Notes: generated by a model from the sequence alone, not told the origin. A stretch of 64,000 nucleotides of DNA from a virus (IMGVR_UViG_3300045135_002262:14783-78782), one strand, 5' to 3'. Counted from the first letter of the stretch, positions 1-64,000 are shown. A program made the numbers and translations.

Positions 1-446
1 GCATTAATAGCTCGTTTTCTTAATTGTAAATAATCACAACTCCCAAAACATTTAAGTTTTTCAGCCTGATCATAACCGATACCTCGTAGTTTACAGTCAG
101 CTAGGCTAAATTTAAGACCATTGATATTACATGTGTAATTATCAACACCTTTAATACTCGGCCATGGAATACTAAGTCTTTTTAGATCAGACTCATATTG
201 ATCTTGAAGCATTAGATCACTTGTAACCATGTAACCAGTCTTACCAAGTTCTGTTAGAACATACGAAGACCACATGGCTATTAATGATTTACCAGATCCT
301 GTAGGAGCATCTACAACTATTGTTGCATTTGGATCTTGAAGATACGTTTCACAAATATTCTCAACAACCTCTCTTTGATGCTTTCTAAATTGAAAGTCCT
401 GACCGAAAACATTATTAGCTAATGCCTTATCGATAATATTAGAAAT
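1..446 (-). CDS. DinG/XPD-family Fe-S DNA helicase, N-terminal part (runs off window; start codon uncertain)
   Basis: Manual translation ISNIIDKALANNVFGQDFQFRKHQREVVENICETYLQDPNATIVVDAPTGSGKS...LQDQY...KGVDNYTC...DC...CFGSCDY: Q-motif, Walker A and Cys cluster. Not in the ORF track. Confidence 0.8.
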   Translation of the reverse strand, partial: MSNIIDKALANNVFGQDFQFRKHQREVVENICETYLQDPNATIVVDAPTGSGKSLIAMWSSYVLTELGKTGYMVTSDLMLQDQYESDLKRLSIPWPSIKGVDNYTCNINGLKFSLADCKLRGIGYDQAEKLKCFGSCDYLQLRKRAIN

Positions 447-1110
447 TTGTGTCTTGATCTTCTTTATATTTTTGGTGATATTCTACGATTTTCTCAACTG
501 CCTCTTCTGCAGTATCTACAACTCTAAATAGATCAAAGTCTTTTTGGCTGATTGCGCCATTGGTCCATAATGTATTTTGCATCCAGTCAATAAGTCCTTG
601 CCAGTATTTTTTACCAAAAAGAACAATTGGATATTTAATGTTATGTCCACACTGTGCAAGAGTAAGTGCCTCAAATAACTCATCTAAGGTGCCTAGCCCG
701 CCTGGAAAGATTACGAATCCTTGAGAATATTTGAGGAACATTACCTTGCGTGTAAAGAAATATCTGTTTTCAACTCCAACATTAATATATGGGTTCATAC
801 TGGCTTCAAATGGAAGTTCAATGCCCACACCAACTGATGTGCCACCTTCTTCTTCATATGCACCTTTATTTGCAGCTTCCATAATACCTGGACCGCCACC
901 AGTCATAACTCCAAATCCAGCCTGCGCTAATAACTGTCCAACCTTTTCAGCTTCAAAATAATATGGATTATCTTTTTTAGTTCTCGCTGATCCAAATACC
1001 GAAACACACGGTTGCAAATCATTGAATGTATCAAAGCCCTTTGCAAACTCTCCTTGTATTCTAATAATTTGCCAAGAATCCTCAACTTTACGTAATTGTT
1101 TCTTATCCAT
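439..1110 (-). CDS. LOG-family nucleotide phosphoribohydrolase (TIGR00730 type)
   Basis: VSVFGSAR, TGGGPGIMEA, FFTRKVMF, PGGLGTLDE motifs. Confidence 0.92.
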   Translation of the reverse strand: MDKKQLRKVEDSWQIIRIQGEFAKGFDTFNDLQPCVSVFGSARTKKDNPYYFEAEKVGQLLAQAGFGVMTGGGPGIMEAANKGAYEEEGGTSVGVGIELPFEASMNPYINVGVENRYFFTRKVMFLKYSQGFVIFPGGLGTLDELFEALTLAQCGHNIKYPIVLFGKKYWQGLIDWMQNTLWTNGAISQKDFDLFRVVDTAEEAVEKIVEYHQKYKEDQDTNF

Positions 1111-1352
1111 TATAATGTATTTTGTACGTTATTTACTTCTAAAACTATTAAGAGTTTATCATAAACCACATCTGCTTTTTCTTCATAGAATAAACCAGTC
1201 GATCGATCTGATACATGTAATTTTAGATCATATTTTGAATCTAAATACTGCCCAAATCTAAGATCATCTTTATTGCGATCACCTAAGTTTTCAAGCGTCC
1301 ATTGTAGATATTCTAAGTTTAGTCTTTCTGGTGTGAGCTGCAAATTACGCAT
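1110..1352 (-). CDS. hypothetical protein
   Basis: ORF translationally coupled to neighbours; LRFGQY motif common in phage hypotheticals. Confidence 0.6.
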   Translation of the reverse strand: MRNLQLTPERLNLEYLQWTLENLGDRNKDDLRFGQYLDSKYDLKLHVSDRSTGLFYEEKADVVYDKLLIVLEVNNVQNTL

Positions 1353-2097
1353 TATACATTTCTTTAAATTGATTTAATCTTCTTACAAACTCTGAGAAAT
1401 AGAATTTAATATCTTTAGCACTTAATGTAAACTTTTGTGGAATTGCATCCACTTCATTTGCAATCCAGATCTCGACACCGTGTGGCTTGATACCAGTTCT
1501 TTCCCAATAAGCGATAAAGTAAGCGGAGCCTTGTACAAAATAGTCTTGGATCCATTCTTCTCTCTTCGGCTTTCTACTATTCTTATAATCAATCACCTTG
1601 ATTTTGTTTCCAGCCATTTTAGAAATATTATCTACAGTGCCGGCATAACCAACCTTAGACCACAAGAATGTTTCTGCTTCTAAGACTTCTTCAACCTCAT
1701 CAAAGAATTGGCTAGAATTCATATAGAATTTCATGAACATCTTCCAACCCTCTTCTAACCAAGTTGGGCCATTCTCATCTCCAGAATATTGATTGACTTC
1801 TTCGTCTGTCTTTGCAAGTTCTTTTAACGCTTCAAGCTTTTCAGTCTTATCACCTGGCAGTGGCTTATACAACTCAATTAGTCTGTGCATAATTGTACCG
1901 CGGTTCATTGAAAGTTCAGAGATACGTTTAGCTTCAGCTTCACCGACTCTCTTTTTCCATTTCTCTAAACCAGACTTATCGCTAGTTTGCCCTAAAACTG
2001 TAGTAATAGAAGGGAATGTGCCTAAGACTTTCCCGTTTTCAGTAACTTGATAGTGTCTTAAGCCATGTTTTTGAACACGCTTAATTTGATATGACAT
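1345..2097 (-). CDS. PD-(D/E)XK exonuclease (Cas4/RecB-like phage exonuclease)
   Basis: PSITTVL, RGT-x-H, YAGTVD...IDYKNS, Q-x-x-AY motifs; start at ATG 2097 coupled (TAATG) to upstream stop. Confidence 0.85.
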   Translation of the reverse strand: MSYQIKRVQKHGLRHYQVTENGKVLGTFPSITTVLGQTSDKSGLEKWKKRVGEAEAKRISELSMNRGTIMHRLIELYKPLPGDKTEKLEALKELAKTDEEVNQYSGDENGPTWLEEGWKMFMKFYMNSSQFFDEVEEVLEAETFLWSKVGYAGTVDNISKMAGNKIKVIDYKNSRKPKREEWIQDYFVQGSAYFIAYWERTGIKPHGVEIWIANEVDAIPQKFTLSAKDIKFYFSEFVRRLNQFKEMYNA

Positions 2098-2516
2098 TAA
2101 ATAAATGTAGTTATAGCCCAAACAATTCCGGCTACAGAACCTGCAAAAGCTAAATTAGCAAAAAAGTTAGGTAATCTAAAGTAATCATTATCCGGGTATA
2201 ACGTCAATAAGTAAGATCGATCGCTTACCTTTTCAAGTGTTGGATAAGATTCATTAGAAATACCGTGTTTCATTAGAATCTTACTAATAGGTTCTAATGA
2301 TTGAAACACCATTGATTGTTGTACTAAATCAGGTTGTTGCATTGCCTCTTCTTTAAGATTCAATACAGTATAAATACGACCAATCCAATCCACTCTTAAA
2401 CCTTCTTCAAGAAGTTCAGCTTCAATAGATTTAGTAACCCTGTAATACTTATAGGTATAATAGCCTTCTTTTACAAAGCGTGGCCAATACAATAAAGCAT
2501 TTTTAAGTAGTCCCAT
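2097..2516 (-). CDS. hypothetical protein with C-terminal TM helix
   Basis: Coupled ORF, hydrophobic C-terminus. Confidence 0.65.
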   Translation of the reverse strand: MGLLKNALLYWPRFVKEGYYTYKYYRVTKSIEAELLEEGLRVDWIGRIYTVLNLKEEAMQQPDLVQQSMVFQSLEPISKILMKHGISNESYPTLEKVSDRSYLLTLYPDNDYFRLPNFFANLAFAGSVAGIVWAITTFI

Positions 2517-3376
2517 TATCCTTTATTTAATTTAATAACTGCTCGACCTTCTTGGCCTTCCCAATCTCTGTCATCTCTAACTCGAAGATTTGTTTGCCAA
2601 GTAGCATCTAATACAGGTGTGTTAATAGTTTCCTGACTAGCTATATATCTTAATGCCGTAAGATCCTTCGGGAAACAGTGTCCACCAAAGCCTCTAAATC
2701 CATCAGGTCCTGGCACCATCCAGTGTGAATTACCAAGCCTTGTATCTAACTTAGCTAACTCAACTGCAGTATCATAATCAATACGTAATTGCTCGCAGAT
2801 ATCATAGATCTCATTTGCATAACTTACCTTTACTGATAAGAATGTATTTGTAATGTACTTACACATTTCAGCTTCAGCAGTTCTAACTTTATATACAGGC
2901 ACATTAGGGAATGCAGTCTTAAACATATCTACAACGTTAGTTACATCCACATCAAAACTATGTCCGATTACAATTCTATTTTGATTCTTAAAATCATTAA
3001 TTGCATTTGCCTCCGTCAAGAATTCTGGATTAAAGATAACGTTACAGTATTTAGTAGAGTTATCTAAATTTTGTGTAGTTCCAGGTGGCACTGTAGACTT
3101 AATAATCAATGTTGGTACATTACCAGCATCATCTACAAGTTCATCAATTTGTTGTACTACTGATTCTACAATACCAGTATGTGCAACACCAGTATCCACA
3201 TCCATAGGAGTTGGCACACAAACAAAAATAATCTCTGAATGTTTTACCAAAGTTTCTAAATTCATTGTAGATAACTCAGGCTTGTACTTATCATAAGTAT
3301 GAATTGTATGATATTCTTTAAGACCTTCTCTTACTGCAGAGCCAACGAAACCTTGACCAACAATGCCTATTTCCAT
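2516..3376 (-). CDS. UDP-glucose/GDP-mannose dehydrogenase family protein (short form lacking the C-terminal UDP-binding domain)
   Basis: IGIVGQGFVG Rossmann, FVCVPTP, KSTVPPG, FNPEFL, AEMCKY, GFGGHCFPKD. Confidence 0.9.
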   Translation of the reverse strand: MEIGIVGQGFVGSAVREGLKEYHTIHTYDKYKPELSTMNLETLVKHSEIIFVCVPTPMDVDTGVAHTGIVESVVQQIDELVDDAGNVPTLIIKSTVPPGTTQNLDNSTKYCNVIFNPEFLTEANAINDFKNQNRIVIGHSFDVDVTNVVDMFKTAFPNVPVYKVRTAEAEMCKYITNTFLSVKVSYANEIYDICEQLRIDYDTAVELAKLDTRLGNSHWMVPGPDGFRGFGGHCFPKDLTALRYIASQETINTPVLDATWQTNLRVRDDRDWEGQEGRAVIKLNKG

Positions 3377-3401
3377 GTATATGTGATTTAAATTTATAGA
3401 G

Positions 3402-3430
3402 ATTATATCAAGCAATTAAGCTTTGTTTCA
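3402..3430 (-). promoter_or_regulatory. class II (middle-like) promoter TGAAAC-N17-TATAAT
   Basis: Same bipartite motif recurs at ~11 intergenic sites upstream of minus-strand genes. Confidence 0.7.
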
Positions 3431-3718
3431 TTACATACAGTGTCTAAATATGTAAATACCATAACCTACTAAAAGGTTAAAGTTAATAGCTACAAGATTC
3501 CATTGTTTAGCAATCCAGACTTGAGGAACTGATAGAACTGCACCTATTAAATACGTGTATGCTCCTAAGTCATCATACTGTAATAGGTACGGTGAAATCA
3601 TAATAAAGCCAGTGCCCATATATCCAGCACGGTTTGCCATTCTTTCAACTGGTGAAAGTTTCTTATCCATTACAAATCTAGATAAGAATTTGTTTAGTTT
3701 TTTATATCTTTTTGTCAT
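3431..3718 (-). CDS. small membrane protein
   Basis: Three hydrophobic segments; start moved downstream of the hairpin at 3733-3790. Confidence 0.6.
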   Translation of the reverse strand: MTKRYKKLNKFLSRFVMDKKLSPVERMANRAGYMGTGFIMISPYLLQYDDLGAYTYLIGAVLSVPQVWIAKQWNLVAINFNLLVGYGIYIFRHCM

Positions 3719-3732
3719 AATCATAAAATAAA

Positions 3733-3985
3733 GAAACGGGTCTACCGACAGACGGGGGCCCAAAATATCGGCTAGATACAGACCCGTTTCATAAAAGATG
3801 AGCCCGAACTAGAGCTCCTAATGTTGCTCATCGTCGGGCTCCGCTTGCCTGGCAGTCATGCCGTTACAGCCTTCCAAGCTGAAAATCTTTTGGGACTTAG
3901 AACATGAGTCTTACGTTGCCGTTTGCGCGCTTGGCTGATTGCTCTGATCATAGTCCCTAGGTCGATATGCGCACATATCCCCTTC
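3733..3985 (-). ncRNA. structured RNA(s) 3' of tRNA-Gly, unknown family
   Basis: Stems 3964-69/3974-79, 3892-97/3952-57, 3800-07/3834-41, 3733-43/3780-90; GC-rich; G-U pairs consistent with minus strand. Confidence 0.6.
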
Positions 3986-3986
3986 G

Positions 3987-4060
3987 AGCGAATGACCGGG
4001 TTCGAACCGGCGAACCTCCTGCTTGGCAAGCAGGCGCTCTACCAACTGAGCTACATTCGC
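3987..4060 (-). tRNA. tRNA-Gly(GCC)
   Basis: GCGAATGTAGCTCAGTTGGTAGAGC...TTGCCAA...GGTTCGAACCC...CATTCGCT. Confidence 0.95.
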
Positions 4061-4066
4061 TTGTTG

Positions 4067-4140
4067 TGGAGAATATCGGAGTCGAACCGATGACCTCCTG
4101 CGTGCAAGGCAGGCGCTCTAGCCAGCTGAGCTAATTCCCC
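4067..4140 (-). tRNA. tRNA-Ala(TGC)
   Basis: GGGGAATTAGCTCAG...TTGCACG...GGTTCGACTCC...TTCTCCA, G3-U70. Confidence 0.95.
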
Positions 4141-4143
4141 ATC

Positions 4144-4256
4144 ACCAATCTTATTTTGAGTCTCGATTGGTAAAGACTTTAACGGATTCAATTCCGTTGT
4201 CATTGACTCCACCTTGTTTTGCAGAGACAAGGAACTCTGAGCACCTGACTGCGCTC
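4144..4256 (-). ncRNA. four-hairpin structured RNA/leader 5' of tRNA-Ala
   Basis: Stems GAGCGC/GTGCTC, CCTTGT/ACAAGG, AACGGA/TCCGTT, ACCAATC/GATTGGT, directly downstream of the GATATATA motif at 4261-4268. Confidence 0.5.
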
Positions 4257-4260
4257 GAAT

Positions 4261-4268
4261 TATATATC
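4261..4268 (-). promoter_or_regulatory. class III (late-like) promoter motif GATATATA
   Basis: Same octamer precedes capsid, protease, sheath, terminase and tape measure genes. Confidence 0.6.
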
Positions 4269-4270
4269 TT

Positions 4271-4450
4271 TTAAGCTTTATTAGCCTCTGATACTGCAAC
4301 TCTTACATCTTGTGCAAGTGCTTTTACAGCTTGCATTGCTTTACGTACTCTTGTACCTGCAGCTTTGTTGCCTTTAGTGTCAAATTTCTCAGCATCAGTT
4401 CTTGTTTCTGCTAAAACTTCTTCTAGTTGTGTAATTAAATCTTGAATCAT
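4271..4450 (-). CDS. histone H1-like protein (Hc1 family, Bacteroidota type), 59 aa
   Basis: Manual translation MIQDLITQLEEVLAETRTDAEKFDTKGNKAAGTRVRKAMQAVKALAQDVR...; KGNKAAGTRxRK signature; below the ORF-track cutoff. Confidence 0.88.
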   Translation of the reverse strand: MIQDLITQLEEVLAETRTDAEKFDTKGNKAAGTRVRKAMQAVKALAQDVRVAVSEANKA

Positions 4451-4482
4451 AATTTTTAATTTATTTATGTTATTTATACTTC

Positions 4483-5088
4483 TTACTTTTTTATTGTTTC
4501 AATCACTTTTAAAAATTCTTCAATATTTCTTGAGAATAAAAGATCTTGATGTTGTTGTAATGTTTCAACTGGTAATTCCCACCATTTGCTCTCTTTAAGT
4601 CTTGCTATTGTTGTATTATCAAATCTTTTTCTGATCTCTTTCATTGGAGTACCGCCAACAATTGTATAAGGTTCTACGTCTTTAGAAACTACGGTCCCGG
4701 CTGCAATTACAGCTCCATCACCAATCTTTACGCCACTCATAATAATACAATCCATTCCAAGCCAAACATCATTACCAATAATAATATCGCCATTTGATAA
4801 AAGGCCTTCAGTATCTTCTTCAATCCACGGATTTAAGAATGTAGTTACTCTTTGCCAGTCGTGGTTACCGCTTAATAAAAATCTGCAGCCTGATGCAACC
4901 GATACAAAATGCCCTATTTCTACTTTACGGTTATATCTGTGTTTTGGCTCTGTATGAATAGTTGGATTGCTGTGGTGTTTTGGTGAATCGACTGTAATTC
5001 TAACATGTTGTGCATTAGAACGCACCAAAGCGTCTTTATCTCCTCTTAAACATAAACCGAATTGACCCTTTAAATCACCTACTAACAT
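4483..5088 (-). CDS. CatB/Vat-related hexapeptide-repeat O-acetyltransferase
   Basis: GDIIIGNDVWLG...GVKIGDGAVIAAGTVVSKDVEPYTIVGG...RKRF...KWW. Confidence 0.88.
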   Translation of the reverse strand: MLVGDLKGQFGLCLRGDKDALVRSNAQHVRITVDSPKHHSNPTIHTEPKHRYNRKVEIGHFVSVASGCRFLLSGNHDWQRVTTFLNPWIEEDTEGLLSNGDIIIGNDVWLGMDCIIMSGVKIGDGAVIAAGTVVSKDVEPYTIVGGTPMKEIRKRFDNTTIARLKESKWWELPVETLQQHQDLLFSRNIEEFLKVIETIKK

Positions 5089-5294
5089 TATTTCTTTTTC
5101 TTTTTAGGTTTTGGTTCTTGGTGTACATCAATATACGTATCAGTATCTTTTAAACACTTTTTACAATACGGTGCTCTGTAAATACCACTACCTGGATTTG
5201 ATCTATGCATTTCACGGTTTACCCAATAAACGTCGCTATACGCCACATCGTCTAAACAGTTACTACATACTAATGTTTTTTTACTCTTGGCCAT
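5088..5294 (-). CDS. small zinc-finger protein
   Basis: CSNC...CKKC. Confidence 0.6.
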   Translation of the reverse strand: MAKSKKTLVCSNCLDDVAYSDVYWVNREMHRSNPGSGIYRAPYCKKCLKDTDTYIDVHQEPKPKKKKK

Positions 5295-5970
5295 CTAAAA
5301 ATTGTTGCATTTTGGTTAAGTCCATTCTAAGATCTTTAGGAAAGTGATCCGGTGCTTCACATGGCTCAACTTTATCATTTGTTTGAAGCGCTAATTCATA
5401 TACTGATTTATCATCAGTCCCAATATTATATAATCCAGTTGCACCATATCTAATTAAATCTACAAATATTTCTGCTAATGCATCTGGATAATCAAAGTTC
5501 CCTATAACGTCCGTAAATCCTTTGTCATATGGAAATGGATCAGGTTTTTGGCTACCACGGCAAATCAAATAATCATTACAATGCTTCATGATATATTCAT
5601 CAGCTAATAATTTTGAGATTGCGTATGCAGTCTTTTGTGGCTTAGCCTTAAATGTTTCTTTAGCCGGATGCTTTGAATGGATATACACATAATCAGTTGA
5701 ATAGTGAATCAACTTAATGTTTTTCTTATTGCAAAAATCAACTAAAGATTGCACAGCTCTATAATTTACATCAAAGATTGCATCCCAATTATCACTATAA
5801 GTATCTGTGTTTGCAATTAGATTAATTATCTCAGTTGTGCCTAATGGAATATGTTGCTGCCAATTTGTTTTGGTTAAATCAATTCCATCCTTTGAGCGTG
5901 AAATATAATGCCAACCGGTTTGACCGATTACAGCAGTACCTAAAAGACCATCTCCTAAAATTACTCGCAT
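5281..5970 (-). CDS. RmlD-like (dTDP-4-dehydrorhamnose reductase family) SDR protein
   Basis: ILGDGLLG, LIHYSTDYVY, YAISK motif. Confidence 0.8.
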   Translation of the reverse strand: MRVILGDGLLGTAVIGQTGWHYISRSKDGIDLTKTNWQQHIPLGTTEIINLIANTDTYSDNWDAIFDVNYRAVQSLVDFCNKKNIKLIHYSTDYVYIHSKHPAKETFKAKPQKTAYAISKLLADEYIMKHCNDYLICRGSQKPDPFPYDKGFTDVIGNFDYPDALAEIFVDLIRYGATGLYNIGTDDKSVYELALQTNDKVEPCEAPDHFPKDLRMDLTKMQQFLDGQE

Positions 5971-6158
5971 CCTTCTAATGTTACGTTAACGATTGAATTA
6001 TCTTTTGATGTGATATGTTTAATATAAGCGCTTGGATTCTTAATATTGTCGTATTTTACAACATGGGTTTCATAATGTACAACTACCGTACAACCGCCCG
6101 GTACATTTGATAGTGGATTGTGTCTCCAACCACCTGTAGGTTCATAAACTTTTTTCAT
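5961..6158 (-). CDS. hypothetical protein
   Basis: Coupled ORF. Confidence 0.55.
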   Translation of the reverse strand: MKKVYEPTGGWRHNPLSNVPGGCTVVVHYETHVVKYDNIKNPSAYIKHITSKDNSIVNVTLEGCE

Positions 6159-6159
6159 A

Positions 6160-6702
6160 TTAGAATAACCATTTAGTTAATTTACTATTTAATTTCTTTA
6201 AAAATTCAGGTCTTCCTATTTTAGAAACACCTTTATAATTATATTGAATAATTTTAGTTTGGTTAAATAACTTTGAGATTATAAATTTAAATCTAAACCA
6301 AATTGGATTAAATCTATAATAATCCCCTTTATGAAAAACATAAACATACAGATTTTTTCTATCAAATCTTGATCTTAATGTTTTATTTTTATAATTATAT
6401 GCAAACCCTTCTTTAACCACAAGTTCTAAAAAGCCTTGCAACATATTAGATACACCACCTAAATGCGCAGAAGTTATAATATGCACTTCGGTTGCTGTTT
6501 TTAAGCAATGCATATAAGATCTTGTCAAACTATCTGGCTTTGATCTTGAATCAGCACTTGCGTCATAGGAGTCCTTATACAAATCAATAAGCATATATTT
6601 GTTATCAGATTTAAGATACTTATATCTGACAGTCGGTAATACAGATTTATGATTTATACCAGACTTATGAGAATCCGCTATAATTATAAGAGCATTACGC
6701 AT
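6160..6702 (-). CDS. divergent flavodoxin-like NAD(P)H oxidoreductase
   Basis: ALIIIA..S.NH, IDLYK..YD, MLQGFLELVVKEGFAYNY resembles the Flavodoxin_2 family. Confidence 0.5.
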   Translation of the reverse strand: MRNALIIIADSHKSGINHKSVLPTVRYKYLKSDNKYMLIDLYKDSYDASADSRSKPDSLTRSYMHCLKTATEVHIITSAHLGGVSNMLQGFLELVVKEGFAYNYKNKTLRSRFDRKNLYVYVFHKGDYYRFNPIWFRFKFIISKLFNQTKIIQYNYKGVSKIGRPEFLKKLNSKLTKWLF

Positions 6703-7072
6703 AAGCTAGTTGACGTGTTGCATTTCTTTGCTTCACCGTGTTTCTATAACTTACAATTGCTCTTGCAGCACAATCAACTCTTTTATCATGCGTATCTAAC
6801 ATAATTCTAGTTCTTTCAGTCCAACTAGATGTGTGGCCGTTTTCAAAAACATGTACTCGATTTCTAGAAGTTGTTGGGTTTAGTTGATAAATACACTCAT
6901 CAGACCAACGGCCGTTCCATAATTTTTTACGTCCAAAAGATCTGCGAACATATCCGTTTTCATATAACATGTAATACACGCTTGTTTGTGGATCGAAATA
7001 ACAGATTGTACCATTATCTGCCTGTCGTTGAGAAGTAATCTCAATGCACTTTAGAGTTTCTAATTTGTTCAT
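6695..7072 (-). CDS. hypothetical protein
   Basis: ORF in operon context. Confidence 0.6.
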   Translation of the reverse strand: MNKLETLKCIEITSQRQADNGTICYFDPQTSVYYMLYENGYVRRSFGRKKLWNGRWSDECIYQLNPTTSRNRVHVFENGHTSSWTERTRIMLDTHDKRVDCAARAIVSYRNTVKQRNATRQLAYA

Positions 7073-7090
7073 GATATTGAATTTATATGG

Positions 7091-7540
7091 CTAATTAGCC
7101 ATCCAGTTTCTAAAATTAGCTTGTACGATCTTCCAGCCCAAATCTTGTGCTTTCATAGATTTATGCAACGCGTTCATCATATCTTCGCTATAGGCTTCAT
7201 TGATTTGTTCATTGTGTTCACTGTCAAATGCACCATCCCACCAAATCATTATAGAGATATTATCATCTTCTTCGGACTCTATAACTTTTGATCCGCCATA
7301 ATTACGCTCATACATTTCATCTATCTCTGAAATATATGCAGCTTCATGACCTTTTTTAATTAATTGAGAAGCTAATCTAGCTCTAGACGCTAATACGGTC
7401 TGTCCACTAGATTGAAGTCTTTCAGCCTTTTTATCTAAGGACTGAACAAATGCATAGACGTTTTTCTCAAAAGGATCCCTATTGATTCTCCTTTTGATCG
7501 TCTGCAAAATTCCAACTATCTTCCCAATAAATGAATTCAT
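7091..7540 (-). CDS. hypothetical protein
   Basis: Coupled ORF; weak resemblance to 21339-21824 (WD-x-A-x-D-x-EHN-x-x-IN). Confidence 0.6.
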   Translation of the reverse strand: MNSFIGKIVGILQTIKRRINRDPFEKNVYAFVQSLDKKAERLQSSGQTVLASRARLASQLIKKGHEAAYISEIDEMYERNYGGSKVIESEEDDNISIMIWWDGAFDSEHNEQINEAYSEDMMNALHKSMKAQDLGWKIVQANFRNWMAN

Positions 7541-7761
7541 TAGTCTTCTTCGATTTTTGAGTATTTGTACTTTTTAATGTATGTATTAATGGCTCTTCCT
7601 TGTGACTCTGCGTCGCGAAAAGCGACATAATCTTCTTCTTCAACTCCGTAATAAACATAGCTAGCATGATTAAAATTCACTTCTAATGATTTAGTTTCAT
7701 AAGTATATTTAGATGAAACTACAGTCGATGAATTATATGTATTAGTTTGTATTAATATCAT
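7540..7761 (-). CDS. KTSC-domain protein
   Basis: SSTV...Y...TKSLEVNF...YVYYGV...AF..AESQGR.IN.YIK. Confidence 0.85.
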   Translation of the reverse strand: MILIQTNTYNSSTVVSSKYTYETKSLEVNFNHASYVYYGVEEEDYVAFRDAESQGRAINTYIKKYKYSKIEED

Positions 7762-8078
7762 TACCCGATTACAGTGTTAACTAAATTCTTAAGATTATCT
7801 GGTTTACTTCCGATTTCTTTTGCAACAACTTCACCGTTTACAAAGCCAACAAATGTTGGAAGGTTTTGAATAGTAGTTAAAGATCTTGATTCTTGGAATT
7901 GCTCAACATCAACATACACGAATGTTACGTTTTCAGTCTCTTCGGCATGTTTTTTAACTCTTGGCTTCATGACCTTACATGCACCACACCAAGTTGCGCC
8001 ATACTGCACAACTACTCTTTCATTCTCGTTAACGATATCGGCTAGGTTGTCTTCTGATAATTCTAGAAGTGTACTCAT
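7761..8078 (-). CDS. thioredoxin
   Basis: ATWCGAC, LPTF. Confidence 0.9.
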   Translation of the reverse strand: MSTLLELSEDNLADIVNENERVVVQYGATWCGACKVMKPRVKKHAEETENVTFVYVDVEQFQESRSLTTIQNLPTFVGFVNGEVVAKEIGSKPDNLKNLVNTVIG

Positions 8079-8136
8079 TTAAATATATGATTTTAATTAA
8101 TAACTATGTAATTTATACCTGAATAAGTATAAAAGT

Positions 8137-8934
8137 TTATCCTCTACCGAAAATCTTTTTGAAGATACCAAAAATGCCTCTTCTAGACCTTTGTTTCTTA
8201 GGCTTTGCTTCTTCAATAGGTCTTTCAATCCTTTCTGAATTAGGATCATCAACCGCAGTCCAAATTTCATAATGCACCCCAAAATCAGAATATGGATATA
8301 TTGTGTGACCTGCGTTAGCCCAGCTTTTACCCCATGAATTTCTTAAAATAAAACCTTGGCTATTATAACCTACAATAACTAAAGCGTGGCCACCTAATTT
8401 TTGATCACCGAATGACGGTTTCCAGAATGTATCGCCATCGTTATAAACAGGCATTGCAATATATGCAGGCCCATTCTTATAAATAGATTTCTTTAAGCCT
8501 TCAATAGTTTGAATTCTGGCATAACCAATAATTTTATGATTTGCTGCTTCATTTAAAACCCATGCAGGAATATTTTGAAGTTCCTTCATTTTTCTGCGGT
8601 GATATGACTTTGCAGTTGGAATACCATATTGTTTAAGAATATGCATTGTATGTCTTGGTTGCATACCTTTTTGTGGGCGGTTAGGTCTAAGATTATAAAC
8701 GAAATGTGTAGATAATTGATCTGTTAAACCATAATCCTTTCTTTCCTGCCACATTTTAATTGCTGCGGCTGCATATGCAGAACAAGGACCGTCAACACCT
8801 TGATCCCATACGGGTGGCATTTCATTTCTTAAATCTATAGATCTTGGATATTTATTATCCGGCTGTAAGGCTTCAATGACTAAATCTCTTGGATCGTCTT
8901 CTGAAAGCGCTATAGTATTTACGTCATATCTCAT
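8137..8934 (-). CDS. C1 (papain-like) cysteine peptidase
   Basis: DQG..GPCSAYA, GGHALVIVGY, RNSWG; preceded by GATATATA at 8939-8946. Confidence 0.9.
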   Translation of the reverse strand: MRYDVNTIALSEDDPRDLVIEALQPDNKYPRSIDLRNEMPPVWDQGVDGPCSAYAAAAIKMWQERKDYGLTDQLSTHFVYNLRPNRPQKGMQPRHTMHILKQYGIPTAKSYHRRKMKELQNIPAWVLNEAANHKIIGYARIQTIEGLKKSIYKNGPAYIAMPVYNDGDTFWKPSFGDQKLGGHALVIVGYNSQGFILRNSWGKSWANAGHTIYPYSDFGVHYEIWTAVDDPNSERIERPIEEAKPKKQRSRRGIFGIFKKIFGRG

Positions 8935-8946
8935 AAACTATATATC

Positions 8947-9486
8947 CTACTTGATCAAAAGATATGGCTTCCATGCTTCGTAGATGTGATTTAATTGCTT
9001 TAATAGCATTAAATAATGTGGCTTAGATGGTTTGTCTATCTTAACACCAAATTCTTTAAGCGAAAGATCAGCTTTAGAGTGATTACATTTTAAACAAGCA
9101 GTAACCAGATTATCCCATGTATTTCCACCACCCTTTGACTGTGGTACAACATGATCAATCGTTAGTTTACGTTTATCTCTAGCACCACAATATACACACT
9201 GGTAATTATCGCGCTTAAATACGTTTTGACGACTTGGAGGAATCTTATGTTTAGAATGTTTTACGTAACGTGGAATACGAATAATTGAAGGCTTATTGAT
9301 CTTTAAGTCTTCATCAACCATTTTAAAACAAACTGGGTGATTTTCAATCACTTCAGCGTTACCTTTATAAACAATGACAAATGCCCTTGAAGATGAAACA
9401 ATACTTCTAGGCATATATGAGGAATCTAGTACTAGAGTTTTTTTGTAATCCGGCCCATTGCCGTATTCTTGTGCATCTTCACTCAT
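8947..9486 (-). CDS. HNH endonuclease (McrA-like)
   Basis: RDNYQCVYCG...TIDHVVPQSKGG..TWDNLVTAC.KCN..K. Confidence 0.92.
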   Translation of the reverse strand: MSEDAQEYGNGPDYKKTLVLDSSYMPRSIVSSSRAFVIVYKGNAEVIENHPVCFKMVDEDLKINKPSIIRIPRYVKHSKHKIPPSRQNVFKRDNYQCVYCGARDKRKLTIDHVVPQSKGGGNTWDNLVTACLKCNHSKADLSLKEFGVKIDKPSKPHYLMLLKQLNHIYEAWKPYLLIK

Positions 9487-9502
9487 TTTGTTTGTTTAAT
9501 TG

Positions 9503-9576
9503 CTCCTCCTCTTGGGCTCGAACCAAGGACACCCTGATTAACAGTCAGGTGCTCTAACCAACTGAGCTAAGGAGGA
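9503..9576 (-). tRNA. tRNA-Asn(GTT)
   Basis: Cloverleaf, anticodon loop CTGTTAA. Confidence 0.95.
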
Positions 9577-9587
9577 ATGTTAATTAA

Positions 9588-9663
9588 TGGTCGGGAAGAC
9601 AGGGCTCGAACCTGCGACCCCACGGTCCCAAACCGTGTGCGCTACCACCTGCGCCACTTCCCG
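9588..9663 (-). tRNA. tRNA-Pro(TGG), CCA encoded
   Basis: Cloverleaf, loop TTTGGGA. Confidence 0.95.
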
Positions 9664-9672
9664 TAAAATTAG

Positions 9673-9746
9673 TGAACCCGACAGGATTCGAACCTGTGAC
9701 CGTCTGCTTAGAAGGCAGATGCTCTATCCAGCTGAGCTACGAGTCC
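9673..9746 (-). tRNA. tRNA-Arg(TCT)
   Basis: Cloverleaf, loop CTTCTAA. Confidence 0.95.
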
Positions 9747-9769
9747 ATTCTTTAAATAAAAAATTGTTT

Positions 9770-9832
9770 AGGGCTACCTGTTTGCGAGTGATCTAGAATC
9801 GCCTTAAGCCGGACTTTCGCCTCTAACTCCCT
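9770..9832 (-). ncRNA. small structured RNA, motif shared with 14827-14879
   Basis: AGGG-AGTT-[GGC GAAA GTC hairpin]-GGCT...AAACAG...CCCT. Confidence 0.45.
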
Positions 9833-9845
9833 TTATGTGTAGTTG

Positions 9846-9917
9846 TAGTCCGTACGAGAATCGAACTCGTGTCTTCACCGTGAAAGGGTGATGTCCTAAC
9901 CCCTAGACGAACGGACC
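9846..9917 (-). tRNA. tRNA-Glu(TTC)
   Basis: Cloverleaf, loop CTTTCAC. Confidence 0.95.
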
Positions 9918-9922
9918 AATTT

Positions 9923-9999
9923 TGGCGGTCTGGACGAGATTCGAACTCGCGACCCCATGCGTGACAGGCATGTATTCTAACCAACTGAACTACCAGACC
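9923..9999 (-). tRNA. tRNA-Asp(GTC), CCA encoded
   Basis: Cloverleaf, loop CTGTCAC. Confidence 0.95.
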
Positions 10000-10003
10000 A
10001 ATT

Positions 10004-10072
10004 GTAGGTCATCGCTTAACCTACTGAAGTTGATCAGACTTCATTTGAGTACATCAACAGACGCTCGACGAT
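10004..10072 (-). ncRNA. three-hairpin spacer RNA between tRNA-Ser and tRNA-Asp
   Basis: TGAAGT-CTGATCA-ACTTCA and GTAGGT...ACCTAC perfect stems. Confidence 0.4.
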
Positions 10073-10077
10073 TTTTG

Positions 10078-10162
10078 CAGAGGAAGAGGGATTCGAACCC
10101 CCGGTAGCTTGCACTACGCTGGTTTTCAAGACCAGTCCATTCGACCGCTCTGGCATTCCTCT
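10078..10162 (-). tRNA. tRNA-Ser(TGA)
   Basis: Class II cloverleaf, loop CTTGAAA, long variable arm. Confidence 0.95.
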
Positions 10163-10209
10163 GTAAGTCTTTATATATTTGCTATTGTAACAAATATAGT
10201 CTAAATTTG

Positions 10210-10280
10210 TTACCCGACTAGGATTCGAACCTAGAATGACTGGACCAAAACCAGTAGTGTTGCCGTTACACCATCGGGCA
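10210..10280 (-). tRNA. tRNA-Gln(TTG)
   Basis: Cloverleaf, loop TTTTGGT. Confidence 0.93.
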
Positions 10281-10281
10281 T

Positions 10282-10483
10282 TAAAAAAGATCAACCCACT
10301 AAATTCTCGGTAAACAAATATAGGGTTGATCTGTACAGCCTGGTTGCGTATGTTGACTGCCATAACACCGATCGCAATGATGAGGCCAATTTATTTCCGT
10401 CATATTTCTATAACCGCCAGTGTTGCCTTTCGAAGTGCTTTCACTAACTTATTTCTTCCAGGAGCCTGGCAGGTCCTGTTAGT
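10282..10483 (-). ncRNA. multi-hairpin structured RNA between tRNA-Leu and tRNA-Gln
   Basis: Stems ACTAAC/GTTAGT, CCAGG/CCTGG, GTTATA-GAAA-TATGAC, GGCCT/AGGCT, GATCAACCC/GGGTTGATC. Confidence 0.5.
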
Positions 10484-10518
10484 ATACTCACAATCTACTT
10501 TTTCTATCATCACTTTTG

Positions 10519-10604
10519 TACCACGGGACGGGCTCGAACCGTCACGGCCATTGCTGGCCATCGGATTTTAAGTCCGACGTGTCTACCAATTCCACCACCA
10601 TGGC
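10519..10604 (-). tRNA. tRNA-Leu(TAA)
   Basis: Class II cloverleaf, loop CTTAAAA. Confidence 0.95.
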
Positions 10605-10658
10605 ATAGTACTAATTTCCTCAAGTCAAAGAACTTTCTTTGTTCTGTATTTATACTGT

Positions 10659-10689
10659 CAAATATAACCAAAGTTTCTCAAACAAAAAA
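10659..10689 (-). promoter_or_regulatory. class I (host-sigma/early-like) promoter for the tRNA cluster
   Basis: T-tract...TATATTTG matching the Bacteroidota -7 box TAnnTTTG. Confidence 0.6.
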
Positions 10690-10715
10690 CTTTTTAGCGA
10701 TTATTTTCGCAATAT

Positions 10716-11408
10716 TTATTTAAATTTCATCTTTCTACCTTTAGTCCATCCTTCAGATAGATAAGAATCAATTTCTGTATTTTTTATCTTAATACATTGT
10801 TTTGTTTCAACGTTATGAATCCAACATGTACCGAATTGTGAGTTTTTTTCTCCACTTTGTTTTCCTTTAGAAGATTCTGCAATTTTAGCTTTGGTCTCAG
10901 AACTGTGAGTTCTTCCTTTCCAATTACCCCATTGCTTTGGAATTCTTCTTCCTTCTTTAATTGCTTTATAGTAAGCTTCACTTATTGCTTTACTATTTTT
11001 AGCAGCGTATTCGGGATCAGTTTGTCTTAAACGTTTTATAGTTTCCATTGCCCTTTTCCCTCCTTTTGCGAGCTGTTCTTTAGTCATTGTCCCAGCACCT
11101 CCTTGTCCACCAATCGCAAGATTCATGCACAATGTGTCATTAAGCAATTCTTCATTAACTAGCTCAGCTTCACGTTGCTTTAATTCTTTTCTAGTTGGAA
11201 GAAACTCTAGGATTTCTGTTTGATGATTTTCAAGTCCGTGTTTATTTATAGAATACCATAAATGTTTACCAGAACCTACATATCCATCATCTAGATTATC
11301 CGTAGAGTGCATACCTATATAATACTTATTTGTAATCAAACACATAGTTTTATAGATATAATGATATTTCCTTCTAGAAGCTCTTCTAACTTTATTGCCA
11401 TTTTCCAT
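10716..11408 (-). mobile_element. free-standing GIY-YIG homing endonuclease (Seg-like) with NUMOD3 motif
   Basis: YIYKTMCLITNKYYIGMHST...YVGSG; HSSETKAKIAES; located inside the tRNA cluster. Confidence 0.88.
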
Positions 11409-11447
11409 AGTTTATATATCTACGAAAAATGGCAAAAAGTTTCACGG

Positions 11448-11520
11448 AGCCTCCAGCCGGATTCGAACCGACGACCCGCACATTACAAATGTGCTGCTCT
11501 ACCAGCTGAGCTATGGAGGC
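11448..11520 (-). tRNA. tRNA-Thr(TGT)
   Basis: Cloverleaf, loop TTTGTAA. Confidence 0.95.
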
Positions 11521-11524
11521 AAAT

Positions 11525-11584
11525 CACTCTATATCCTTGCGGCCTTACTTCCAATTCCCAATCGGGTCTCTTCGTTATAGAGTG
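11525..11584 (-). ncRNA. stem-closed small RNA/leader 5' of tRNA-Thr
   Basis: Perfect 9-bp stem CACTCTATA/TATAGAGTG enclosing CCC-GATT-GGG and CC-GCAA-GG. Confidence 0.45.
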
Positions 11585-11609
11585 CAATCATTATTTCCAA
11601 AGAACATAG

Positions 11610-11638
11610 ATTATACCAGGCATAATCCGAATGTTTCA
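11610..11638 (-). promoter_or_regulatory. class II promoter TGAAAC-N17-TATAAT
   Basis: Recurrent motif. Confidence 0.7.
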
Positions 11639-11666
11639 ATGTATAAAACATATTTATCTACTTTTT

Positions 11667-13187
11667 TTAACCTTTATAACTACTCTTCAAAGAAACGGTA
11701 TGATTCCAAGAATCCCCATCTTTCATATAATATCCATGACGAATAAATTGCACAGGCTCTACATAATCAAGACTAACTAACGGTTCTCCGAAAGCTGTAA
11801 TGGTGCCCATATCTAATCCATCAAAATGGTTGAGTTTAATCTCTTCACAGTCTAATCTGTTAACCCAATGGATAGTTCCTTTTGCTTTAACATCTGTCTC
11901 CATACCTGAAAAACTGTCTGGGTAGTGCTCACAAAATACTTCCATGATTTTACCATCAACTTCAAGATAATCGACAGCTTTCACAATACAAACTCCTTTT
12001 AGTCTAACATTTCCACCTAATTTTAAGCGGTTGTATTTTCTATTTGCTTCTACTCTAAAATCATCGCGCTCAATCCAAAACTGCTCTGAGTAATTAACCT
12101 TTCGAGACCCGGCTGCAGTATCTTCTGGGTTATTTTCAAGTTGTGCAGTTCCCTCTTCAAATGGTGTAACGATCGTTAATTTAATTGGGTCTTTAACCAC
12201 CATTCTACGCAATGCATTTTGATTTAATTCATCTCGTAAAATACCATCTAATAAACTACGCTCGATTACACTATCGCGCTTGGTAATTCCTACCTTATCA
12301 CAAAAAGTTCTGATCGAGCTTGCTGTATATCCTCTACGTCTTAAACCTTTTAGTGTTGGCATTCTTGGGTCATCCCATCCATCAACTACACCATCTTCAA
12401 CCAATTCTTTTAACCATCTTTTACTTAGTCGAATTCCTTCAACATTAAGTCTTGAGAATTCTATTTGACGTGGTAACGGTCTGTTTAAATCCAAATTCTC
12501 TAAAACCCAGTTATAGAATGGTCGGTGTGGTTCAAACTCTAATGTACAAAGTGAATGAGTAATGCCTTCATACCAATCTGAAAGTGGATGTGCAAAATCA
12601 TACATTGGATAGGCTTTATACTTATCGCCAGTGTTATGGTGAATTGCATCAACTTTACGATAGATCACAGGATCTCTCATCAATAAGTTTGGATCTGCCA
12701 TATCCACTTTAGCTCTTAAGACTGAATTAGATTTACCGTCTAAAAGATCTTGGAATAGCATTGCATTTTCTGAAGCAGTTCTATTTCTATATGGAGAGTC
12801 TTGACCTGGGTTTTCCAGATCACCTTTCATTGCTGCGATTTCTTCACTCGTAGAATCATCAATATATGCAAGTCCTTTCTCGATTAACTCGGCTGCACAA
12901 TCTCTTAAGAAATCAAAATAGTCACTTGCCCAGAATGTATTGTCAGGTTGGAAGCCTAACCAATTAATATCCTCTTTAATACTATCAACAAAGATTTGAT
13001 CTTCTGCTAATGGGTTAGTATCATCGAAACGTAAATTACATTCTGTGTTGTATTTTTTAGCTAAGCCAAAGTTAAGGCAAATAGCTTTAGCATGGCCTAA
13101 ATGTAGATGGCCGTTAGGCTCCGGCGGGAATCTAAAGCGCAGATTCTGCTTATCTCCAGATTCTATAATTTCTTCAATAAAATTCAT
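11667..13187 (-). CDS. glnS: glutaminyl-tRNA synthetase
   Basis: RFPPEPNGHLHLGH, RFDDTNP, YPMYDFAH, HSLCTLEF, LSKR, GWDDPRMPTL, KGTIHWV. Confidence 0.95.
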   Translation of the reverse strand: MNFIEEIIESGDKQNLRFRFPPEPNGHLHLGHAKAICLNFGLAKKYNTECNLRFDDTNPLAEDQIFVDSIKEDINWLGFQPDNTFWASDYFDFLRDCAAELIEKGLAYIDDSTSEEIAAMKGDLENPGQDSPYRNRTASENAMLFQDLLDGKSNSVLRAKVDMADPNLLMRDPVIYRKVDAIHHNTGDKYKAYPMYDFAHPLSDWYEGITHSLCTLEFEPHRPFYNWVLENLDLNRPLPRQIEFSRLNVEGIRLSKRWLKELVEDGVVDGWDDPRMPTLKGLRRRGYTASSIRTFCDKVGITKRDSVIERSLLDGILRDELNQNALRRMVVKDPIKLTIVTPFEEGTAQLENNPEDTAAGSRKVNYSEQFWIERDDFRVEANRKYNRLKLGGNVRLKGVCIVKAVDYLEVDGKIMEVFCEHYPDSFSGMETDVKAKGTIHWVNRLDCEEIKLNHFDGLDMGTITAFGEPLVSLDYVEPVQFIRHGYYMKDGDSWNHTVSLKSSYKG

Positions 13188-13327
13188 CGATCTATAGAAT
13201 TGTTATAATTTATATTATTATACTGTATTTTGGTTAAAAGTTACAATAAAATCTTAAATTTTGCTAAATTTTTTTTAGTTTCAAAATATCAACATATTAT
13301 GCGTAAAACTGACAAATTTGGCAAATT

Positions 13328-13448
13328 GCGGCCTATACATAAAATATAACGGTTTGATAGATAAACTGTTGGAAGGCCGCGCTGAACAGGGGTGCACTAC
13401 GTAGCACGTCAAAAAAAGGTTCAGATGCGCCCAACACGGGAACGCGTC
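13328..13448 (+). ncRNA. GC-rich three-stem element at a divergent intergenic region
   Basis: GCGGCCT/AGGCCGC, CTGAAC/GTTCAG, GATGCG/CGCGTC; G-U pairs indicate plus strand. Confidence 0.45.
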
Positions 13449-13476
13449 AAGCCCACGTGAATAATATATAATTTAT

Positions 13477-13842
13477 ATGGAGCTTTTATCTTTAAATTGG
13501 TATATTTCACAGCCGATTGATTTCGAGCAGAAGCAGTATATGCTCTACGCGTACCTGCAAAATGTAGATAAATCTTTTCTACAGATGCGCGTTAGTCCAC
13601 ATCTTTTACACTTAGAAAGGCTTAACGATAACATGATGGATTTCTACCAGAAGTTTACAAGCTTCGATACGGAATTAGAATCTAAGAGATACAAGTATTT
13701 TTGCTCACCTGCGTTAGAAAACAAAGAAAATGAGTTTCTAACAGAGGTATTTGACATTGTAGATTTCTCTATACCACTCGTACGTGGGAAGATCTTACAA
13801 GGTTATAAAATACTTAAGAAGAATGATCAGCTTCTATATTAA
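13477..13842 (+). CDS. hypothetical protein
   Basis: One of few plus-strand ORFs filling otherwise empty space; W...PIDFEQKQY.L.AYLQ. Confidence 0.7.
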   Translation: MELLSLNWYISQPIDFEQKQYMLYAYLQNVDKSFLQMRVSPHLLHLERLNDNMMDFYQKFTSFDTELESKRYKYFCSPALENKENEFLTEVFDIVDFSIPLVRGKILQGYKILKKNDQLLY

Positions 13843-13942
13843 GACCGATATAAACCTCATTACATTCTTGACAAATGCCATAGGTTCCATGTGACGATGT
13901 TACTATCTTCACATCACCACCACACTTTTTACAAGTTTTCAT
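13814..13942 (-). CDS. small zinc-ribbon protein (42 aa)
   Basis: MKTCKKCGG...CQEC; start just downstream of tRNA-Val. Confidence 0.45.
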   Translation of the reverse strand: MKTCKKCGGDVKIVTSSHGTYGICQECNEVYIGLNIEADHSS

Positions 13943-13944
13943 TG

Positions 13945-14020
13945 TGGGAAATACAGGATTCGAACCTGTGACCCCCCTGCTTGTAAGGCAGGTGCTCTGA
14001 ACCAACTGAGCTAATTTCCC
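13945..14020 (-). tRNA. tRNA-Val(TAC)
   Basis: Cloverleaf, loop CTTACAA. Confidence 0.93.
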
Positions 14021-14046
14021 GGTGCTACTACTCCGATTTATTTATT

Positions 14047-14430
14047 TTACTTTTTTAGATCATTTACTTTATGAGAAAGCAGATCTACAAATGCTGTATT
14101 ATCATTAAATTTAGCATTTAAATCGGCGATGTGTTTTGAAATACCATCTGCCATTTTGTCTGTACGAGAATCAACATACTTATAAAGTTCGTTTAAATTA
14201 TCCTCGTGGTTTTGATAAAGTTTATCAGCATATTCATAATGCTTATGATTTATTTTATCAACTCTATCAATTTCTTGATCGATTCTACGCTCGATCATGT
14301 CGATGCGATCATAAAGATCTTTTTCAGTGTTTGCGAACTCTTTTAGTTCACTCTTAATCCTAAACACACTCACAACAGCCATTACTACAGCCACTGAAAG
14401 CATACCTAAAACAAAATAAAGTGTTTCCAT
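14047..14430 (-). CDS. membrane-anchored coiled-coil protein
   Basis: METLYFVLGMLSVAVVMAVVSVFR then coiled coil; upstream part of the track ORF overlaps tRNAs. Confidence 0.7.
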   Translation of the reverse strand: METLYFVLGMLSVAVVMAVVSVFRIKSELKEFANTEKDLYDRIDMIERRIDQEIDRVDKINHKHYEYADKLYQNHEDNLNELYKYVDSRTDKMADGISKHIADLNAKFNDNTAFVDLLSHKVNDLKK

Positions 14431-14471
14431 AATTCTTAAATTTTTATTTATGGAATAGTAGCACTTTTTAG

Positions 14472-14543
14472 TACGCCGGGAAGGATTCGAACCCTCATCG
14501 CCTGATCCGTAGTCAGGAATTCTATCCATTGAACTACCAGCGC
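14472..14543 (-). tRNA. tRNA-Arg(ACG)
   Basis: Cloverleaf, loop CTACGGA. Confidence 0.95.
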
Positions 14544-14556
14544 AAAAAACATTTAG

Positions 14557-14637
14557 TACACAAGGTGGGAATCGAACCCACACACTTAAAGTACCAGATC
14601 CTAAATCTGGCGCGTCTACCAATTCCGCCACTTGTGC
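14557..14637 (-). tRNA. tRNA-Leu(TAG)
   Basis: Class II cloverleaf, loop TTTAGGA. Confidence 0.95.
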
Positions 14638-14640
14638 AGT

Positions 14641-14734
14641 TTGCCGGGGTGGGATTTGATACCCACACAAAATACCTCCACTCGAGTTGGATATTCTACG
14701 GATGTCCGCGCCTCTGCTGTTGGGCTACCCGGCT
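14641..14734 (-). ncRNA. tRNA-like RNA lacking an anticodon loop
   Basis: Acceptor GCCGGG/CCCGGC, D-arm TAGCC...GGC, collapsed GCGGA-CA-TCCGT arm, long variable arm, T-arm GTGGG-TATCAAAT-CCCAC. Confidence 0.7.
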
Positions 14735-14736
14735 AG

Positions 14737-14819
14737 TTGGAGTGGAGGGACTCGAACCCCCAAGCCTAAAAAGGACCTGATTTACAGTCAGGCGAGCCAA
14801 CCAATTGCTCAACACTCCA
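14737..14819 (-). tRNA. tRNA-Tyr(GTA)
   Basis: Cloverleaf, loop CTGTAAA, extended variable arm. Confidence 0.93.
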
Positions 14820-14826
14820 TTAATAA

Positions 14827-14879
14827 ACAGGGTTTCTGTTTTAAAGTTATCGTACCATCGCGAATGGACAACTCCCTGT
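14827..14879 (-). ncRNA. small structured RNA, motif shared with 9770-9832
   Basis: ACAGGG-AGTTGTC-[CAT..ATG]-GATAACT...AAACAG..CCCTGT. Confidence 0.5.
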
Positions 14880-14886
14880 ATTTTAT

Positions 14887-15040
14887 AGAGGCTCCCTCAC
14901 CGACACGAATCACTTTTCCCATATTCTCTCCGGGGCACTGCCGTTAAATGAGCCACGATGTACACTTCAAATATTCCGACCTACTAAGTGATTTGTTTCA
15001 GTCCATATACTTCAAGGATCCAGATCGCTTCTTCTCCTCT
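14887..15040 (-). ncRNA. ~150-nt multi-stem RNA 3' of tRNA-Ile
   Basis: AGAGG/CCTCT closure, GCGAT/ATCGT, CACTT/AAGTG, CTCAT/GTGAG, CGGCA/TGTCG. Confidence 0.5.
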
Positions 15041-15043
15041 TTG

Positions 15044-15117
15044 TAGTCTCGGGCGGACTCGAACCGCCAACCCCTCGCGTATCAGGCGAGTGCTCTAACC
15101 AATTGAGCTACGAGACT
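15044..15117 (-). tRNA. tRNA-Ile(GAT)
   Basis: Cloverleaf, loop CTGATAC. Confidence 0.95.
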
Positions 15118-15138
15118 TTAAACCATTAAGTAAAGAAC

Positions 15139-15336
15139 TTAGACTTCCATCTGCAAGTCGTGGAAACACTCCTTACATAAGAACTCCATTACAGTTACGT
15201 TTCGAACATCTGCCTCGAAAGGGTTTTCAGTCCAAACACCTAACTCTCGTTCGCAGCTTTCGCAAGTGTCAACTAAGTCGCCGAACAATTCTCTTGCAAC
15301 TGCTTCTTTTTCCTGTTTTGTCATCATCTTTTCCAT
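15139..15336 (-). CDS. small zinc-finger protein
   Basis: CESC...CKEC. Confidence 0.6.
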   Translation of the reverse strand: MEKMMTKQEKEAVARELFGDLVDTCESCERELGVWTENPFEADVRNVTVMEFLCKECFHDLQMEV

Positions 15337-15400
15337 AGTTTTAAAATTTAATTAAGGTTTTCTGTCTCTATTAAATCAACTATCACTGATGATTACTCTA

Positions 15401-15432
15401 CTAATATACGAAATTCCGTTCAGATAAAAAAA
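15401..15432 (-). promoter_or_regulatory. class I (early-like) promoter
   Basis: TTTTTTTATCTG...GAATTTCGTATATTAG; recurrent 32-bp motif. Confidence 0.75.
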
Positions 15433-15593
15433 TGTTTGAGCAACTTTTTTTAAAATATTTCTAACTTATCTTACCCTCAGCCGGAAACCCTTAATTATAT
15501 TCAGGCCCTCTTTAAAAGTTTCAGATCATGTTCCATAAACGTGGCTTTTTAACTTTAAGCCACAAAGCCACGGTCTTACCGGCCAACCACATT

Positions 15594-15782
15594 TTAAAGC
15601 GCATGACCTAACTTTTCGTGTAACCTCTTCATGTGTTTACATGGTCTGTATCGACTAAATTCTCTTGCTTTACAATCACAATCTACAATCTTCCAATCTG
15701 TAACCTTAACTCTGTAATAGCTAAGCTTGCCAGTTTTCTTATTGCGAGATCCCATCTCTTTGTAATACCAAGTTTTACTCAT
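15594..15782 (-). CDS. SWIM zinc-finger protein
   Basis: DCDCKA..F....PCKH. Confidence 0.75.
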   Translation of the reverse strand: MSKTWYYKEMGSRNKKTGKLSYYRVKVTDWKIVDCDCKAREFSRYRPCKHMKRLHEKLGHAL

Positions 15783-15930
15783 TGTCTAGATCTTTTTTCC
15801 AGGACTTATCCTTTCGGTTATACTTATTTTTATCACCATGATCCTTTTGAATCATCTTACGACGAATCAATTGGCTAAGGTGTCTTTCGTTATACCCATC
15901 AATATCAGAACGGGAGGTCTTCTTTTTCAT
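15775..15930 (-). CDS. small basic protein (51 aa)
   Basis: Manual translation MKKKTSRSDIDGYNERHLSQLIRRKMIQKDHGDKNKYNRKDKSWKKDLDNE; overlaps both neighbours. Confidence 0.5.
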   Translation of the reverse strand: MKKKTSRSDIDGYNERHLSQLIRRKMIQKDHGDKNKYNRKDKSWKKDLDNE

Positions 15931-16138
15931 CTTTAACAATTTTTTCAAGCTTTAGCTTCTCAATATCTATCTCTGTAGTGATCAAAGAAGCGAAAGGTCT
16001 TTGCATTAAACCAGAAATAATCCAATCTTGTGCCGGCCATTTTAGGTTTTGATTATCTGCAATCATATTAGCTTTTGAGAATGCATGTTTGTCATCTCTA
16101 GCTTCTATATCCATTTGGAACGTTACTGTGTATCTCAT
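15905..16138 (-). CDS. hypothetical protein ending DLPF (SSB-tail-like)
   Basis: Downstream of class I promoter; acidic EDLPF C-terminus. Confidence 0.6.
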   Translation of the reverse strand: MRYTVTFQMDIEARDDKHAFSKANMIADNQNLKWPAQDWIISGLMQRPFASLITTEIDIEKLKLEKIVKDEKEDLPF

Positions 16139-16155
16139 ATCTTTTATTTACATAG

Positions 16156-16187
16156 CTAATATACAAAATTCCAGTGACATAAAAAAA
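16156..16187 (-). promoter_or_regulatory. class I (early-like) promoter
   Basis: TTTTTTTATGTCACTGGAATTTTGTATATTAG. Confidence 0.78.
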
Positions 16188-16231
16188 TGTTTAACTAATT
16201 ATTTTCACTAAAGGTGCACGATACATAAATT

Positions 16232-16723
16232 ATGAAGAGACTGTTGTTTATATTATTCTTTATAATGTCAAGCTGCATATATGAAAATCATGCAAGCCCT
16301 GGCGTAGAAGATTATCAACAGACAGTAAATCACACAGACTTGGCATTAATGAAAGCAATCTTAGAGAAATACGCTCCAGAAGCTAAAGTCTATTTCATTT
16401 TAGATCAACCACTTTCTTACGGGATCTTAGGTATTACAAACCAACTTGCCCCACATACATATTTAGTTCAAGTTCATTCTTTAAATCCAATGGTTCGTGA
16501 AACCCTATATCATGAAATGGGTCATGTAATCGATGCTGAACTTGGCCGATTAGATTTCAGAGGTGAAATGCGATGGGACGGTATCAAATGTAATTTTAAA
16601 CAAGATTGGCAAACTAGACCATGGGAGATCTCTGCTAACGAATGGCGAGATTGTTTAAGATACGAATTCGAAAACAGAGAATTGAACTATAACTATTATT
16701 TATACGATTACTTATTTAAATAA
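16232..16723 (+). CDS. zincin metallopeptidase-like lipoprotein
   Basis: Signal peptide with lipobox-like SSC; HEMGH and RPWE motifs. Confidence 0.7.
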   Translation: MKRLLFILFFIMSSCIYENHASPGVEDYQQTVNHTDLALMKAILEKYAPEAKVYFILDQPLSYGILGITNQLAPHTYLVQVHSLNPMVRETLYHEMGHVIDAELGRLDFRGEMRWDGIKCNFKQDWQTRPWEISANEWRDCLRYEFENRELNYNYYLYDYLFK

Positions 16724-19231
16724 TTATCTCTTTATAATCTTTAAAGACTTGGTTTCTTTTTGAGTCTTAACTAATACAATATACATTCCTGTTGGAAATC
16801 TTGACATATTAAAAGTAAATATGTTATCGCTCGTTGTCTTATTAAATAACATTTGACCTGAAAGGTTATAAATAAAGACTTGACTATTATTGGTTAAACC
16901 AGTGATATTGATTTGATCAACTGTTGGATTAGGATATGCAACAATCTTTGTGATTATAGGATCAACTGGATCTACAGGATCTCCACCTCCGTTATCTCCA
17001 TCGCCGTTACCGTTATCTCCATCTCCATTGTCATCTCCACCATCTCCATCTCCATCGCCATTTCCGCCGCCATTGTCCCCGCCGCCTGAAGTTTCTATTG
17101 TAATTTTACCATTTACAGGTATTTGAAGCGAATATATAATATTTAGGTTCTCATCAACCGAATCAATCTGTGCGGTTGCAACATTAAATCCATTATAAAG
17201 ACTCTTATCTAAAGAACCTATAAGATCTTCTAAATAATTATCTAAGTTTCTTAATTCTGATATATCAGTAACAACAGTATCTTTTTTAATATTTACAAAC
17301 TTAAATGGATTTGTAAATGCATCTACTATCTCAAAATCTATAATTCCAGATTGATTTAAAACATATGTAATAGAATCATTTTCAATTTCAGGTTGTGCAA
17401 AATCATAAGACTTTAAATAAGGATCTGAGATTTGATTATTATCAATAGCTACTTTAATTTCGTTTAGATATTCTTGGTACAATGGTTCTAATGTAGTATC
17501 ATTTGCTATTTGATCTAAAAGTGCAAAGAATTCTGTTGCATTATCTTCTTTAATAAATTTAAACAAGTCTTTTAATTCACTGTACTTATTGTTATATAAG
17601 AAACCCCATGTAGCTTCTGAGTACGCATACATCTTAAACCCATAATCATAACTTGTATTTATAGATTTCTTAAGAGTAAATGTGTCGTTGTTATAAATGT
17701 TATTTGCTATTTCATAACCCATAGCTTCTGAAATAAAGAAGCCTTTTTGTAGACTTGCACCAGCTACAAAATTTGCAAGACCCTCAACCCAGAATACAGA
17801 CTTTCTAAGATCATAAATATCTGATTCTAAATAATCACCTTCAATATTATATCTGCCATCTAAGTAGTGTACATATTCATGTTTAAGTAACATTTCTAAC
17901 GTTAGCACAGGATCATTTCTATCAAATGTGTACAATCCTTTGTTTTCAATATAAATACCTCCATTATTTGTTGGCACATTAAATAAAATACTTCCATATG
18001 TGCTATAGGCAAAATCAGATTCAAAAATATAAAGATCTATTGCATAGTTAGGATCTGATGCTAAAGGTGTTGTATCACCTGATAACTTAAAGAAATTAGC
18101 CCTAGCTTCTCTTAAGGCTAAATACATTTTTTGCACTCGACTAGGACTTATATTTGTATGTATGATAATAGAATCATCGTCATACTTATATGTGTTTTGA
18201 AAGTTTAATTCATAATACCTTTGTTTATACGTTTCAATATCCACATCAAACTGTATTCCTGTCATGTGAATAATATTCGCAATAGTTCCTAATAGTTTAG
18301 CATGCCTATAATCACCAAATTCATATGAATTTATTAATGCAGAAGTTCTATTAGCTAAACCAACTAAATCATAATTAGGCAGTATTGTTCTTGCATATTC
18401 ATCATATTTTACAAATATAGGATATAAGATATTAATAAAATTACCTGCAATATATTCTTGGTTATTATCAATAAACCAATCATTTTCAATTATACTAAAT
18501 ATACTATTAATAAACCTATCATCTGCTGCACTTTTAATAATAAAAGCATTATCGCCATTTAAATAACCTCGCCAAATTATACTTGAAATTGCACTTAAAT
18601 GAGTTACCTGTGGCGTTGAGTGTTCAATATCATCAATTGATTGCTTCTGTAAATTAAGCATTATTAAATCATACGCATCTGCCCTGTGGCCTGGAATATC
18701 TAATAGTAATGTTGCAAACCATCTAAAATAATCTAAATCATCAGACTTTAACCAATATTTTTCTGAATTGTATAAAACTTCTAATGTAATTAATAACTCA
18801 GAGATATAAGATTCTGATAAAGAAACCGAGCTTTGATAAAATGCATGATATTCCAACATTTTAAAGTATTTTATAAACTTTTCTGGATTCTTATCTGATA
18901 GGTTTATATCTATTAATTGTATAATATTTTCTTTAAAATATTGTGCAGCTTTAATAGCGTTTTGACTTGAAAATATAGTTGTTTGACCTGATTGTGAAAA
19001 GTTTTCTAAGAATTGTATGACAGTTTCTAAATCTGTAGATAATAGATATTCAACTGCATCTACTTCTTGTTTAGCAGATTGTGCTATTGTAAACTTATAA
19101 TCCTTTTTAGTTTTAGGATTAATCTTTGCTTCAACCGTACAGAAATAATTATCAGTTGGTCTTTCGATTGGCGGTTCTTGTGCTAATAAACTTAGCGGTA
19201 AAAATGTTAGAAATAATAATAGTTTTTTCAT
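16724..19231 (-). CDS. M9-family collagenase-like metalloprotease with signal peptide and T9SS C-terminal sorting domain
   Basis: MKKLLLFLTFLPLSLLAQ signal; TNNGGIYIE, HEYVHYLDGRY, WVEGLANF; Gly/Asp linker; AYPNPT...IYNLSGQ...GMYIVLVK...SLKIIKR. Confidence 0.88.
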   Translation of the reverse strand: MKKLLLFLTFLPLSLLAQEPPIERPTDNYFCTVEAKINPKTKKDYKFTIAQSAKQEVDAVEYLLSTDLETVIQFLENFSQSGQTTIFSSQNAIKAAQYFKENIIQLIDINLSDKNPEKFIKYFKMLEYHAFYQSSVSLSESYISELLITLEVLYNSEKYWLKSDDLDYFRWFATLLLDIPGHRADAYDLIMLNLQKQSIDDIEHSTPQVTHLSAISSIIWRGYLNGDNAFIIKSAADDRFINSIFSIIENDWFIDNNQEYIAGNFINILYPIFVKYDEYARTILPNYDLVGLANRTSALINSYEFGDYRHAKLLGTIANIIHMTGIQFDVDIETYKQRYYELNFQNTYKYDDDSIIIHTNISPSRVQKMYLALREARANFFKLSGDTTPLASDPNYAIDLYIFESDFAYSTYGSILFNVPTNNGGIYIENKGLYTFDRNDPVLTLEMLLKHEYVHYLDGRYNIEGDYLESDIYDLRKSVFWVEGLANFVAGASLQKGFFISEAMGYEIANNIYNNDTFTLKKSINTSYDYGFKMYAYSEATWGFLYNNKYSELKDLFKFIKEDNATEFFALLDQIANDTTLEPLYQEYLNEIKVAIDNNQISDPYLKSYDFAQPEIENDSITYVLNQSGIIDFEIVDAFTNPFKFVNIKKDTVVTDISELRNLDNYLEDLIGSLDKSLYNGFNVATAQIDSVDENLNIIYSLQIPVNGKITIETSGGGDNGGGNGDGDGDGGDDNGDGDNGNGDGDNGGGDPVDPVDPIITKIVAYPNPTVDQINITGLTNNSQVFIYNLSGQMLFNKTTSDNIFTFNMSRFPTGMYIVLVKTQKETKSLKIIKR

Positions 19232-19248
19232 TAGTAAAAATTTATAGT

Positions 19249-19280
19249 CAAATATACAAAAAATATTTGACATAAAAAAA
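19249..19280 (-). promoter_or_regulatory. class I promoter upstream of collagenase
   Basis: TTTTTTTATGTCA...TTTTGTATATTTG. Confidence 0.75.
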
Positions 19281-19281
19281 T

Positions 19282-19304
19282 AAAAGGTCCATAAAGGACC
19301 TTTT
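19282..19304 (-). terminator. intrinsic terminator
   Basis: AAAAGGTCC-N5-GGACCTTTT hairpin with T/A tracts. Confidence 0.7.
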
Positions 19305-19305
19305 A

Positions 19306-19623
19306 TTATTCATTTGTTTGATGTGCTCTATCAAAATCGGCTCGTATTACATGCTCTGCATTAATAGCTTCGGCAGTTATTGCCTCACCAACTTCTTGCT
19401 TCTTATACAATTCACCGAATTTACCGTGATTAATTAGTTCATACTTATTACCATTATTAGTGGTTGTGAACTTAATAATCATAGTTGAAGCTGTAGGAAC
19501 TACAATGTTTGTAACATCAACTACAGTGTTTTCATATCTTTTAACCCTGTTTTTAGCAATCTCTAATCTCTTTTTCCAGAATCTATAAAGAAATGTATTG
19601 CCTGTAATTGTAAATTGCGCCAT
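19306..19623 (-). CDS. hypothetical protein
   Basis: Coupled ORF. Confidence 0.6.
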
Positions 19624-19934
19624 TATAAATAGTCTTCAATTTCTGTCATATCTAAATCTACAGGTCCGTCAGCTGCGCCTCCTAATTCTTCAGGATTACC
19701 CCATGCACTAATTACAGCTGAAAGTATTTTATGATTTTCAGGACCATCTTCATAATCAAGTTCATTCCAACCATTACCTTCTTCGAAGATATAAAGTTCT
19801 GCGCCATTGTCATCTTCAGAGTAGCGATATGTAATTTCTTCACCGTTTATATCTACTTTACCCTGCCAGGTGGTCATGCTATATCTTACATAACCTTCTT
19901 CTAATACTGTAAGTGTGTTAGCCATATTACTCAT
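19623..19934 (-). CDS. hypothetical acidic protein
   Basis: Coupled ORF. Confidence 0.6.
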
Positions 19935-20670
19935 TGTCTATAATTAAATTAATAAATTTGTCTGTTCTAATTTGACTGTCCTGATCTGAGATCGCGTTAA
20001 CAGGATCATGATGCACTTCACAGAAAATACCAGTGTATCCAAAGATTGGAGCTGCTTCAAAATATTTCATCGCTAATTCCCAATCTCCACCGTTTCTACC
20101 AGTTTCTTTTACTCGTTGCGTTGAGTGTCCCACATCAAAAATAACTTCATCAAAATGTTCTGCAAGATACGGCACTGCACCAAAATCAACTAATAGTTGC
20201 CCATAACCAAATTGAGTGCCTCGCTCTGTAACCCAAACTTCTGCGTTAGGATTTACAGATCTAACCTTTGAAAGTGCACCAACAATAGTCTTTGGCGTAA
20301 TCCACTGACCTTTCTTAATATTGATCACATCAAAAAGTTTTGCAGCCTCTACAATCAAATCAGTTTGCTTACAAAGAAACGCAGGAATTTGAATAGCATC
20401 TACAACTTCTTTTAGAATTTTTGCTTGTGAAGTTTCGTGCAGGTCTGTAATAAATTTCACATCTGGATATTTAACCTTTAGTTTTCTAAAGATCTCAATA
20501 CCTTCTTGTAAACCTGGGCCACGATCTCCTTCAATATTAGTGCGATTAGCCTTATCAAAAGAACCTTTGAAATACCAATTTTTACCAACCATTGTTGGAT
20601 AGACTTGATCTAAAATCTTTTCAGCTGTTTCGTAGCTTTCAAGGCTACATGGACCTACAATATAAACCAT
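19927..20670 (-). CDS. kdsA: 3-deoxy-D-manno-octulosonate 8-phosphate synthase
   Basis: GPCSLES, FKGSFDKANRT, QIPAFLCKQTDL, NIKKGQ, ERGTQFGY, FDVGHS. Confidence 0.88.
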   Translation of the reverse strand: MVYIVGPCSLESYETAEKILDQVYPTMVGKNWYFKGSFDKANRTNIEGDRGPGLQEGIEIFRKLKVKYPDVKFITDLHETSQAKILKEVVDAIQIPAFLCKQTDLIVEAAKLFDVINIKKGQWITPKTIVGALSKVRSVNPNAEVWVTERGTQFGYGQLLVDFGAVPYLAEHFDEVIFDVGHSTQRVKETGRNGGDWELAMKYFEAAPIFGYTGIFCEVHHDPVNAISDQDSQIRTDKFINLIIDNE

Positions 20671-21311
20671 TAGTTTGAGTGTTCAAAGAATTGTTCAGTG
20701 TGAATATCTGTCAAATGGTGTTCTGTTAAAGTCTTCATAATTTTCCAAGGCACTGTGATTGTATGCGCACCGGCTTTAAGAGCATCTTTAACGTGTTGTG
20801 AATTTCTAACAGAAGAGAACATTACTTTAGTGTCGTAGTTGTATTCTTTAATAACATCTACAATTGCTTTAACAAGTGAAACACCGTCACCACCTTGATC
20901 TTGAAGACGACCAACTAACGGACATACATAAGTTGCACCAGCTTCTAAAGCCATATAAGCCTGTTGTAAAGTATACACTAAGTGTAAATTGACTTTAAAG
21001 CCTTTATTAGTTAGGATCTTGCAAGCCTTAATACCTTCAAGTGACATTGGAATTTTATACACGGTAGTGTCGCGCTCAAGACCTAATTTTTCTTGGCGAA
21101 ATGCTTCTGCAACAATTTCATCAGCAGTGCGGCCTAAAGCCTCAATTTGTAGAATTGGCACTTCGTTAGATAGTTTTACAATTGCAGCATCAACATCTTC
21201 AATGCCTTCTCGGTGCATAAATGTTGGAGTAGTTGTAACACCACGAATAATTCCAAGCTTATTTGCTTCTTCGATTTCTTCTAATTTAACTGAGTCTAAA
21301 TATAATTCCAT
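20670..21311 (-). CDS. transaldolase / fructose-6-phosphate aldolase family protein
   Basis: LYLDS, GVTTTP, YKIPM, AGATYVCPLVGR, SVRN, AGAHTITVP. Confidence 0.88.
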   Translation of the reverse strand: MELYLDSVKLEEIEEANKLGIIRGVTTTPTFMHREGIEDVDAAIVKLSNEVPILQIEALGRTADEIVAEAFRQEKLGLERDTTVYKIPMSLEGIKACKILTNKGFKVNLHLVYTLQQAYMALEAGATYVCPLVGRLQDQGGDGVSLVKAIVDVIKEYNYDTKVMFSSVRNSQHVKDALKAGAHTITVPWKIMKTLTEHHLTDIHTEQFFEHSN

Positions 21312-21328
21312 TAATCTATTATTTAGTA

Positions 21329-21357
21329 ATTATATGGGTTAATCCCACCAAGTTTCA
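21329..21357 (-). promoter_or_regulatory. class II promoter TGAAAC-N17-TATAAT
   Basis: Recurrent motif upstream of the transaldolase-kdsA pair. Confidence 0.65.
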
Positions 21358-21824
21358 ATGTTTTTATGAATATATTGCCATGTTAATTTTTTGGCACGGT
21401 CTGCTTTTTTATACGCTGCATACATGTGTGCATCGTAAAATTTATTGATTTCTTTATTGTGTTCTGCATCTTCAGCAGAATCCCATACAATATCTAATAA
21501 GTATTCATCTTCTCCACCTTCTGTGAATTCTTTAAATACTATTTCAGATTTACCATATTGACGTTCAAACTCCGCTTCAGCTTGTTCTACATAACCACCC
21601 TGATATCCATTATCAATAAGTTCGCAAGCTCTTTTAATCTGAAGTGCTACTAAATCACTATTCTCAAGATGGCCTGATTTCTTAATAAACTTGCCAGTTC
21701 TTTCTAATTGATATCTGAACATTTCAATACTATAACCGTAATCATAGTCATCAGTTTTCCAAATTACTGGAATATACTGAATAAGTCTTTTTAACTTTCT
21801 AAAGAATATTTTGATTTTCCGCAT
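21339..21824 (-). CDS. hypothetical protein
   Basis: ORF ending WWD, a type common in large phages. Confidence 0.65.
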   Translation of the reverse strand: MRKIKIFFRKLKRLIQYIPVIWKTDDYDYGYSIEMFRYQLERTGKFIKKSGHLENSDLVALQIKRACELIDNGYQGGYVEQAEAEFERQYGKSEIVFKEFTEGGEDEYLLDIVWDSAEDAEHNKEINKFYDAHMYAAYKKADRAKKLTWQYIHKNIETWWD

Positions 21825-22068
21825 ATTGATTACATTAAAGGTCCAGCACTACCGGAATGAATTGCAGCTTTAATACGTTGCTCTTCTAACCAAGCAAGAT
21901 ACTTAAAAAATTGTTTGATCTTTTTCATAATTATACTGTTAATCCGCCAATTATTCTACTATCGGCCAAATAAAAATATATACATAATACTTATATGGTT
22001 AATCTTCTAAAAGTTTCATTGGAGTCAATTGACCGTTTTCATAAACAACATATCCTCCACTTGGCATT

Positions 22069-22338
22069 TTAATCGTCAGTTCGTTCTCTTAAATGAAAAA
22101 ACTCTGGCATATCCTGGTTGTATTGGTCAGGGTTTTGTTCACGATGCCAGAAATCGTATTCTTGACTGAATTCACCAACAGCCTTTTGGAAAGGCATTAC
22201 ACATTCAATGTCAGTATGATTACACTGCCAAAATTCAGCCTTTTTAATACCCATGCCAAACCATTCCCAGGCTTGAAACTTTTCAGGATTGGTCTCTTTC
22301 CAATCTTGTACTGTTTGTACTGCTTGTTGATAATTCAT
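22069..22338 (-). CDS. hypothetical protein
   Basis: ORF in operon. Confidence 0.6.
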   Translation of the reverse strand: MNYQQAVQTVQDWKETNPEKFQAWEWFGMGIKKAEFWQCNHTDIECVMPFQKAVGEFSQEYDFWHREQNPDQYNQDMPEFFHLRERTDD

Positions 22339-22339
22339 T

Positions 22340-22597
22340 CTATTCCATGTTTAAGCTTAGTATTCTTACTAGATCTTCTAAATCACCACTGCCCTTAATC
22401 TTCAAATCATAGTATTCAAAGATACTGGCCCACCAGCCCTCTTCTTCAGCTTCAATTTGAGTGTTGGTTATCAAAAGAATTTCACCAATCTGTAAGCGAT
22501 AGTAATATTCATATGCACCATGCATTCCTTCTTCTTCTGGAATGTTCTGCTTATCAAAGCCTAAATCAATAAATGTTTGTTCTGTCATTCTATTCAA
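22340..22597 (-). CDS. hypothetical protein
   Basis: ORF in operon. Confidence 0.6.
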   Translation of the reverse strand: MNRMTEQTFIDLGFDKQNIPEEEGMHGAYEYYYRLQIGEILLITNTQIEAEEEGWWASIFEYYDLKIKGSGDLEDLVRILSLNME

Positions 22598-22817
22598 ATT
22601 TTACTCCATTCTCAAACATAATCTCACGGAGCTGGTCTCTACATTTTTCAAATGTTTCATGCTTGTCCTTACTGTATTCATCGTCAGACATATACTTATA
22701 CTGTGCTCGTAACCATTGGTCCATTTCCCATAACACAGAATGCATATCTGAACCTTTAGTTGCCATTTCAAACTCTGTGTGGTCTTCTGGTAGGTTAAAT
22801 TTTAAGATAGCTTCCAT
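22590..22817 (-). CDS. hypothetical protein, paralog of 24970-25200
   Basis: MEAILKFNLPED...GSD...V.WEMDQ.LR...KY. Confidence 0.7.
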   Translation of the reverse strand: MEAILKFNLPEDHTEFEMATKGSDMHSVLWEMDQWLRAQYKYMSDDEYSKDKHETFEKCRDQLREIMFENGVKFE

Positions 22818-23149
22818 AACTCGTAATTACTATTTTGTGTTTTAAATTTAATATAATCATCTCGCCCTTCCAAGATTTCTGTAATAGAAGTAGTCTGCCA
22901 AGTAAAGAACTGATTGAATGGAGACATAATTAATGAATAACCAATTGCTGGTTTATTATGTTTGGCTTTGAATCTACCTTCATCATTCCACTCAACCCAT
23001 ATTACTTCCTTAGACTCCTTAGTCAATCCATCTCGTTCACGAACTAATTTCCAATTAAATTCGTTTTCAATTACACCTTGTTCAACAGCAACCTTCAAAA
23101 CATTATCTTCTAATGTCATTGGGATTTTAGTTTGTTCTATTTTACTCAT
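22802..23149 (-). CDS. hypothetical protein
   Basis: Coupled ORF. Confidence 0.6.
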   Translation of the reverse strand: MSKIEQTKIPMTLEDNVLKVAVEQGVIENEFNWKLVRERDGLTKESKEVIWVEWNDEGRFKAKHNKPAIGYSLIMSPFNQFFTWQTTSITEILEGRDDYIKFKTQNSNYELWKLS

Positions 23150-23826
23150 ATGATTTCAAATATATTTCCATTACTGCTCAATCTACCAAACTTCCCATCA
23201 GTAACCACGGAACCATTTGAAAAAATAGTATCGAGATTTGGGATAGTTCTAGTTCCAGCATTTATAATATCTTTACAATTGTGGATATGTCCAAACATCA
23301 TAAACTTAGGATTTATTTCTATAACTTTATTCATTAGTGATTTACATCCACAAAACTCCATATTACCATTTCTATCATAAGATAGATCTAGCATTCCTTT
23401 TGGAGGACCGTGTACAATGATTATATCACTATCATTTGGAATTGCTGATTGCCAAAGTCTATCTAATTTATGTCTAGCTTTATTAAATGCCCAATCACCA
23501 AATGTTGGTGTGATTGGTGAGCCAAATATTTTTAACCCCTCAATAACAGTATAATCATTTTCAAGGTAAACGATTCCATTACTTTCAAAATCATCTTTAG
23601 TAACTAAACCCTTCTCAATACTTGTATCGTGATTCCCAGCAACAAAAATCTTGTACTTAATATCTAACCCCGAATACCAATCAATAAACCTTCTAACTTC
23701 AGGTTCATTATTGTAAGGGTTTCTAGGATTAGAACAATCACCACTAAAAATAACCATATCTACCCCACTTGGTACTTTTAGTAACTCGTGGAACGTATGT
23801 GTATCACTTATATGCCAAATTTTCAT
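23146..23826 (-). CDS. calcineurin-like metallophosphoesterase
   Basis: ISDTH, SGD, AGNHD, VHGPP, FGHIH. Confidence 0.92.
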   Translation of the reverse strand: MKIWHISDTHTFHELLKVPSGVDMVIFSGDCSNPRNPYNNEPEVRRFIDWYSGLDIKYKIFVAGNHDTSIEKGLVTKDDFESNGIVYLENDYTVIEGLKIFGSPITPTFGDWAFNKARHKLDRLWQSAIPNDSDIIIVHGPPKGMLDLSYDRNGNMEFCGCKSLMNKVIEINPKFMMFGHIHNCKDIINAGTRTIPNLDTIFSNGSVVTDGKFGRLSSNGNIFEII

Positions 23827-23875
23827 TTCTCGTTGGTGTTAAAGGTTATACCTTAAATGTTCGACTTTGTTTCAA

Positions 23876-24169
23876 TTACAGGTTCATCAATTGAGTCAAT
23901 GAATCTGAGAAATCAACACCTGCGATCTTCGCTTCACTGAAGATAACCTCGTGGTCAATATACTCGAATTTCTCTAAGTCATTAGACATTTTATCCAATT
24001 GAATTTGGATCGCCTCAACCACTTTCTTGTGATCAGCGTATGAAACTAAATCAACATCAACACCATCGATATTGAATAGGGTTCCACCTTTCGGTTTCCA
24101 GTGTACACGACCTTCGTGAAATCCGTAGTTCTCGTAACGTTGTGCAGTTACATTAATCTTAACATTCAT
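23876..24169 (-). CDS. hypothetical protein
   Basis: Downstream of class I promoter 24193-24224; QRYENY...HWKPKGG. Confidence 0.65.
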   Translation of the reverse strand: MNVKINVTAQRYENYGFHEGRVHWKPKGGTLFNIDGVDVDLVSYADHKKVVEAIQIQLDKMSNDLEKFEYIDHEVIFSEAKIAGVDFSDSLTQLMNL

Positions 24170-24192
24170 AAGCTTTAGCTTTAATTACAGTA

Positions 24193-24224
24193 CTAATATA
24201 CACAATTCCAGCGACATAAAAAAA
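24193..24224 (-). promoter_or_regulatory. class I promoter
   Basis: TTTTTTTATGTCGCTGGAATTGTGTATATTAG. Confidence 0.75.
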
Positions 24225-24226
24225 TA

Positions 24227-24973
24227 TTATGGCAACTTTTTTGGAATTATTTTACCATCTTCAATAATCGCATAACCACCGTGCGGCCCGGCGTCAATCA
24301 AATAGTATCTACCACCCATTGCTTTTTCAGTGGCCTCAAAGCTCTTAAATATATCTTCAACTTGAGTATGTCCTACGACTTGAATAAAACGCTTCTTCAA
24401 ACCACCATCAGCTTTATTTGCCCGCATCAAAGATCTTGGACGAATCCATAGCGGCCCTTGCTCAACTGAATCACCTGAAGGATCCCAGCCCAAATGGCTA
24501 AAGTTAAATAGGTTTGGTCGAGATTTATATAAGTCATTTAATTGATCGATCATCGTATCTTTAGACCAGGATTCTTTAAGGCTTCTATAAAAAGTATCAT
24601 CCATCCAAACTGGGCTAATTCCAGCGTGTGAGAATACATATTCACCTTGGCGATATGCAATCTGCAAGTGGTGCATATTCTTTTTCAAAGCATCGTTAAA
24701 ATCCCAACGCATTGCTGGTTGATAACCACTGTAAGTCTCATCGGTAATAATATAATGATGATCGTGATTTCCAATTAGCAATACTACGTGCTTATCAGAC
24801 TCTTCTTTAAATCTTATAATCTCATTGAAGTTATGCAACTGCTCAACGCCTGAAATATCAAACGAGTCGAAGTAGTCACCGATAAAGATGATGTGCTCAG
24901 CTTCTGGGTGTGCTTCGACCATTTGTTTCCAGTTGGTGCGACCGTGTATGTCTCCAATTATTAGTGTTGTCAT
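24227..24973 (-). CDS. calcineurin-like metallophosphoesterase (Ser/Thr phosphatase-like)
   Basis: GDIHG, GDYFD, GNHD, SHAG, GHT. Confidence 0.92.
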   Translation of the reverse strand: MTTLIIGDIHGRTNWKQMVEAHPEAEHIIFIGDYFDSFDISGVEQLHNFNEIIRFKEESDKHVVLLIGNHDHHYIITDETYSGYQPAMRWDFNDALKKNMHHLQIAYRQGEYVFSHAGISPVWMDDTFYRSLKESWSKDTMIDQLNDLYKSRPNLFNFSHLGWDPSGDSVEQGPLWIRPRSLMRANKADGGLKKRFIQVVGHTQVEDIFKSFEATEKAMGGRYYLIDAGPHGGYAIIEDGKIIPKKLP

Positions 24974-25200
24974 TCTGCTGCGTATAAGTCTAAGTTATTC
25001 TCATTCATGAACTTCCAAAACTCATCTCTAACATATTGTAGCATCTTAACTTCATCCTCTTTAAGATCCTCATTGTACTTGAGATGTTTACGAAGTAATT
25101 GGTCCATCTCCCAACACACATGCTTCCAATCACTGCCTTGAAGTGCAAGGTCGAAATCAACTTTATCTTCGGGAAGATTAAATTCTAAGATTGCTTTCAT
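24970..25200 (-). CDS. hypothetical protein, paralog of 22590-22817
   Basis: MKAILEFNLPED... Confidence 0.7.
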   Translation of the reverse strand: MKAILEFNLPEDKVDFDLALQGSDWKHVCWEMDQLLRKHLKYNEDLKEDEVKMLQYVRDEFWKFMNENNLDLYAAE

Positions 25201-25356
25201 TTCTCTTTTGTTTTAAAGGTTTCTGCTTTGTAGTTCTTGATGCATTCTTCTTCCATCAACTCTACCATTTTGGAATGAGAGATTTCTTCTCTTGCAAGTT
25301 GCCATTCCAACTTTCTTACAAATCCTTGCTTTAAGTATTTACCCATAATTATTATA

Positions 25357-25572
25357 CTATTGTTTATTCAAATAGTTTCGTAACAAGTGTCCGCTATTAA
25401 TCGCCAAAATACCAATATTAGTGATAATCACTGGATTACTGTCCAACATGAATCCATAAAGAACCCATGTTGCACAGCCAATAGTGTTAATAATTCTCAG
25501 TCTTGTAACGTTCTTCATCATAAATGAGAGCATTACCAAAAAAGTTGCAATATATCCTACAATTTCTACCAT
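25357..25572 (-). CDS. small inner-membrane protein (YgjV-like)
   Basis: GYIATFLVMLSF.MK....LR.IN..GC..W..YG...PVI.TN. Confidence 0.7.
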   Translation of the reverse strand: MVEIVGYIATFLVMLSFMMKNVTRLRIINTIGCATWVLYGFMLDSNPVIITNIGILAINSGHLLRNYLNKQ

Positions 25573-25575
25573 ATC

Positions 25576-26034
25576 TTAAAAATCTCCAGGTGCAACTTGC
25601 ATACATGTAATGCCATTGTCACGCCACATTTGTACTACTTTATCTCGATCATCAAAACTACAAACAATGTCTGTACCATCTGCGATTAAATCGTCCAACC
25701 ACATTTTTTTCAAAACATCGTCTTTTGTCCATTTCATATTCCCAGTTGCTGGGCGCATTTTCAAAACATCAAACGGAACATTGAACTGATCCAACCAAGC
25801 TTCAGTTGCATCTTGGGTTGCAGCGCTTCGACCGCTAAAAATAACGATCTGATGTCCTGCGTTCTTAAGAACCCTAGCCATGTGAATTACTGGCATATTA
25901 GGTTTGTCCAATTTGATATTATCCGGATCGAAGAATGTATCCCAATCCATTTTACCGTTTTTCAAGAGGCTCTTAGCTCGACGATCATCGATCAAAGCCA
26001 AAGTGCCATCTAAATCAAAAATTACAGTGCTCAT
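25576..26034 (-). CDS. HAD phosphatase (PNKP/PseT C-terminal-like)
   Basis: FDLDGTL, FSGR, FDDRDKVVQMWR..G..C.QVA.GDF. Confidence 0.88.
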   Translation of the reverse strand: MSTVIFDLDGTLALIDDRRAKSLLKNGKMDWDTFFDPDNIKLDKPNMPVIHMARVLKNAGHQIVIFSGRSAATQDATEAWLDQFNVPFDVLKMRPATGNMKWTKDDVLKKMWLDDLIADGTDIVCSFDDRDKVVQMWRDNGITCMQVAPGDF

Positions 26035-26035
26035 A

Positions 26036-26341
26036 TTATTCTGCTATAAAAGTGTTTGTATCATCTAAAATTACAAGGCTTTCGTGCCCATCGTATTCTT
26101 TAATCATAAAGCGGCTTCCTTCAGGAACCCATTCAACTTTAAGACTAACAGTTCCGCCATCGTACCATTCACCATACTTTTCGTCAGCAATATACTTAAA
26201 GCGATCCATTTCGCCTTTCAATAGGGCATCGACCAAATCAAAGTCAACCGCCATATTGCGATCGTTCCAAGTGCTAAATCCTGCACCAAATCCTGGGCTA
26301 ATAATAACACCTACTTTTCCGTTTTTCTTGAACATTTTCAT
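26036..26341 (-). CDS. conserved phage hypothetical protein
   Basis: SPGFGAGFSTWN...EYDGHES. Confidence 0.7.
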   Translation of the reverse strand: MKMFKKNGKVGVIISPGFGAGFSTWNDRNMAVDFDLVDALLKGEMDRFKYIADEKYGEWYDGGTVSLKVEWVPEGSRFMIKEYDGHESLVILDDTNTFIAE

Positions 26342-26497
26342 ATCTTACTGAATTATTGTTTTTGCTTTTTGTATATCTTCTCTAACTATTGCATCTAACG
26401 CTTCATCAAATAGTTCGGGGTGTCTATCTCTAATGTAAAAGGCCACTCGTTCTCCCAAACTCCATACTTCTCTTATCTTATGTAAATCATTCATATC

Positions 26498-26725
26498 TTA
26501 CAAGTTATCTCTTACTGCGTTTTGCATTAACATTTGGCTAGTTGGTGCAATACCAAAACTTACCCAATTTTCATCGTTATTGAACTGTGCTCGACAGTGA
26601 TCCATAATGGAATCATCAAATTCCAAATGGTTTCCAGCAACGTCAGTTACTGGGTGCCAAATGCTTTCCCAACCTTCATTCATGAAAGTTACCCAAGCCA
26701 TTTCTTTATTTAAATCTAATACCAT
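26498..26725 (-). CDS. hypothetical protein
   Basis: ORF in early operon. Confidence 0.55.
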   Translation of the reverse strand: MVLDLNKEMAWVTFMNEGWESIWHPVTDVAGNHLEFDDSIMDHCRAQFNNDENWVSFGIAPTSQMLMQNAVRDNL

Positions 26726-26922
26726 GATTTCTATTATTTAATTTTGTTCTAGCCAAAGTTCGCGCTCATCATGAGCAATGTTTGATTTCAATTCTAAGAA
26801 TTCTGACTTAAGCAGACAGATTTCTTCGTTAAAGGCATTTAGAATGACTACACATTCATCGCCTGAAATTCCACATGTAAATTCTCTAACTAGTTTCATA
26901 AGTTTATCTCTTAATTACAGTA

Positions 26923-26954
26923 CTAATATACAAAATTCCGTTGAGATAAAAAAA
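26923..26954 (-). promoter_or_regulatory. class I promoter
   Basis: TTTTTTTATCTCAACGGAATTTTGTATATTAG. Confidence 0.75.
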
Positions 26955-26971
26955 TGTTTAACTAATTATTT

Positions 26972-27368
26972 TCAAAAAAATTTAGCTGTAAGTTCTTCTT
27001 GGATAGATTTAGCCTCGTTTTCCCATGGTCTGTCATAGTATTGAACCTCGTTCAATTTCTCTAAATCCCATTTTTGGCCTTTCCAATAAAAGATTTGATT
27101 ATCGTAATCGAATTCAAGATCTCCACGTTCAGTTTGCCAGACATGCACCATTTCATGTGCAACAACTTCATTTAGCTTTTCAGCCGGGCAGTCTGGCGAG
27201 ATCAGGATCCAATGACTATTGTAGATCTTTGCCGTGCAACCATAAGTTTCAGCACTCATGCCTTCAACTTTCTTAACATTAATATCGGTTTTAATACCAA
27301 AATTGTCTGCTAGATTTTGCACGCTTTGCTTTAAATCCTTATTTCTAAAATTCTGTAGATTTACCACA
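26972..27368 (-). CDS. zincin-like metallopeptidase (start uncertain)
   Basis: AHEMVHVWQ...RPWENEA; similar to 16232-16723. Confidence 0.75.
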
Positions 27369-27905
27369 TTAAAGGATTTTAACAGGTTTCTTATACTTAT
27401 GACCTTGTGCATCTTTATTAATGTTCTTCTCAAATGGACAGGTGTGCCATTTACGATACATGCCATCTATTGCTTCATAGTCTGAAAGATCTTTTGGCAT
27501 TTCACCGTTTTTAATAAAAAGATTTGAGGTTCTGTATAGATAACGATCTTCACAAACGCCGGTTTGTTGCCATTCATGTAGATCAAATAATTCTTCAGCG
27601 TAAGTTACATCAGGATATATGTTAGCATCGAAACCAACTGAAGTAATCCAATGTAATGCTTGTCTGATTTGTGCAGGTTTATATGGACCGACTAATGCCC
27701 AATCAATGTCCCAGGTTAACCAACCTTCAAGAATGCCGCCGGTAATATAAAGTTCAAAGCCTTCAAAAAGTTCTGATCTTGATTTAACCCTATCAATTAC
27801 AGATTGCACGATTGGGTTATTGATGCTATCTACACCAAACCAATAGTCTGCTTTATATTCACCGAATTGTAGAGTGCCTCTGTAATTCTCTACTCTATAT
27901 TGCAT
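27369..27905 (-). CDS. putative Pol-beta-like nucleotidyltransferase
   Basis: LYITGG...WDIDWAL resembles the hG[GS]...DhD motif, with a later PD. Confidence 0.45.
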   Translation of the reverse strand: MQYRVENYRGTLQFGEYKADYWFGVDSINNPIVQSVIDRVKSRSELFEGFELYITGGILEGWLTWDIDWALVGPYKPAQIRQALHWITSVGFDANIYPDVTYAEELFDLHEWQQTGVCEDRYLYRTSNLFIKNGEMPKDLSDYEAIDGMYRKWHTCPFEKNINKDAQGHKYKKPVKIL

Positions 27906-28852
27906 TAGTCTTTAATTTCGAAACGCGTAGGATCTAACTCTAGCGTTTTGTTACACATAAACTCTTTTAGTTCTGCTAAATACTCAGATGTTTTAGCATC
28001 ACACTCTCTATTATAGAAGTCTTTGAAGATTTGTTTATAAATTTCAATTGTAGAATCATAAGGAACGCCCGGCTGTGAATTAGATTCAATCACGTATAAT
28101 TTACCAGACTTATCTTCCATAATATCAAATGTTAAATAAGGTAAGTCTTTGAATTTACCACAAAACTTCTCTACTAAATCTTTAAATTTCTGTGGAATTT
28201 GATCTACATCATGTTTAATGTATTTAAATTCCATTTGTTCATCGCCTTTACCATCCCCGGATTTAGCCTTGTCATTCATCGGCTCTCGTTCCATCCAGAA
28301 AAATGGCTGACCTTTAAAGTTAATAACTCTGTGTTCTGATTTCTTATCAATAAATTCAGAATACACGTCGAATTTAGAGTGATCTGCTGCTTCCCATTCT
28401 TTTTGATCTTTAAAAACCTGGATGCCTAAGCCTGAATGACCGTCAGCTGGTTTTGCGATTAGTGGTAAGCCAATCTTTTCAGCATCTTCTTTAGAGTGTG
28501 CAGTTTGTGGAATGTTTTCATCACCATCTACAATCTTATGGAATTCTGCTTTAGAACCTGATTGTTTAATGAATTTAGGGTGATTATAAACGTTTTCTGA
28601 TTTAATTAAACCCTCGTCTAAAAGTTTATTACAAACTTCTGAGTTATAATTTAAGACCGGGTAATCTGGATTAATGTCGATATCTTTATAATTCTCTAAA
28701 TTCAATTGAATAAAAAATTTAGAGCCTGCGAAATCCTTGTAGCTCCACCATCTGTGGCCACTTTCAGGATTTATACATAAGTATGCTTTATAAAGATCTT
28801 GAGGCTCTTGTGCTTCATTTAAGAATTCCTCAAACAACATAATTCTTTTCAT
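27905..28852 (-). CDS. ATP-grasp (RimK-like) ligase
   Basis: PLIAKPADGHSGLGI, EFI...EHRV, FDIM, VIESNSQPG; N-terminal MKRIMLFEEFLNE; GATATATA upstream at 28857-28864. Confidence 0.8.
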   Translation of the reverse strand: MKRIMLFEEFLNEAQEPQDLYKAYLCINPESGHRWWSYKDFAGSKFFIQLNLENYKDIDINPDYPVLNYNSEVCNKLLDEGLIKSENVYNHPKFIKQSGSKAEFHKIVDGDENIPQTAHSKEDAEKIGLPLIAKPADGHSGLGIQVFKDQKEWEAADHSKFDVYSEFIDKKSEHRVINFKGQPFFWMEREPMNDKAKSGDGKGDEQMEFKYIKHDVDQIPQKFKDLVEKFCGKFKDLPYLTFDIMEDKSGKLYVIESNSQPGVPYDSTIEIYKQIFKDFYNRECDAKTSEYLAELKEFMCNKTLELDPTRFEIKD

Positions 28853-28863
28853 GTTGTATATAT

Positions 28864-29361
28864 CTACGGTAGAAGGTATTCAAGGACTGCAGCCCAGTTA
28901 GGAAACTTATCACTTCCAAAGTGAATATGTTCTCCTTCAAACTGAGCGGCTCCATTTGCGAAACGATCATCAATTAAAAAGTCGCCTCGATTTAAGTGTT
29001 TATTGTGTGATAGAATTAAGCGCTTATATGCATCTTGACCTAAGTGCTTTTCAACCCAAAGTCTTTTTTCCATCCATGCTTCAGGATTGCCCCAAGGAGC
29101 CGTAGATAGGATATAGCAATCGTAATGTGCTGCTAATTCTTGAAATGCAAAGATAGCACCGGGTATTGGATCTAAATCATTAAAAATACCAGGTATTTGA
29201 TCAAGATCTTCTCCATATTGTGCAGCCAATTCTGGCGTGACGCGTTCTTCCAATGCTTTGTGGAAGTCGGCCAATACACCATCCATGTCAAAGTATAAGA
29301 TTTGCTTATTACTCGTACAAGCTTCCGGTTGAGTTTTTGGGCTTTCTAATGGACTTTCCAT
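28864..29361 (-). CDS. 5'(3')-deoxyribonucleotidase (NT5C-type HAD)
   Basis: FDMDGVLADF, ILSTAPW, EKRLWV, GDFLIDDR. Confidence 0.9.
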   Translation of the reverse strand: MESPLESPKTQPEACTSNKQILYFDMDGVLADFHKALEERVTPELAAQYGEDLDQIPGIFNDLDPIPGAIFAFQELAAHYDCYILSTAPWGNPEAWMEKRLWVEKHLGQDAYKRLILSHNKHLNRGDFLIDDRFANGAAQFEGEHIHFGSDKFPNWAAVLEYLLP

Positions 29362-29494
29362 CTTTAGATTTCATTTTTTTAATTTTGTTCTTCTTTCTGG
29401 GCTTAAACAATTCCCCTTCTTCAAAATCCTCTTCAAAGTCAAAGTTACGCAACTTCATGTTTTCTAATTCCGTATTTAGATTTAAACGTTTCAA
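29309..29494 (-). CDS. small basic protein
   Basis: ORF between coupled neighbours. Confidence 0.4.
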   Translation of the reverse strand: MKRLNLNTELENMKLRNFDFEEDFEEGELFKPRKKNKIKKMKSKDGKSIRKPKNSTGSLYE

Positions 29495-29657
29495 TAAAAG
29501 ACTGACCTACGCCGATTGCCTCAATAAAATATTCATTAGGAATTAAAGGCTTTCGAGCTTTACCATTTATAATTCTATCCGGTGTTTTTTCATTCTCAAA
29601 AACCGTAAGGTAAGCTCTTTTAGCCAACTTTGACTTTCTGTAAACTACGACAATCAT
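29445..29657 (-). CDS. hypothetical protein
   Basis: Coupled (ATGA) to the sigma factor stop. Confidence 0.6.
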   Translation of the reverse strand: MIVVVYRKSKLAKRAYLTVFENEKTPDRIINGKARKPLIPNEYFIEAIGVGQSFIETFKSKYGIRKHEVA

Positions 29658-30256
29658 GCAGCTCCAATTTGTTCTGCGATGAGGGCTTTACCTCTTCGGA
29701 TTCTGTTCTTAACCGTTTGCAAAGATACATTGTGTTTCTCTGCAATTTCATCATATTTCATATTGTTAATCAATCGATCAACAACAATTTCTTTATACAT
29801 ACCTTTAAGGCCGTTCATTGCCTCAAGTGCAAGACCATAAGTTTCCATTAGACTATCTTGTTCATCTAAGTAATCTTGTTCAGTCATTTCTTCAAAATGA
29901 TTAAGTGCATCATCAAGAGTAACTGTTGTCATGCCTGTATTATTAACTTCAACGCCAAACTCTCCAAGTTGATCTAAAGAAGTCTTTTTATTTCTTTTGC
30001 TAATGTATCCTAAACTCTCGTTGAAAGCTATTCGATATAACCATGTTGTAATTTGATACTTTGGATCGTATTGATCGATCTTAGTCCACATTTTAGTTAA
30101 AGTATTAACTGCAATGTCTTCAGCGATTTCGCTGTCTTTTACAATCTTATAAACGTAAGATGTTAAGCCTGGTTTAATACGATTGTAAAGCGCTGTAAAA
30201 GCTTTGTCTGATTTTGTTTCGATGTAGTTTTCTGTGAGTTCACGATAATTTGCCAT
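29654..30256 (-). CDS. ECF-type sigma-70 factor
   Basis: AFTALY, AEDI, TTWLYRIAFN (region 2); YDEIAEKHNVSLQTVKNRIRRGK (region 4). Confidence 0.9.
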   Translation of the reverse strand: MANYRELTENYIETKSDKAFTALYNRIKPGLTSYVYKIVKDSEIAEDIAVNTLTKMWTKIDQYDPKYQITTWLYRIAFNESLGYISKRNKKTSLDQLGEFGVEVNNTGMTTVTLDDALNHFEEMTEQDYLDEQDSLMETYGLALEAMNGLKGMYKEIVVDRLINNMKYDEIAEKHNVSLQTVKNRIRRGKALIAEQIGAA

Positions 30257-30280
30257 AGACTTTGTTTTTATTTTCAGATG

Positions 30281-30312
30281 TAAATATACGAAAAAAAGCC
30301 CAGATAAAAAAA
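30281..30312 (-). promoter_or_regulatory. class I promoter upstream of sigma factor
   Basis: TTTTTTTATCTG...TTTTCGTATATTTA. Confidence 0.7.
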
Positions 30313-30338
30313 TATTTGAGCACTTTTTTTCGATTTTT

Positions 30339-30878
30339 TTAATCTTTTTTCATAAGATCTGGATCTTCAAACAGTTGCAGCATGTCTTTTACATTCACTG
30401 GTTTAAAATCCCACATGTCACAAGAGACATTAATCACTTTATCAACATGCGAGGTCTTATATTCTTTATCAGGGTGTCCTACGATTGAAATAGAATTTTT
30501 ATCCTTATTAGGCCATGTTTTAAGAGGCCAATAGGATATCACCACATTTAAACTTTTTAAGATTTTAATTTGATCTGGTGTATACGCAACGCCAGACTCT
30601 TCACCTATTTTAGAGGCAAAGTCATAGATCGCATGATCCATTTCACCGCCCATTACAACAAGATTACCATTAATTCTTTTAATGGCATACTCTAACGATT
30701 CTGGATCCCATGCGAAATTTCCGGCAACATATACCATATCACCATCAGAGACCACACTATTCCATTGCTCGATTAGGTGGTCATTCATCTCTTCCACGGT
30801 TGCAAAGCCTCGGGTTTCCAAGGTATTTGCAGATTGTCTACCAAATTGTTGGTTAGACGTTATAAACATTTTCATCAA
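30339..30878 (-). CDS. degenerate calcineurin-like phosphoesterase
   Basis: R.F..VEEMN..LIEQWNSVV...D.VY..G; INVSCD.WDFKPV; metal ligands substituted. Confidence 0.7.
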   Translation of the reverse strand: MMKMFITSNQQFGRQSANTLETRGFATVEEMNDHLIEQWNSVVSDGDMVYVAGNFAWDPESLEYAIKRINGNLVVMGGEMDHAIYDFASKIGEESGVAYTPDQIKILKSLNVVISYWPLKTWPNKDKNSISIVGHPDKEYKTSHVDKVINVSCDMWDFKPVNVKDMLQLFEDPDLMKKD

Positions 30879-31411
30879 ACGACGATAAATTTGATATTAA
30901 AATTATCCCAAATATTATTTAAGAAGTGCTGTTCTGTAATAGCTGTAGCGCCATTTTTAATTCTGTTATCTTCGCTTGTATCGATAAATTGATATAATAC
31001 GAAGTCATGTGTCGTAGAGTAAACAAGGGCCTGACCGAATCCTTCACGTAGTGCAGATCCTCTGCTGCCTTTCTTTACTTCGATTGCAATTTTAATACCT
31101 GCAACATCAACAGTCATATCAGGGCGATTAGCAGTACCCATAAACTGAATGTTTTTTACAGTGGTATTTTTATTACCCTCCCATTTAATCATAGTTTTAG
31201 CCTTCTCTCTGGCTAGAGAGCGGCTAAAACCTTTCTTTTCCATAACGTATTCCGTTAATTGATTTAACAGATTAGGGTAAATAAATTGCTTGATCTTATC
31301 TTCAGATTGATTTTTATAATCAATTGTTTCAAAGATTTCTCCGCTTGAAATGCCTTCTTGGATCATTTCAAGGATTGCAATTCTATTTTTACTCTTACTC
31401 GCTAATTTCAT
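30875..31411 (-). CDS. PD-(D/E)XK nuclease-fold protein
   Basis: RPDMTV...IAIEVK...GFGQALVY. Confidence 0.7.
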   Translation of the reverse strand: MKLASKSKNRIAILEMIQEGISSGEIFETIDYKNQSEDKIKQFIYPNLLNQLTEYVMEKKGFSRSLAREKAKTMIKWEGNKNTTVKNIQFMGTANRPDMTVDVAGIKIAIEVKKGSRGSALREGFGQALVYSTTHDFVLYQFIDTSEDNRIKNGATAITEQHFLNNIWDNFNIKFIVV

Positions 31412-31904
31412 CTGCTTCTACGGTTTCTTTTGATAGTGCTTCAATTTCAGCATCAAGTTCCGCTAAAGCTAAGTGATTTCCTTGGATTTCTTTATTAGAT
31501 TCTTGAACTGCATTTAATGCTTCTGTAATTTGAGCACCAACGTTAGTTAATAGTTTAGCAAACGTTTTAGCAGACTCAATACCAGTACCTTCGATAGAAG
31601 TTAGAACCTGATAAAGTGTATTGATATTAATTTGATTAAGACCAATTACAAACTCAGTAGCTTCAGTTTTTTGAAGTTCAGTTTTAGCTGCTTTAAGGTT
31701 ATCATATAGATTGATAACTAACGCTGCATTTTTAATGTTCCATGTATATGCTTTGTCAATCTGCTTAAGAACCGCAGATACATTAGCGATTGATTCAAAG
31801 TTTACATCGTAAACTCGAGCAGCCACTTCTTCTTGTAGTGTTGCAGTTTCTGCTTCTAGCTCAACGCGCTTTTGAATCAATTCGTCTTTAGTCAATGTTG
31901 CCAT
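31395..31904 (-). CDS. hypothetical coiled-coil protein
   Basis: Long ORF, strong codon bias. Confidence 0.7.
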   Translation of the reverse strand: MATLTKDELIQKRVELEAETATLQEEVAARVYDVNFESIANVSAVLKQIDKAYTWNIKNAALVINLYDNLKAAKTELQKTEATEFVIGLNQININTLYQVLTSIEGTGIESAKTFAKLLTNVGAQITEALNAVQESNKEIQGNHLALAELDAEIEALSKETVEADEISE

Positions 31905-31917
31905 ATTATTTATATAT

Positions 31918-32397
31918 TTAGAATTTATCGTTTGTTATTTTACAATCAAAATCAGAAAAGTTTCTAAATTGTTCAGCATCTGCTGAAATTCTTCTTTCAA
32001 TTGAATCATTATTATCGTTTCTTTGCTCTAATCTTTGTCTCCTTATATCTTCTTCGATATCAATGTATATCACAAATAGTCGATTTCTATATTCAGCAGG
32101 TAATAGCTCAACTGCTTCAGCATTTAAAATAATTACATCTGAAGTTTCCCAGTCATGTTTAGTCATGCCATATTTCCAACCGTTAAATTCCTGCCATTCT
32201 ACAAATTGATCATTGTCAATAAACTCTTGGAATTGCTCTTCAGTTATAAAATAATAATCTCTACCGTTTTTCTCACCAGGTCTTGGTGCTCTGGTAGTAC
32301 ATGAAATACCAAATGTAAATCCTCTATCCTGAAATCTTTGGCGCATGTGATCCTTTCCGGTCGCTGCAGCTCCAACAATTGCTATCTTACCTGCCAT
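31918..32397 (-). CDS. gmk: guanylate kinase
   Basis: GAAATGKD, SCTTRAPRPGE.NGRDYYFI, FNGWKYG. Confidence 0.85.
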   Translation of the reverse strand: MAGKIAIVGAAATGKDHMRQRFQDRGFTFGISCTTRAPRPGEKNGRDYYFITEEQFQEFIDNDQFVEWQEFNGWKYGMTKHDWETSDVIILNAEAVELLPAEYRNRLFVIYIDIEEDIRRQRLEQRNDNNDSIERRISADAEQFRNFSDFDCKITNDKF

Positions 32398-32771
32398 TAT
32401 TTATTTTTAAAATATTTAACTATTATATGTGCTGACTTATAATTTGTAGCCAACGGACAATCATGTACATCACAAACACGCATTAACATAGAAATATCTA
32501 CATCATGGGCATGTTTGCCAAGAGGATCCCTGAAAAAGACAACGAAATCAATTTCATTACGAGTAACCATCGCTGCGATTTCGGCGTCGCCTCCCATCGG
32601 ACCGCTAGCAACACACTCCACATTGCGAATCCCAGCATGCTGAACGTGGCTACCAGTAGTCCCGGTTGCAACGATAGTGATGCCATCGCGATTAAAAAAG
32701 TTGAGGCGCTTAGAAACGAAAGCCACCATATCTGCCTTCTTGTTATCATGTGCTATAAGTGCTATTTTCAT
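32397..32771 (-). CDS. mgsA: methylglyoxal synthase
   Basis: IALIAHDNKK, ATGTTG, SGPMGGD, FFRDPL..HAHDVDI..L.R.CDVH..PLATN. Confidence 0.93.
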   Translation of the reverse strand: MKIALIAHDNKKADMVAFVSKRLNFFNRDGITIVATGTTGSHVQHAGIRNVECVASGPMGGDAEIAAMVTRNEIDFVVFFRDPLGKHAHDVDISMLMRVCDVHDCPLATNYKSAHIIVKYFKNK

Positions 32772-33199
32772 TAGTCTTCGAATACTTCAATAATTCTCTC
32801 CTGTTCTACAAGATCAGTCCATTTGTTAGTGTAACGTGTAGCTTTAACAATATGGTTATCGATCCAGTGATAATTACCGCCACGTGGTTTACCCATTAAC
32901 AAACCGTGATATTTAAAACCATGTCGGTTTAACCAAGCTTCTGTAACTTCTCTATGATCTTCAGTTCTTGATGTAAAGAAAGTAATAATATGACCTTCAT
33001 CATACCATTTATTTAAGATCTCTAAAGCATCTGGAAACGGGTGTACAACAGCCATTCTTTCTGGCTCTTCGTTTGGTACATCATCAGTAATTGTTCCGTC
33101 AATATCTATAAGATAATTCTTGCATCCTTCGTTTAAAACCGGAGAGACCAAGTGCCCGTCATCACCAACTTGTGAGTTTAATTTTAATTCTTTTTTCAT
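32771..33199 (-). CDS. HAD-family phosphatase
   Basis: IDIDGTI, FFTSR, MGKPRG..YHWIDN. Confidence 0.8.
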   Translation of the reverse strand: MKKELKLNSQVGDDGHLVSPVLNEGCKNYLIDIDGTITDDVPNEEPERMAVVHPFPDALEILNKWYDEGHIITFFTSRTEDHREVTEAWLNRHGFKYHGLLMGKPRGGNYHWIDNHIVKATRYTNKWTDLVEQERIIEVFED

Positions 33200-33200
33200 A

Positions 33201-34094
33201 CTATTTTTTATTTTTTACAGATTCAATCCATTCGGCTAGGCGGTCTTGTGGGTTTAGGCCTAATCTTTCATTCGTATCTCCGTCAATCTGTGCAGAGTGC
33301 GTTCTTTCACCTTTACGCTCAGGTATAAATGTCCAGTCGCCAAACATTTCAGCAACTTCTATAATTGTTCTACTTACACCAGATCTTAAAAACCACTCAC
33401 GCTCAATGCTATCGTGGTTATCTTCAATGGCTGTATATAAGTATTCGGTTGATTTAACAACACCTTCAATAATATCATCAACATGCGTGAAATCACGGCT
33501 TTGTGTACCTGGTGAAACTACAGTACATGGTTCTCCTGCAAGATACTGCCTTTCGAAGATTCCAACAACTGTTGCATAGTCTCCTTTTGTGATTTGGTTT
33601 GGACCATACACATTAAAGAAGTAATTAATTTGGTATTCAAGTCCATACCATTCTCCATAATTTTTGATCAATTCGACCATTTTAGCTTTCATCCAGCTAT
33701 AAGGTGCTAAGTTTTCATCCTTACCATCGTTACCGAACTTTGAAGAACTTGCTGAATAAATTAATTTAGCACCCCAATGTCTACATAATTCTAAGATTTT
33801 AGGAGTACCGTATAAAATCGAAGCTGTTGCTATTTGAATATCTTCAAACGACTGTACAATTCTTGAATATTCACCAAAGTGAAATACTGTATCAAAAGAA
33901 TCATCGGCGAAGATATAATCCGCATCAATCGTGTGTCCATGATAATATTCAACGCCAGGAACGTGATTATCCTCACTACCTGACATATAGTTATCCAATG
34001 AAACTATACGAGCTTCTGGATAATCGTTTTTAAGTCTTTTAATAAGATTAGAGCCTACAAATCCTGCTCCACCTGTAACTAAAATGTTTTTCAT
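33201..34094 (-). CDS. NAD-dependent nucleotide-sugar epimerase/dehydratase
   Basis: VTGGAGFVGS, SASSS, PYSWMK, FNVYGP, RDFTHV. Confidence 0.9.
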   Translation of the reverse strand: MKNILVTGGAGFVGSNLIKRLKNDYPEARIVSLDNYMSGSEDNHVPGVEYYHGHTIDADYIFADDSFDTVFHFGEYSRIVQSFEDIQIATASILYGTPKILELCRHWGAKLIYSASSSKFGNDGKDENLAPYSWMKAKMVELIKNYGEWYGLEYQINYFFNVYGPNQITKGDYATVVGIFERQYLAGEPCTVVSPGTQSRDFTHVDDIIEGVVKSTEYLYTAIEDNHDSIEREWFLRSGVSRTIIEVAEMFGDWTFIPERKGERTHSAQIDGDTNERLGLNPQDRLAEWIESVKNKK

Positions 34095-34924
34095 TTATTA
34101 GTCTTGTATAAGTATTCACCTAATTCATCTCTATGCAATGGCACATTCCATTTTGGATCATACCAAAATCTGCGACCGTTGCTATCTATTCTATTATCCA
34201 TTTCTGTTTTGTTTCCGTAACACAGCATGAATTTTTCTTGAAGAGCTTCTTCACCAAACGGATTATCCCAATCTCTAATACTTCCACCACCCTTTGCATA
34301 AGCTAATTTACAAACATCTTCACATAAGTGTAAGATCTTAGGGTATTTAGCTAATTGCATTCCAGCAGGTAGGAAAGGATCTACATCACCCGCTCTATAA
34401 ATAATCTCAGCTCTTAAATAATTACCAATACCATTAAAATATTTTTGGTTCATTAGAACCTCGTATAATGGTTTCTTAAATGCTGCCTTAGTAAGATTAG
34501 TCATTACATTTAAGAAGAATTCACGTGGTTGCGTAACTGGATCTGGTCCACGGTTTTCACTCCACCAAACTCCTTGCTTCCATTTACCAAATCTACGAAC
34601 ATCTACAAAGCTTAAAGTAACACCATCATCTGTATAGAATTTAAGATGCGCATGTTTTGGTTCGTTACCAGTATTTGTTATCTTAAAATGGCCAGACATT
34701 CCCATAGTCATACGAATAGGAATGATCTGATCGCTGTCACGATCTAAAATTGCAAGAACTAATTCTTTACCACGTGCTTCGGCTCTAATCCTAAACTTTC
34801 TAAAAGGAATGTTTAATTCATCACCTTTATGTTCTGGATTCTTTTTAACAGCTACAAATTTTTCATTTTTAGCTACTTCGTTTACGTAATCTGCGGTTAG
34901 TTTAAGCTCTGCTAATTCTGGCAT
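34091..34924 (-). CDS. Fpg/Nei DNA glycosylase, NEIL1-like
   Basis: MPE N-terminus, ARGKEL, GMSG, FVDVRRFG, FNGIGNYLRAEI H2TH, no Cys4 zinc finger. Confidence 0.9.
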   Translation of the reverse strand: MPELAELKLTADYVNEVAKNEKFVAVKKNPEHKGDELNIPFRKFRIRAEARGKELVLAILDRDSDQIIPIRMTMGMSGHFKITNTGNEPKHAHLKFYTDDGVTLSFVDVRRFGKWKQGVWWSENRGPDPVTQPREFFLNVMTNLTKAAFKKPLYEVLMNQKYFNGIGNYLRAEIIYRAGDVDPFLPAGMQLAKYPKILHLCEDVCKLAYAKGGGSIRDWDNPFGEEALQEKFMLCYGNKTEMDNRIDSNGRRFWYDPKWNVPLHRDELGEYLYKTNK

Positions 34925-35121
34925 TATTTTCTATATTTGTTATATGTTAGTTTTGGAGTTACGATCCAAAGTGCAAGATAAGCTAATAATCCCCAACCAC
35001 ATATAAATGCGATTAAGAATCCTGCTCTAATTAAAGCAACATCGACGCTAAAGTGATATGCCAGTCCGGCACAAACGCCAGCGATCCTGCCCGTTCTTTT
35101 ATTTCTGTATAATTTACCCAT
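34924..35121 (-). CDS. PspC-domain protein
   Basis: LYR...IAGVCAGLA.HF.VDV.LIR...AYLALWIVTP. Confidence 0.85.
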   Translation of the reverse strand: MGKLYRNKRTGRIAGVCAGLAYHFSVDVALIRAGFLIAFICGWGLLAYLALWIVTPKLTYNKYRK

Positions 35122-35288
35122 AATTAAAATTGAATTGCTATTCCCCAGGCTCCCCATGCAAAAATAATCTCATAGCTACCATTTAATGTACGGTCGAATG
35201 TGACCTTAACTGTAGGAATAATTAAAAATTGTCCGATTTGTGTGTACCAATCTATTTTCATAATGTCTTATTAATTATACAAAAAGTA

Positions 35289-36206
35289 CTAGTTTTGTTT
35301 CATTAAAAAGACTTTATCATAGGAGCCATCACTATATCTAATTAAATATAATCTATTGGCCGGCAGCATTTCTATATCTTTTTGAATATAACGACCTTGC
35401 CAATCCCATATACCTAAGACTTCTTTTTCAATCTCATTCTCTTCAATTCCAACAGTTGAACTACGCACAATAAAGGTCCATTGAATTCTTTGTGTTGTCA
35501 TTAAATAACCGTTACGATACTTATCAATTTGGAAGCCGTAACCGTGAGACCCTAGGTTTGTTCCAACAAATGTGATTGAATCATTATCCGCTAAAACATT
35601 ATTTGAGCTTTGTACTTGAGGTACAAAGACGCCATTTGAATATGATGAGTAAATATCGGTTAAATGCAAGTTAACTGAATCGCCATCCGGGTTTGTAAAA
35701 TGGCAATTATAAATGCCCCAAACTGGTTTCATTGAATTAACAGCGTTTGACTGTACATTTACCCAAAGCGGTTGCTCCATAAATGGCGTTGTGTTATTTG
35801 GAACGTGCCAATAATCTGCTGAAATAACCACATCTGAGCTTGTTGAATTAGATGAGTTATTTAGGATTGGCCAACAGCAGTTTGTATAAATAAAACGATA
35901 CTTGTTTGAATCAAGGTTTAGATAGTCACTTACATACATCGCTGTATTGAAGCCCTGGTGTGTACCTGTTGTAATCTTATCAAGAGTTACATAACCATCT
36001 AATTCATACCAGCCCTGTGAGTTCATGGCCCATTTCTGTACTGATACGTTCGTTGGCATTGTTGGGAACTGGTCAGAAACTACATACAGCCCAATTGAAG
36101 TTGAATCAGGACTGGTTTGTGCTACTTGAATAATCCCTCCAAGAATATGAGATGCTTGGAGTGTAAATGTACTAATTAAAGCACAAAGTAATAATAGTTT
36201 TTTCAT
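35289..36206 (-). CDS. secreted protein with putative T9SS C-terminal domain
   Basis: Signal peptide MKKLLLLCALISTFTLQA, SHILGG start, CC pair, VGIEE linker then IWDWQGR...LYLIRYSDGS..KVF. Confidence 0.7.
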   Translation of the reverse strand: MKKLLLLCALISTFTLQASHILGGIIQVAQTSPDSTSIGLYVVSDQFPTMPTNVSVQKWAMNSQGWYELDGYVTLDKITTGTHQGFNTAMYVSDYLNLDSNKYRFIYTNCCWPILNNSSNSTSSDVVISADYWHVPNNTTPFMEQPLWVNVQSNAVNSMKPVWGIYNCHFTNPDGDSVNLHLTDIYSSYSNGVFVPQVQSSNNVLADNDSITFVGTNLGSHGYGFQIDKYRNGYLMTTQRIQWTFIVRSSTVGIEENEIEKEVLGIWDWQGRYIQKDIEMLPANRLYLIRYSDGSYDKVFLMKQN

Positions 36207-36318
36207 TATGAAAATATAATTAAAGCGCTCGCGATTACAAGCGATGGTAAGATCATTACTAAAAATCCAGCTGCAAACTGCAATGGATTTGGATATTCAT
36301 TGTATTCTTTTAACTTTT

Positions 36319-36702
36319 TCATTTGAATTTGTCTTTAACGCGTTGGGCGATTGGAATAGGATCTCCATTCTCATCAATACGTACGAATTTAATATTAGTT
36401 GATAAAATTACTGTTTGACTGCCTGAATATACGTTATGTGCCCTGGCTTCAAGATACATGGTAATTGATGTTGTTCCTATGTCTTTAACCTTACCGTACA
36501 TTTTAAGTAACTGACCTTCTTTAGCCGGTTTCTTAAAGATACATTCATCAATCTTAACCGTAACCATTCTTGGTGTATCACATACTTCCATAGCATATGC
36601 TGCCGCTGCAGCATCTAACCATGCAAGAAGTTTACCACCGAAAAGATTGGCATGAAACCCTAAATCACTTTTCTTGATCGGGTGTGTTGTAATAAGTTGC
36701 AT
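36319..36702 (-). CDS. hotdog-fold acyl-CoA thioesterase (YciA-like)
   Basis: NLFGGKLLAWLDAAA, VTVKID, GTTSI, FVRIDENG.P. Confidence 0.88.
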   Translation of the reverse strand: MQLITTHPIKKSDLGFHANLFGGKLLAWLDAAAAAYAMEVCDTPRMVTVKIDECIFKKPAKEGQLLKMYGKVKDIGTTSITMYLEARAHNVYSGSQTVILSTNIKFVRIDENGDPIPIAQRVKDKFK

Positions 36703-37415
36703 TATAATCTTTTTCCTTGTAAATCAGCGTTATAGTTATCTTTCATATACTGTTCCGCTTCAACTCTCCAAGCAGCTTGTTGTGATTGTTGATTATGTGT
36801 AATTGTTGGGTTGTAATAGATCTTTTGATTTTTATCCCAGTAATAATTACCATCAGTTCTTTGATGTTCGTTTGGTGTAATATAAGGGATTTCAAAAGTT
36901 TCAAACTCTATGTTCGCCCAAGTCTTAAAAGCAGCCCACTCACGAGGATCCATATGTAAACCTTGTTCGTCGGCTCTTGGATTATTAAACACAGACATTA
37001 CACCATTAGGTTTAAGTAACCACTGTGCTTGAATATAGAAAGGTGTAAGATCTTCATCCCATGTATCAATATAGATACCATCAAATTTCGGCAGATAATT
37101 AATTACTTCTTGCCAAGGCTTAAAGATACATTTAGCCTTTTCAAGCCAACCGGTTTCCATCATGTGTTTTTGCACATCCGGATGTGGTTCAATAATCCAA
37201 TGCTCTGTAATATTATCATGTTCTTGAATATAAGAATCAATAATACCCATACCATGGCCAATGTTAAGCACTCTACCACCTCGTTGGCAGACTGTTGCTG
37301 CTTGACGTCGCATGATTTCACGTTCCCATTCCATCATGACAGCATTACCATTTTCGTCTAAAAGTGTGTCGTTTGTGTAAGTTAATTTTTGTTCGAAATA
37401 AGGTTTATTTACCAT
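36702..37415 (-). CDS. class I SAM methyltransferase, RMT2/GAMT-like
   Basis: AVMMEWE, VLNIGHGMGI, HWIIEPHP, FDGIYIDT, LLKPNG. Confidence 0.85.
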   Translation of the reverse strand: MVNKPYFEQKLTYTNDTLLDENGNAVMMEWEREIMRRQAATVCQRGGRVLNIGHGMGIIDSYIQEHDNITEHWIIEPHPDVQKHMMETGWLEKAKCIFKPWQEVINYLPKFDGIYIDTWDEDLTPFYIQAQWLLKPNGVMSVFNNPRADEQGLHMDPREWAAFKTWANIEFETFEIPYITPNEHQRTDGNYYWDKNQKIYYNPTITHNQQSQQAAWRVEAEQYMKDNYNADLQGKRL

Positions 37416-37508
37416 TTTTATCTTCTTTACGCATTTTATAAATTAAATATCCATTCCATAGAATAACTATAGACCAAACGATTATATTTTCCCAAACGGT
37501 CATGGCAT

Positions 37509-37892
37509 TCATTGCTGATTCACATTTCGCATTCTAAACCAGGATTTAATCCACAATGTTAAACCTGTAATTAATACAATACCGCTTACGAAAAATACGC
37601 CGTTAAAACTGTTCCATGGTGATAATTCATAGGTTAACAAAGTCCAACCCAGAACATATCCAAACCATAAAACAACCCAGACTAAATCTGGAATTCGTTT
37701 TGCTCGTTTCTCAACCTCAACTACTTTTTTATCATGTACTACACGACTTAAAGCATCTTGTAAATCCTTGCCATAAGCCGGGATTTTTTCAGTACTACCG
37801 TCTTCGTTTAATAACTCTACCTCGTATTTTAACCAGTCCGGAAATGTTTGACTGTCTTTACGATAGGTAGCGTTAATTACCTTCTGTTTCAT
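37509..37892 (-). CDS. hypothetical membrane protein
   Basis: Two C-terminal TM helices. Confidence 0.6.
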   Translation of the reverse strand: MKQKVINATYRKDSQTFPDWLKYEVELLNEDGSTEKIPAYGKDLQDALSRVVHDKKVVEVEKRAKRIPDLVWVVLWFGYVLGWTLLTYELSPWNSFNGVFFVSGIVLITGLTLWIKSWFRMRNVNQQ

Positions 37893-38109
37893 CGTTTCGG
37901 TTATTCATTTTAGAGTAGCCGTCAAAAATGTACGCACCTACTAGCCAGAATACGATCATAAATGCAGTGCCATACAAATCACCTTCGCTACCTAATAAGA
38001 AGCCAAGTACATACGTGCCTAAAGCTAACCATGATACTGGTCCCATCCAAGGAATGTATTTAGCAACTGTTGCACTAATTACACCCCAAATCCTTTTCAT
38101 TAAATCCAT
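37873..38109 (-). CDS. hypothetical membrane protein
   Basis: Two TM helices. Confidence 0.55.
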   Translation of the reverse strand: MDLMKRIWGVISATVAKYIPWMGPVSWLALGTYVLGFLLGSEGDLYGTAFMIVFWLVGAYIFDGYSKMNNRNDETEGN

Positions 38110-38128
38110 AATATCTTTTATATTTTTT

Positions 38129-39034
38129 TTAAACCATATCGATCCACTTTGGATCTTGGTATACTTTTATATTGCGGACTAGCATAAAAGTTTCAGCTGG
38201 TTCAAAACCAAGATCTTTTGGATTTTCACAACCGTTATTTAAGATAATGTATTGCGGCGCCCTGTTTTGTTCAATGGCCTTTTTATTGGTAAACTCTTGT
38301 ACTAAATAGCCATCATAGTAGAACTTAATAAAATCTGGCGTCCAATGCACTGCATATTTAATCCATCTATCAGGAGCGTTTTTCAACGGGATTAATGGTT
38401 GACCCATGTCGCGCTTGCCTTCTGTCCAATGATTACCAGTGCCAAAGTGCACATTCGGCTTGGCCCATAGCTTTTCGCCCGGTCTGTGATACGTTTCAAA
38501 TACATCTATTTCCGGCGGCCAGCTTTCTGAGCCACTTAACCAAAAGGCTGCCCATTGGCCTTTACCATTAGGGATTTTTACCTCTGCTTCAAACCAACCA
38601 TATTGATAGGACTTTTTTGTACTGATGCAGCCCATTGCATAATCCGCTGTCCATTGATCGAGCTTCGCGCCGGCCTGTTGCCATTTAGGCAGTTCTGATT
38701 TGTTGAAAGTTCTTGGGAAGTTTCTCAGTTCTAATGCTAAACCATCCGGCGTTGGATATAAGACTCGGTATTTCGTCAACTCAGACTGATGTGGCCACCA
38801 TTTCCACTGCCAATCTGGGTGTACGTTTCTTCCCCAAGGGTGGCCGGTGCGCCAAGTTTCCCAGTCTAATTTTTCAAACCGGTCCTCGAAGACTTTATGA
38901 TAATCCGCCGGGGCATGATACGGTCCACTCTGGGGTGTTGTGTTTCTCTGGGCGCGCTGCCAGGCTGTAAGTTGGGCCCATAAGTTCTTGATATTTTCAA
39001 GTAAGGGGCGCTGTAAATAATGTTTGAGTACCAT
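38129..39034 (-). CDS. glycoside hydrolase family 16
   Basis: YGWFEAEVKIP...WAAFWL...WPPEIDVFE, Y.V.WTPD.I.FY.DG. Confidence 0.9.
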   Translation of the reverse strand: MVLKHYLQRPLLENIKNLWAQLTAWQRAQRNTTPQSGPYHAPADYHKVFEDRFEKLDWETWRTGHPWGRNVHPDWQWKWWPHQSELTKYRVLYPTPDGLALELRNFPRTFNKSELPKWQQAGAKLDQWTADYAMGCISTKKSYQYGWFEAEVKIPNGKGQWAAFWLSGSESWPPEIDVFETYHRPGEKLWAKPNVHFGTGNHWTEGKRDMGQPLIPLKNAPDRWIKYAVHWTPDFIKFYYDGYLVQEFTNKKAIEQNRAPQYIILNNGCENPKDLGFEPAETFMLVRNIKVYQDPKWIDMV

Positions 39035-39092
39035 AAAAATAAAACGTCCTATAAAAATTTCCTTGTAGTGTGTGAGTATCGGAGACTGTAAA

Positions 39093-39341
39093 TTATTTAT
39101 CGAGCAAATACCTTTGTTCGACTTCTGTCCATTTGTGATGTGGACACGCGTTTAATCTAGGTGAGTAAATCTTCTTTTGTAACGGACAACCACAAGCTCC
39201 GCAATGATCAAAGGGCACTGATTTTTTAAATTCGCAAGTGTTGCAAATTTCTGCGCGAGCTTTAGCTAGTTCAGCCTGTTGGTGGTCTGGGTTAAACGAA
39301 GTTTGCCAGGACTTAAATATTTCAGATGCTTTTCTAATCAT
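39093..39341 (-). CDS. Cys-rich protein (DUF6171-like)
   Basis: R.EICNTCE...CGACGCPL..K......CP..KW. Confidence 0.7.
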   Translation of the reverse strand: MIRKASEIFKSWQTSFNPDHQQAELAKARAEICNTCEFKKSVPFDHCGACGCPLQKKIYSPRLNACPHHKWTEVEQRYLLDK

Positions 39342-39543
39342 TCTTAGGGGTTGCTCCGTAAGTCTTAAATAAGATAGAAGCTAAAACATTAATTCCAAGC
39401 GCTTGCCAAAATGTAATGTAATTTACACCATCAATAGCCGGCACTAATGAAAGGTTCCAAAGCAGCTGAACTGGCCAAGCCAAAATAATTACTGCGAGCA
39501 TTGTCACTGCGATTGCTGCTAAAACTGTGTTTAATTTTTCCAT
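39334..39543 (-). CDS. small membrane protein
   Basis: LLWN...P....ITFWQALGI; downstream of class I promoter 39566-39597. Confidence 0.65.
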   Translation of the reverse strand: MEKLNTVLAAIAVTMLAVIILAWPVQLLWNLSLVPAIDGVNYITFWQALGINVLASILFKTYGATPKND

Positions 39544-39565
39544 GTGTTTATTTTTTGATTGTATA

Positions 39566-39597
39566 CTAATATACAAAATTCCGGTGATATAAAAAAA
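39566..39597 (-). promoter_or_regulatory. class I promoter
   Basis: TTTTTTTATATCACCGGAATTTTGTATATTAG. Confidence 0.75.
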
Positions 39598-39603
39598 TCT
39601 AAA

Positions 39604-39816
39604 CTAAAATATTTTATTAAAAATAATTCCAATTGCGTCCATGGTTGCCCCAAATATTATTGTAAACAAATAAATGAATGTCCATGTTAATAGAAATTTA
39701 ATACCTTCTGGTAAATAAACTTCAATACGGTCTGGTTGCTTAGACTTTTTATATAACCTATACATCCTTGCAATAATAGCGTATGCAAAGCTTATCTTTA
39801 GGACGAATGCATCCAT
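39604..39816 (-). CDS. hypothetical membrane protein
   Basis: Coupled to rmlC. Confidence 0.5.
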   Translation of the reverse strand: MDAFVLKISFAYAIIARMYRLYKKSKQPDRIEVYLPEGIKFLLTWTFIYLFTIIFGATMDAIGIIFNKIF

Positions 39817-40379
39817 TAAAGAGCCGAATGGTATTCACGTGCATACTCTACTAAATACATGCCTTGTTGATCTTTCTCTGAGATCTCAAGTTCGTCTGCT
39901 GGAATTGGAATCTTAAGATTAAGATCTTTATCGTCCCAACGAATAGAAACCTGGTGATTTGGTGCATAAACCTCAGTGCACTTATAACAAAAGATAGTAT
40001 CATCTTCAAGTGCAACAAATGCATGGCCAAAACCTGCAGGAACCCAAAACTGATTACCCTTCTCTGCTGAAAGCTCAATGCTTTCCCATTGTCCGAACGT
40101 TGGTGAATTTGGTCTTAAATCTACAGCAAAATCAATTACACTGCCCTTTGCAACTCTAACTAATTTACCTTGAGCCCATGGATCTTGTTGTAAATGAATC
40201 CCTCTAAAAGATCCTCTTTTTGAAATGCTTTGATTATCTTGTTTAAAATGTTCTGTAAATCCAAGATCTCTTAGTGTATCTTCGTTAAATGTTTCGATAA
40301 ATTGACCGCGACTATCTTTAAATACTCTTGGCTGAAATTCAATTAACCCTTCAATCTTAAAATTCTTGTTTATTTCCAT
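39816..40379 (-). CDS. rmlC: dTDP-4-dehydrorhamnose 3,5-epimerase
   Basis: F.DSRG.F.E.F, QDNQSIS, RGIHLQ, QGKLVRV, VDLRPNSPTFG, GFGHAF, YKCT. Confidence 0.93.
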   Translation of the reverse strand: MEINKNFKIEGLIEFQPRVFKDSRGQFIETFNEDTLRDLGFTEHFKQDNQSISKRGSFRGIHLQQDPWAQGKLVRVAKGSVIDFAVDLRPNSPTFGQWESIELSAEKGNQFWVPAGFGHAFVALEDDTIFCYKCTEVYAPNHQVSIRWDDKDLNLKIPIPADELEISEKDQQGMYLVEYAREYHSAL

Positions 40380-40385
40380 GTTTAA

Positions 40386-40982
40386 TTATTTAATTCTATA
40401 ATCTTCAAAATCAGCTCGACGATCTACAAACCCATTATTTGGAAAGTAATATACTAATTCTACAAGTTGATTATTATCTACTAACTTTATTGTTTTTGTA
40501 AAGCCGGACGGGATCATTGCACCACCTGACACTCTTTGACTATTATCGAAATGCACCCTAATTTGAACAGTAACGCTTCCATACTGTGATGCTAATTGTC
40601 TTTCCTTAGCTTCTAAATACTTCCAAGAACCTCTATTTAAATCCTCATGTTGTAGTGCACAATTTAAATAAGAGAATGTAGCTTTAAGCTCTTCGTAATC
40701 ACAACTAAATGCAGCAGCAGGAGCTAAATGCCCCTTATCCCATACATTTTTATAATAGTCTTCATTACTAGATGTTTTAATACCTTGAACTTTATAAAAA
40801 TCTAAACCTGATCTTGAATGTTGGCCATCCCAACAATCAACAACATAAGTTAAAATTACAGGCTGTTCATAATCTTGTGAATAATAAACTTCAAAGATTG
40901 GTGTTCTGACTTTAGTTAATTCACCTTGTGAAAACGCTGTAAAGCTTAAAAGAAGTGCTAATAATAAGTAAAATTTTCTCAC
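40386..40982 (-). CDS. DNA/RNA non-specific endonuclease with signal peptide
   Basis: WDKGHLAPAA, TFSYLN.ALQ...LNRG.W..LE. Confidence 0.88.
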   Translation of the reverse strand: MRKFYLLLALLLSFTAFSQGELTKVRTPIFEVYYSQDYEQPVILTYVVDCWDGQHSRSGLDFYKVQGIKTSSNEDYYKNVWDKGHLAPAAAFSCDYEELKATFSYLNCALQHEDLNRGSWKYLEAKERQLASQYGSVTVQIRVHFDNSQRVSGGAMIPSGFTKTIKLVDNNQLVELVYYFPNNGFVDRRADFEDYRIK

Positions 40983-41070
40983 TATTATTTAGTTTGTGTA
41001 TAAACGTAGTTAATAATATTGTTAGACGTACTTGTAGTTACCCAGCCGATTGGCTTTACTTGAATTGGAC

Positions 41071-41442
41071 TCATGATTTAAGTCTATTTAAATCGTTAAT
41101 TGTATTCTCAATAAGCACTGCCAATTCAGCAACTCTAGTCTCAACCACGTCAACCGCTCCAGCCACTCGATCTAAATCTTCAACATGTTTATTAAGACTA
41201 TTTTCAAGACGAGCTATACGCGCCTCTAATTCATCATTTGAGTTATTCTGCATATTAGATATAATAGCATCAATATCCTTTCTTGTATTTTGATGTAGTC
41301 TGCCCTGTGCAATGATTTGTTTGTGTAAATCATCAACACTCTCTTCATAGTTATCTAGGCCTTTGTATAATCGTTTTATATTAACTCCTTCAATAATTAA
41401 TAGAGCGAACAAAACAATAATAAGTAGAGTTGTAATAATCAT
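41071..41442 (-). CDS. membrane-anchored coiled-coil protein
   Basis: N-terminal TM plus heptads; class II promoter at 41460-41488. Confidence 0.65.
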   Translation of the reverse strand: MIITTLLIIVLFALLIIEGVNIKRLYKGLDNYEESVDDLHKQIIAQGRLHQNTRKDIDAIISNMQNNSNDELEARIARLENSLNKHVEDLDRVAGAVDVVETRVAELAVLIENTINDLNRLKS

Positions 41443-41489
41443 ATAATTCGTGTTTAAAAATTATATAAAGTAATTTATAAAAGTTTCAG

Positions 41490-43763
41490 TTAAGCGCCGT
41501 ATGCGTTGCCCTTAACCTTTATCGGAAGATCTAATCTAGATTCAAGGTTTTCAATAGCTAACACAACGTCTGCGATAGTTGCAGTTTCTGCTTCTTCGCC
41601 ACCGCCTGCTTTCTTCTTAGCGCTAAAGATTGTGTCTTTCATCTTCTCAAGCGCAGATTCAATTGCACTCTTACTTGCGGCACCTTGCTCTTTACTTACT
41701 TTTTCTAAGTTTTCAACAGTCTCTGAAAGCTCTTGAACTGCATTCATTAATTCTCTAGCAAGAACTGTAATTGCATCTTCACCGTCATTTTCAGCGATTT
41801 TAGCAATAGCCTCAAACATTCTAGCTGAAGCCTCAATTGCTGGCACATTCATAATTCTAGAAGCATCTGCAATTGCTTTATAAGCCTGACCAATTTCTGT
41901 CATTGCTTTACCAGCCTCTTCTAATTCATCTGAATTATCAGCTAATTGTAAGACTGCGCCCATACCTTTAATTACTGCATTAGTATTTAAAGCTACTTTA
42001 GCAAATTCAACACCAATCGTTTTAATTGGGTCTGCTAATGCAATAATACCTGCAGTTCTACCAATTAACATATCTAATAATTCAATTGGTGTTTTAGTCT
42101 TTTTAGCGCCGAAAAGAGATCCAATACCATCAATAATAGATGAACCTAAATTAGCAACAGATGAGAATAAACCACCAGCTGCTTGACCTGCTAAGGCAGC
42201 AACAAGAGCTAACCAACCACCTGCAACTGCAAATAAACCACCTGCTAATGGTAATAAATTTTCAATTCCAATTTCTTCTTTAACTCTAACTAAAGCATCA
42301 ATCATTGCGTTAATTGGATACATAATTGCATCTGTAAAATTCTTAGCAATTGCCGAAAGATCAGGAAGTGCCGAGAAGATCCATGCAACAACGAACATTG
42401 AAGCAGCAATAAGAATAATACCAGCAGCACCTAAAAGTAAACCAACTGGTGTGATTGCTGTTGCAAGTGCACCAATAATCATAAATGGAATTGCAAACAT
42501 TAAGATTCCAAGACCTGCTGCAGTAGACCATTCAAGTGGTGGAGCTTTAAACTCACTTGGTAGAATTTGGAAAATCCATGCAGTAGCTAAAATACCTATT
42601 GCAATTAAAGGAGCTGCTATAGTTGCCATTAATAATCCCTTCATACTAACCCTTTGACCCATCTTTGCAATTATCATAAATGGTACACCGAATACTAATA
42701 GCGCTAAACCTGCTTCTAGTGACCATTGCCATGGCGGAGCCACAAAATTACCAGGTAATAATTGGAATATCCAAGCGGCTGCAACAACGCCTAATGCAAT
42801 TAATGGTAGGGCTAGGGCTGCCATACCTATTTCTTTAATACCTACCCTACCGCTCTTTAATGCTTTTAAAATCTTAACATAAGGAATAGAAACAATGTAT
42901 AAAACAGCTGCAACTGCAAAAGCACCTAACATCTTACCAATTTCTAGATTAGGCATTAACATAAATATCCAGCTTGATAATACAATAGCCAATGCCATAC
43001 CAACCATTGATAGTAATGCCATACCCATCATTTGCATCATAGATTTTATATCTGTGCCGCCAACACCTTTTACACCACCACCCTTTAATTTAGATAAGGC
43101 TTCTACAGTTTTAACAAAAGGATCTGCAGCTAAATATAAAACACCAGCAACAATGGCCGCGCCAATTAATGCTCTAAGATTAAGAGTTGGCATAAAGAAT
43201 AATACAGCACCTGCTAATACTAGCGCGGCTGCCATACCAATCATAGAAGTAACAACTCCCATACCATCTTTAAGGGCTGAATATGGATTCTCTGGGTTTA
43301 ATTCACCTTTACCACCGCCCTTTAATTTAGAAAGTGATTCTGCGATTTTAACAAACGCAGGAGCGGCTAGGTATATAACACCAGCAACTGCTAGTGCAGA
43401 TAATAGTTTTAGTGGATTTAAGACCGGCATAAACATGAAGAATGCTCCGGCAATAACTAAAGCTGCTGCCATAGAAATTACTGCAAGACCAATTGATGCA
43501 ACACCTTTCATATTTGGCATTTGCATCTTAAACTTACCGCCTTTAGAACGTTCAGTTCTTTCTAATTCACCCTGTTTAACTTGAATTGCTAATAGGGTTT
43601 TAATATCTGATAGTAATAAAGTTTGTTGGGCTAATTCCTTTTGGCTATCTTCTGAAGCTTTAACTAGGTCAATAGTAAGAACAGAATGAATTTCATTAAT
43701 CTTTTCATTCTGTTCTTCTATTAAATTACCTAATCTTTGTAAAGGAGCTAATAATACCTTCAT
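41490..43763 (-). CDS. tape-measure-like protein
   Basis: Long Ala/Gly-rich hydrophobic repeats downstream of tube/hub genes; GATATATA upstream. Confidence 0.65.
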   Translation of the reverse strand: MKVLLAPLQRLGNLIEEQNEKINEIHSVLTIDLVKASEDSQKELAQQTLLLSDIKTLLAIQVKQGELERTERSKGGKFKMQMPNMKGVASIGLAVISMAAALVIAGAFFMFMPVLNPLKLLSALAVAGVIYLAAPAFVKIAESLSKLKGGGKGELNPENPYSALKDGMGVVTSMIGMAAALVLAGAVLFFMPTLNLRALIGAAIVAGVLYLAADPFVKTVEALSKLKGGGVKGVGGTDIKSMMQMMGMALLSMVGMALAIVLSSWIFMLMPNLEIGKMLGAFAVAAVLYIVSIPYVKILKALKSGRVGIKEIGMAALALPLIALGVVAAAWIFQLLPGNFVAPPWQWSLEAGLALLVFGVPFMIIAKMGQRVSMKGLLMATIAAPLIAIGILATAWIFQILPSEFKAPPLEWSTAAGLGILMFAIPFMIIGALATAITPVGLLLGAAGIILIAASMFVVAWIFSALPDLSAIAKNFTDAIMYPINAMIDALVRVKEEIGIENLLPLAGGLFAVAGGWLALVAALAGQAAGGLFSSVANLGSSIIDGIGSLFGAKKTKTPIELLDMLIGRTAGIIALADPIKTIGVEFAKVALNTNAVIKGMGAVLQLADNSDELEEAGKAMTEIGQAYKAIADASRIMNVPAIEASARMFEAIAKIAENDGEDAITVLARELMNAVQELSETVENLEKVSKEQGAASKSAIESALEKMKDTIFSAKKKAGGGEEAETATIADVVLAIENLESRLDLPIKVKGNAYGA

Positions 43764-43797
43764 GCATTGACGTCTCTATTTATTATAGATTATATAT

Positions 43798-44046
43798 CTA
43801 TAATTTTGGCACCTTTATATTCGGCATTTTCATGTTTGGCATCTTCATTCTACCCATCACATCACCAACTTGATCATTTTGACCTTGATTAGCATCATTC
43901 TGCTTTTTCAAGTAATCAATTAAATCTTTGACTAGATAATGGAATTCATAATACTCCATTCTCTCCAGTTCTGAAGGTTGAATATGCAGGTTTTGATAGA
44001 TGTAAAACTTCGTCTTAAAGAAGTTCTCCAGCGATATCTTGAACAA
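43798..44046 (-). CDS. gp51-like baseplate hub assembly protein
   Basis: SLENFFKTKF.......PSELE.M.YYE...LV..L..YL resembles T4-like cyanophage gp51; TTG start or frameshift. Confidence 0.65.
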   Translation of the reverse strand: MFKISLENFFKTKFYIYQNLHIQPSELERMEYYEFHYLVKDLIDYLKKQNDANQGQNDQVGDVMGRMKMPNMKMPNIKVPKL

Positions 44047-44953
44047 TGAAAATTGACTTGATGCCGTCGCGAAACCCGATTGGGACGACCTCCACATCGT
44101 CCCCGATTGGCACTCTCATATCTGGTTGAATGCCGATTTTCATTTGTTCTGCTAACTTATAAATCAAGCTGAATTTCTTATTAGACCATCCATTCATTTC
44201 CATTTCAAACTTAAAAATATCCTTATCTGTAAATCCTCTCCATTCTGAAACCATGTAAGGCATCACTTGAAGTACCGACTGATCAATCTTTTCCTTCTTC
44301 TCTTGGCGATCTTGGATATATGCAGTCATTTTCTGCATTACACCAATTGAAGGAGGTCTCATTTCGATTGTACCAAATGATTTAGTTTCAATCATAAATG
44401 ATTTACGCTCAGCATCATAATACTTATCAAGCGTTTCAGGAATCTTAAAGTAATCAAAGTATTCTTTATCGATATCTACTTGGTGTTTGTTACCTTTCTT
44501 ATCAACGTGGTCAACTGTTAATTTAGATTCTGGTTCTGGGAACGTTAGATCTCTAATTGAAAGAATTACAAAGAATCTATCTTCTTCACAAAGATCTTTA
44601 TATGATAATCTTTTCTTAGCACTTGTTACACGAGTACACTCTTCTAGAATATAGTTTAATTTCTGATCTACATCAAATACATTAGTTTCATCAATAGACG
44701 AAAAGTGTCTAATCTCTGAAACCTTTGCTGATCTAATAGAAATTTGAATATCTTCTGGGTAGAACATACCTGCAGAAGGTAAATGTGTAACGTTAATGTT
44801 GTGGTAGCCCAATGCTAAATCAGCATCTTGTGCTTCAGTTCTATTGAACCTATCCATATTAACTTTACCTAAATTGGTAGGCTCTTCTTGCGCTGATTCT
44901 TGATTTTCAACAATATTCTTATATTGTTCTTCAAGGTTATTTTCTTCGCTCAT
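44015..44953 (-). CDS. gp26-like baseplate hub / tail assembly protein
   Basis: LPSAG.FY, DL...DRFF.ILSIR, I.MRPP; position between tube and tape measure. Confidence 0.7.
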   Translation of the reverse strand: MSEENNLEEQYKNIVENQESAQEEPTNLGKVNMDRFNRTEAQDADLALGYHNINVTHLPSAGMFYPEDIQISIRSAKVSEIRHFSSIDETNVFDVDQKLNYILEECTRVTSAKKRLSYKDLCEEDRFFVILSIRDLTFPEPESKLTVDHVDKKGNKHQVDIDKEYFDYFKIPETLDKYYDAERKSFMIETKSFGTIEMRPPSIGVMQKMTAYIQDRQEKKEKIDQSVLQVMPYMVSEWRGFTDKDIFKFEMEMNGWSNKKFSLIYKLAEQMKIGIQPDMRVPIGDDVEVVPIGFRDGIKSIFIVQDIAGELL

Positions 44954-44956
44954 TTA

Positions 44957-45172
44957 TTATTTGTCTTTAAGTTTCTTAATATTATCTTTCTTCCACTCTT
45001 TGATCGAATCACTTCTTAGTTCGATCTCTTTTCTTATAACGTTTCTAATGAATGCTGATACAGACACAGGTCTTTCACCGCCTTCGATAGCGTCGTTTAA
45101 GATGATTCTATTGATTGAAGTAACTTCGTCTTCAGATAATAGAACCTGTAATTTTTTAGTTAATTTATCCAT
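44957..45172 (-). CDS. ribbon-helix-helix-like protein
   Basis: KLQVLLSEDE...SVSAFIRNVIRKEI; class II promoter at 45183-45212. Confidence 0.55.
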   Translation of the reverse strand: MDKLTKKLQVLLSEDEVTSINRIILNDAIEGGERPVSVSAFIRNVIRKEIELRSDSIKEWKKDNIKKLKDK

Positions 45173-45214
45173 TATTATTAATATTATATCAACATATTAT
45201 GTTTTTGTTTCATA

Positions 45215-45252
45215 AAAAAGGGAAGATCGGACTCTGCCAATCCTCCCTCTTT
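45215..45252 (-). terminator. intrinsic terminator after tail tube
   Basis: AGGGAGGATTGG...CCGATCTTCCCT followed by T-run on minus strand. Confidence 0.7.
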
Positions 45253-45258
45253 ATTAAA

Positions 45259-45813
45259 TTATGCTAAAACTTCTTTCCAAGTATCACATCTCCACGTTAC
45301 TTCTAAAGCTTGAGCTTCAGTAGTTTCGTAAGATAATTCATTTGTGAATGGAAGACCTGAAGTAATGAAACAATCTTCTAGTGTTACTGTTCTGTAAATA
45401 TCACCAGCTCTGTTAAACTGTACGATAACAATTGTACCTACGTAATCCTTTTTAAGACCCATCGCACCTGTTTGTGGATCGTACTGGTTGTTATACCACT
45501 GTCTTAAAGTTTTGTATAAGTATGCTTGATTTGCATCGTTTAAGTTTAATGAGAAGTTGATATTAACATCAACTGTAGTTGAATCTGGCATACCTGCATA
45601 AGATCTTGTTGAGAACTTATATTTCTGTTCAACTGCAGCCACTTCTTTGTATAAATCTAAACCACCGATCGAGTTAACGTGTTGTAGCATTAATGGAGCG
45701 TCCGCAACACCTGCTGGAGGTAAAACAGTTACCTCAAATAAGTTTGCCTGAACTGGCTCGAATTGTCTACCTTGTCTCGAAGTTTGGTCTTGTGAATAAT
45801 GTGGTAAAGCCAT
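45259..45813 (-). CDS. tail tube protein (gp19-like)
   Basis: NLFEV..P, W.....DP.TG..G.K.DY...I...Q..R.G, L.Y, VTWRCD. Confidence 0.85.
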   Translation of the reverse strand: MALPHYSQDQTSRQGRQFEPVQANLFEVTVLPPAGVADAPLMLQHVNSIGGLDLYKEVAAVEQKYKFSTRSYAGMPDSTTVDVNINFSLNLNDANQAYLYKTLRQWYNNQYDPQTGAMGLKKDYVGTIVIVQFNRAGDIYRTVTLEDCFITSGLPFTNELSYETTEAQALEVTWRCDTWKEVLA

Positions 45814-45849
45814 GTTAAATTATTTATATTTTTTTATATATTCTACTTA

Positions 45850-48696
45850 TTAGTTAAAGTTTCCTGATTGAATTTCACCAGTGTTTAGAATTGTAGTTCT
45901 GTGAACAACGATTTCTAAACCTTTAACTGGCTCTACGTATGTATCAATAATACCAAAGTTGTTATCAATCACGTCATCCGTGTTGTTAGTTTGATCCATG
46001 ATATTCTTGAAGTCATATACACCACCATCAGCTTTAACTGATTCCATGAATGAATCTGCTAAAGTTTTAATCTCTAATCTTGTTTGTGTATTGTTAAATT
46101 CAAATACGTAGTCCTTTAAGATATCTGCGATACCCTCTTGGATGTAAATTAAACCTTCTCTAACGTGTGCAGAAGATAAAGCTGATTTAACTGACTGCTG
46201 TGCAGTTTTGTTACCTAAGATAGTTAAACCTACACCTCTTTGGAAAACGATTGGGTTAATACCAAATGGCTCTAAGATATCTCTATCTGCTTTATCGAAT
46301 GCGTATTCAACACCTTTTACATTTGTGCCTGAAACAACACCTCTTCTTGGACCTGCAACGATTGACCATGGTAACGCGCTTGAGTACTTATCAATATAGT
46401 TATTTGATACGTAAGCTGCTGCTGGAACCACGATATCTTTACCGTTATCAGATACTAATAAACCAGGACCGTAGTAGAATGCGTAGTTAGCACCTTCGTT
46501 GATCGATGGTAATGTGTATAATGCTGTTGGGTTTTTATCTAAGTTACCGCCGTCTGCAATGTATTGTGTTTTAAATGTACCGTTAGCATCTGTGAAAGAT
46601 GGGTTAGCTGAAGCTTTAAAGTCTGCAACTGTTGGTGCATTTAAGATTGCTGAAGCATTTTGTCTGTCCTTAGCTAAGTTAGATAATTGTCTCTTGTTTA
46701 AGATGCCTGTTGAATCGTGAGATGCAAATGTATCTACAATGTATCTGAACTCGATCATATCTTTATCAACTAAAGCGTCGTATAAGCCTGAACCGCCGTT
46801 AAGAACTGATAATGCACCTGAAATTTCTTTATCAGCTAATTGAGCGCCTGATAATACAAACGTTTTATAAACTGATGAAGCGTTTTCAAATGACTTAACA
46901 TATTCGCCACCCCATGCTGCAGGAACATTTACGTCACAGTATACTGTGTAAACATCACCTGATTTAGCAATTCTCTTAACTTTTGCTAATCTACCAGTTT
47001 CTTCAGCTTGTACATAATCACCAGCTGATAATGAGATAGATGCAGGAGCTAAACCAGCGCCGTAAGTTAAAGTGAATAAAGAACCTGCTGCTGCGTAAGT
47101 TGCGCCAGCAAATGCTTCTTCAATTACTCTACCTTGAGAAACTGCGTATTTTTCAACGTCAACTGCTGCATTAGTAGTATCAATACCATCGTAAGATGCT
47201 GCGATATTACCTTCAGCTACAATTGTTGTTTCGTTTGCAGCACCGTCAAAAGAAACTGATAAGATTTTAACATATTCACCTGCTATTGCAGCTTCTAAGT
47301 ATTCGCCAGCAACAAATGATGAAATTGCAGTTGCGTCGTAATTTGATAATGTTAATGTATCAGTTGAAACAGATGTAGTTACACCAGGAACTGCAGGAGT
47401 ACCTAAACCATCATAAATTTCAAAAGTACCTGCGCCTGTTACAGCATATTGTGCATCTAGTGAAGAAGCGGCTGCAGTCTGTAGTACAGTTTTAAGAGGC
47501 TGGCTAACGTTGTAGTTTACGCCAGTAATAACCGTGTATGAGCCGTCTGCTAATTTTAAGTAGTCTGAACCAGCTGTAAAATCTGCAGAAACATCACCGT
47601 CAATTGAAACTGCGTTATTTGTAAGACCGCCATTACTTGTAATAGAAGAATCTGTAACGTTATATGTTGTTGCAGTTGGATCTACGAATGGAGAACCTGC
47701 TGGTAATGTAACTTCAGTTGTTGCAACTGATTGCTTAACTACGTGAGATAATAATTCGTAATCTTGATCAGCATCGTAAGTATGACCTACTAAATCTAAG
47801 TTACCTTCTAATACTGAATCTTCGTTAACTGCACAGAATAAACCTGTTCTTCTTGATTCATTGTTAATTGCAGACTCAATGTATAAGTTTCTACCTTCTA
47901 AATCTTTAAATCCTGGTAATAATGAACCAGTGTATTTAGCTTCTAAAGTAACTTGTCTTAAGTTTGCAAATTGATCTAATAATTCTTTGTTTAAACCATC
48001 TGCAGAGAAGTAAGCGCTGTATACTGGATCGTTAGCCATTTGAGCAGCGTTAAATTCGCCTTTGAATACGAATACGTCAATCATATAATCTGATACGTAA
48101 TCAAAATCATTTAAGTGTGCAGGAACGTTTCCTTCACCGTACCATTCTCTTGCTGTGATTTCAAATTCTTTAACATCTTGTGCCTGTCTAACAATAACAG
48201 TAATACCTGATTGTTTGATGTTTACAAAATGTAATAAGTGGTTGTCATCAACTGAAACTGAGCCTAAAACAGCAGCATCAGAAGGAGTCATAAACTTATC
48301 TGTATCGAAGAATTCAGCGTAAGGCTTTTGAGCATCTGCAACAGCTGAAATAGAATCAACTGCACCGTTAGATACTAAAGAAGCATAAGATGCTTTATCA
48401 GCTTCTGTAAATGAGTTTAAGTTTAATGCTAAGATTGGACCTCTTGAAAGAGCTTCGAAAGCAGATCTGTGGAAGAACATACCTTTCTTCTCTAATGATC
48501 TGTCAATTGAACCAAATACATTAATAAACTCATCTGCATTGCTAATTAATACAGGTGTGTTATATGGACCTCTTTTTGAGTGACCCACTACAAGTCTTAG
48601 TGTTTCAACGTTTAAGCTTGTCGTAACCGACTTATCAAACTCTAAACGGTAAACACCACTTGATTTAAATTGCAATAATTGTGGAGATAATGCCAT
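45850..48696 (-). CDS. contractile tail sheath protein (gp18-like)
   Basis: SSGVYRLEFDKS, GP.N.PVLI, PWS.VAG.RRG, INPI, GNKT, VFEFN...TR. Confidence 0.92.
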   Translation of the reverse strand: MALSPQLLQFKSSGVYRLEFDKSVTTSLNVETLRLVVGHSKRGPYNTPVLISNADEFINVFGSIDRSLEKKGMFFHRSAFEALSRGPILALNLNSFTEADKASYASLVSNGAVDSISAVADAQKPYAEFFDTDKFMTPSDAAVLGSVSVDDNHLLHFVNIKQSGITVIVRQAQDVKEFEITAREWYGEGNVPAHLNDFDYVSDYMIDVFVFKGEFNAAQMANDPVYSAYFSADGLNKELLDQFANLRQVTLEAKYTGSLLPGFKDLEGRNLYIESAINNESRRTGLFCAVNEDSVLEGNLDLVGHTYDADQDYELLSHVVKQSVATTEVTLPAGSPFVDPTATTYNVTDSSITSNGGLTNNAVSIDGDVSADFTAGSDYLKLADGSYTVITGVNYNVSQPLKTVLQTAAASSLDAQYAVTGAGTFEIYDGLGTPAVPGVTTSVSTDTLTLSNYDATAISSFVAGEYLEAAIAGEYVKILSVSFDGAANETTIVAEGNIAASYDGIDTTNAAVDVEKYAVSQGRVIEEAFAGATYAAAGSLFTLTYGAGLAPASISLSAGDYVQAEETGRLAKVKRIAKSGDVYTVYCDVNVPAAWGGEYVKSFENASSVYKTFVLSGAQLADKEISGALSVLNGGSGLYDALVDKDMIEFRYIVDTFASHDSTGILNKRQLSNLAKDRQNASAILNAPTVADFKASANPSFTDANGTFKTQYIADGGNLDKNPTALYTLPSINEGANYAFYYGPGLLVSDNGKDIVVPAAAYVSNNYIDKYSSALPWSIVAGPRRGVVSGTNVKGVEYAFDKADRDILEPFGINPIVFQRGVGLTILGNKTAQQSVKSALSSAHVREGLIYIQEGIADILKDYVFEFNNTQTRLEIKTLADSFMESVKADGGVYDFKNIMDQTNNTDDVIDNNFGIIDTYVEPVKGLEIVVHRTTILNTGEIQSGNFN

Positions 48697-48756
48697 AATT
48701 TCTTTAATTTTATATTTTTTGCTTTTATTATATATCTGCTATACTATCGAATAATA

Positions 48757-50583
48757 TCACAGTAAGTCATAAATATCATACTGTAAATCACCCGAAACGT
48801 CATTGTCTTGATACAGAACCTTTTCCATTAAAGTATGTTTTTCAGGTTCTATAATATCTAATAGTTCTTCAACATAATCAGCATAATCCGTTGTGCCGAA
48901 AAACTCAGTTGCCGTAATTGCTGTCATGATAATATCATCGTGGCCCATTTGTGCACCGTAAGAACCATTTCTTAATGTACCAAATAAACTTGCCTCTTGT
49001 ACTGTATCCACATCTTTAATTGATAGTTTATTCATTTCAATTAATTTCTTAAAGTTTTGACAGAATACAGATTTATTATCGGCCTTTAATCTAATACCTG
49101 GTTTTAGTGTTCTTGCATCATGTCTGTGCTTAAATCTTAAAACCATTTCATCCTCAAATTCATTTCTACCTGGGAATACAGTTCTTAAATATTGTAATAG
49201 AATCGAACCGTATGTATTGTATTCGATTACCATTTTTAAGTTCTCAGGGTAGAATACATCACATGCTAATGTGTAAAGTATTTTCGCAAAGTCTTCAATT
49301 GGATGTTCATTAGACTTAAATACGCCAACTTGTCTTAATTTAAAGAAGTCGTACATTGCCTGTGGGCTGACAAAGTTTTCAATATCTTTATCTTCCATTG
49401 GCTCAACTTCAAACATATTGATCACAGAATAGTCACCGCCATTACCTTCAGCAATATCTACTGAGAACAGATAATATCTTTGACTATTCGCAGCATCTTC
49501 AACATCCCATTCTGGATCAAAGCCTAAAAAGCCTTTAGTGTCAATATGAATATTTTCAAACTCTTCAAAATCATACCACTCAAATTTTTGTGCGTTCTTT
49601 CTTAAGTTCTTCATTGTACCTGGACTTAATAATAACGTAGATGAACTTGTAAACTCATTTCCATACTGGCGATTAAATGCCTCTTCAGATCCTAAGTTTG
49701 AAAGTTCTCTCTTAAACCAGTCATCATCTCTGTCCGGATGCTGCCACCAATCAATTCTAGTAGCGTTATATTCATTGTTGCCTTTTTCAGCCGCTGCATA
49801 AATCTCATAGAACTTATTAAAGCCGTTTGGCGTTGAAGTAATATTAATCCTTGAAACCTTAGAAGCTGAAAGCGTTGGATAAACGTTTTCATAGAATGTA
49901 TCTACGATAGTATGGTGAATGTGCGCAAACTCATCAATGTATAGGTTATGAATCGTAAAACCAATACCTGATTTTGCAGTAGTTGCCTGACCTACAAGTC
50001 TACAACCATTATCACACTTAACATTCATAACGTCATATTTAAGAATACCTGGCTTCATAAAGAATGGTAAGTTCTCAATTACAACTTTAGCCTTATCAAT
50101 AATCTCTTTTGTTGTATCTGATTTGTTGGCTAATAGTAGTGTATTTTTATCGTAGTTAAATGTCAAATACCACGCATTGAAAATAGATGCAGTTACGGTT
50201 TTACCCATCTGACGAGATGCAAGAACGATATTAAATCTTTCATTCTGGAAATCTCTTAATAAATCTTCTTGATAATCACGTAGCTTTACGTTTCTAATAC
50301 CTTCATCGGTCATTACTACGGCATATTTACTTGCAAAATATACAATATCATTTGCACATCTTGTTAGCTCTTCAATTTCTTCTTGAGTATATTCGAATAC
50401 GATATTACCCCTTCTAAGAAATTGTTTACCTTCGTAAAACGGCATAGGCACTTTAGGCCTGTAACCTTTATCCATCGCAGCAATTAATTCATTGATTGCT
50501 TTAGTCGACCAGATAAGTTTAGAAGCCTCTTCAGCGCTTTCGCCCTTTGGAATCCATCTATTATCTCCTACGTAATCGCTCAT
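48757..50583 (-). CDS. terminase large subunit (gp17-like)
   Basis: LRDYQ, SRQMGKT, IDEFAHI, TSTPNG.N.FY, VDIAEG.GGDYS, HDD. Confidence 0.95.
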   Translation of the reverse strand: MSDYVGDNRWIPKGESAEEASKLIWSTKAINELIAAMDKGYRPKVPMPFYEGKQFLRRGNIVFEYTQEEIEELTRCANDIVYFASKYAVVMTDEGIRNVKLRDYQEDLLRDFQNERFNIVLASRQMGKTVTASIFNAWYLTFNYDKNTLLLANKSDTTKEIIDKAKVVIENLPFFMKPGILKYDVMNVKCDNGCRLVGQATTAKSGIGFTIHNLYIDEFAHIHHTIVDTFYENVYPTLSASKVSRINITSTPNGFNKFYEIYAAAEKGNNEYNATRIDWWQHPDRDDDWFKRELSNLGSEEAFNRQYGNEFTSSSTLLLSPGTMKNLRKNAQKFEWYDFEEFENIHIDTKGFLGFDPEWDVEDAANSQRYYLFSVDIAEGNGGDYSVINMFEVEPMEDKDIENFVSPQAMYDFFKLRQVGVFKSNEHPIEDFAKILYTLACDVFYPENLKMVIEYNTYGSILLQYLRTVFPGRNEFEDEMVLRFKHRHDARTLKPGIRLKADNKSVFCQNFKKLIEMNKLSIKDVDTVQEASLFGTLRNGSYGAQMGHDDIIMTAITATEFFGTTDYADYVEELLDIIEPEKHTLMEKVLYQDNDVSGDLQYDIYDLL

Positions 50584-51218
50584 TATTCTTCTGTAATTTC
50601 AACGTCCTCAATATCAGTTTCACCATCAATACCTTGACGGATCATACGCATTAAGTCTTTTGTACCCCTTTGAGTTGTGTCTCCTGCAGAACCACCAGCC
50701 TCTTCGATTTCACGAACATCATCACGCTTGCGATATAATTCAATATCTCTTGCAATTCTTTTTGCACCTTCTTCAGCTGCCATTAAATACATTGTTTGAG
50801 ATTTAATAATATCTAACATTGATTTTTGTAAGGTTGCAAGTACTTCAAACATTCTAGGTGCTAGTTCACCATCTTCAATTGTTTGTAATAAAGTTGTTAA
50901 GGCTCTTTCGCCTGCTTGTAATTGATAAATTAATGAAGACATTGTCATTTCATCAATCTTCTTTTTAGCCTGGATATATTCGTCCTTCTCAATAATATCA
51001 GCATCTAAATAAAAACGCATTAATGAAGTAATCGTTTTCTGTGCCTTTTTACTTGCACCACCCTTTAGTTCTGTAAAACTTGGAAGATTTGATTCTTGTT
51101 TGGCTGGAAGTTGTGGATCTGTTTCAATTGTTTCTTCAATTGTACTATTATCACCAATTAATTCATCCAGCTCTTTTCTAATATCTTCAGCCTGAGACTT
51201 GATATTTTTATCTGACAT
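50583..51218 (-). CDS. terminase small subunit (gp16-like)
   Basis: PRMFEVLATL resembles T4 gp16 motif; directly upstream of TerL. Confidence 0.7.
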   Translation of the reverse strand: MSDKNIKSQAEDIRKELDELIGDNSTIEETIETDPQLPAKQESNLPSFTELKGGASKKAQKTITSLMRFYLDADIIEKDEYIQAKKKIDEMTMSSLIYQLQAGERALTTLLQTIEDGELAPRMFEVLATLQKSMLDIIKSQTMYLMAAEEGAKRIARDIELYRKRDDVREIEEAGGSAGDTTQRGTKDLMRMIRQGIDGETDIEDVEITEE

Positions 51219-51255
51219 AATATAATATTATTTTAATATAAGTTATATATCAAAA

Positions 51256-53205
51256 TTATCTGGCGTTCTTAAACCTTTGGTAACCTAAACTTGGAATTGC
51301 ATTATCAATAAGCTGAGACAGTTGATTATCTCTAACAACATATTGATTTAAGACGTTGTGATGTTGCTCGTATTCTACTACTTTTTCAAATACTCTAATA
51401 TTTGTCATGTAAATTGAACCGCCTCTTAGTGCATAATTAGAATTTGCAGTCCATACTAGTGGTTGACCAATATCTTTAGTTTCTGAAAACTCTTCAATTA
51501 AGTTGTTTGAAGAATCTTGTGGTCTATTCGGATATGTTGTACCTCTATTATTTGCTTGATCTAATCTGTAAATAGAAGTGCCGATTTGTAAGAATTTATT
51601 ATTAATATTCAGAATTAAACCATACCATTCGCCATTTTGTAATGCCATACCATGTGTAAAGATATAATCCACACCGTTAACAACTACCTTTAATTCTGAA
51701 TTACTTAAAAAGACTTTAAAGCCTGTTAGTGCAGCCATATCACCAAATAGCATATATTCACCAGTATCTGCTGCAGTAAACTGCGGGTTAAACCATAAAG
51801 AAACTGCTAAATTGTTTTCTGAAGCTAATTTAGAAGGCACTGCATATTCAACTGCAATATTATTCTTTTTAATGTCTGTTAATTCGTAATAGTTTTTAGA
51901 AACTACAGTCCATCTGTTCTTTAGATCATAGTCCATAATAGTTAAAGATCTATCAACAAACGTTCTAATACCATCTCTATATGAAGTTGAAACTGTTTGG
52001 AATTGTTGAGGATTTGTGTCCTTTTCCATTTCCTCAGCCTGCTTTTCACCGAATACTTCTTCAACTCCAGTAATTAATGAATCTGTAGCATCTTCAAAGT
52101 TATTTTTAATTACAGCAGAACGATCTTGATACTTAACTAATTTAACTCTGTAGTATGAATGTGTATGATTAAATTCATCAGATAAACCAATCGAGCTGAT
52201 CTCATACATTCTATTAATTAATGGAATGTACATGTAATCTAAGTTACGTGGCTTTTTACCCTGACCAAATACTTTTTCGAATTCAGCTGCAGTAATATGT
52301 ACTTCAAACTCTGCAAATTCCATACCGAAAATATCGTATGTTGGATTCTCTTCTGGGAATTCGTTATCTGGCACTAAAATCTTTAAGTCTTTCTTATCAA
52401 CTACATTGAATAAAGAATACTCTTTTAAGATTACATCTTCAGTTCTTTTATCTGGCTCTGTTCTAAAATATTGAACAGTGTGGCCAAAGATATCATTAGT
52501 AATATTAACTAATTGTTTGTAAACTGTTTCGCTCTTAGTTAAGTTATATGGTTGGAATAAGTTTTCATCACATGAAACTTCAATATTAGCACAGCCATCA
52601 AATGCAAATGGATCCGTACATTCTACGCAAAATTGTGGACAAGATTCAATTTGACCAGCTTGAGTTTCGTATGTAAAATTCCAGCTAATAAACGAAATAG
52701 AATTACCAGCAGAAAGTGCAGCCACTTCAGCTTTAACGTCTAAGTATAATGGTTTTGTAGGATCAAACGTCAATGATAATAAATCACCAAACGCTTGAGT
52801 ATTGTTTAATTCTCTAAATTCAGAAAATTGTTGACCCGTATCAGACCATCTATATTCGTATGTAAAATAGTTATTTTCGTTAACTGCTAAATAAAATTCC
52901 AACTCGGTTGTTGTAAAATCAGGAGCAACTGTTAATTCTAATTGTAAAGGGCTTGTGATTGTATCAATCTCAAACTCGGTGTTACCTAAGATAATCTTTT
53001 CGCCTGCTTGTAAAAGTGTAAAGTCAGTTGCATTACCTGTAATTGTTGTTGAACCTGCCTGTACATTTACAGAACCAGGAGTCCTAGGACCTTGTACACC
53101 TGCTACAATTTCCCATGATAAAATCTTAACAACTTCTGTGTAAGGATCTTTAAGTGATGCAATTAAGTAATCACCATATTCATTTGCAGTATAACCTATT
53201 ACCAT
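51256..53205 (-). CDS. neck protein (gp14-like) with C-terminal LamG-like domain
   Basis: IFGH.V.YF...D.ILKEY, FG.E, P...D..YIPL..RMYEI; C-terminal VSLWFNP...GEWY. Confidence 0.6.
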   Translation of the reverse strand: MVIGYTANEYGDYLIASLKDPYTEVVKILSWEIVAGVQGPRTPGSVNVQAGSTTITGNATDFTLLQAGEKIILGNTEFEIDTITSPLQLELTVAPDFTTTELEFYLAVNENNYFTYEYRWSDTGQQFSEFRELNNTQAFGDLLSLTFDPTKPLYLDVKAEVAALSAGNSISFISWNFTYETQAGQIESCPQFCVECTDPFAFDGCANIEVSCDENLFQPYNLTKSETVYKQLVNITNDIFGHTVQYFRTEPDKRTEDVILKEYSLFNVVDKKDLKILVPDNEFPEENPTYDIFGMEFAEFEVHITAAEFEKVFGQGKKPRNLDYMYIPLINRMYEISSIGLSDEFNHTHSYYRVKLVKYQDRSAVIKNNFEDATDSLITGVEEVFGEKQAEEMEKDTNPQQFQTVSTSYRDGIRTFVDRSLTIMDYDLKNRWTVVSKNYYELTDIKKNNIAVEYAVPSKLASENNLAVSLWFNPQFTAADTGEYMLFGDMAALTGFKVFLSNSELKVVVNGVDYIFTHGMALQNGEWYGLILNINNKFLQIGTSIYRLDQANNRGTTYPNRPQDSSNNLIEEFSETKDIGQPLVWTANSNYALRGGSIYMTNIRVFEKVVEYEQHHNVLNQYVVRDNQLSQLIDNAIPSLGYQRFKNAR

Positions 53206-53681
53206 GCTTTATTCTCGTTATTTTGATCATCTTCCCATTCAGACCCTGTATATATTTGCTCTTCTTGAATAGGGTATTCTGTTTTCTTTTTAATTACATG
53301 GTCTTCTGGTTTATATCTTTCACCAGCAATCCAAGCACCAACAAAACCTGTTAATGAAATAAAGTATGTAGCTAAACTTTCTAAATTAGATTTAGTAAAG
53401 ATAGCTGCAATACCCCCAATAGCCCAAAGTACAACAATAACATAAATCATTAGCTCTCTTCTAGAATGCACGCCTGGTTTTAAAATACCAGTCTTCTCAC
53501 TAGGTCTTCTTGTTTCAGACCAAATATATGTTGCTGCATAAGCCGTAAGAGAACCAAAGTAAATTGATAAATCAATAAGATCTGCACTTTTATATAAAGT
53601 TAATCCACCCATTATAACCCATAGAATGATTATAATATAGACAAGTGCTTCTCTCTTACCTAAATTGTTAAAAAATTTCAT
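53199..53681 (-). CDS. 4-TM membrane protein with internal duplication (holin candidate)
   Basis: Two homologous RE..Y....LW..GG...L..YF.SLT...A.....E...P units. Confidence 0.6.
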   Translation of the reverse strand: MKFFNNLGKREALVYIIIILWVIMGGLTLYKSADLIDLSIYFGSLTAYAATYIWSETRRPSEKTGILKPGVHSRRELMIYVIVVLWAIGGIAAIFTKSNLESLATYFISLTGFVGAWIAGERYKPEDHVIKKKTEYPIQEEQIYTGSEWEDDQNNENKAW

Positions 53682-53722
53682 TAACGTAGATCTATTTTAT
53701 CTATATATTCGATAAAATAAGA

Positions 53723-54361
53723 TCAATAGTCCGTTACTAATAAAACAAGTGGGTTATCGTTATGAATCTTTGGATCGATAATATCTATTAGTCCGGCTAA
53801 TAAATCTCCGGCCTTATCATCTTCAACTGAGTTTGCTAATTTATCAACGTTAACTGTTAATTCTGAAAGCCTGGCTTGTATATATGGCTTATTAGATTCA
53901 AATATACCGTTAACAGTTAAAACCTCATTTAAGATCTTTAGTTCGCTCTCTGTAAAGTATTCGTGCATTCTAAGTGTAATCGTCAATACTTTATAATCAA
54001 AGCGTAAAAGTGTTTCTTCTTCAGTATCCACCATTCTGCTATATGTCTTATCTAAGTCTAAAGAGAACTTAATGTATTCAACTTTAGGCATTTCATCTAA
54101 GATTTTATATAGAAAATATGAAGAGTTAACTGTTCTGTGTAAAAATTCTGCGCCAGTTGCTGCAATTCTATGTAGATCTCTTTTGTAAAAGACTTCCAAG
54201 ATCTCGGCAACTTCATCAGCGTGTACGATTATAGAGTCTGGATTATCTTGAACTTCAATCCAATCTGTATAATTTTTTAATTGTGTCCATATTTTATTAT
54301 CAACATAATTATACTTATATAGCTTAACATCAATTGATGTTGGTAATCCGTTAAATTCCAT
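53723..54361 (-). CDS. hypothetical protein
   Basis: Long ORF in replication operon. Confidence 0.7.
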   Translation of the reverse strand: MEFNGLPTSIDVKLYKYNYVDNKIWTQLKNYTDWIEVQDNPDSIIVHADEVAEILEVFYKRDLHRIAATGAEFLHRTVNSSYFLYKILDEMPKVEYIKFSLDLDKTYSRMVDTEEETLLRFDYKVLTITLRMHEYFTESELKILNEVLTVNGIFESNKPYIQARLSELTVNVDKLANSVEDDKAGDLLAGLIDIIDPKIHNDNPLVLLVTDY

Positions 54362-54363
54362 AA

Positions 54364-54789
54364 TTAATATACCTTCATTGATTTCTCGATCTGTTGCAAT
54401 GTTTGGTGTAAATCTTCTTTGGCGAATTTCTGCAACTCCTTAAACTCACGCATCCCTATTTCATTCTTCTCAATAAAGAATTTAATAGCTTCGTCACTTG
54501 GTATATATTTTTCTTTAATTGTGTTAGCCTTCGACTTCTTAGTTTTAGTATAAATCCAGCCAGGCACTGCCTTAAATCTTGCAGCAACCATTGACCAACC
54601 GTCAACAACTGCGGCTGGATTAATACCATTAATATTTAAAGCATTTGCGTTTGTAGGAAACTTAATAGCAAAAAAGCGGTTAATCATAAATTGATGGCGC
54701 TTCTTGTTATGTTGCTTTATATTTTTATATAGTGATTGCTTCGTGAATAGGATCTTCACAAAGTCAAACAGTTTAGTCTCGTCTAACAT
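54364..54789 (-). CDS. putative clamp loader small subunit (gp62-like)
   Basis: LFDF..., FMINRFF, W..K; near gp44-like gene. Confidence 0.5.
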   Translation of the reverse strand: MLDETKLFDFVKILFTKQSLYKNIKQHNKKRHQFMINRFFAIKFPTNANALNINGINPAAVVDGWSMVAARFKAVPGWIYTKTKKSKANTIKEKYIPSDEAIKFFIEKNEIGMREFKELQKFAKEDLHQTLQQIEKSMKVY

Positions 54790-56018
54790 TAAAATAATCC
54801 TTTAGTATTTGTAACCTCTTTCTTAGTGTTTGTTTCAGGCACTTCTAAACCTGCAAATGGATCATAGCCACCTGGCGCTGAAGTTGTGCCTTTTTCTTTT
54901 ACCCATTTAGTGTTTTCTAAGATAGATTCCATCTTATTAAGCACTGTAAGTTCTGGTAAGGTTACAAAATCTGTTTCTACATTCTTGTAGATATCCTTTT
55001 GAATAGGATCTGGAATTGTGTTAAAGTGTAATAGCATTAGATCTAAGTTTTGATTAAATCTAACTCGAATATCTGTGTGGTTAGATTTACCAACAACTCT
55101 ATAAATAATATCTACGATTTTATCAACACAATCTTTATTAAAGAATAAATCAATTGTGAAATTACCCTCTTCTTTTTTAAATTGATCTAAGATTTTATTA
55201 GCTTGGCGTTCTGTAATAGAATAGTTAATAGTCTTGCCTGATTTAGTTGATTTAGACCATGTAACTACAGATGCAATATTATCTGACTTATCACCTTGTA
55301 AGATCTTAGTAAAGATAAAGTCATCACAGTTTACTTCTTGCACGTTAACTTTATTCTTATCAATCCATACACGTAATTCCTTCTTAGATAGGCCTGACGC
55401 GCTTAAACCTGCTGACATATCGAACAATAAATCTTCATTAGAATAATCGTCTTGTGTGTCCTCAGTTAAGATATCACTAAAGCCTTCGAACGCTAGGAGT
55501 GTTCTTTTAGAATTGTAATACCATAATGTATATGCATCGGTTGCATTGTTATAGTTTACAAGTTGAATTAAGTCACGGTCGCCAGTCCATACAATACAGT
55601 TACGCCCTTCATTATTAAGTTGAGTTGACCAACCAAATAAAACATCATCGGCTTCTGCGCCATTAATTTGGTGAATAACCACACCGCGCTTAGCTAGAAT
55701 ATCTTGAAATTCTTTATACACATCAAATACTGCAGACCAATCTACTGAATCATCATGTGTTCTTGTACCTTTATATTCTGCTTCTGGAAAAAGATCTTTA
55801 CGCCATGATTTAGCATCAACTGCTACAACAATCTGATCAATGAAAGGTCGCATCTTACGAACTTCTGATGCAAAGTCAATACATAGTTTACGCATTAACT
55901 GTGCTTGGCTGTCAAAGTTTTCTAAGAGCTTTTGGCCCTTTTTACGTGGTAAGACGAAAAGTCTACTGTGTAGAAAGTAGTTTCCGTCTATTAGTAAAGT
56001 ATGTTTACCTAATTTCAT
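54789..56018 (-). CDS. RNase H / 5'-3' exonuclease (T4 Rnh/FEN family)
   Basis: LLIDGN, WRK..FP.YKG.R, EADD, TGDRDL.QL, GDKSDNI. Confidence 0.9.
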   Translation of the reverse strand: MKLGKHTLLIDGNYFLHSRLFVLPRKKGQKLLENFDSQAQLMRKLCIDFASEVRKMRPFIDQIVVAVDAKSWRKDLFPEAEYKGTRTHDDSVDWSAVFDVYKEFQDILAKRGVVIHQINGAEADDVLFGWSTQLNNEGRNCIVWTGDRDLIQLVNYNNATDAYTLWYYNSKRTLLAFEGFSDILTEDTQDDYSNEDLLFDMSAGLSASGLSKKELRVWIDKNKVNVQEVNCDDFIFTKILQGDKSDNIASVVTWSKSTKSGKTINYSITERQANKILDQFKKEEGNFTIDLFFNKDCVDKIVDIIYRVVGKSNHTDIRVRFNQNLDLMLLHFNTIPDPIQKDIYKNVETDFVTLPELTVLNKMESILENTKWVKEKGTTSAPGGYDPFAGLEVPETNTKKEVTNTKGLF

Positions 56019-56020
56019 AA

Positions 56021-56158
56021 TTAACCTTTCATTAAGTTACCGCAATCTTTGCACCATGTTACACCAAATGAATTTGTAATTGGTGTATGTTTGCCTTTCT
56101 TGCATCTATTTTTTATTCGTAACGCCTTTCGTTCTCTTAGTGTAAGCTCTGGTTTCAT
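56021..56158 (-). CDS. small zinc-finger protein (45 aa)
   Basis: Manual translation ...RCKKGKH...WCKDCG; follows class I promoter 56177-56208. Confidence 0.55.
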   Translation of the reverse strand: MKPELTLRERKALRIKNRCKKGKHTPITNSFGVTWCKDCGNLMKG

Positions 56159-56176
56159 ATCTTTGATCTTTATATT

Positions 56177-56208
56177 CAAATATACAAAATTCCAGTGACA
56201 TAAAAAAA
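56177..56208 (-). promoter_or_regulatory. class I promoter
   Basis: TTTTTTTATGTCACTGGAATTTTGTATATTTG. Confidence 0.78.
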
Positions 56209-57159
56209 TTATTGGCGCACTATTTCTTGTAATTTATACACACAGCTCAACATTGTAATGACTTGATCAATTACTAATGTTCTTTGAGCTTGGTGTTCAG
56301 CCACAGTAACTGCAATCTGTGGAATAAACTTTGTTGCATTAGGTTGTTCCGATTGAATATAATCAAAAAACTCTTCACCTAATGTTTGTAAAACATCATC
56401 AACTCTGTTAGAATATTCACTAACAAGGTATTGATAATTCTTTACAGGATCGGTTTCTTTAAAGATTAACTCAAAGATATCTTTGTACACTGAGTTAAAC
56501 TTCTTAACGTCATTTACTGTAATATTTGTAGTGCCCTGTGACTTATAACCTTGCAGTTTATTCAATGTGCTACGAAGGTCTGGGAAGTTACGACGCACAA
56601 ATTCAACCAATGCTGGTTTTTCGATTGTCATTTCTTCTTTACCACAAATATCATATACTCGGCGAATATATTTCTTAGTCAATTCAGCCTCTTCTTCTTT
56701 ATCAAAATCAAAATTAATTACTTCAAATCTTGATAGGATTGGATCTGGTAGTTTGTTAATGTAATTACATGTTGCAATAAAACGAGAATTAGATGCAAAC
56801 TGTTCCATTGTAGCACGAAGTGCTTTAAAGAATTGATCAGATACACCATCAACCTCATCTAAAATAACCACTTTAAATTTAGAGCGATCATCCATAATCG
56901 ACATAGTCGAACAAAAGTCTGTAATTCTGGTTCTAATCACATCAACCGAAGTATCAGTAGAAGCATTAATATACAGATAAGGCAAATCAAACTGCTGCAC
57001 AATCGCTTTAGCAGTTGAAGTTTTACCAGTTCCAGGTGAACCGGCAAATAACATATTTTGTGTCAATCCATCTTTGAATTTTGACATTACTCGATCTGGT
57101 AAGATCAAATCACCTAAGTTCTTAGGTCTGTATTTCTCTGTAAAGAGTGCTTGAATCAT
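56209..57159 (-). CDS. clamp loader AAA+ subunit (gp44/RFC-like)
   Basis: EKYRP, GSPGTGKT, ILDEVD, FIATCN, SRF, FPDLR. Confidence 0.93.
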   Translation of the reverse strand: MIQALFTEKYRPKNLGDLILPDRVMSKFKDGLTQNMLFAGSPGTGKTSTAKAIVQQFDLPYLYINASTDTSVDVIRTRITDFCSTMSIMDDRSKFKVVILDEVDGVSDQFFKALRATMEQFASNSRFIATCNYINKLPDPILSRFEVINFDFDKEEEAELTKKYIRRVYDICGKEEMTIEKPALVEFVRRNFPDLRSTLNKLQGYKSQGTTNITVNDVKKFNSVYKDIFELIFKETDPVKNYQYLVSEYSNRVDDVLQTLGEEFFDYIQSEQPNATKFIPQIAVTVAEHQAQRTLVIDQVITMLSCVYKLQEIVRQ

Positions 57160-57218
57160 AGTCTAAACGTTTGATAGTTATATCCTGATAGCGGCATATT
57201 GTTTCAGATAAATATTAT

Positions 57219-57725
57219 ATGGCATATAACAAGAAGTATCCAGATATTAGAAGAACTGGCGGACCATATCCAAGAAATAGATATGGAGTCCGTTATGATT
57301 CTATTTCTAAACAACAAAGAAGACTTCTTTTAGAACATCCTATATTAAAAGATAGGGCACAAGACGATCAATTTCTACAAATTATATTTGAACTGTGCAG
57401 GCCGAGAAATGCAACACATGATTATAAATTCTATTATGATTGGTCCACAGATGAGTTTGTACGTATCGATGAACTAAAAGATAGTTATGATACTTTAGAC
57501 TGGGTTTGTGCGTTCAGTGGTAGACCTATTAAGTCTAAGATCAATGACTTCTCACAAGAAAACTTTGTACATGAAGAGTACCATGAAGATCTTAATCAAA
57601 AAATGGTAGACGCAAGGATTGTTAAATCATCAATTGAGTTTCGTAAGAAAGCTAAAAAAGTCCTCCTGAAACAACAGAAGGACTTTCTTAAGATGGCTCG
57701 TAAAAATTCAGAATCTGAATTATAA
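57219..57725 (+). CDS. hypothetical protein
   Basis: Plus-strand ORF with GATAAATA upstream at 57207-57214. Confidence 0.7.
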   Translation: MAYNKKYPDIRRTGGPYPRNRYGVRYDSISKQQRRLLLEHPILKDRAQDDQFLQIIFELCRPRNATHDYKFYYDWSTDEFVRIDELKDSYDTLDWVCAFSGRPIKSKINDFSQENFVHEEYHEDLNQKMVDARIVKSSIEFRKKAKKVLLKQQKDFLKMARKNSESEL

Positions 57726-58586
57726 TAGATTTCTGAATCTATCTTTTACAGAAACGTGTAACCTTTCATTTAATTGGTTATCGTTCTCTGCCTTTTTAAT
57801 AATTGTATCGTATTTTGTTCTTAAAGCTGTACCTTCAGCAATCTGCCAATCTAATTTAGTAGCGATTTCTTCAGCTAATTCATTTAAACCAGCTTCAGAC
57901 GCTCTAGTAATTAATTCTTTTTTAGCTTCATTTTTTTTAGCTACAGCAGCCTTTTCTTCTTTAGAAGGTTCTAAATCTTTGATTGCAGCCTCTTCATCTT
58001 TAAGTCTTTTATTAAGTTTTTGCATTTGAGCTTTAACATCTTCTTTGTTGCCTTCGCCCATACCTGTTTTTAAAACTTCAATCTGACCTTTAATCTTTTC
58101 AGAGTGTTGTGCTTTTTGAACAATTTCACCCTTATCTTTCATTTTATCATCAACAAGAGTCTGTAAATCTTTAGCCTGTGCTTTAAGAGTTTGTACCTTT
58201 GAATCAATTGCTTTAGCTTTATCGCCTTCTGCTTTTTGTGAAGCCGCTTCTAAACCTGCAATTTTTAATTTAAGACCGTTAACTTTCTTTTGTGCTTTTC
58301 TTGCTTTAGGAGCTCTAACCATAAAGTCAATTGCTTTTTTAGCAACTGAGTCGCCAGCTTCATTAACTAACTCTGCATCTAAGCTTTCTAATTCTTCTTT
58401 TAATTCACCTGCAAGTGTTTCTAAAGAAGTCATAATAGTATCGATATCATGCATCATTGCATCTCTATCACCGTGCTCTGTAGAAACTTCAGCAGCTGGA
58501 GCTTCTGTTGCAGCATCTTTAATTGTTGGTTCTTGTGCTAAATCTTCGTTCATTTTAGCGAACCATTGTTCAAATTGATTAGTCAT
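57720..58586 (-). CDS. putative virion/head-associated coiled-coil protein
   Basis: Start MTNQFEQWFAKMNE after GATATATA (58617-58624); highly biased codons. Confidence 0.65.
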   Translation of the reverse strand: MTNQFEQWFAKMNEDLAQEPTIKDAATEAPAAEVSTEHGDRDAMMHDIDTIMTSLETLAGELKEELESLDAELVNEAGDSVAKKAIDFMVRAPKARKAQKKVNGLKLKIAGLEAASQKAEGDKAKAIDSKVQTLKAQAKDLQTLVDDKMKDKGEIVQKAQHSEKIKGQIEVLKTGMGEGNKEDVKAQMQKLNKRLKDEEAAIKDLEPSKEEKAAVAKKNEAKKELITRASEAGLNELAEEIATKLDWQIAEGTALRTKYDTIIKKAENDNQLNERLHVSVKDRFRNLL

Positions 58587-58633
58587 ATCTAATATATTTA
58601 ATTTATTATTATATTCTATATATCTATGAAAAT

Positions 58634-58664
58634 AAAAAAGGGAGACCTTTCGATCTCCCTCTTT
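58634..58664 (-). terminator. intrinsic terminator after major capsid gene
   Basis: AGGGAGATC-GAAA-GGTCTCCCT plus T-run on minus strand. Confidence 0.8.
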
Positions 58665-58696
58665 AATATGTAATCTCAATGATTAACTAAATCAAA

Positions 58697-60112
58697 TTAT
58701 GATAAAGTGATTAAGTTAGACCATGCCGCAACTTCAGCACCTTCAACAGTTACTAAAGGAGCAGCGATTGAGAATGTTACGTATTGAGTTTCTGGGTGGA
58801 AACCAGCTTCAACTAACGCGAATCTAGACTTAACAGCTACTTTAGGAGCCATTGTGCCTTCTGCGATAGTTTGTACAGATTCAGCCATTAAGTAAGGCAT
58901 GAATACTAAACCTGGACCGTTACCGTCACCTTTTCTACCTACAGCTACAGAGTAATCACCCCATCCCATTGTTGGATCAGTGTAAACATTGATACCAGCA
59001 ACTGAACCTAATGGGTAGATTGCACCAGCAGCTTGAGAGAATGTGTTAGCCATTGGGTTAGCTACGAAACCAGAAACTGATTGTAATACAGTAGCAACTT
59101 GTGGACCTACAACTGCGAAGTTACCAGCACCTCTTCTACCTCTGTTAGCGATTAAGTTAGCAGCAGCTAATACCTGAGTTAACACTTTTCTGTGCTCAGA
59201 AGCAACTGTTTCACCACCAGCTAATGCAGATGCAGCAGCTAAAGTAATATCAAAATCTTCAGCAGCACCGAAAGTATCTTCTACGTTATCAGTACCTAAA
59301 GATCTGATAGAACCTAAGATGTGTTGGTTGATTGATTGAGTTAATTCGTTAGTTAATACTGACTCAACTTGAGCTACAGCGTCAACACCGAATTGCTTAA
59401 GATCTTGAACTTGCTCTCTTGTTACAGCAGCAGCGATTTGGTAAGTCTTAGCCTCTACTGCTTTAGAGAATAATGAAAGACCCATTACTTTATCAGCAGT
59501 TCTTTCACCCTTTTCTCTTGAGTATGGAGAACCATCAGCGTTACCTGAAGCACCAGCTACGTGATCTTCTAATGCTTTAACTAATTCAGCACCAGCGTAT
59601 CTGTCAGCGATGTTATCTTCACCAACAGCTAAAGCATCAACAACTTGGATGATGTTTTTACCGTCGATTCTTGAAGTACCTACTAATACGTCATTACCAG
59701 CTTTAGCAGCAGTAGTTTTGATGTAAGTTGGAGTAACTTCGTTATCTAATCTACCACCTTCGTAAGTGAAGTCTAAGTAAGATAATAAGCCCATAGGACC
59801 TGCCATAGGAACAACAGGAACTAAGTCTAAACCTACAGTTTGAGCAGCAACTTGCATTGCTAATGGTAATAATGAAGGAGCTTTATCGCCTGAACCTTCA
59901 GCACCACCTACTACAGGTAATTTAGTTTTACCCATACCAGCTAAGTTCATAGTTGGGTCTAAAGACATAATGTTTGCGTCTTCGTATAACTTGTGATTGT
60001 GGCAGTACTGCGACATCCAAGCTAATTTGTTAGCGTCATTGATACCAGTAGCAGACTCGATGATTGGAGTCCATGTTGCTCTGATTTCTGACTCATTGAT
60101 TAAATTTGCCAT
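58697..60112 (-). CDS. major capsid protein (gp23-like)
   Basis: DLVPVVPMAGP.G, T.EQ.QDLK, L.NE....IN, RRG.GNF.V, G.....G..F.PY, P....KSRF. Confidence 0.93.
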   Translation of the reverse strand: MANLINESEIRATWTPIIESATGINDANKLAWMSQYCHNHKLYEDANIMSLDPTMNLAGMGKTKLPVVGGAEGSGDKAPSLLPLAMQVAAQTVGLDLVPVVPMAGPMGLLSYLDFTYEGGRLDNEVTPTYIKTTAAKAGNDVLVGTSRIDGKNIIQVVDALAVGEDNIADRYAGAELVKALEDHVAGASGNADGSPYSREKGERTADKVMGLSLFSKAVEAKTYQIAAAVTREQVQDLKQFGVDAVAQVESVLTNELTQSINQHILGSIRSLGTDNVEDTFGAAEDFDITLAAASALAGGETVASEHRKVLTQVLAAANLIANRGRRGAGNFAVVGPQVATVLQSVSGFVANPMANTFSQAAGAIYPLGSVAGINVYTDPTMGWGDYSVAVGRKGDGNGPGLVFMPYLMAESVQTIAEGTMAPKVAVKSRFALVEAGFHPETQYVTFSIAAPLVTVEGAEVAAWSNLITLS

Positions 60113-60266
60113 TTTATTTTAAATTATTTTTTTTAATGGTTTTTATTTGTCTCGATTGTCTTTCAGTTTTTTGCTTCTTAACTGATAATCGATTATGTTC
60201 TTATTATATATCTTTATTACTTTACTAAAAAACTAAAAAAATGGTTTTTTTAATTTTTTGTAAAAA

Positions 60267-60295
60267 AATAGGAAGGTCACATAGACCCTCCTATT
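60267..60295 (-). terminator. intrinsic terminator after protease/scaffold gene
   Basis: AATAGGAGGGTC...GACCTTCCTATT plus T-run. Confidence 0.75.
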
Positions 60296-60316
60296 ATTTA
60301 TATGTAATTAATTAAA

Positions 60317-62338
60317 TTACTTTTTGAATCTTTTAGCGATTTGAGCAGCAATATCAGTTGTATCGTAACCTAAAGATTTTGTTTCTTCTTTAGATTCTTT
60401 TACCATAGCAACTTTTTCCATTACTGGAGCTGTTTCTCTTAAATCTCTAGTTTGCCAGAAGTTTGCAACTTGATATGCAGTTTCTAATCTGTGGAATTTA
60501 GATTGTGCTAGGATTTGGTTTTTCTTAGCTTCAGATAAACCAGACCATGCTTCTCTGTATTCAGCAGGCATCATTGAAATTACGTTTGGCTCACCTGCAA
60601 CTGGTGCATCTGTGATTAAAGCGTTTTTCCATAAACCTAAGATCTGACCTTCAGTTAAGTAACCTCTGCCTTCAACTGCTGATAATACTTTAGATTGCTC
60701 TTCTGTTGATAATTCGTTGTATTCGTTTTGAGTTGATTCAGATACGAACTTGAAGAAGTGTGGGTTATTGTTAGCTTTTTCAGTAGCTTTGTTAATTAAC
60801 GCCTGTAACTTCTCAGTGATTTCGTTCTTGTAAGATTCCATTGCATCTTCTTCAGCTTCTTCTGATTCCTCAGCTTCTTCTGATTCTTCTGATTCCTCAG
60901 CTTCTTCTGATTCTTCTGATTCCTCAGCTTCTTCTGATTCTTCTGATTCCTCAGCTTCTTCAGCTTCAGCTTCTTCAGAAACCTCTTCGCCTTCAGCATC
61001 ACCTTCACCTTCTAATTCAAGATCTTTTTCAACATCTTTAACTTCACCGCCATGCTCTAATTCAGAACCGTCAGCGTCTACAGTTGGTTCAGTAACGTCT
61101 GTTGCATCGTTTTCGTCTTCGATTTCTTCAACGTCTTTACCAGCTTCTTCAGTGATTTCTTCGCCTTCAGCGTCGCCTTCACCTTCTAAGTCTAAATCAC
61201 CTTCAACATCTTTTGGTTCTTCGTCAACTTTTTCGCCGTCGAATTCTTTATCTGTTGAAACGTCTTTAGTTTCGTCTTCTAACTCTTCTGCAGGTAAACC
61301 AGCTTCTTCACCTTCTTCTTCAACGATTAGGTTAGTGTTAACTGTTTCAGCAACGTATTCAGCGTACTCAGTAACTTTCTCTAAGTTTTCTTTTAAGTAG
61401 TCTACATACTTTAACATGTTTTCATGTGTTGTAGCGCCTTCATTGTAAGCTTCTGCTAAGTAGTTAGTGTATTCTTTAATTTGGTTTACACCTTCTGCAA
61501 TGTGTTCAGTATAAGAAATAGATTCGTCAACTTTCTCAGCAACGTGCTCTGAGTAAGAAATAGACTGATCTAATTTCTCAGCTAAATACGATGCATACTC
61601 TTTTAAGTTTTCAATTTCTGGAGTATTATCGACAGTGTTATTCGCAGAGTCTAAACCTTCTTTTAAAGTTTTAATTTCTTCTGCAAGGTACTGAGAATAC
61701 TTGTTGAAATCTTCAACTGTAATAAATTTTGATTCAGCCATTGTGTTTTGTTTTTTATTTTCAGTATCAATAGTTTCTGTAATTGTATCTACAGTGCCCT
61801 CAATTTCGTAAATTTGAATAGAGTCATCGTTTTCAAAACCAAATGATTCATTAACTCTTTTTAATTCTGCATTTTCGAAACCTGGATCTGCAACTAAGTC
61901 ATAAGTAAATAATTGTTTAATCTTTACTTGTCCGTTTGACTCAACTGCACCTGCAGCTCTTGATGAAATTTGTAATGGTACACCAGCGTCAACTAAAGCT
62001 TTAGCTTGGCGACCAGCATCTGTATCTAAAAGTCTAATACGACCTTTAATTTGTTTGTTGTCCGCATCATAAGAAATCTCTTCGATAATGTGTGATACGT
62101 TCTTTAACGAAACATCAAAGTTTTGTGGGTGATCTAATTCACCTAATAACTTAGATGCTGCGATTTTACCTTGAAGGGCTTCAATCTGTGGTAAGTACTC
62201 CTCAGCAGTGTAAATACGGTTGTTTCTGTTCTTTTTGTCTAACTCACCGAATACACCTTCTAGAACATACTTTCCGTCTTCCGACTTAAAAGATAGTTCT
62301 TGTGAAGACCTTTCTAAAATCAATAAATTTTTGCTCAT
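60317..62338 (-). CDS. prohead protease (gp21-like) fused to scaffold/core (gp22-like)
   Basis: NRNNRIY, GELDHP, VSH, ISSR..G, TYDLVADP; followed by coiled-coil and acidic scaffold region. Confidence 0.9.
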   Translation of the reverse strand: MSKNLLILERSSQELSFKSEDGKYVLEGVFGELDKKNRNNRIYTAEEYLPQIEALQGKIAASKLLGELDHPQNFDVSLKNVSHIIEEISYDADNKQIKGRIRLLDTDAGRQAKALVDAGVPLQISSRAAGAVESNGQVKIKQLFTYDLVADPGFENAELKRVNESFGFENDDSIQIYEIEGTVDTITETIDTENKKQNTMAESKFITVEDFNKYSQYLAEEIKTLKEGLDSANNTVDNTPEIENLKEYASYLAEKLDQSISYSEHVAEKVDESISYTEHIAEGVNQIKEYTNYLAEAYNEGATTHENMLKYVDYLKENLEKVTEYAEYVAETVNTNLIVEEEGEEAGLPAEELEDETKDVSTDKEFDGEKVDEEPKDVEGDLDLEGEGDAEGEEITEEAGKDVEEIEDENDATDVTEPTVDADGSELEHGGEVKDVEKDLELEGEGDAEGEEVSEEAEAEEAEESEESEEAEESEESEEAEESEESEEAEESEEAEEDAMESYKNEITEKLQALINKATEKANNNPHFFKFVSESTQNEYNELSTEEQSKVLSAVEGRGYLTEGQILGLWKNALITDAPVAGEPNVISMMPAEYREAWSGLSEAKKNQILAQSKFHRLETAYQVANFWQTRDLRETAPVMEKVAMVKESKEETKSLGYDTTDIAAQIAKRFKK
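60852..60960. repeat. 27-bp in-frame tandem repeat (EESEESEEA)
   Basis: tcagcttcttctgattcttctgattcc x3 plus partial units. Confidence 0.9.
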
Positions 62339-62399
62339 ACTATAGTATTAATATATTTATAAAGTATATATCAGGTTAAAAAATAAGTTTTTTAAAAAA

Positions 62400-62993
62400 T
62401 TAAATGTCTGCTACGATGTCATCAGCCGATTCAGCATCACCGCCTTCCTCTTCTTTTTCCTTTTCTTCCTCTTCAGTTTCTTCGGCTTTAATTTCTTCTA
62501 AGTATTCATTAAAGTAAGTAACTAATTTTGACATATCTGCTTCTGTAAATGCATCAATACCATATTGATCATAAAAGAAGTCTTTAAATTCATCTTCTGA
62601 TTCATGTGAAACCATAGCACCTACAATTTCACTTGACTTAATCTCTAAACCGTTTTCAGTTGTGTAATCATCTACAGTAACTTTAGAATCTTTAGGTGTG
62701 ATTGCTTTTTCTTCAACAGCCTCATTTGTTCTGTCTTCCCATGCAATCATAAAGTCTTCACCATCCATTTTAAAATGTGCAACAATATCTGCAATATGAT
62801 CGTTTGCTGCTGGATCTGAATCACCTAATTTTTCGCCTGTAACTGCTTCATAGTTGTTATAAATAAAGTCAGCTAAAGATTGTTCACTTGGAGTTGAGCC
62901 ATATTCTTTTTTAAGTTCCTTTAAGAAGCCTCTTAAAGTTCTCATATTATTAGCCTCGCTAATAAACTCCTCGTATAATTTAATTCTTTTCAT
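62400..62993 (-). CDS. acidic putative internal head protein
   Basis: Between portal and protease; N-terminus MKRIKLYEEFISE. Confidence 0.6.
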   Translation of the reverse strand: MKRIKLYEEFISEANNMRTLRGFLKELKKEYGSTPSEQSLADFIYNNYEAVTGEKLGDSDPAANDHIADIVAHFKMDGEDFMIAWEDRTNEAVEEKAITPKDSKVTVDDYTTENGLEIKSSEIVGAMVSHESEDEFKDFFYDQYGIDAFTEADMSKLVTYFNEYLEEIKAEETEEEEKEKEEEGGDAESADDIVADI

Positions 62994-63008
62994 TGTTATA
63001 AATTATTT

Positions 63009-64000
63009 TTAGAATCCGCCCATGTCCATTGGATCAACCTCTGGCTCTTCTGCATCTTCTGCATTTTTACGTGATTTATAAGCTTTGTTTGCTTCTTTAT
63101 CATCCGGTGAAAGTTTTAAGTAACGATCTACCAAGAATTCCATGTCGAAGTAGTATTCTTCTTCCATAGTTACCGGATCAGTTTCAACCAATGAATCTTT
63201 CAATGATGAGATAAAGTCAATTCTACGCTCCATGATCTCCATGTGTTTTAATTCAGAGAACATATTCTCTTCGTTAAACTGTAAAGATACTTGTGTTTTA
63301 AATGCAGGATCTTCTTGTAGTTCAGGGAACTTTAAGCACATTTGTAAGTATAATGGCTTAACTAACATTTCTTGGAATGTTGATCTTAATCTCTTAATAA
63401 ACTTAGCAAATTTAATTTCATCACGGATCATACCGTCAGCTGCTAAGTTAAAGTCACCACCACCATCTTCATATAAGAATCTGTTAAATGGAATCTTAGA
63501 TACATGCTTTAATTTATCTTGGAAGTATTTTAGAGCCTCTGTATCTGATAATTCTGGGCCTTCACCACCTAATGTTTCAATTTCTGGTGATTCACCATCT
63601 TTAGAAGGTAACCAGTACTCCTTGTTAAACTGGAGCATTGGTCGGCCGTTTGTATTAAGTGAAGCTGAATCCCAATCAAAGTCTACAACTTCTTTATAGT
63701 TACTCATCAATTGAGCAAGTGATTGTTTTGCTCTTGTTTTAGATTTACCGCCTACAGGAATAATAAACTTCATTCTGTAAGAAGAGTTTGTTACTGCCCA
63801 AATAACTCTTGTGTGCTCCATAATGCGAAGCAAGTTAAATGATCTAACTAATCTCTCTAAGTATGAAACCCTAGATGCTGTAGTAATTGATGAATATGAA
63901 ATGTAAATAATTTGTGAATCGTATAAAGTTCTTTCCTTTACTGGATCATCTTTAAACTGTGTCCAAACTTTTTTACCATCATTTTTATTATAACCAGGAA
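63009..64000 (-). CDS. portal protein (gp20-like), C-terminal part
   Basis: Frame open to window edge; SYLERLVRSFNLLRIME, YWLP..G...EIETL.G, RDEIKF.KFI.RLR. Confidence 0.93.
   Translation of the reverse strand, partial: PGYNKNDGKKVWTQFKDDPVKERTLYDSQIIYISYSSITTASRVSYLERLVRSFNLLRIMEHTRVIWAVTNSSYRMKFIIPVGGKSKTRAKQSLAQLMSNYKEVVDFDWDSASLNTNGRPMLQFNKEYWLPSKDGESPEIETLGGEGPELSDTEALKYFQDKLKHVSKIPFNRFLYEDGGGDFNLAADGMIRDEIKFAKFIKRLRSTFQEMLVKPLYLQMCLKFPELQEDPAFKTQVSLQFNEENMFSELKHMEIMERRIDFISSLKDSLVETDPVTMEEEYYFDMEFLVDRYLKLSPDDKEANKAYKSRKNAEDAEEPEVDPMDMGGF

Follow-up and report, generated by a model that had tools for sequence, protein, structure and literature searches.

The tRNA cluster of phage T4 encodes two small non-tRNA RNAs, RNAs C and D (species 1 and 2), both of which share a transcript with the tRNAs and are freed from it by tRNA processing. 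In E. coli, the 3' external transcribed spacer of a tRNA operon, 3'ETS-leuZ, acts as an sRNA sponge. During bacterial tRNA 3' maturation, an A-rich single strand after the tRNA is a plausible endonuclease entry site. Near phage tRNA islands lie the genes for two further non-coding RNAs of phages or prophages, ROOL and GOLLD (PMC12286853). They are about 580 to >800 nt long and rich in pseudoknots, and multimerise through kissing loops and A-minor contacts into 8- to 14-mer cages (PMC12286853). HDV-like theta ribozymes of gut phages abut the 3' ends of tRNAs of many isotypes and have been proposed to remove 3' trailers (PMC10879173, where bacterial tRNA 3' maturation is also reviewed).

The 64,000-nt stretch analyzed here (the window; IMGVR_UViG_3300045135_002262:14783-78782) comes from a marine phage, the record of which is a 78.8-kb fragment with a CheckV completeness of 35%. 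Relatives identified by GlnRS are found on contigs of 175–205 kb, which makes jumbo status plausible for this phage. Positions are counted from the first letter of the window, and all features located below lie on the minus strand. Sixteen tRNA genes were confirmed at the positions given in the initial annotation, all on this strand: tRNA-Gly(gcc) and tRNA-Ala(tgc) at 3986–4140; tRNA-Asn, Pro, Arg(tct), Glu, Asp, Ser, Gln, and Leu(taa) at 9502–10604; tRNA-Thr, apart from the others, at 11446–11520; and tRNA-Val, Arg(acg), Leu(tag), Tyr, and Ile at 13944–15117. Homing endonuclease genes are also present in the tRNA cluster. The tRNA–tRNA junctions of these clusters are mostly just 4–12 nt long. 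Nine longer spacers next to tRNA genes, described earlier as GC-rich and lacking a credible ORF, have a G+C fraction of 0.42 to 0.55, compared with 0.352 for the window and 0.17–0.35 for intergenic stretches elsewhere in the region. Long ORFs are indeed absent from them, but a 34-aa ORF (10299–10403, in spacer 10282–10483) and a 37-aa ORF (14809–14922) lie inside two spacers and may be genuine. At gathering score, the 4227 models of Rfam 15 match just the 16 tRNAs and none of the nine spacers, and when the region and individual spacers were scanned permissively, only chance-level matches appeared (E 0.09 to 10). As described below, several of these spacers are not filler but conserved, folded non-coding RNAs.

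The spacers had been described as stem-closed units. Minus-strand folding energies were compared with dinucleotide shuffles at the exact spacer coordinates. The z-scores are −2.85 (3733–3985), −2.87 (4144–4256), +1.27 (9770–9832), −1.44 (10004–10072), −1.35 (10282–10483), −2.48 (11525–11584), −2.62 (14641–14734), −1.75 (14827–14879), and +0.76 (14887–15040). Thus, four of the nine clearly beat their shuffles, whereas two are no better. Among the three spacers that are real by conservation, two (modules C and D below) have a nearest-neighbor energy no better than shuffled sequence, so folding energy is a poor criterion here and conservation tells more. Compensatory changes were identified in homologous loci for three spacer families (B, C, and D), none of which is in Rfam 15. 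For four spacers out of the nine, namely the insert of A, F, K2, and H, no locus searched gave a match. Folding energy did not discriminate the two strands. The earlier proposal that G-U pairs work on the tRNA strand is instead backed by relatives, with 32 G.U pairs within the two stems of the D family, and by three strain variants, at 3768 and 3770 in a terminator of spacer A and at 10411 in spacer F, each of which turns a Watson-Crick pair into a G.U pair on the minus-strand RNA and so retains it. The RNA data covered were assembled contigs from one RNA library, a format that reveals neither transcript ends nor strand.

Module D (10000–10076) links tRNA-Ser to tRNA-Asp and scores 85 bits with covariance model R1, which finds no second copy in the window or elsewhere in the record. 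It consists of an A-run (10072–10076), the segment AUCGU (10068–10072), an extra hairpin (about 10047–10066), hairpin Pb with loop CUGAUCA containing the palindrome UGAUCA (10026–10042), and hairpin Pc with loop UUAAGCGAUGA (10004–10024), the GCGAU of which pairs with the 5' AUCGU. BLAST initially detected this spacer near tRNAs of distant phage loci; pattern scans retrieved nine real stretches first and later >119 IMG/VR stretches, and model R1 matched 96 places at 33–61 bits. The family analysis covered 72 distinct members. Members are 52–83 nt long, have about 20 invariant nucleotides, and share the layout Y-A7-UCGY, then one or two hairpins, then a last hairpin with loop UUAAGCGAU pairing back to UCGY. 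In the seed alignment, six pairs are altered on both sides with 100% of cells paired, which was reached in 0 of 500 shuffles. Over the 72 members, Pc shows 8 pair combinations and Pb 34, the pairing of the Pb stems being partly by construction because they came from a hairpin search. The alignment indicates a pseudoknot in D, formed by the 5' UCGY with the last hairpin loop. The base 3' of UCG is always a pyrimidine facing an invariant G, and the sole loop variant found in IMG/VR, C to U, preserves the pair as G.U; this pairing is weakly tested because the search patterns held UCG and the loop AAGCGAU fixed.

The placement of D is also conserved. It starts within 5 nt of an upstream tRNA 3' end in 54 of the 72 members, nearly all at distance 0 and across 15 isotypes, and the next tRNA or tmRNA follows 4–8 nt after its end in 48. 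A pyrimidine just before the A-run is found in every member (72/72), and the run is A7 in 52. Each cluster carries just one or two copies. Only one real member was found among 185,579 prokaryote species genomes, and a BLAST search of D against 50,697 cultured-phage records, T4-like ones included, gave no match. D is therefore a widespread phage-restricted RNA family, absent from Rfam 15, that fills a "tRNA slot". Because D abuts its flanking tRNAs exactly, it is probably excised by tRNA end-processing. The comparison with the stable RNAs of the T4 tRNA cluster made in the initial annotation is apt, although T4 RNAs C and D, compared by description only, are longer (about 120–140 nt).

Module C (9770–9832) is the leader of tRNA-Arg(tct). 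It contains two conserved boxes, GGCUUAAGG and CAAACAGGUAGCC, and a hairpin (9784–9802) with the stem GCGA/UCGC and the loop palindrome UCUAGA (9792–9797). Homologues precede tRNA-Arg(tct) at five loci (L206, L313, L315, L314, and L316). In these relatives, the hairpin stem changes to GUCA/UGAC and the closing stem from AGGG/CCCU to AAGG/CCUU, giving two compensatory stem pairs, and the loop palindrome changes to AGCGCU, AACGUU, or GGUACC. Four different perfect 6-nt palindromes thus occupy the same loop position among five variants. C is a conserved RNA family with compensatory base changes. Module K1 (14827–14879) is a possible C paralogue. It shares with C the pattern AGGGAGUU ... AAACAG ... 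CCCU, and UCGCGA lies in its hairpin loop. The pattern occurs in just two places in the window and is not an independent test, because it was written from those two sequences; no K1 homologues were found elsewhere.

Module B (4141–4270; z = −2.87 to −3.8), the leader of tRNA-Ala, has a conserved core (4199–4253) with an H-type pseudoknot (4212–4238), AGAG-UU-CCUUG-U-CUCU-GCAAAA-CAAGG; after it come a conserved box, GGAGUCAAUGAC, and two more hairpins. Homologues precede tRNA-Ala at three loci (L206, L315, and L316). The pseudoknot is paired in 100% of cells, and its second stem has three pairs altered on both sides; B is likewise a conserved RNA family with compensatory base changes. The topology of its core (4-bp stem, 2-nt loop, 5-bp stem, and 6-nt A-rich loop) is that of the preQ1-I riboswitch. 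However, the loop between the stems of B is 1 nt, leaving no ligand pocket, Rfam PreQ1 is unmatched, and B precedes a tRNA instead of a gene with a ribosome-binding site, so a preQ1-I identity was rejected.

Two other spacers, A and F, are 3' trailers ending in intrinsic terminators. Trailer A (3733–3985), after tRNA-Gly, has four parts: a lineage-specific 125-nt insert (3862–3985) with hairpin loop AAGCGCGCAAAC (3918–3935), a conserved box AUGACUGCCAG (3849–3859), and terminators T1 (3791–3841), partly caught by a terminator scan, and T2 (3725–3790), which carries the variants at 3768 and 3770. At L206, L315, and L316, the box and one terminator lie immediately 3' of tRNA-Gly without the insert, and no homologues of the insert were found. 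Trailer F (10281–10517; z = −1.1 to −1.35), after tRNA-Leu(taa), has several hairpins and a terminator with a 10-bp stem and a U-run (10287–10334), read straight from the sequence; a search for homologues found none. Like 3'ETS-leuZ, A and F are terminator-ended tRNA-operon trailers that would be released by tRNA 3' processing. They have no sequence relation to 3'ETS-leuZ, and neither F nor the insert of A is conserved in any relative found.

Module J (14641–14734), between tRNA-Tyr and tRNA-Leu, is a tRNA look-alike. The acceptor, D, and T arms align and a long variable arm is present, but the anticodon arm is aberrant, with 25 nt in place of 17. J scores 18.2 bits over the full length of the Rfam tRNA model (RF00005), below the gathering score of 29, and its anticodon region is unaligned, whereas a true tRNA has a 5-bp anticodon stem and a 7-nt loop with U33, so it was rejected as a genuine tRNA; ARAGORN did not call it, and no homologues were found. 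This module alone is likely a decayed pseudo-tRNA. Spacer H (11525–11584), the leader of tRNA-Thr, has an unconfirmed 9-bp closing stem; over a slightly longer stretch (11521–11600), the z-scores become −1.77 (minus strand) and −3.06 (plus strand). For K2 (14887–15040), after tRNA-Ile, neither structure nor conservation evidence was found. Collectively, the proposal of structured non-coding spacers holds at least for 4141–4270, 9770–9832, and 10000–10076, which are conserved on the tRNA strand with compensatory changes, but neither the suggested number of about ten small RNAs nor the suggested decoy role is supported here. Two spacers are terminator-ended trailers, 14641–14734 is a defective tRNA look-alike, 11525–11584 and 14887–15040 have no conservation evidence, and 14827–14879 is tied to the C family only by a post hoc motif.

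In both D and C, one hairpin loop remains palindromic though its letters vary. Among 40 distinct Pb loops of D, 17 contain a Watson-Crick palindrome of at least 6 nt, compared with 2.9 ± 1.6 expected from shuffled loops (maximum 9 in 2000). Dimerisation of D would not be universal, because the other 23 loops, such as AAGGAACAC, have no such palindrome. The palindromes differ by module: UGAUCA in D, UCUAGA in C, UCGCGA in K1, and GCGCGC in the insert of A. From lineage to lineage, the HIV-1 dimerisation initiation site (DIS) likewise carries different palindromes, such as GUGCAC or GCGC types. Its 9-nt loop, AA followed by a 6-nt palindrome and A, is matched by many D loops, such as AAUGCGCAA and AAUGGCCAA, and in D and C the loop hexamer is self-complementary and kept so through changes, as in a DIS-type hairpin. 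The changing palindromic loop suggests kissing-loop dimers of D. HIV-1 DIS belongs to an unrelated molecule and biology, and the phage RNA dimers are predicted from loop sequence only.

Somewhat more probably than otherwise, the tRNA region is transcribed from the minus strand as several units that alternate tRNAs with RNA modules, each module folding separately. D and C would be released as discrete small RNAs when RNase P cuts at the tRNA downstream and the 3' end of the upstream tRNA is processed. The palindromic loop of each module would kiss a second copy of the same module, the kind of loop–loop contact made by the dimerisation hairpin of HIV-1 and, as a quaternary contact, by ROOL and GOLLD, and a distinct palindrome per module type would hold the dimers apart. 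A and F would serve as 3' external trailers, and J may be a tRNA-derived relic or mimic. ROOL and GOLLD themselves are 10 times larger, and D, C, and B are short single modules with self-pairing deduced from palindromic loops; a ROOL or GOLLD identity was rejected, with their Rfam models unmatched in the window and a longest spacer of 253 nt compared with the >500 nt and many conserved stems required.

The modules could instead act in cis only, as leaders, trailers, insulators, terminators, or promoter-proximal structures that help adjoining tRNAs fold independently or guide RNase P, RNase Z, or RNase E, and that are degraded once cut out. The terminators ending A and F agree with this, as do the same tRNA always downstream of B (Ala) and C (Arg(tct)), the position of D wedged between two RNase P substrates, and its A-rich single strand right after the tRNA, a plausible endonuclease entry site. 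However, tRNA identity is irrelevant to D placement, an insulator role leaves the maintained palindromic loops and invariant nucleotides unexplained, and a 70-nt pseudoknotted module is unneeded for processing because most junctions work with 4–12 nt; we regard a purely cis-acting role as rather unlikely. It is improbable that D is a small self-cleaving ribozyme that frees the upstream tRNA 3' end by cutting itself at the 5' edge, where the A-run meets the preceding pyrimidine. Like theta ribozymes, which lie within 5 nt of phage tRNAs and provide a precedent (PMC10879173), D is a small structured RNA exactly adjoining tRNA 3' ends, and it is compact, pseudoknotted, and rich in invariant positions as small ribozymes are. 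Its helix order (a b b' c a' c'), however, misfits the nested double pseudoknot of HDV, which D lacks, and it begins with an A-run instead of a P1 strand. HDV-like and theta ribozymes are defined by that double pseudoknot (P1, P2, P3, P1.1, and P4), which starts within 5 nt of the tRNA 3' end, and by a catalytic C in J4/2. Rfam ribozyme models are unmatched, and a simplified HDV-like descriptor with which we approximated the published one (PMC10879173) gave 0 candidates at the 3' ends of the 16 tRNAs, compared with a mean of 1.8 in shuffles; an HDV-like or theta identity of D was thus rejected.

Functionless remnants of duplicated tRNA genes would account for the sub-threshold, full-length tRNA match of J and for the order of parts in D (7 nt, then one short arm, one arm whose stem has 5 bp, and one 5-bp arm of the form GG-UU...-CC), which is that of a tRNA without the 3' acceptor strand. 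Decay would not yield the conservation of D with compensatory changes on >100 contigs of different phages and next to at least 15 isotypes, and tRNA features are absent from B and C, so that such an origin for the modules is very improbable. Still less credible is that the palindromes function in the DNA, as targets of restriction or methylation or of a dimeric DNA-binding protein, and that the RNA folds are incidental. All are 6–8 bp, the kind of type II restriction sites, and the cluster contains homing endonuclease genes. A protein site would keep its sequence, though, whereas the palindrome letters vary freely among relatives while the hairpin-loop position is retained, and the surrounding stems covary with G.U pairs workable on one strand only.

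Returning to interleaved units with self-pairing modules, our best guess from these sequence features is that the dimers would form a trans-acting tRNA-like RNA particle that engages a host or phage factor able to bind tRNA, instead of serving purely as a processing signal. We tentatively propose, as a possibility short of an even chance, that D represents a widespread, phage-only class of small tRNA-linker RNA, cut by host tRNA-processing enzymes, forming palindrome-addressed homodimers, tRNA-like but acceptor-less and acting in trans, with C-type modules following the same principle under another "address". If this is true, D could titrate a tRNA-recognizing host defense nuclease, or a tRNA-modification or processing factor.

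The initial annotation proposed that nine GC-rich spacers beside the tRNA genes are released from tRNA polycistrons as about ten structured small RNAs, possibly decoys. The observation is partly confirmed, and the interpretation is partly supported. The search for relatives and covariation bore it out for three spacers, designated B, C and D, which belong to conserved RNA families with compensatory changes, and a fourth, K1, may do so. Among the others, J is a tRNA look-alike, A and F are terminator-ended trailers, and K2 and H are unsupported. A decoy function is speculation.

The window is a 64-kb part of an IMG/VR virus record 78.8 kb long (GC 0.35; CheckV completeness 35%), and the public runs containing this record are seawater, marine or estuary metagenomes. 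By the agreeing calls of ARAGORN and Rfam, the minus strand carries all 16 tRNA genes, in four groups (3986-4140, 9502-10604, 11446-11520 and 13944-15117). The minus-strand gene at 11667-13187, placed among the tRNAs near tRNA-Gln, encodes a class I aminoacyl-tRNA synthetase of the Glu/Gln type (GlnRS, 506 aa; Pfam tRNA-synt_1c and its anticodon-binding domain). Its metagenomic relatives in a protein search share 95%, 89% and 84% identity, and the JGI name is glutaminyl-tRNA synthetase. Two free-standing homing-endonuclease-like genes were also found on the minus strand, inside or at the edge of the tRNA cluster: an HNH endonuclease gene (8947-9486) and a gene (10716-11408) whose product has a NUMOD3 motif and a GIY-YIG-like N-terminus. 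These two genes may account for the differing tRNA order and spacer content among relatives. The minus-strand gene at 4271-4450, directly upstream of module B, encodes a histone H1-like Hc1 protein (59 aa; PF07432, E = 2.5e-19). A further GC-rich block (up to 0.53) at 13300-13450, with no adjoining tRNA, occupies an AT-rich gap where the coding strand switches, between the synthetase gene and an ORF on the plus strand. The box GTTCTTTGAC is located at 10624-10633 (minus strand), about 17-20 nt upstream of the first base of tRNA-Leu(taa), and precedes tRNA-Ser in four other phages (copies, for example, at about 7408-7417 in locus L206 and 9161-9170 in locus L037). By its letters, this box is closer to a Bacteroidota -7 promoter element (TAnnTTTG type) than to a sigma-70 -35 box. 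Matches in a sigma-70 promoter scan were no more numerous than in shuffled sequences.

The G+C content of the nine spacers ranges from 0.42 to 0.55, compared to 0.352 for the window and 0.17-0.35 for the other intergenic stretches of the region, in agreement with the description of GC-rich spacers in an AT-rich genome. The proposed stem-closed folding was scored as a z value against dinucleotide shuffles and held for four spacers, with clearly low values at 3733-3985 (-2.85), 4144-4256 (-2.87), 11525-11584 (-2.48) and 14641-14734 (-2.62). Three spacers are marginal (z between -1.35 and -1.75), and two fold at chance level (9770-9832, z = +1.27; 14887-15040, z = +0.76). No Rfam family matches any of the nine spacers, even in single-spacer scans with permissive thresholds, and a repeat search among the spacers returned tRNA-tRNA similarity alone.

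Relatives of the spacers were not found among cultured phages: megablast of positions 3000-16000 retrieved tRNA matches only, and BLAST of module D found no spacer homologue. In IMG/VR records with neighbouring GlnRS genes (65-79% identity), the tRNAs beside the gene are absent or different, and no spacer homologue was detected even in the whole records. One metagenome scan with GlnRS brought up mostly bacterial GlnRS (45-53% identity) and no locus of use. When the spacers were compared by BLAST with loci sharing a neighbouring protein, D alone matched, each time directly 3' of a tRNA and in distant phages. Spacers C and B were also matched in one D-carrying phage lineage (loci L206/L275 and L313-L316). 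Searches with spacers A, F, J and K in the five records most similar by B, C or D gave tRNA T-arm matches only.

Module D (10000-10076, minus strand) is present in a single copy in the window and in the whole record. The first D pattern scan returned 12 stretches, of which 9 were real. In an alignment of eight sequences, each of the 15 proposed pairs is formed throughout and 6 pairs are changed on both sides, a level of covariation reached by none of 500 shuffles. A relaxed pattern matched more than 119 stretches in IMG/VR, which is a lower bound, and the D covariance model R1 matches 96 of the new loci listed, with 33-61 bits and one match per locus. The model-based alignment misaligns the variable hairpin, and the D statistics come from a purpose-written parser, which recognized 72 distinct members among the matches listed. 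The order of elements is a pyrimidine, an A-run, UCG plus pyrimidine, an optional hairpin whose loop is often of the GNRA type, the palindromic-loop hairpin Pb, and the last hairpin Pc. Among the matches listed, the 5' edge is a pyrimidine in 72/72 members, followed by an A-run (A7 in 52/72); the 5-bp Pb stem occurs in 34 different pair combinations; and the Pc stem (GYAGG/CCURC) occurs in 8 combinations, with the loop UUAAGCGAURU. The RCGAU of this loop can pair with the 5' AUCGY in a predicted pseudoknot, a helix that is weakly tested because the search patterns fixed most of the letters of both strands. Among the members listed, its free position invariably carries a pyrimidine facing a G that does not vary, and the D copy of locus L193 carries C-G in place of U.G. 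Across all IMG/VR, one real case of a loop variant at the C was identified, a C-to-U change in which a G.U pair is kept.

Among the members listed, the A-run begins within 5 nt of the 3' end of an upstream tRNA in 54/72 (ARAGORN; 15 isotypes), nearly all at distance 0, and a tRNA or tmRNA begins 4-8 nt past Pc in 48/72 (17 types). In a tRNA array, D therefore takes up a single slot and is indifferent to the identity of the flanking tRNAs. The D pattern had 64 matches in 185,579 prokaryote species genomes, of which only 1, on a 20-kb contig, is a real member, and the family is essentially confined to phages. In locus L184 (about 1640-1698, minus strand) and in locus L217 (after 478), D is followed by a tmRNA gene rather than a tRNA; the one in L217 has a tag peptide and starts 6 nt after D (ARAGORN). 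Several other phages carry a conserved tRNA-shaped sequence directly 3' of D (L186, 1857-1930; L193, 2440-2512, minus strand; L183, about 11309-11380). This sequence starts with GCAGGUCACAGACAAGG, combines a 7-bp acceptor stem with a normal T arm and a CUCCAAA loop, receives no ARAGORN call and is possibly a non-canonical tRNA-Trp. Locus L315 has different modules of 92 and 96 nt (4506-4597 and 4988-5083, minus strand) where other relatives have D or few bases, and one of them holds the palindrome AGCGCGCU. From their arrangement, modules look interchangeable between tRNA slots.

The Pb loop often reads AA, six self-complementary letters and A. The hexamers differ between phages (UGAUCA, UGGCCA, UAGCUA, UGCGCA, UGUACA and GUGCAC), and 8-mer palindromes also occur (UGAUAUCA, UGCUAGCA and GCUGCAGC). 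Among the members listed, 17 of 40 distinct Pb loops contain a Watson-Crick palindrome of at least 6 nt and 23 do not; 2000 composition-preserving shuffles averaged 2.9 +/- 1.6 loops with such a palindrome and never exceeded 9. Symmetry kept while the letters drift is what a loop-loop homodimer would predict, and is not the behaviour expected of a sequence-specific protein site. Self-dimerisation of the modules is a well-founded inference, and so is their excision by tRNA processing.

Module C (9770-9832, minus strand) precedes tRNA-Arg(tct) in every case. Its boxes GGCUUAAGG and CAAACAGGUAGCC are invariant; in the hairpin that they enclose, GCGA/UCGC is replaced by GUCA/UGAC, and in the closing stem AGGG/CCCU is replaced by AAGG/CCUU. 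The hairpin loop contains UCUAGA, AGCGCU, AACGUU or GGUACC, with one imperfect variant, AGCGCA. The full fold would have to choose between two proposed helices that draw on the same C residues. Module B (4141-4270, minus strand) precedes tRNA-Ala in every case. Its core is a predicted H-type pseudoknot, AGAG-UU-CCUUG-U-CUCU-GCAAAA-CAAGG, whose likeness to the preQ1-I pseudoknot is one of topology only. Stem 2 covaries in four sequences, with 3 pairs changed on both sides and 100% of cells paired. The copy of B in locus L316 simply separates tRNA-Thr from tRNA-Ala and lacks the promoter-like ATATATA box upstream; B is therefore an RNA-level module.

The other spacers are heterogeneous. Spacer A (3733-3985, minus strand) is composite: relatives carry the box AAUGACUGCCAG and one terminator directly 3' of tRNA-Gly, and the window adds a 125-nt insert (3862-3985) with the hairpin loop AAGCGCGCAAAC and a second terminator. 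Long-loop terminators escape the terminator scan and were identified by eye. Spacer F (10281-10517, minus strand) is the trailer of the tRNA-Leu(taa) unit and ends just before tRNA-Gln in a 10-bp terminator stem and a U-run. The spacers had been described as lacking a credible ORF, which holds apart from a 34-aa and a 37-aa ORF inside spacers. The 34-aa ORF (10299-10403, minus strand), inside F, begins with ATG, contains Cys/His pairs (HHCDRC ... PGC) and could encode a zinc-ribbon micro-protein, instead of or alongside an RNA structure. Spacer J (14641-14734, minus strand) gives a full-length, below-threshold tRNA match in which the acceptor, D and T arms are good, the variable arm is long and the anticodon arm is aberrant. 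K1 (14827-14879, minus strand) has in common with C the pattern AGGGAGUU ... AAACAG ... CCCU, which was written post hoc; its hairpin loop contains UCGCGA, and it may belong to a conserved RNA family. Homologue searches found no evidence of conservation for K2 (14887-15040) or H (11525-11584), both on the minus strand.

The claim that G-U pairs work on the tRNA strand stands for the D family, in which 32 G.U pairs in the stems fix the tRNA strand as the RNA strand, but finds no echo in folding energy, by which both strands fold about equally well. Among the strain variants listed, those at 3768, 3770 and 10411 turn Watson-Crick into G.U pairs in predicted minus-strand hairpins, which is only a hint in favor of minus-strand RNA. 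RNA-library assemblies include a 208-nt contig on 3754-3970 (depth 4.2) and a 1087-nt contig on 10098-10569 (depth 16.5); coding contigs of the same run have depths of 3-6. DNA carry-over is possible for both, and as contigs they show neither ends nor strand, so they are not taken as evidence of expression.

Known small RNAs abutting the 3' ends of phage tRNAs are the theta (HDV-like) ribozymes (PMC10879173). The helix order of D does not fit this class, and a scan of all 16 tRNA ends with a simplified HDV-like descriptor yielded no candidates. ROOL and GOLLD, which phages encode close to tRNA islands, assemble with themselves by way of kissing loops (PMC12286853); these RNAs exceed the present modules tenfold in size and have no match to the window. 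The classical analogue is T4 RNAs C and D, likened by description rather than by sequence.

In the usual annotation, a phage tRNA cluster consists of tRNAs and filler; three of the fillers here are conserved RNA families absent from Rfam. Folding-energy z-scores missed real pseudoknotted modules (C and D scored no better than shuffles), which bears on the triage of such scans. D is present in considerably more than one hundred contigs from uncultured phages and in almost no bacterial genome, with precise tRNA-to-tRNA placement and a palindrome-evolving loop. At about 70 nt, it is a short, experimentally tractable model for the role of non-tRNA RNAs in phage tRNA clusters, a puzzle since T4 RNAs C and D, and it also bears on whether the RNA-RNA self-assembly of the large ROOL and GOLLD is a general habit of tRNA-island RNAs.
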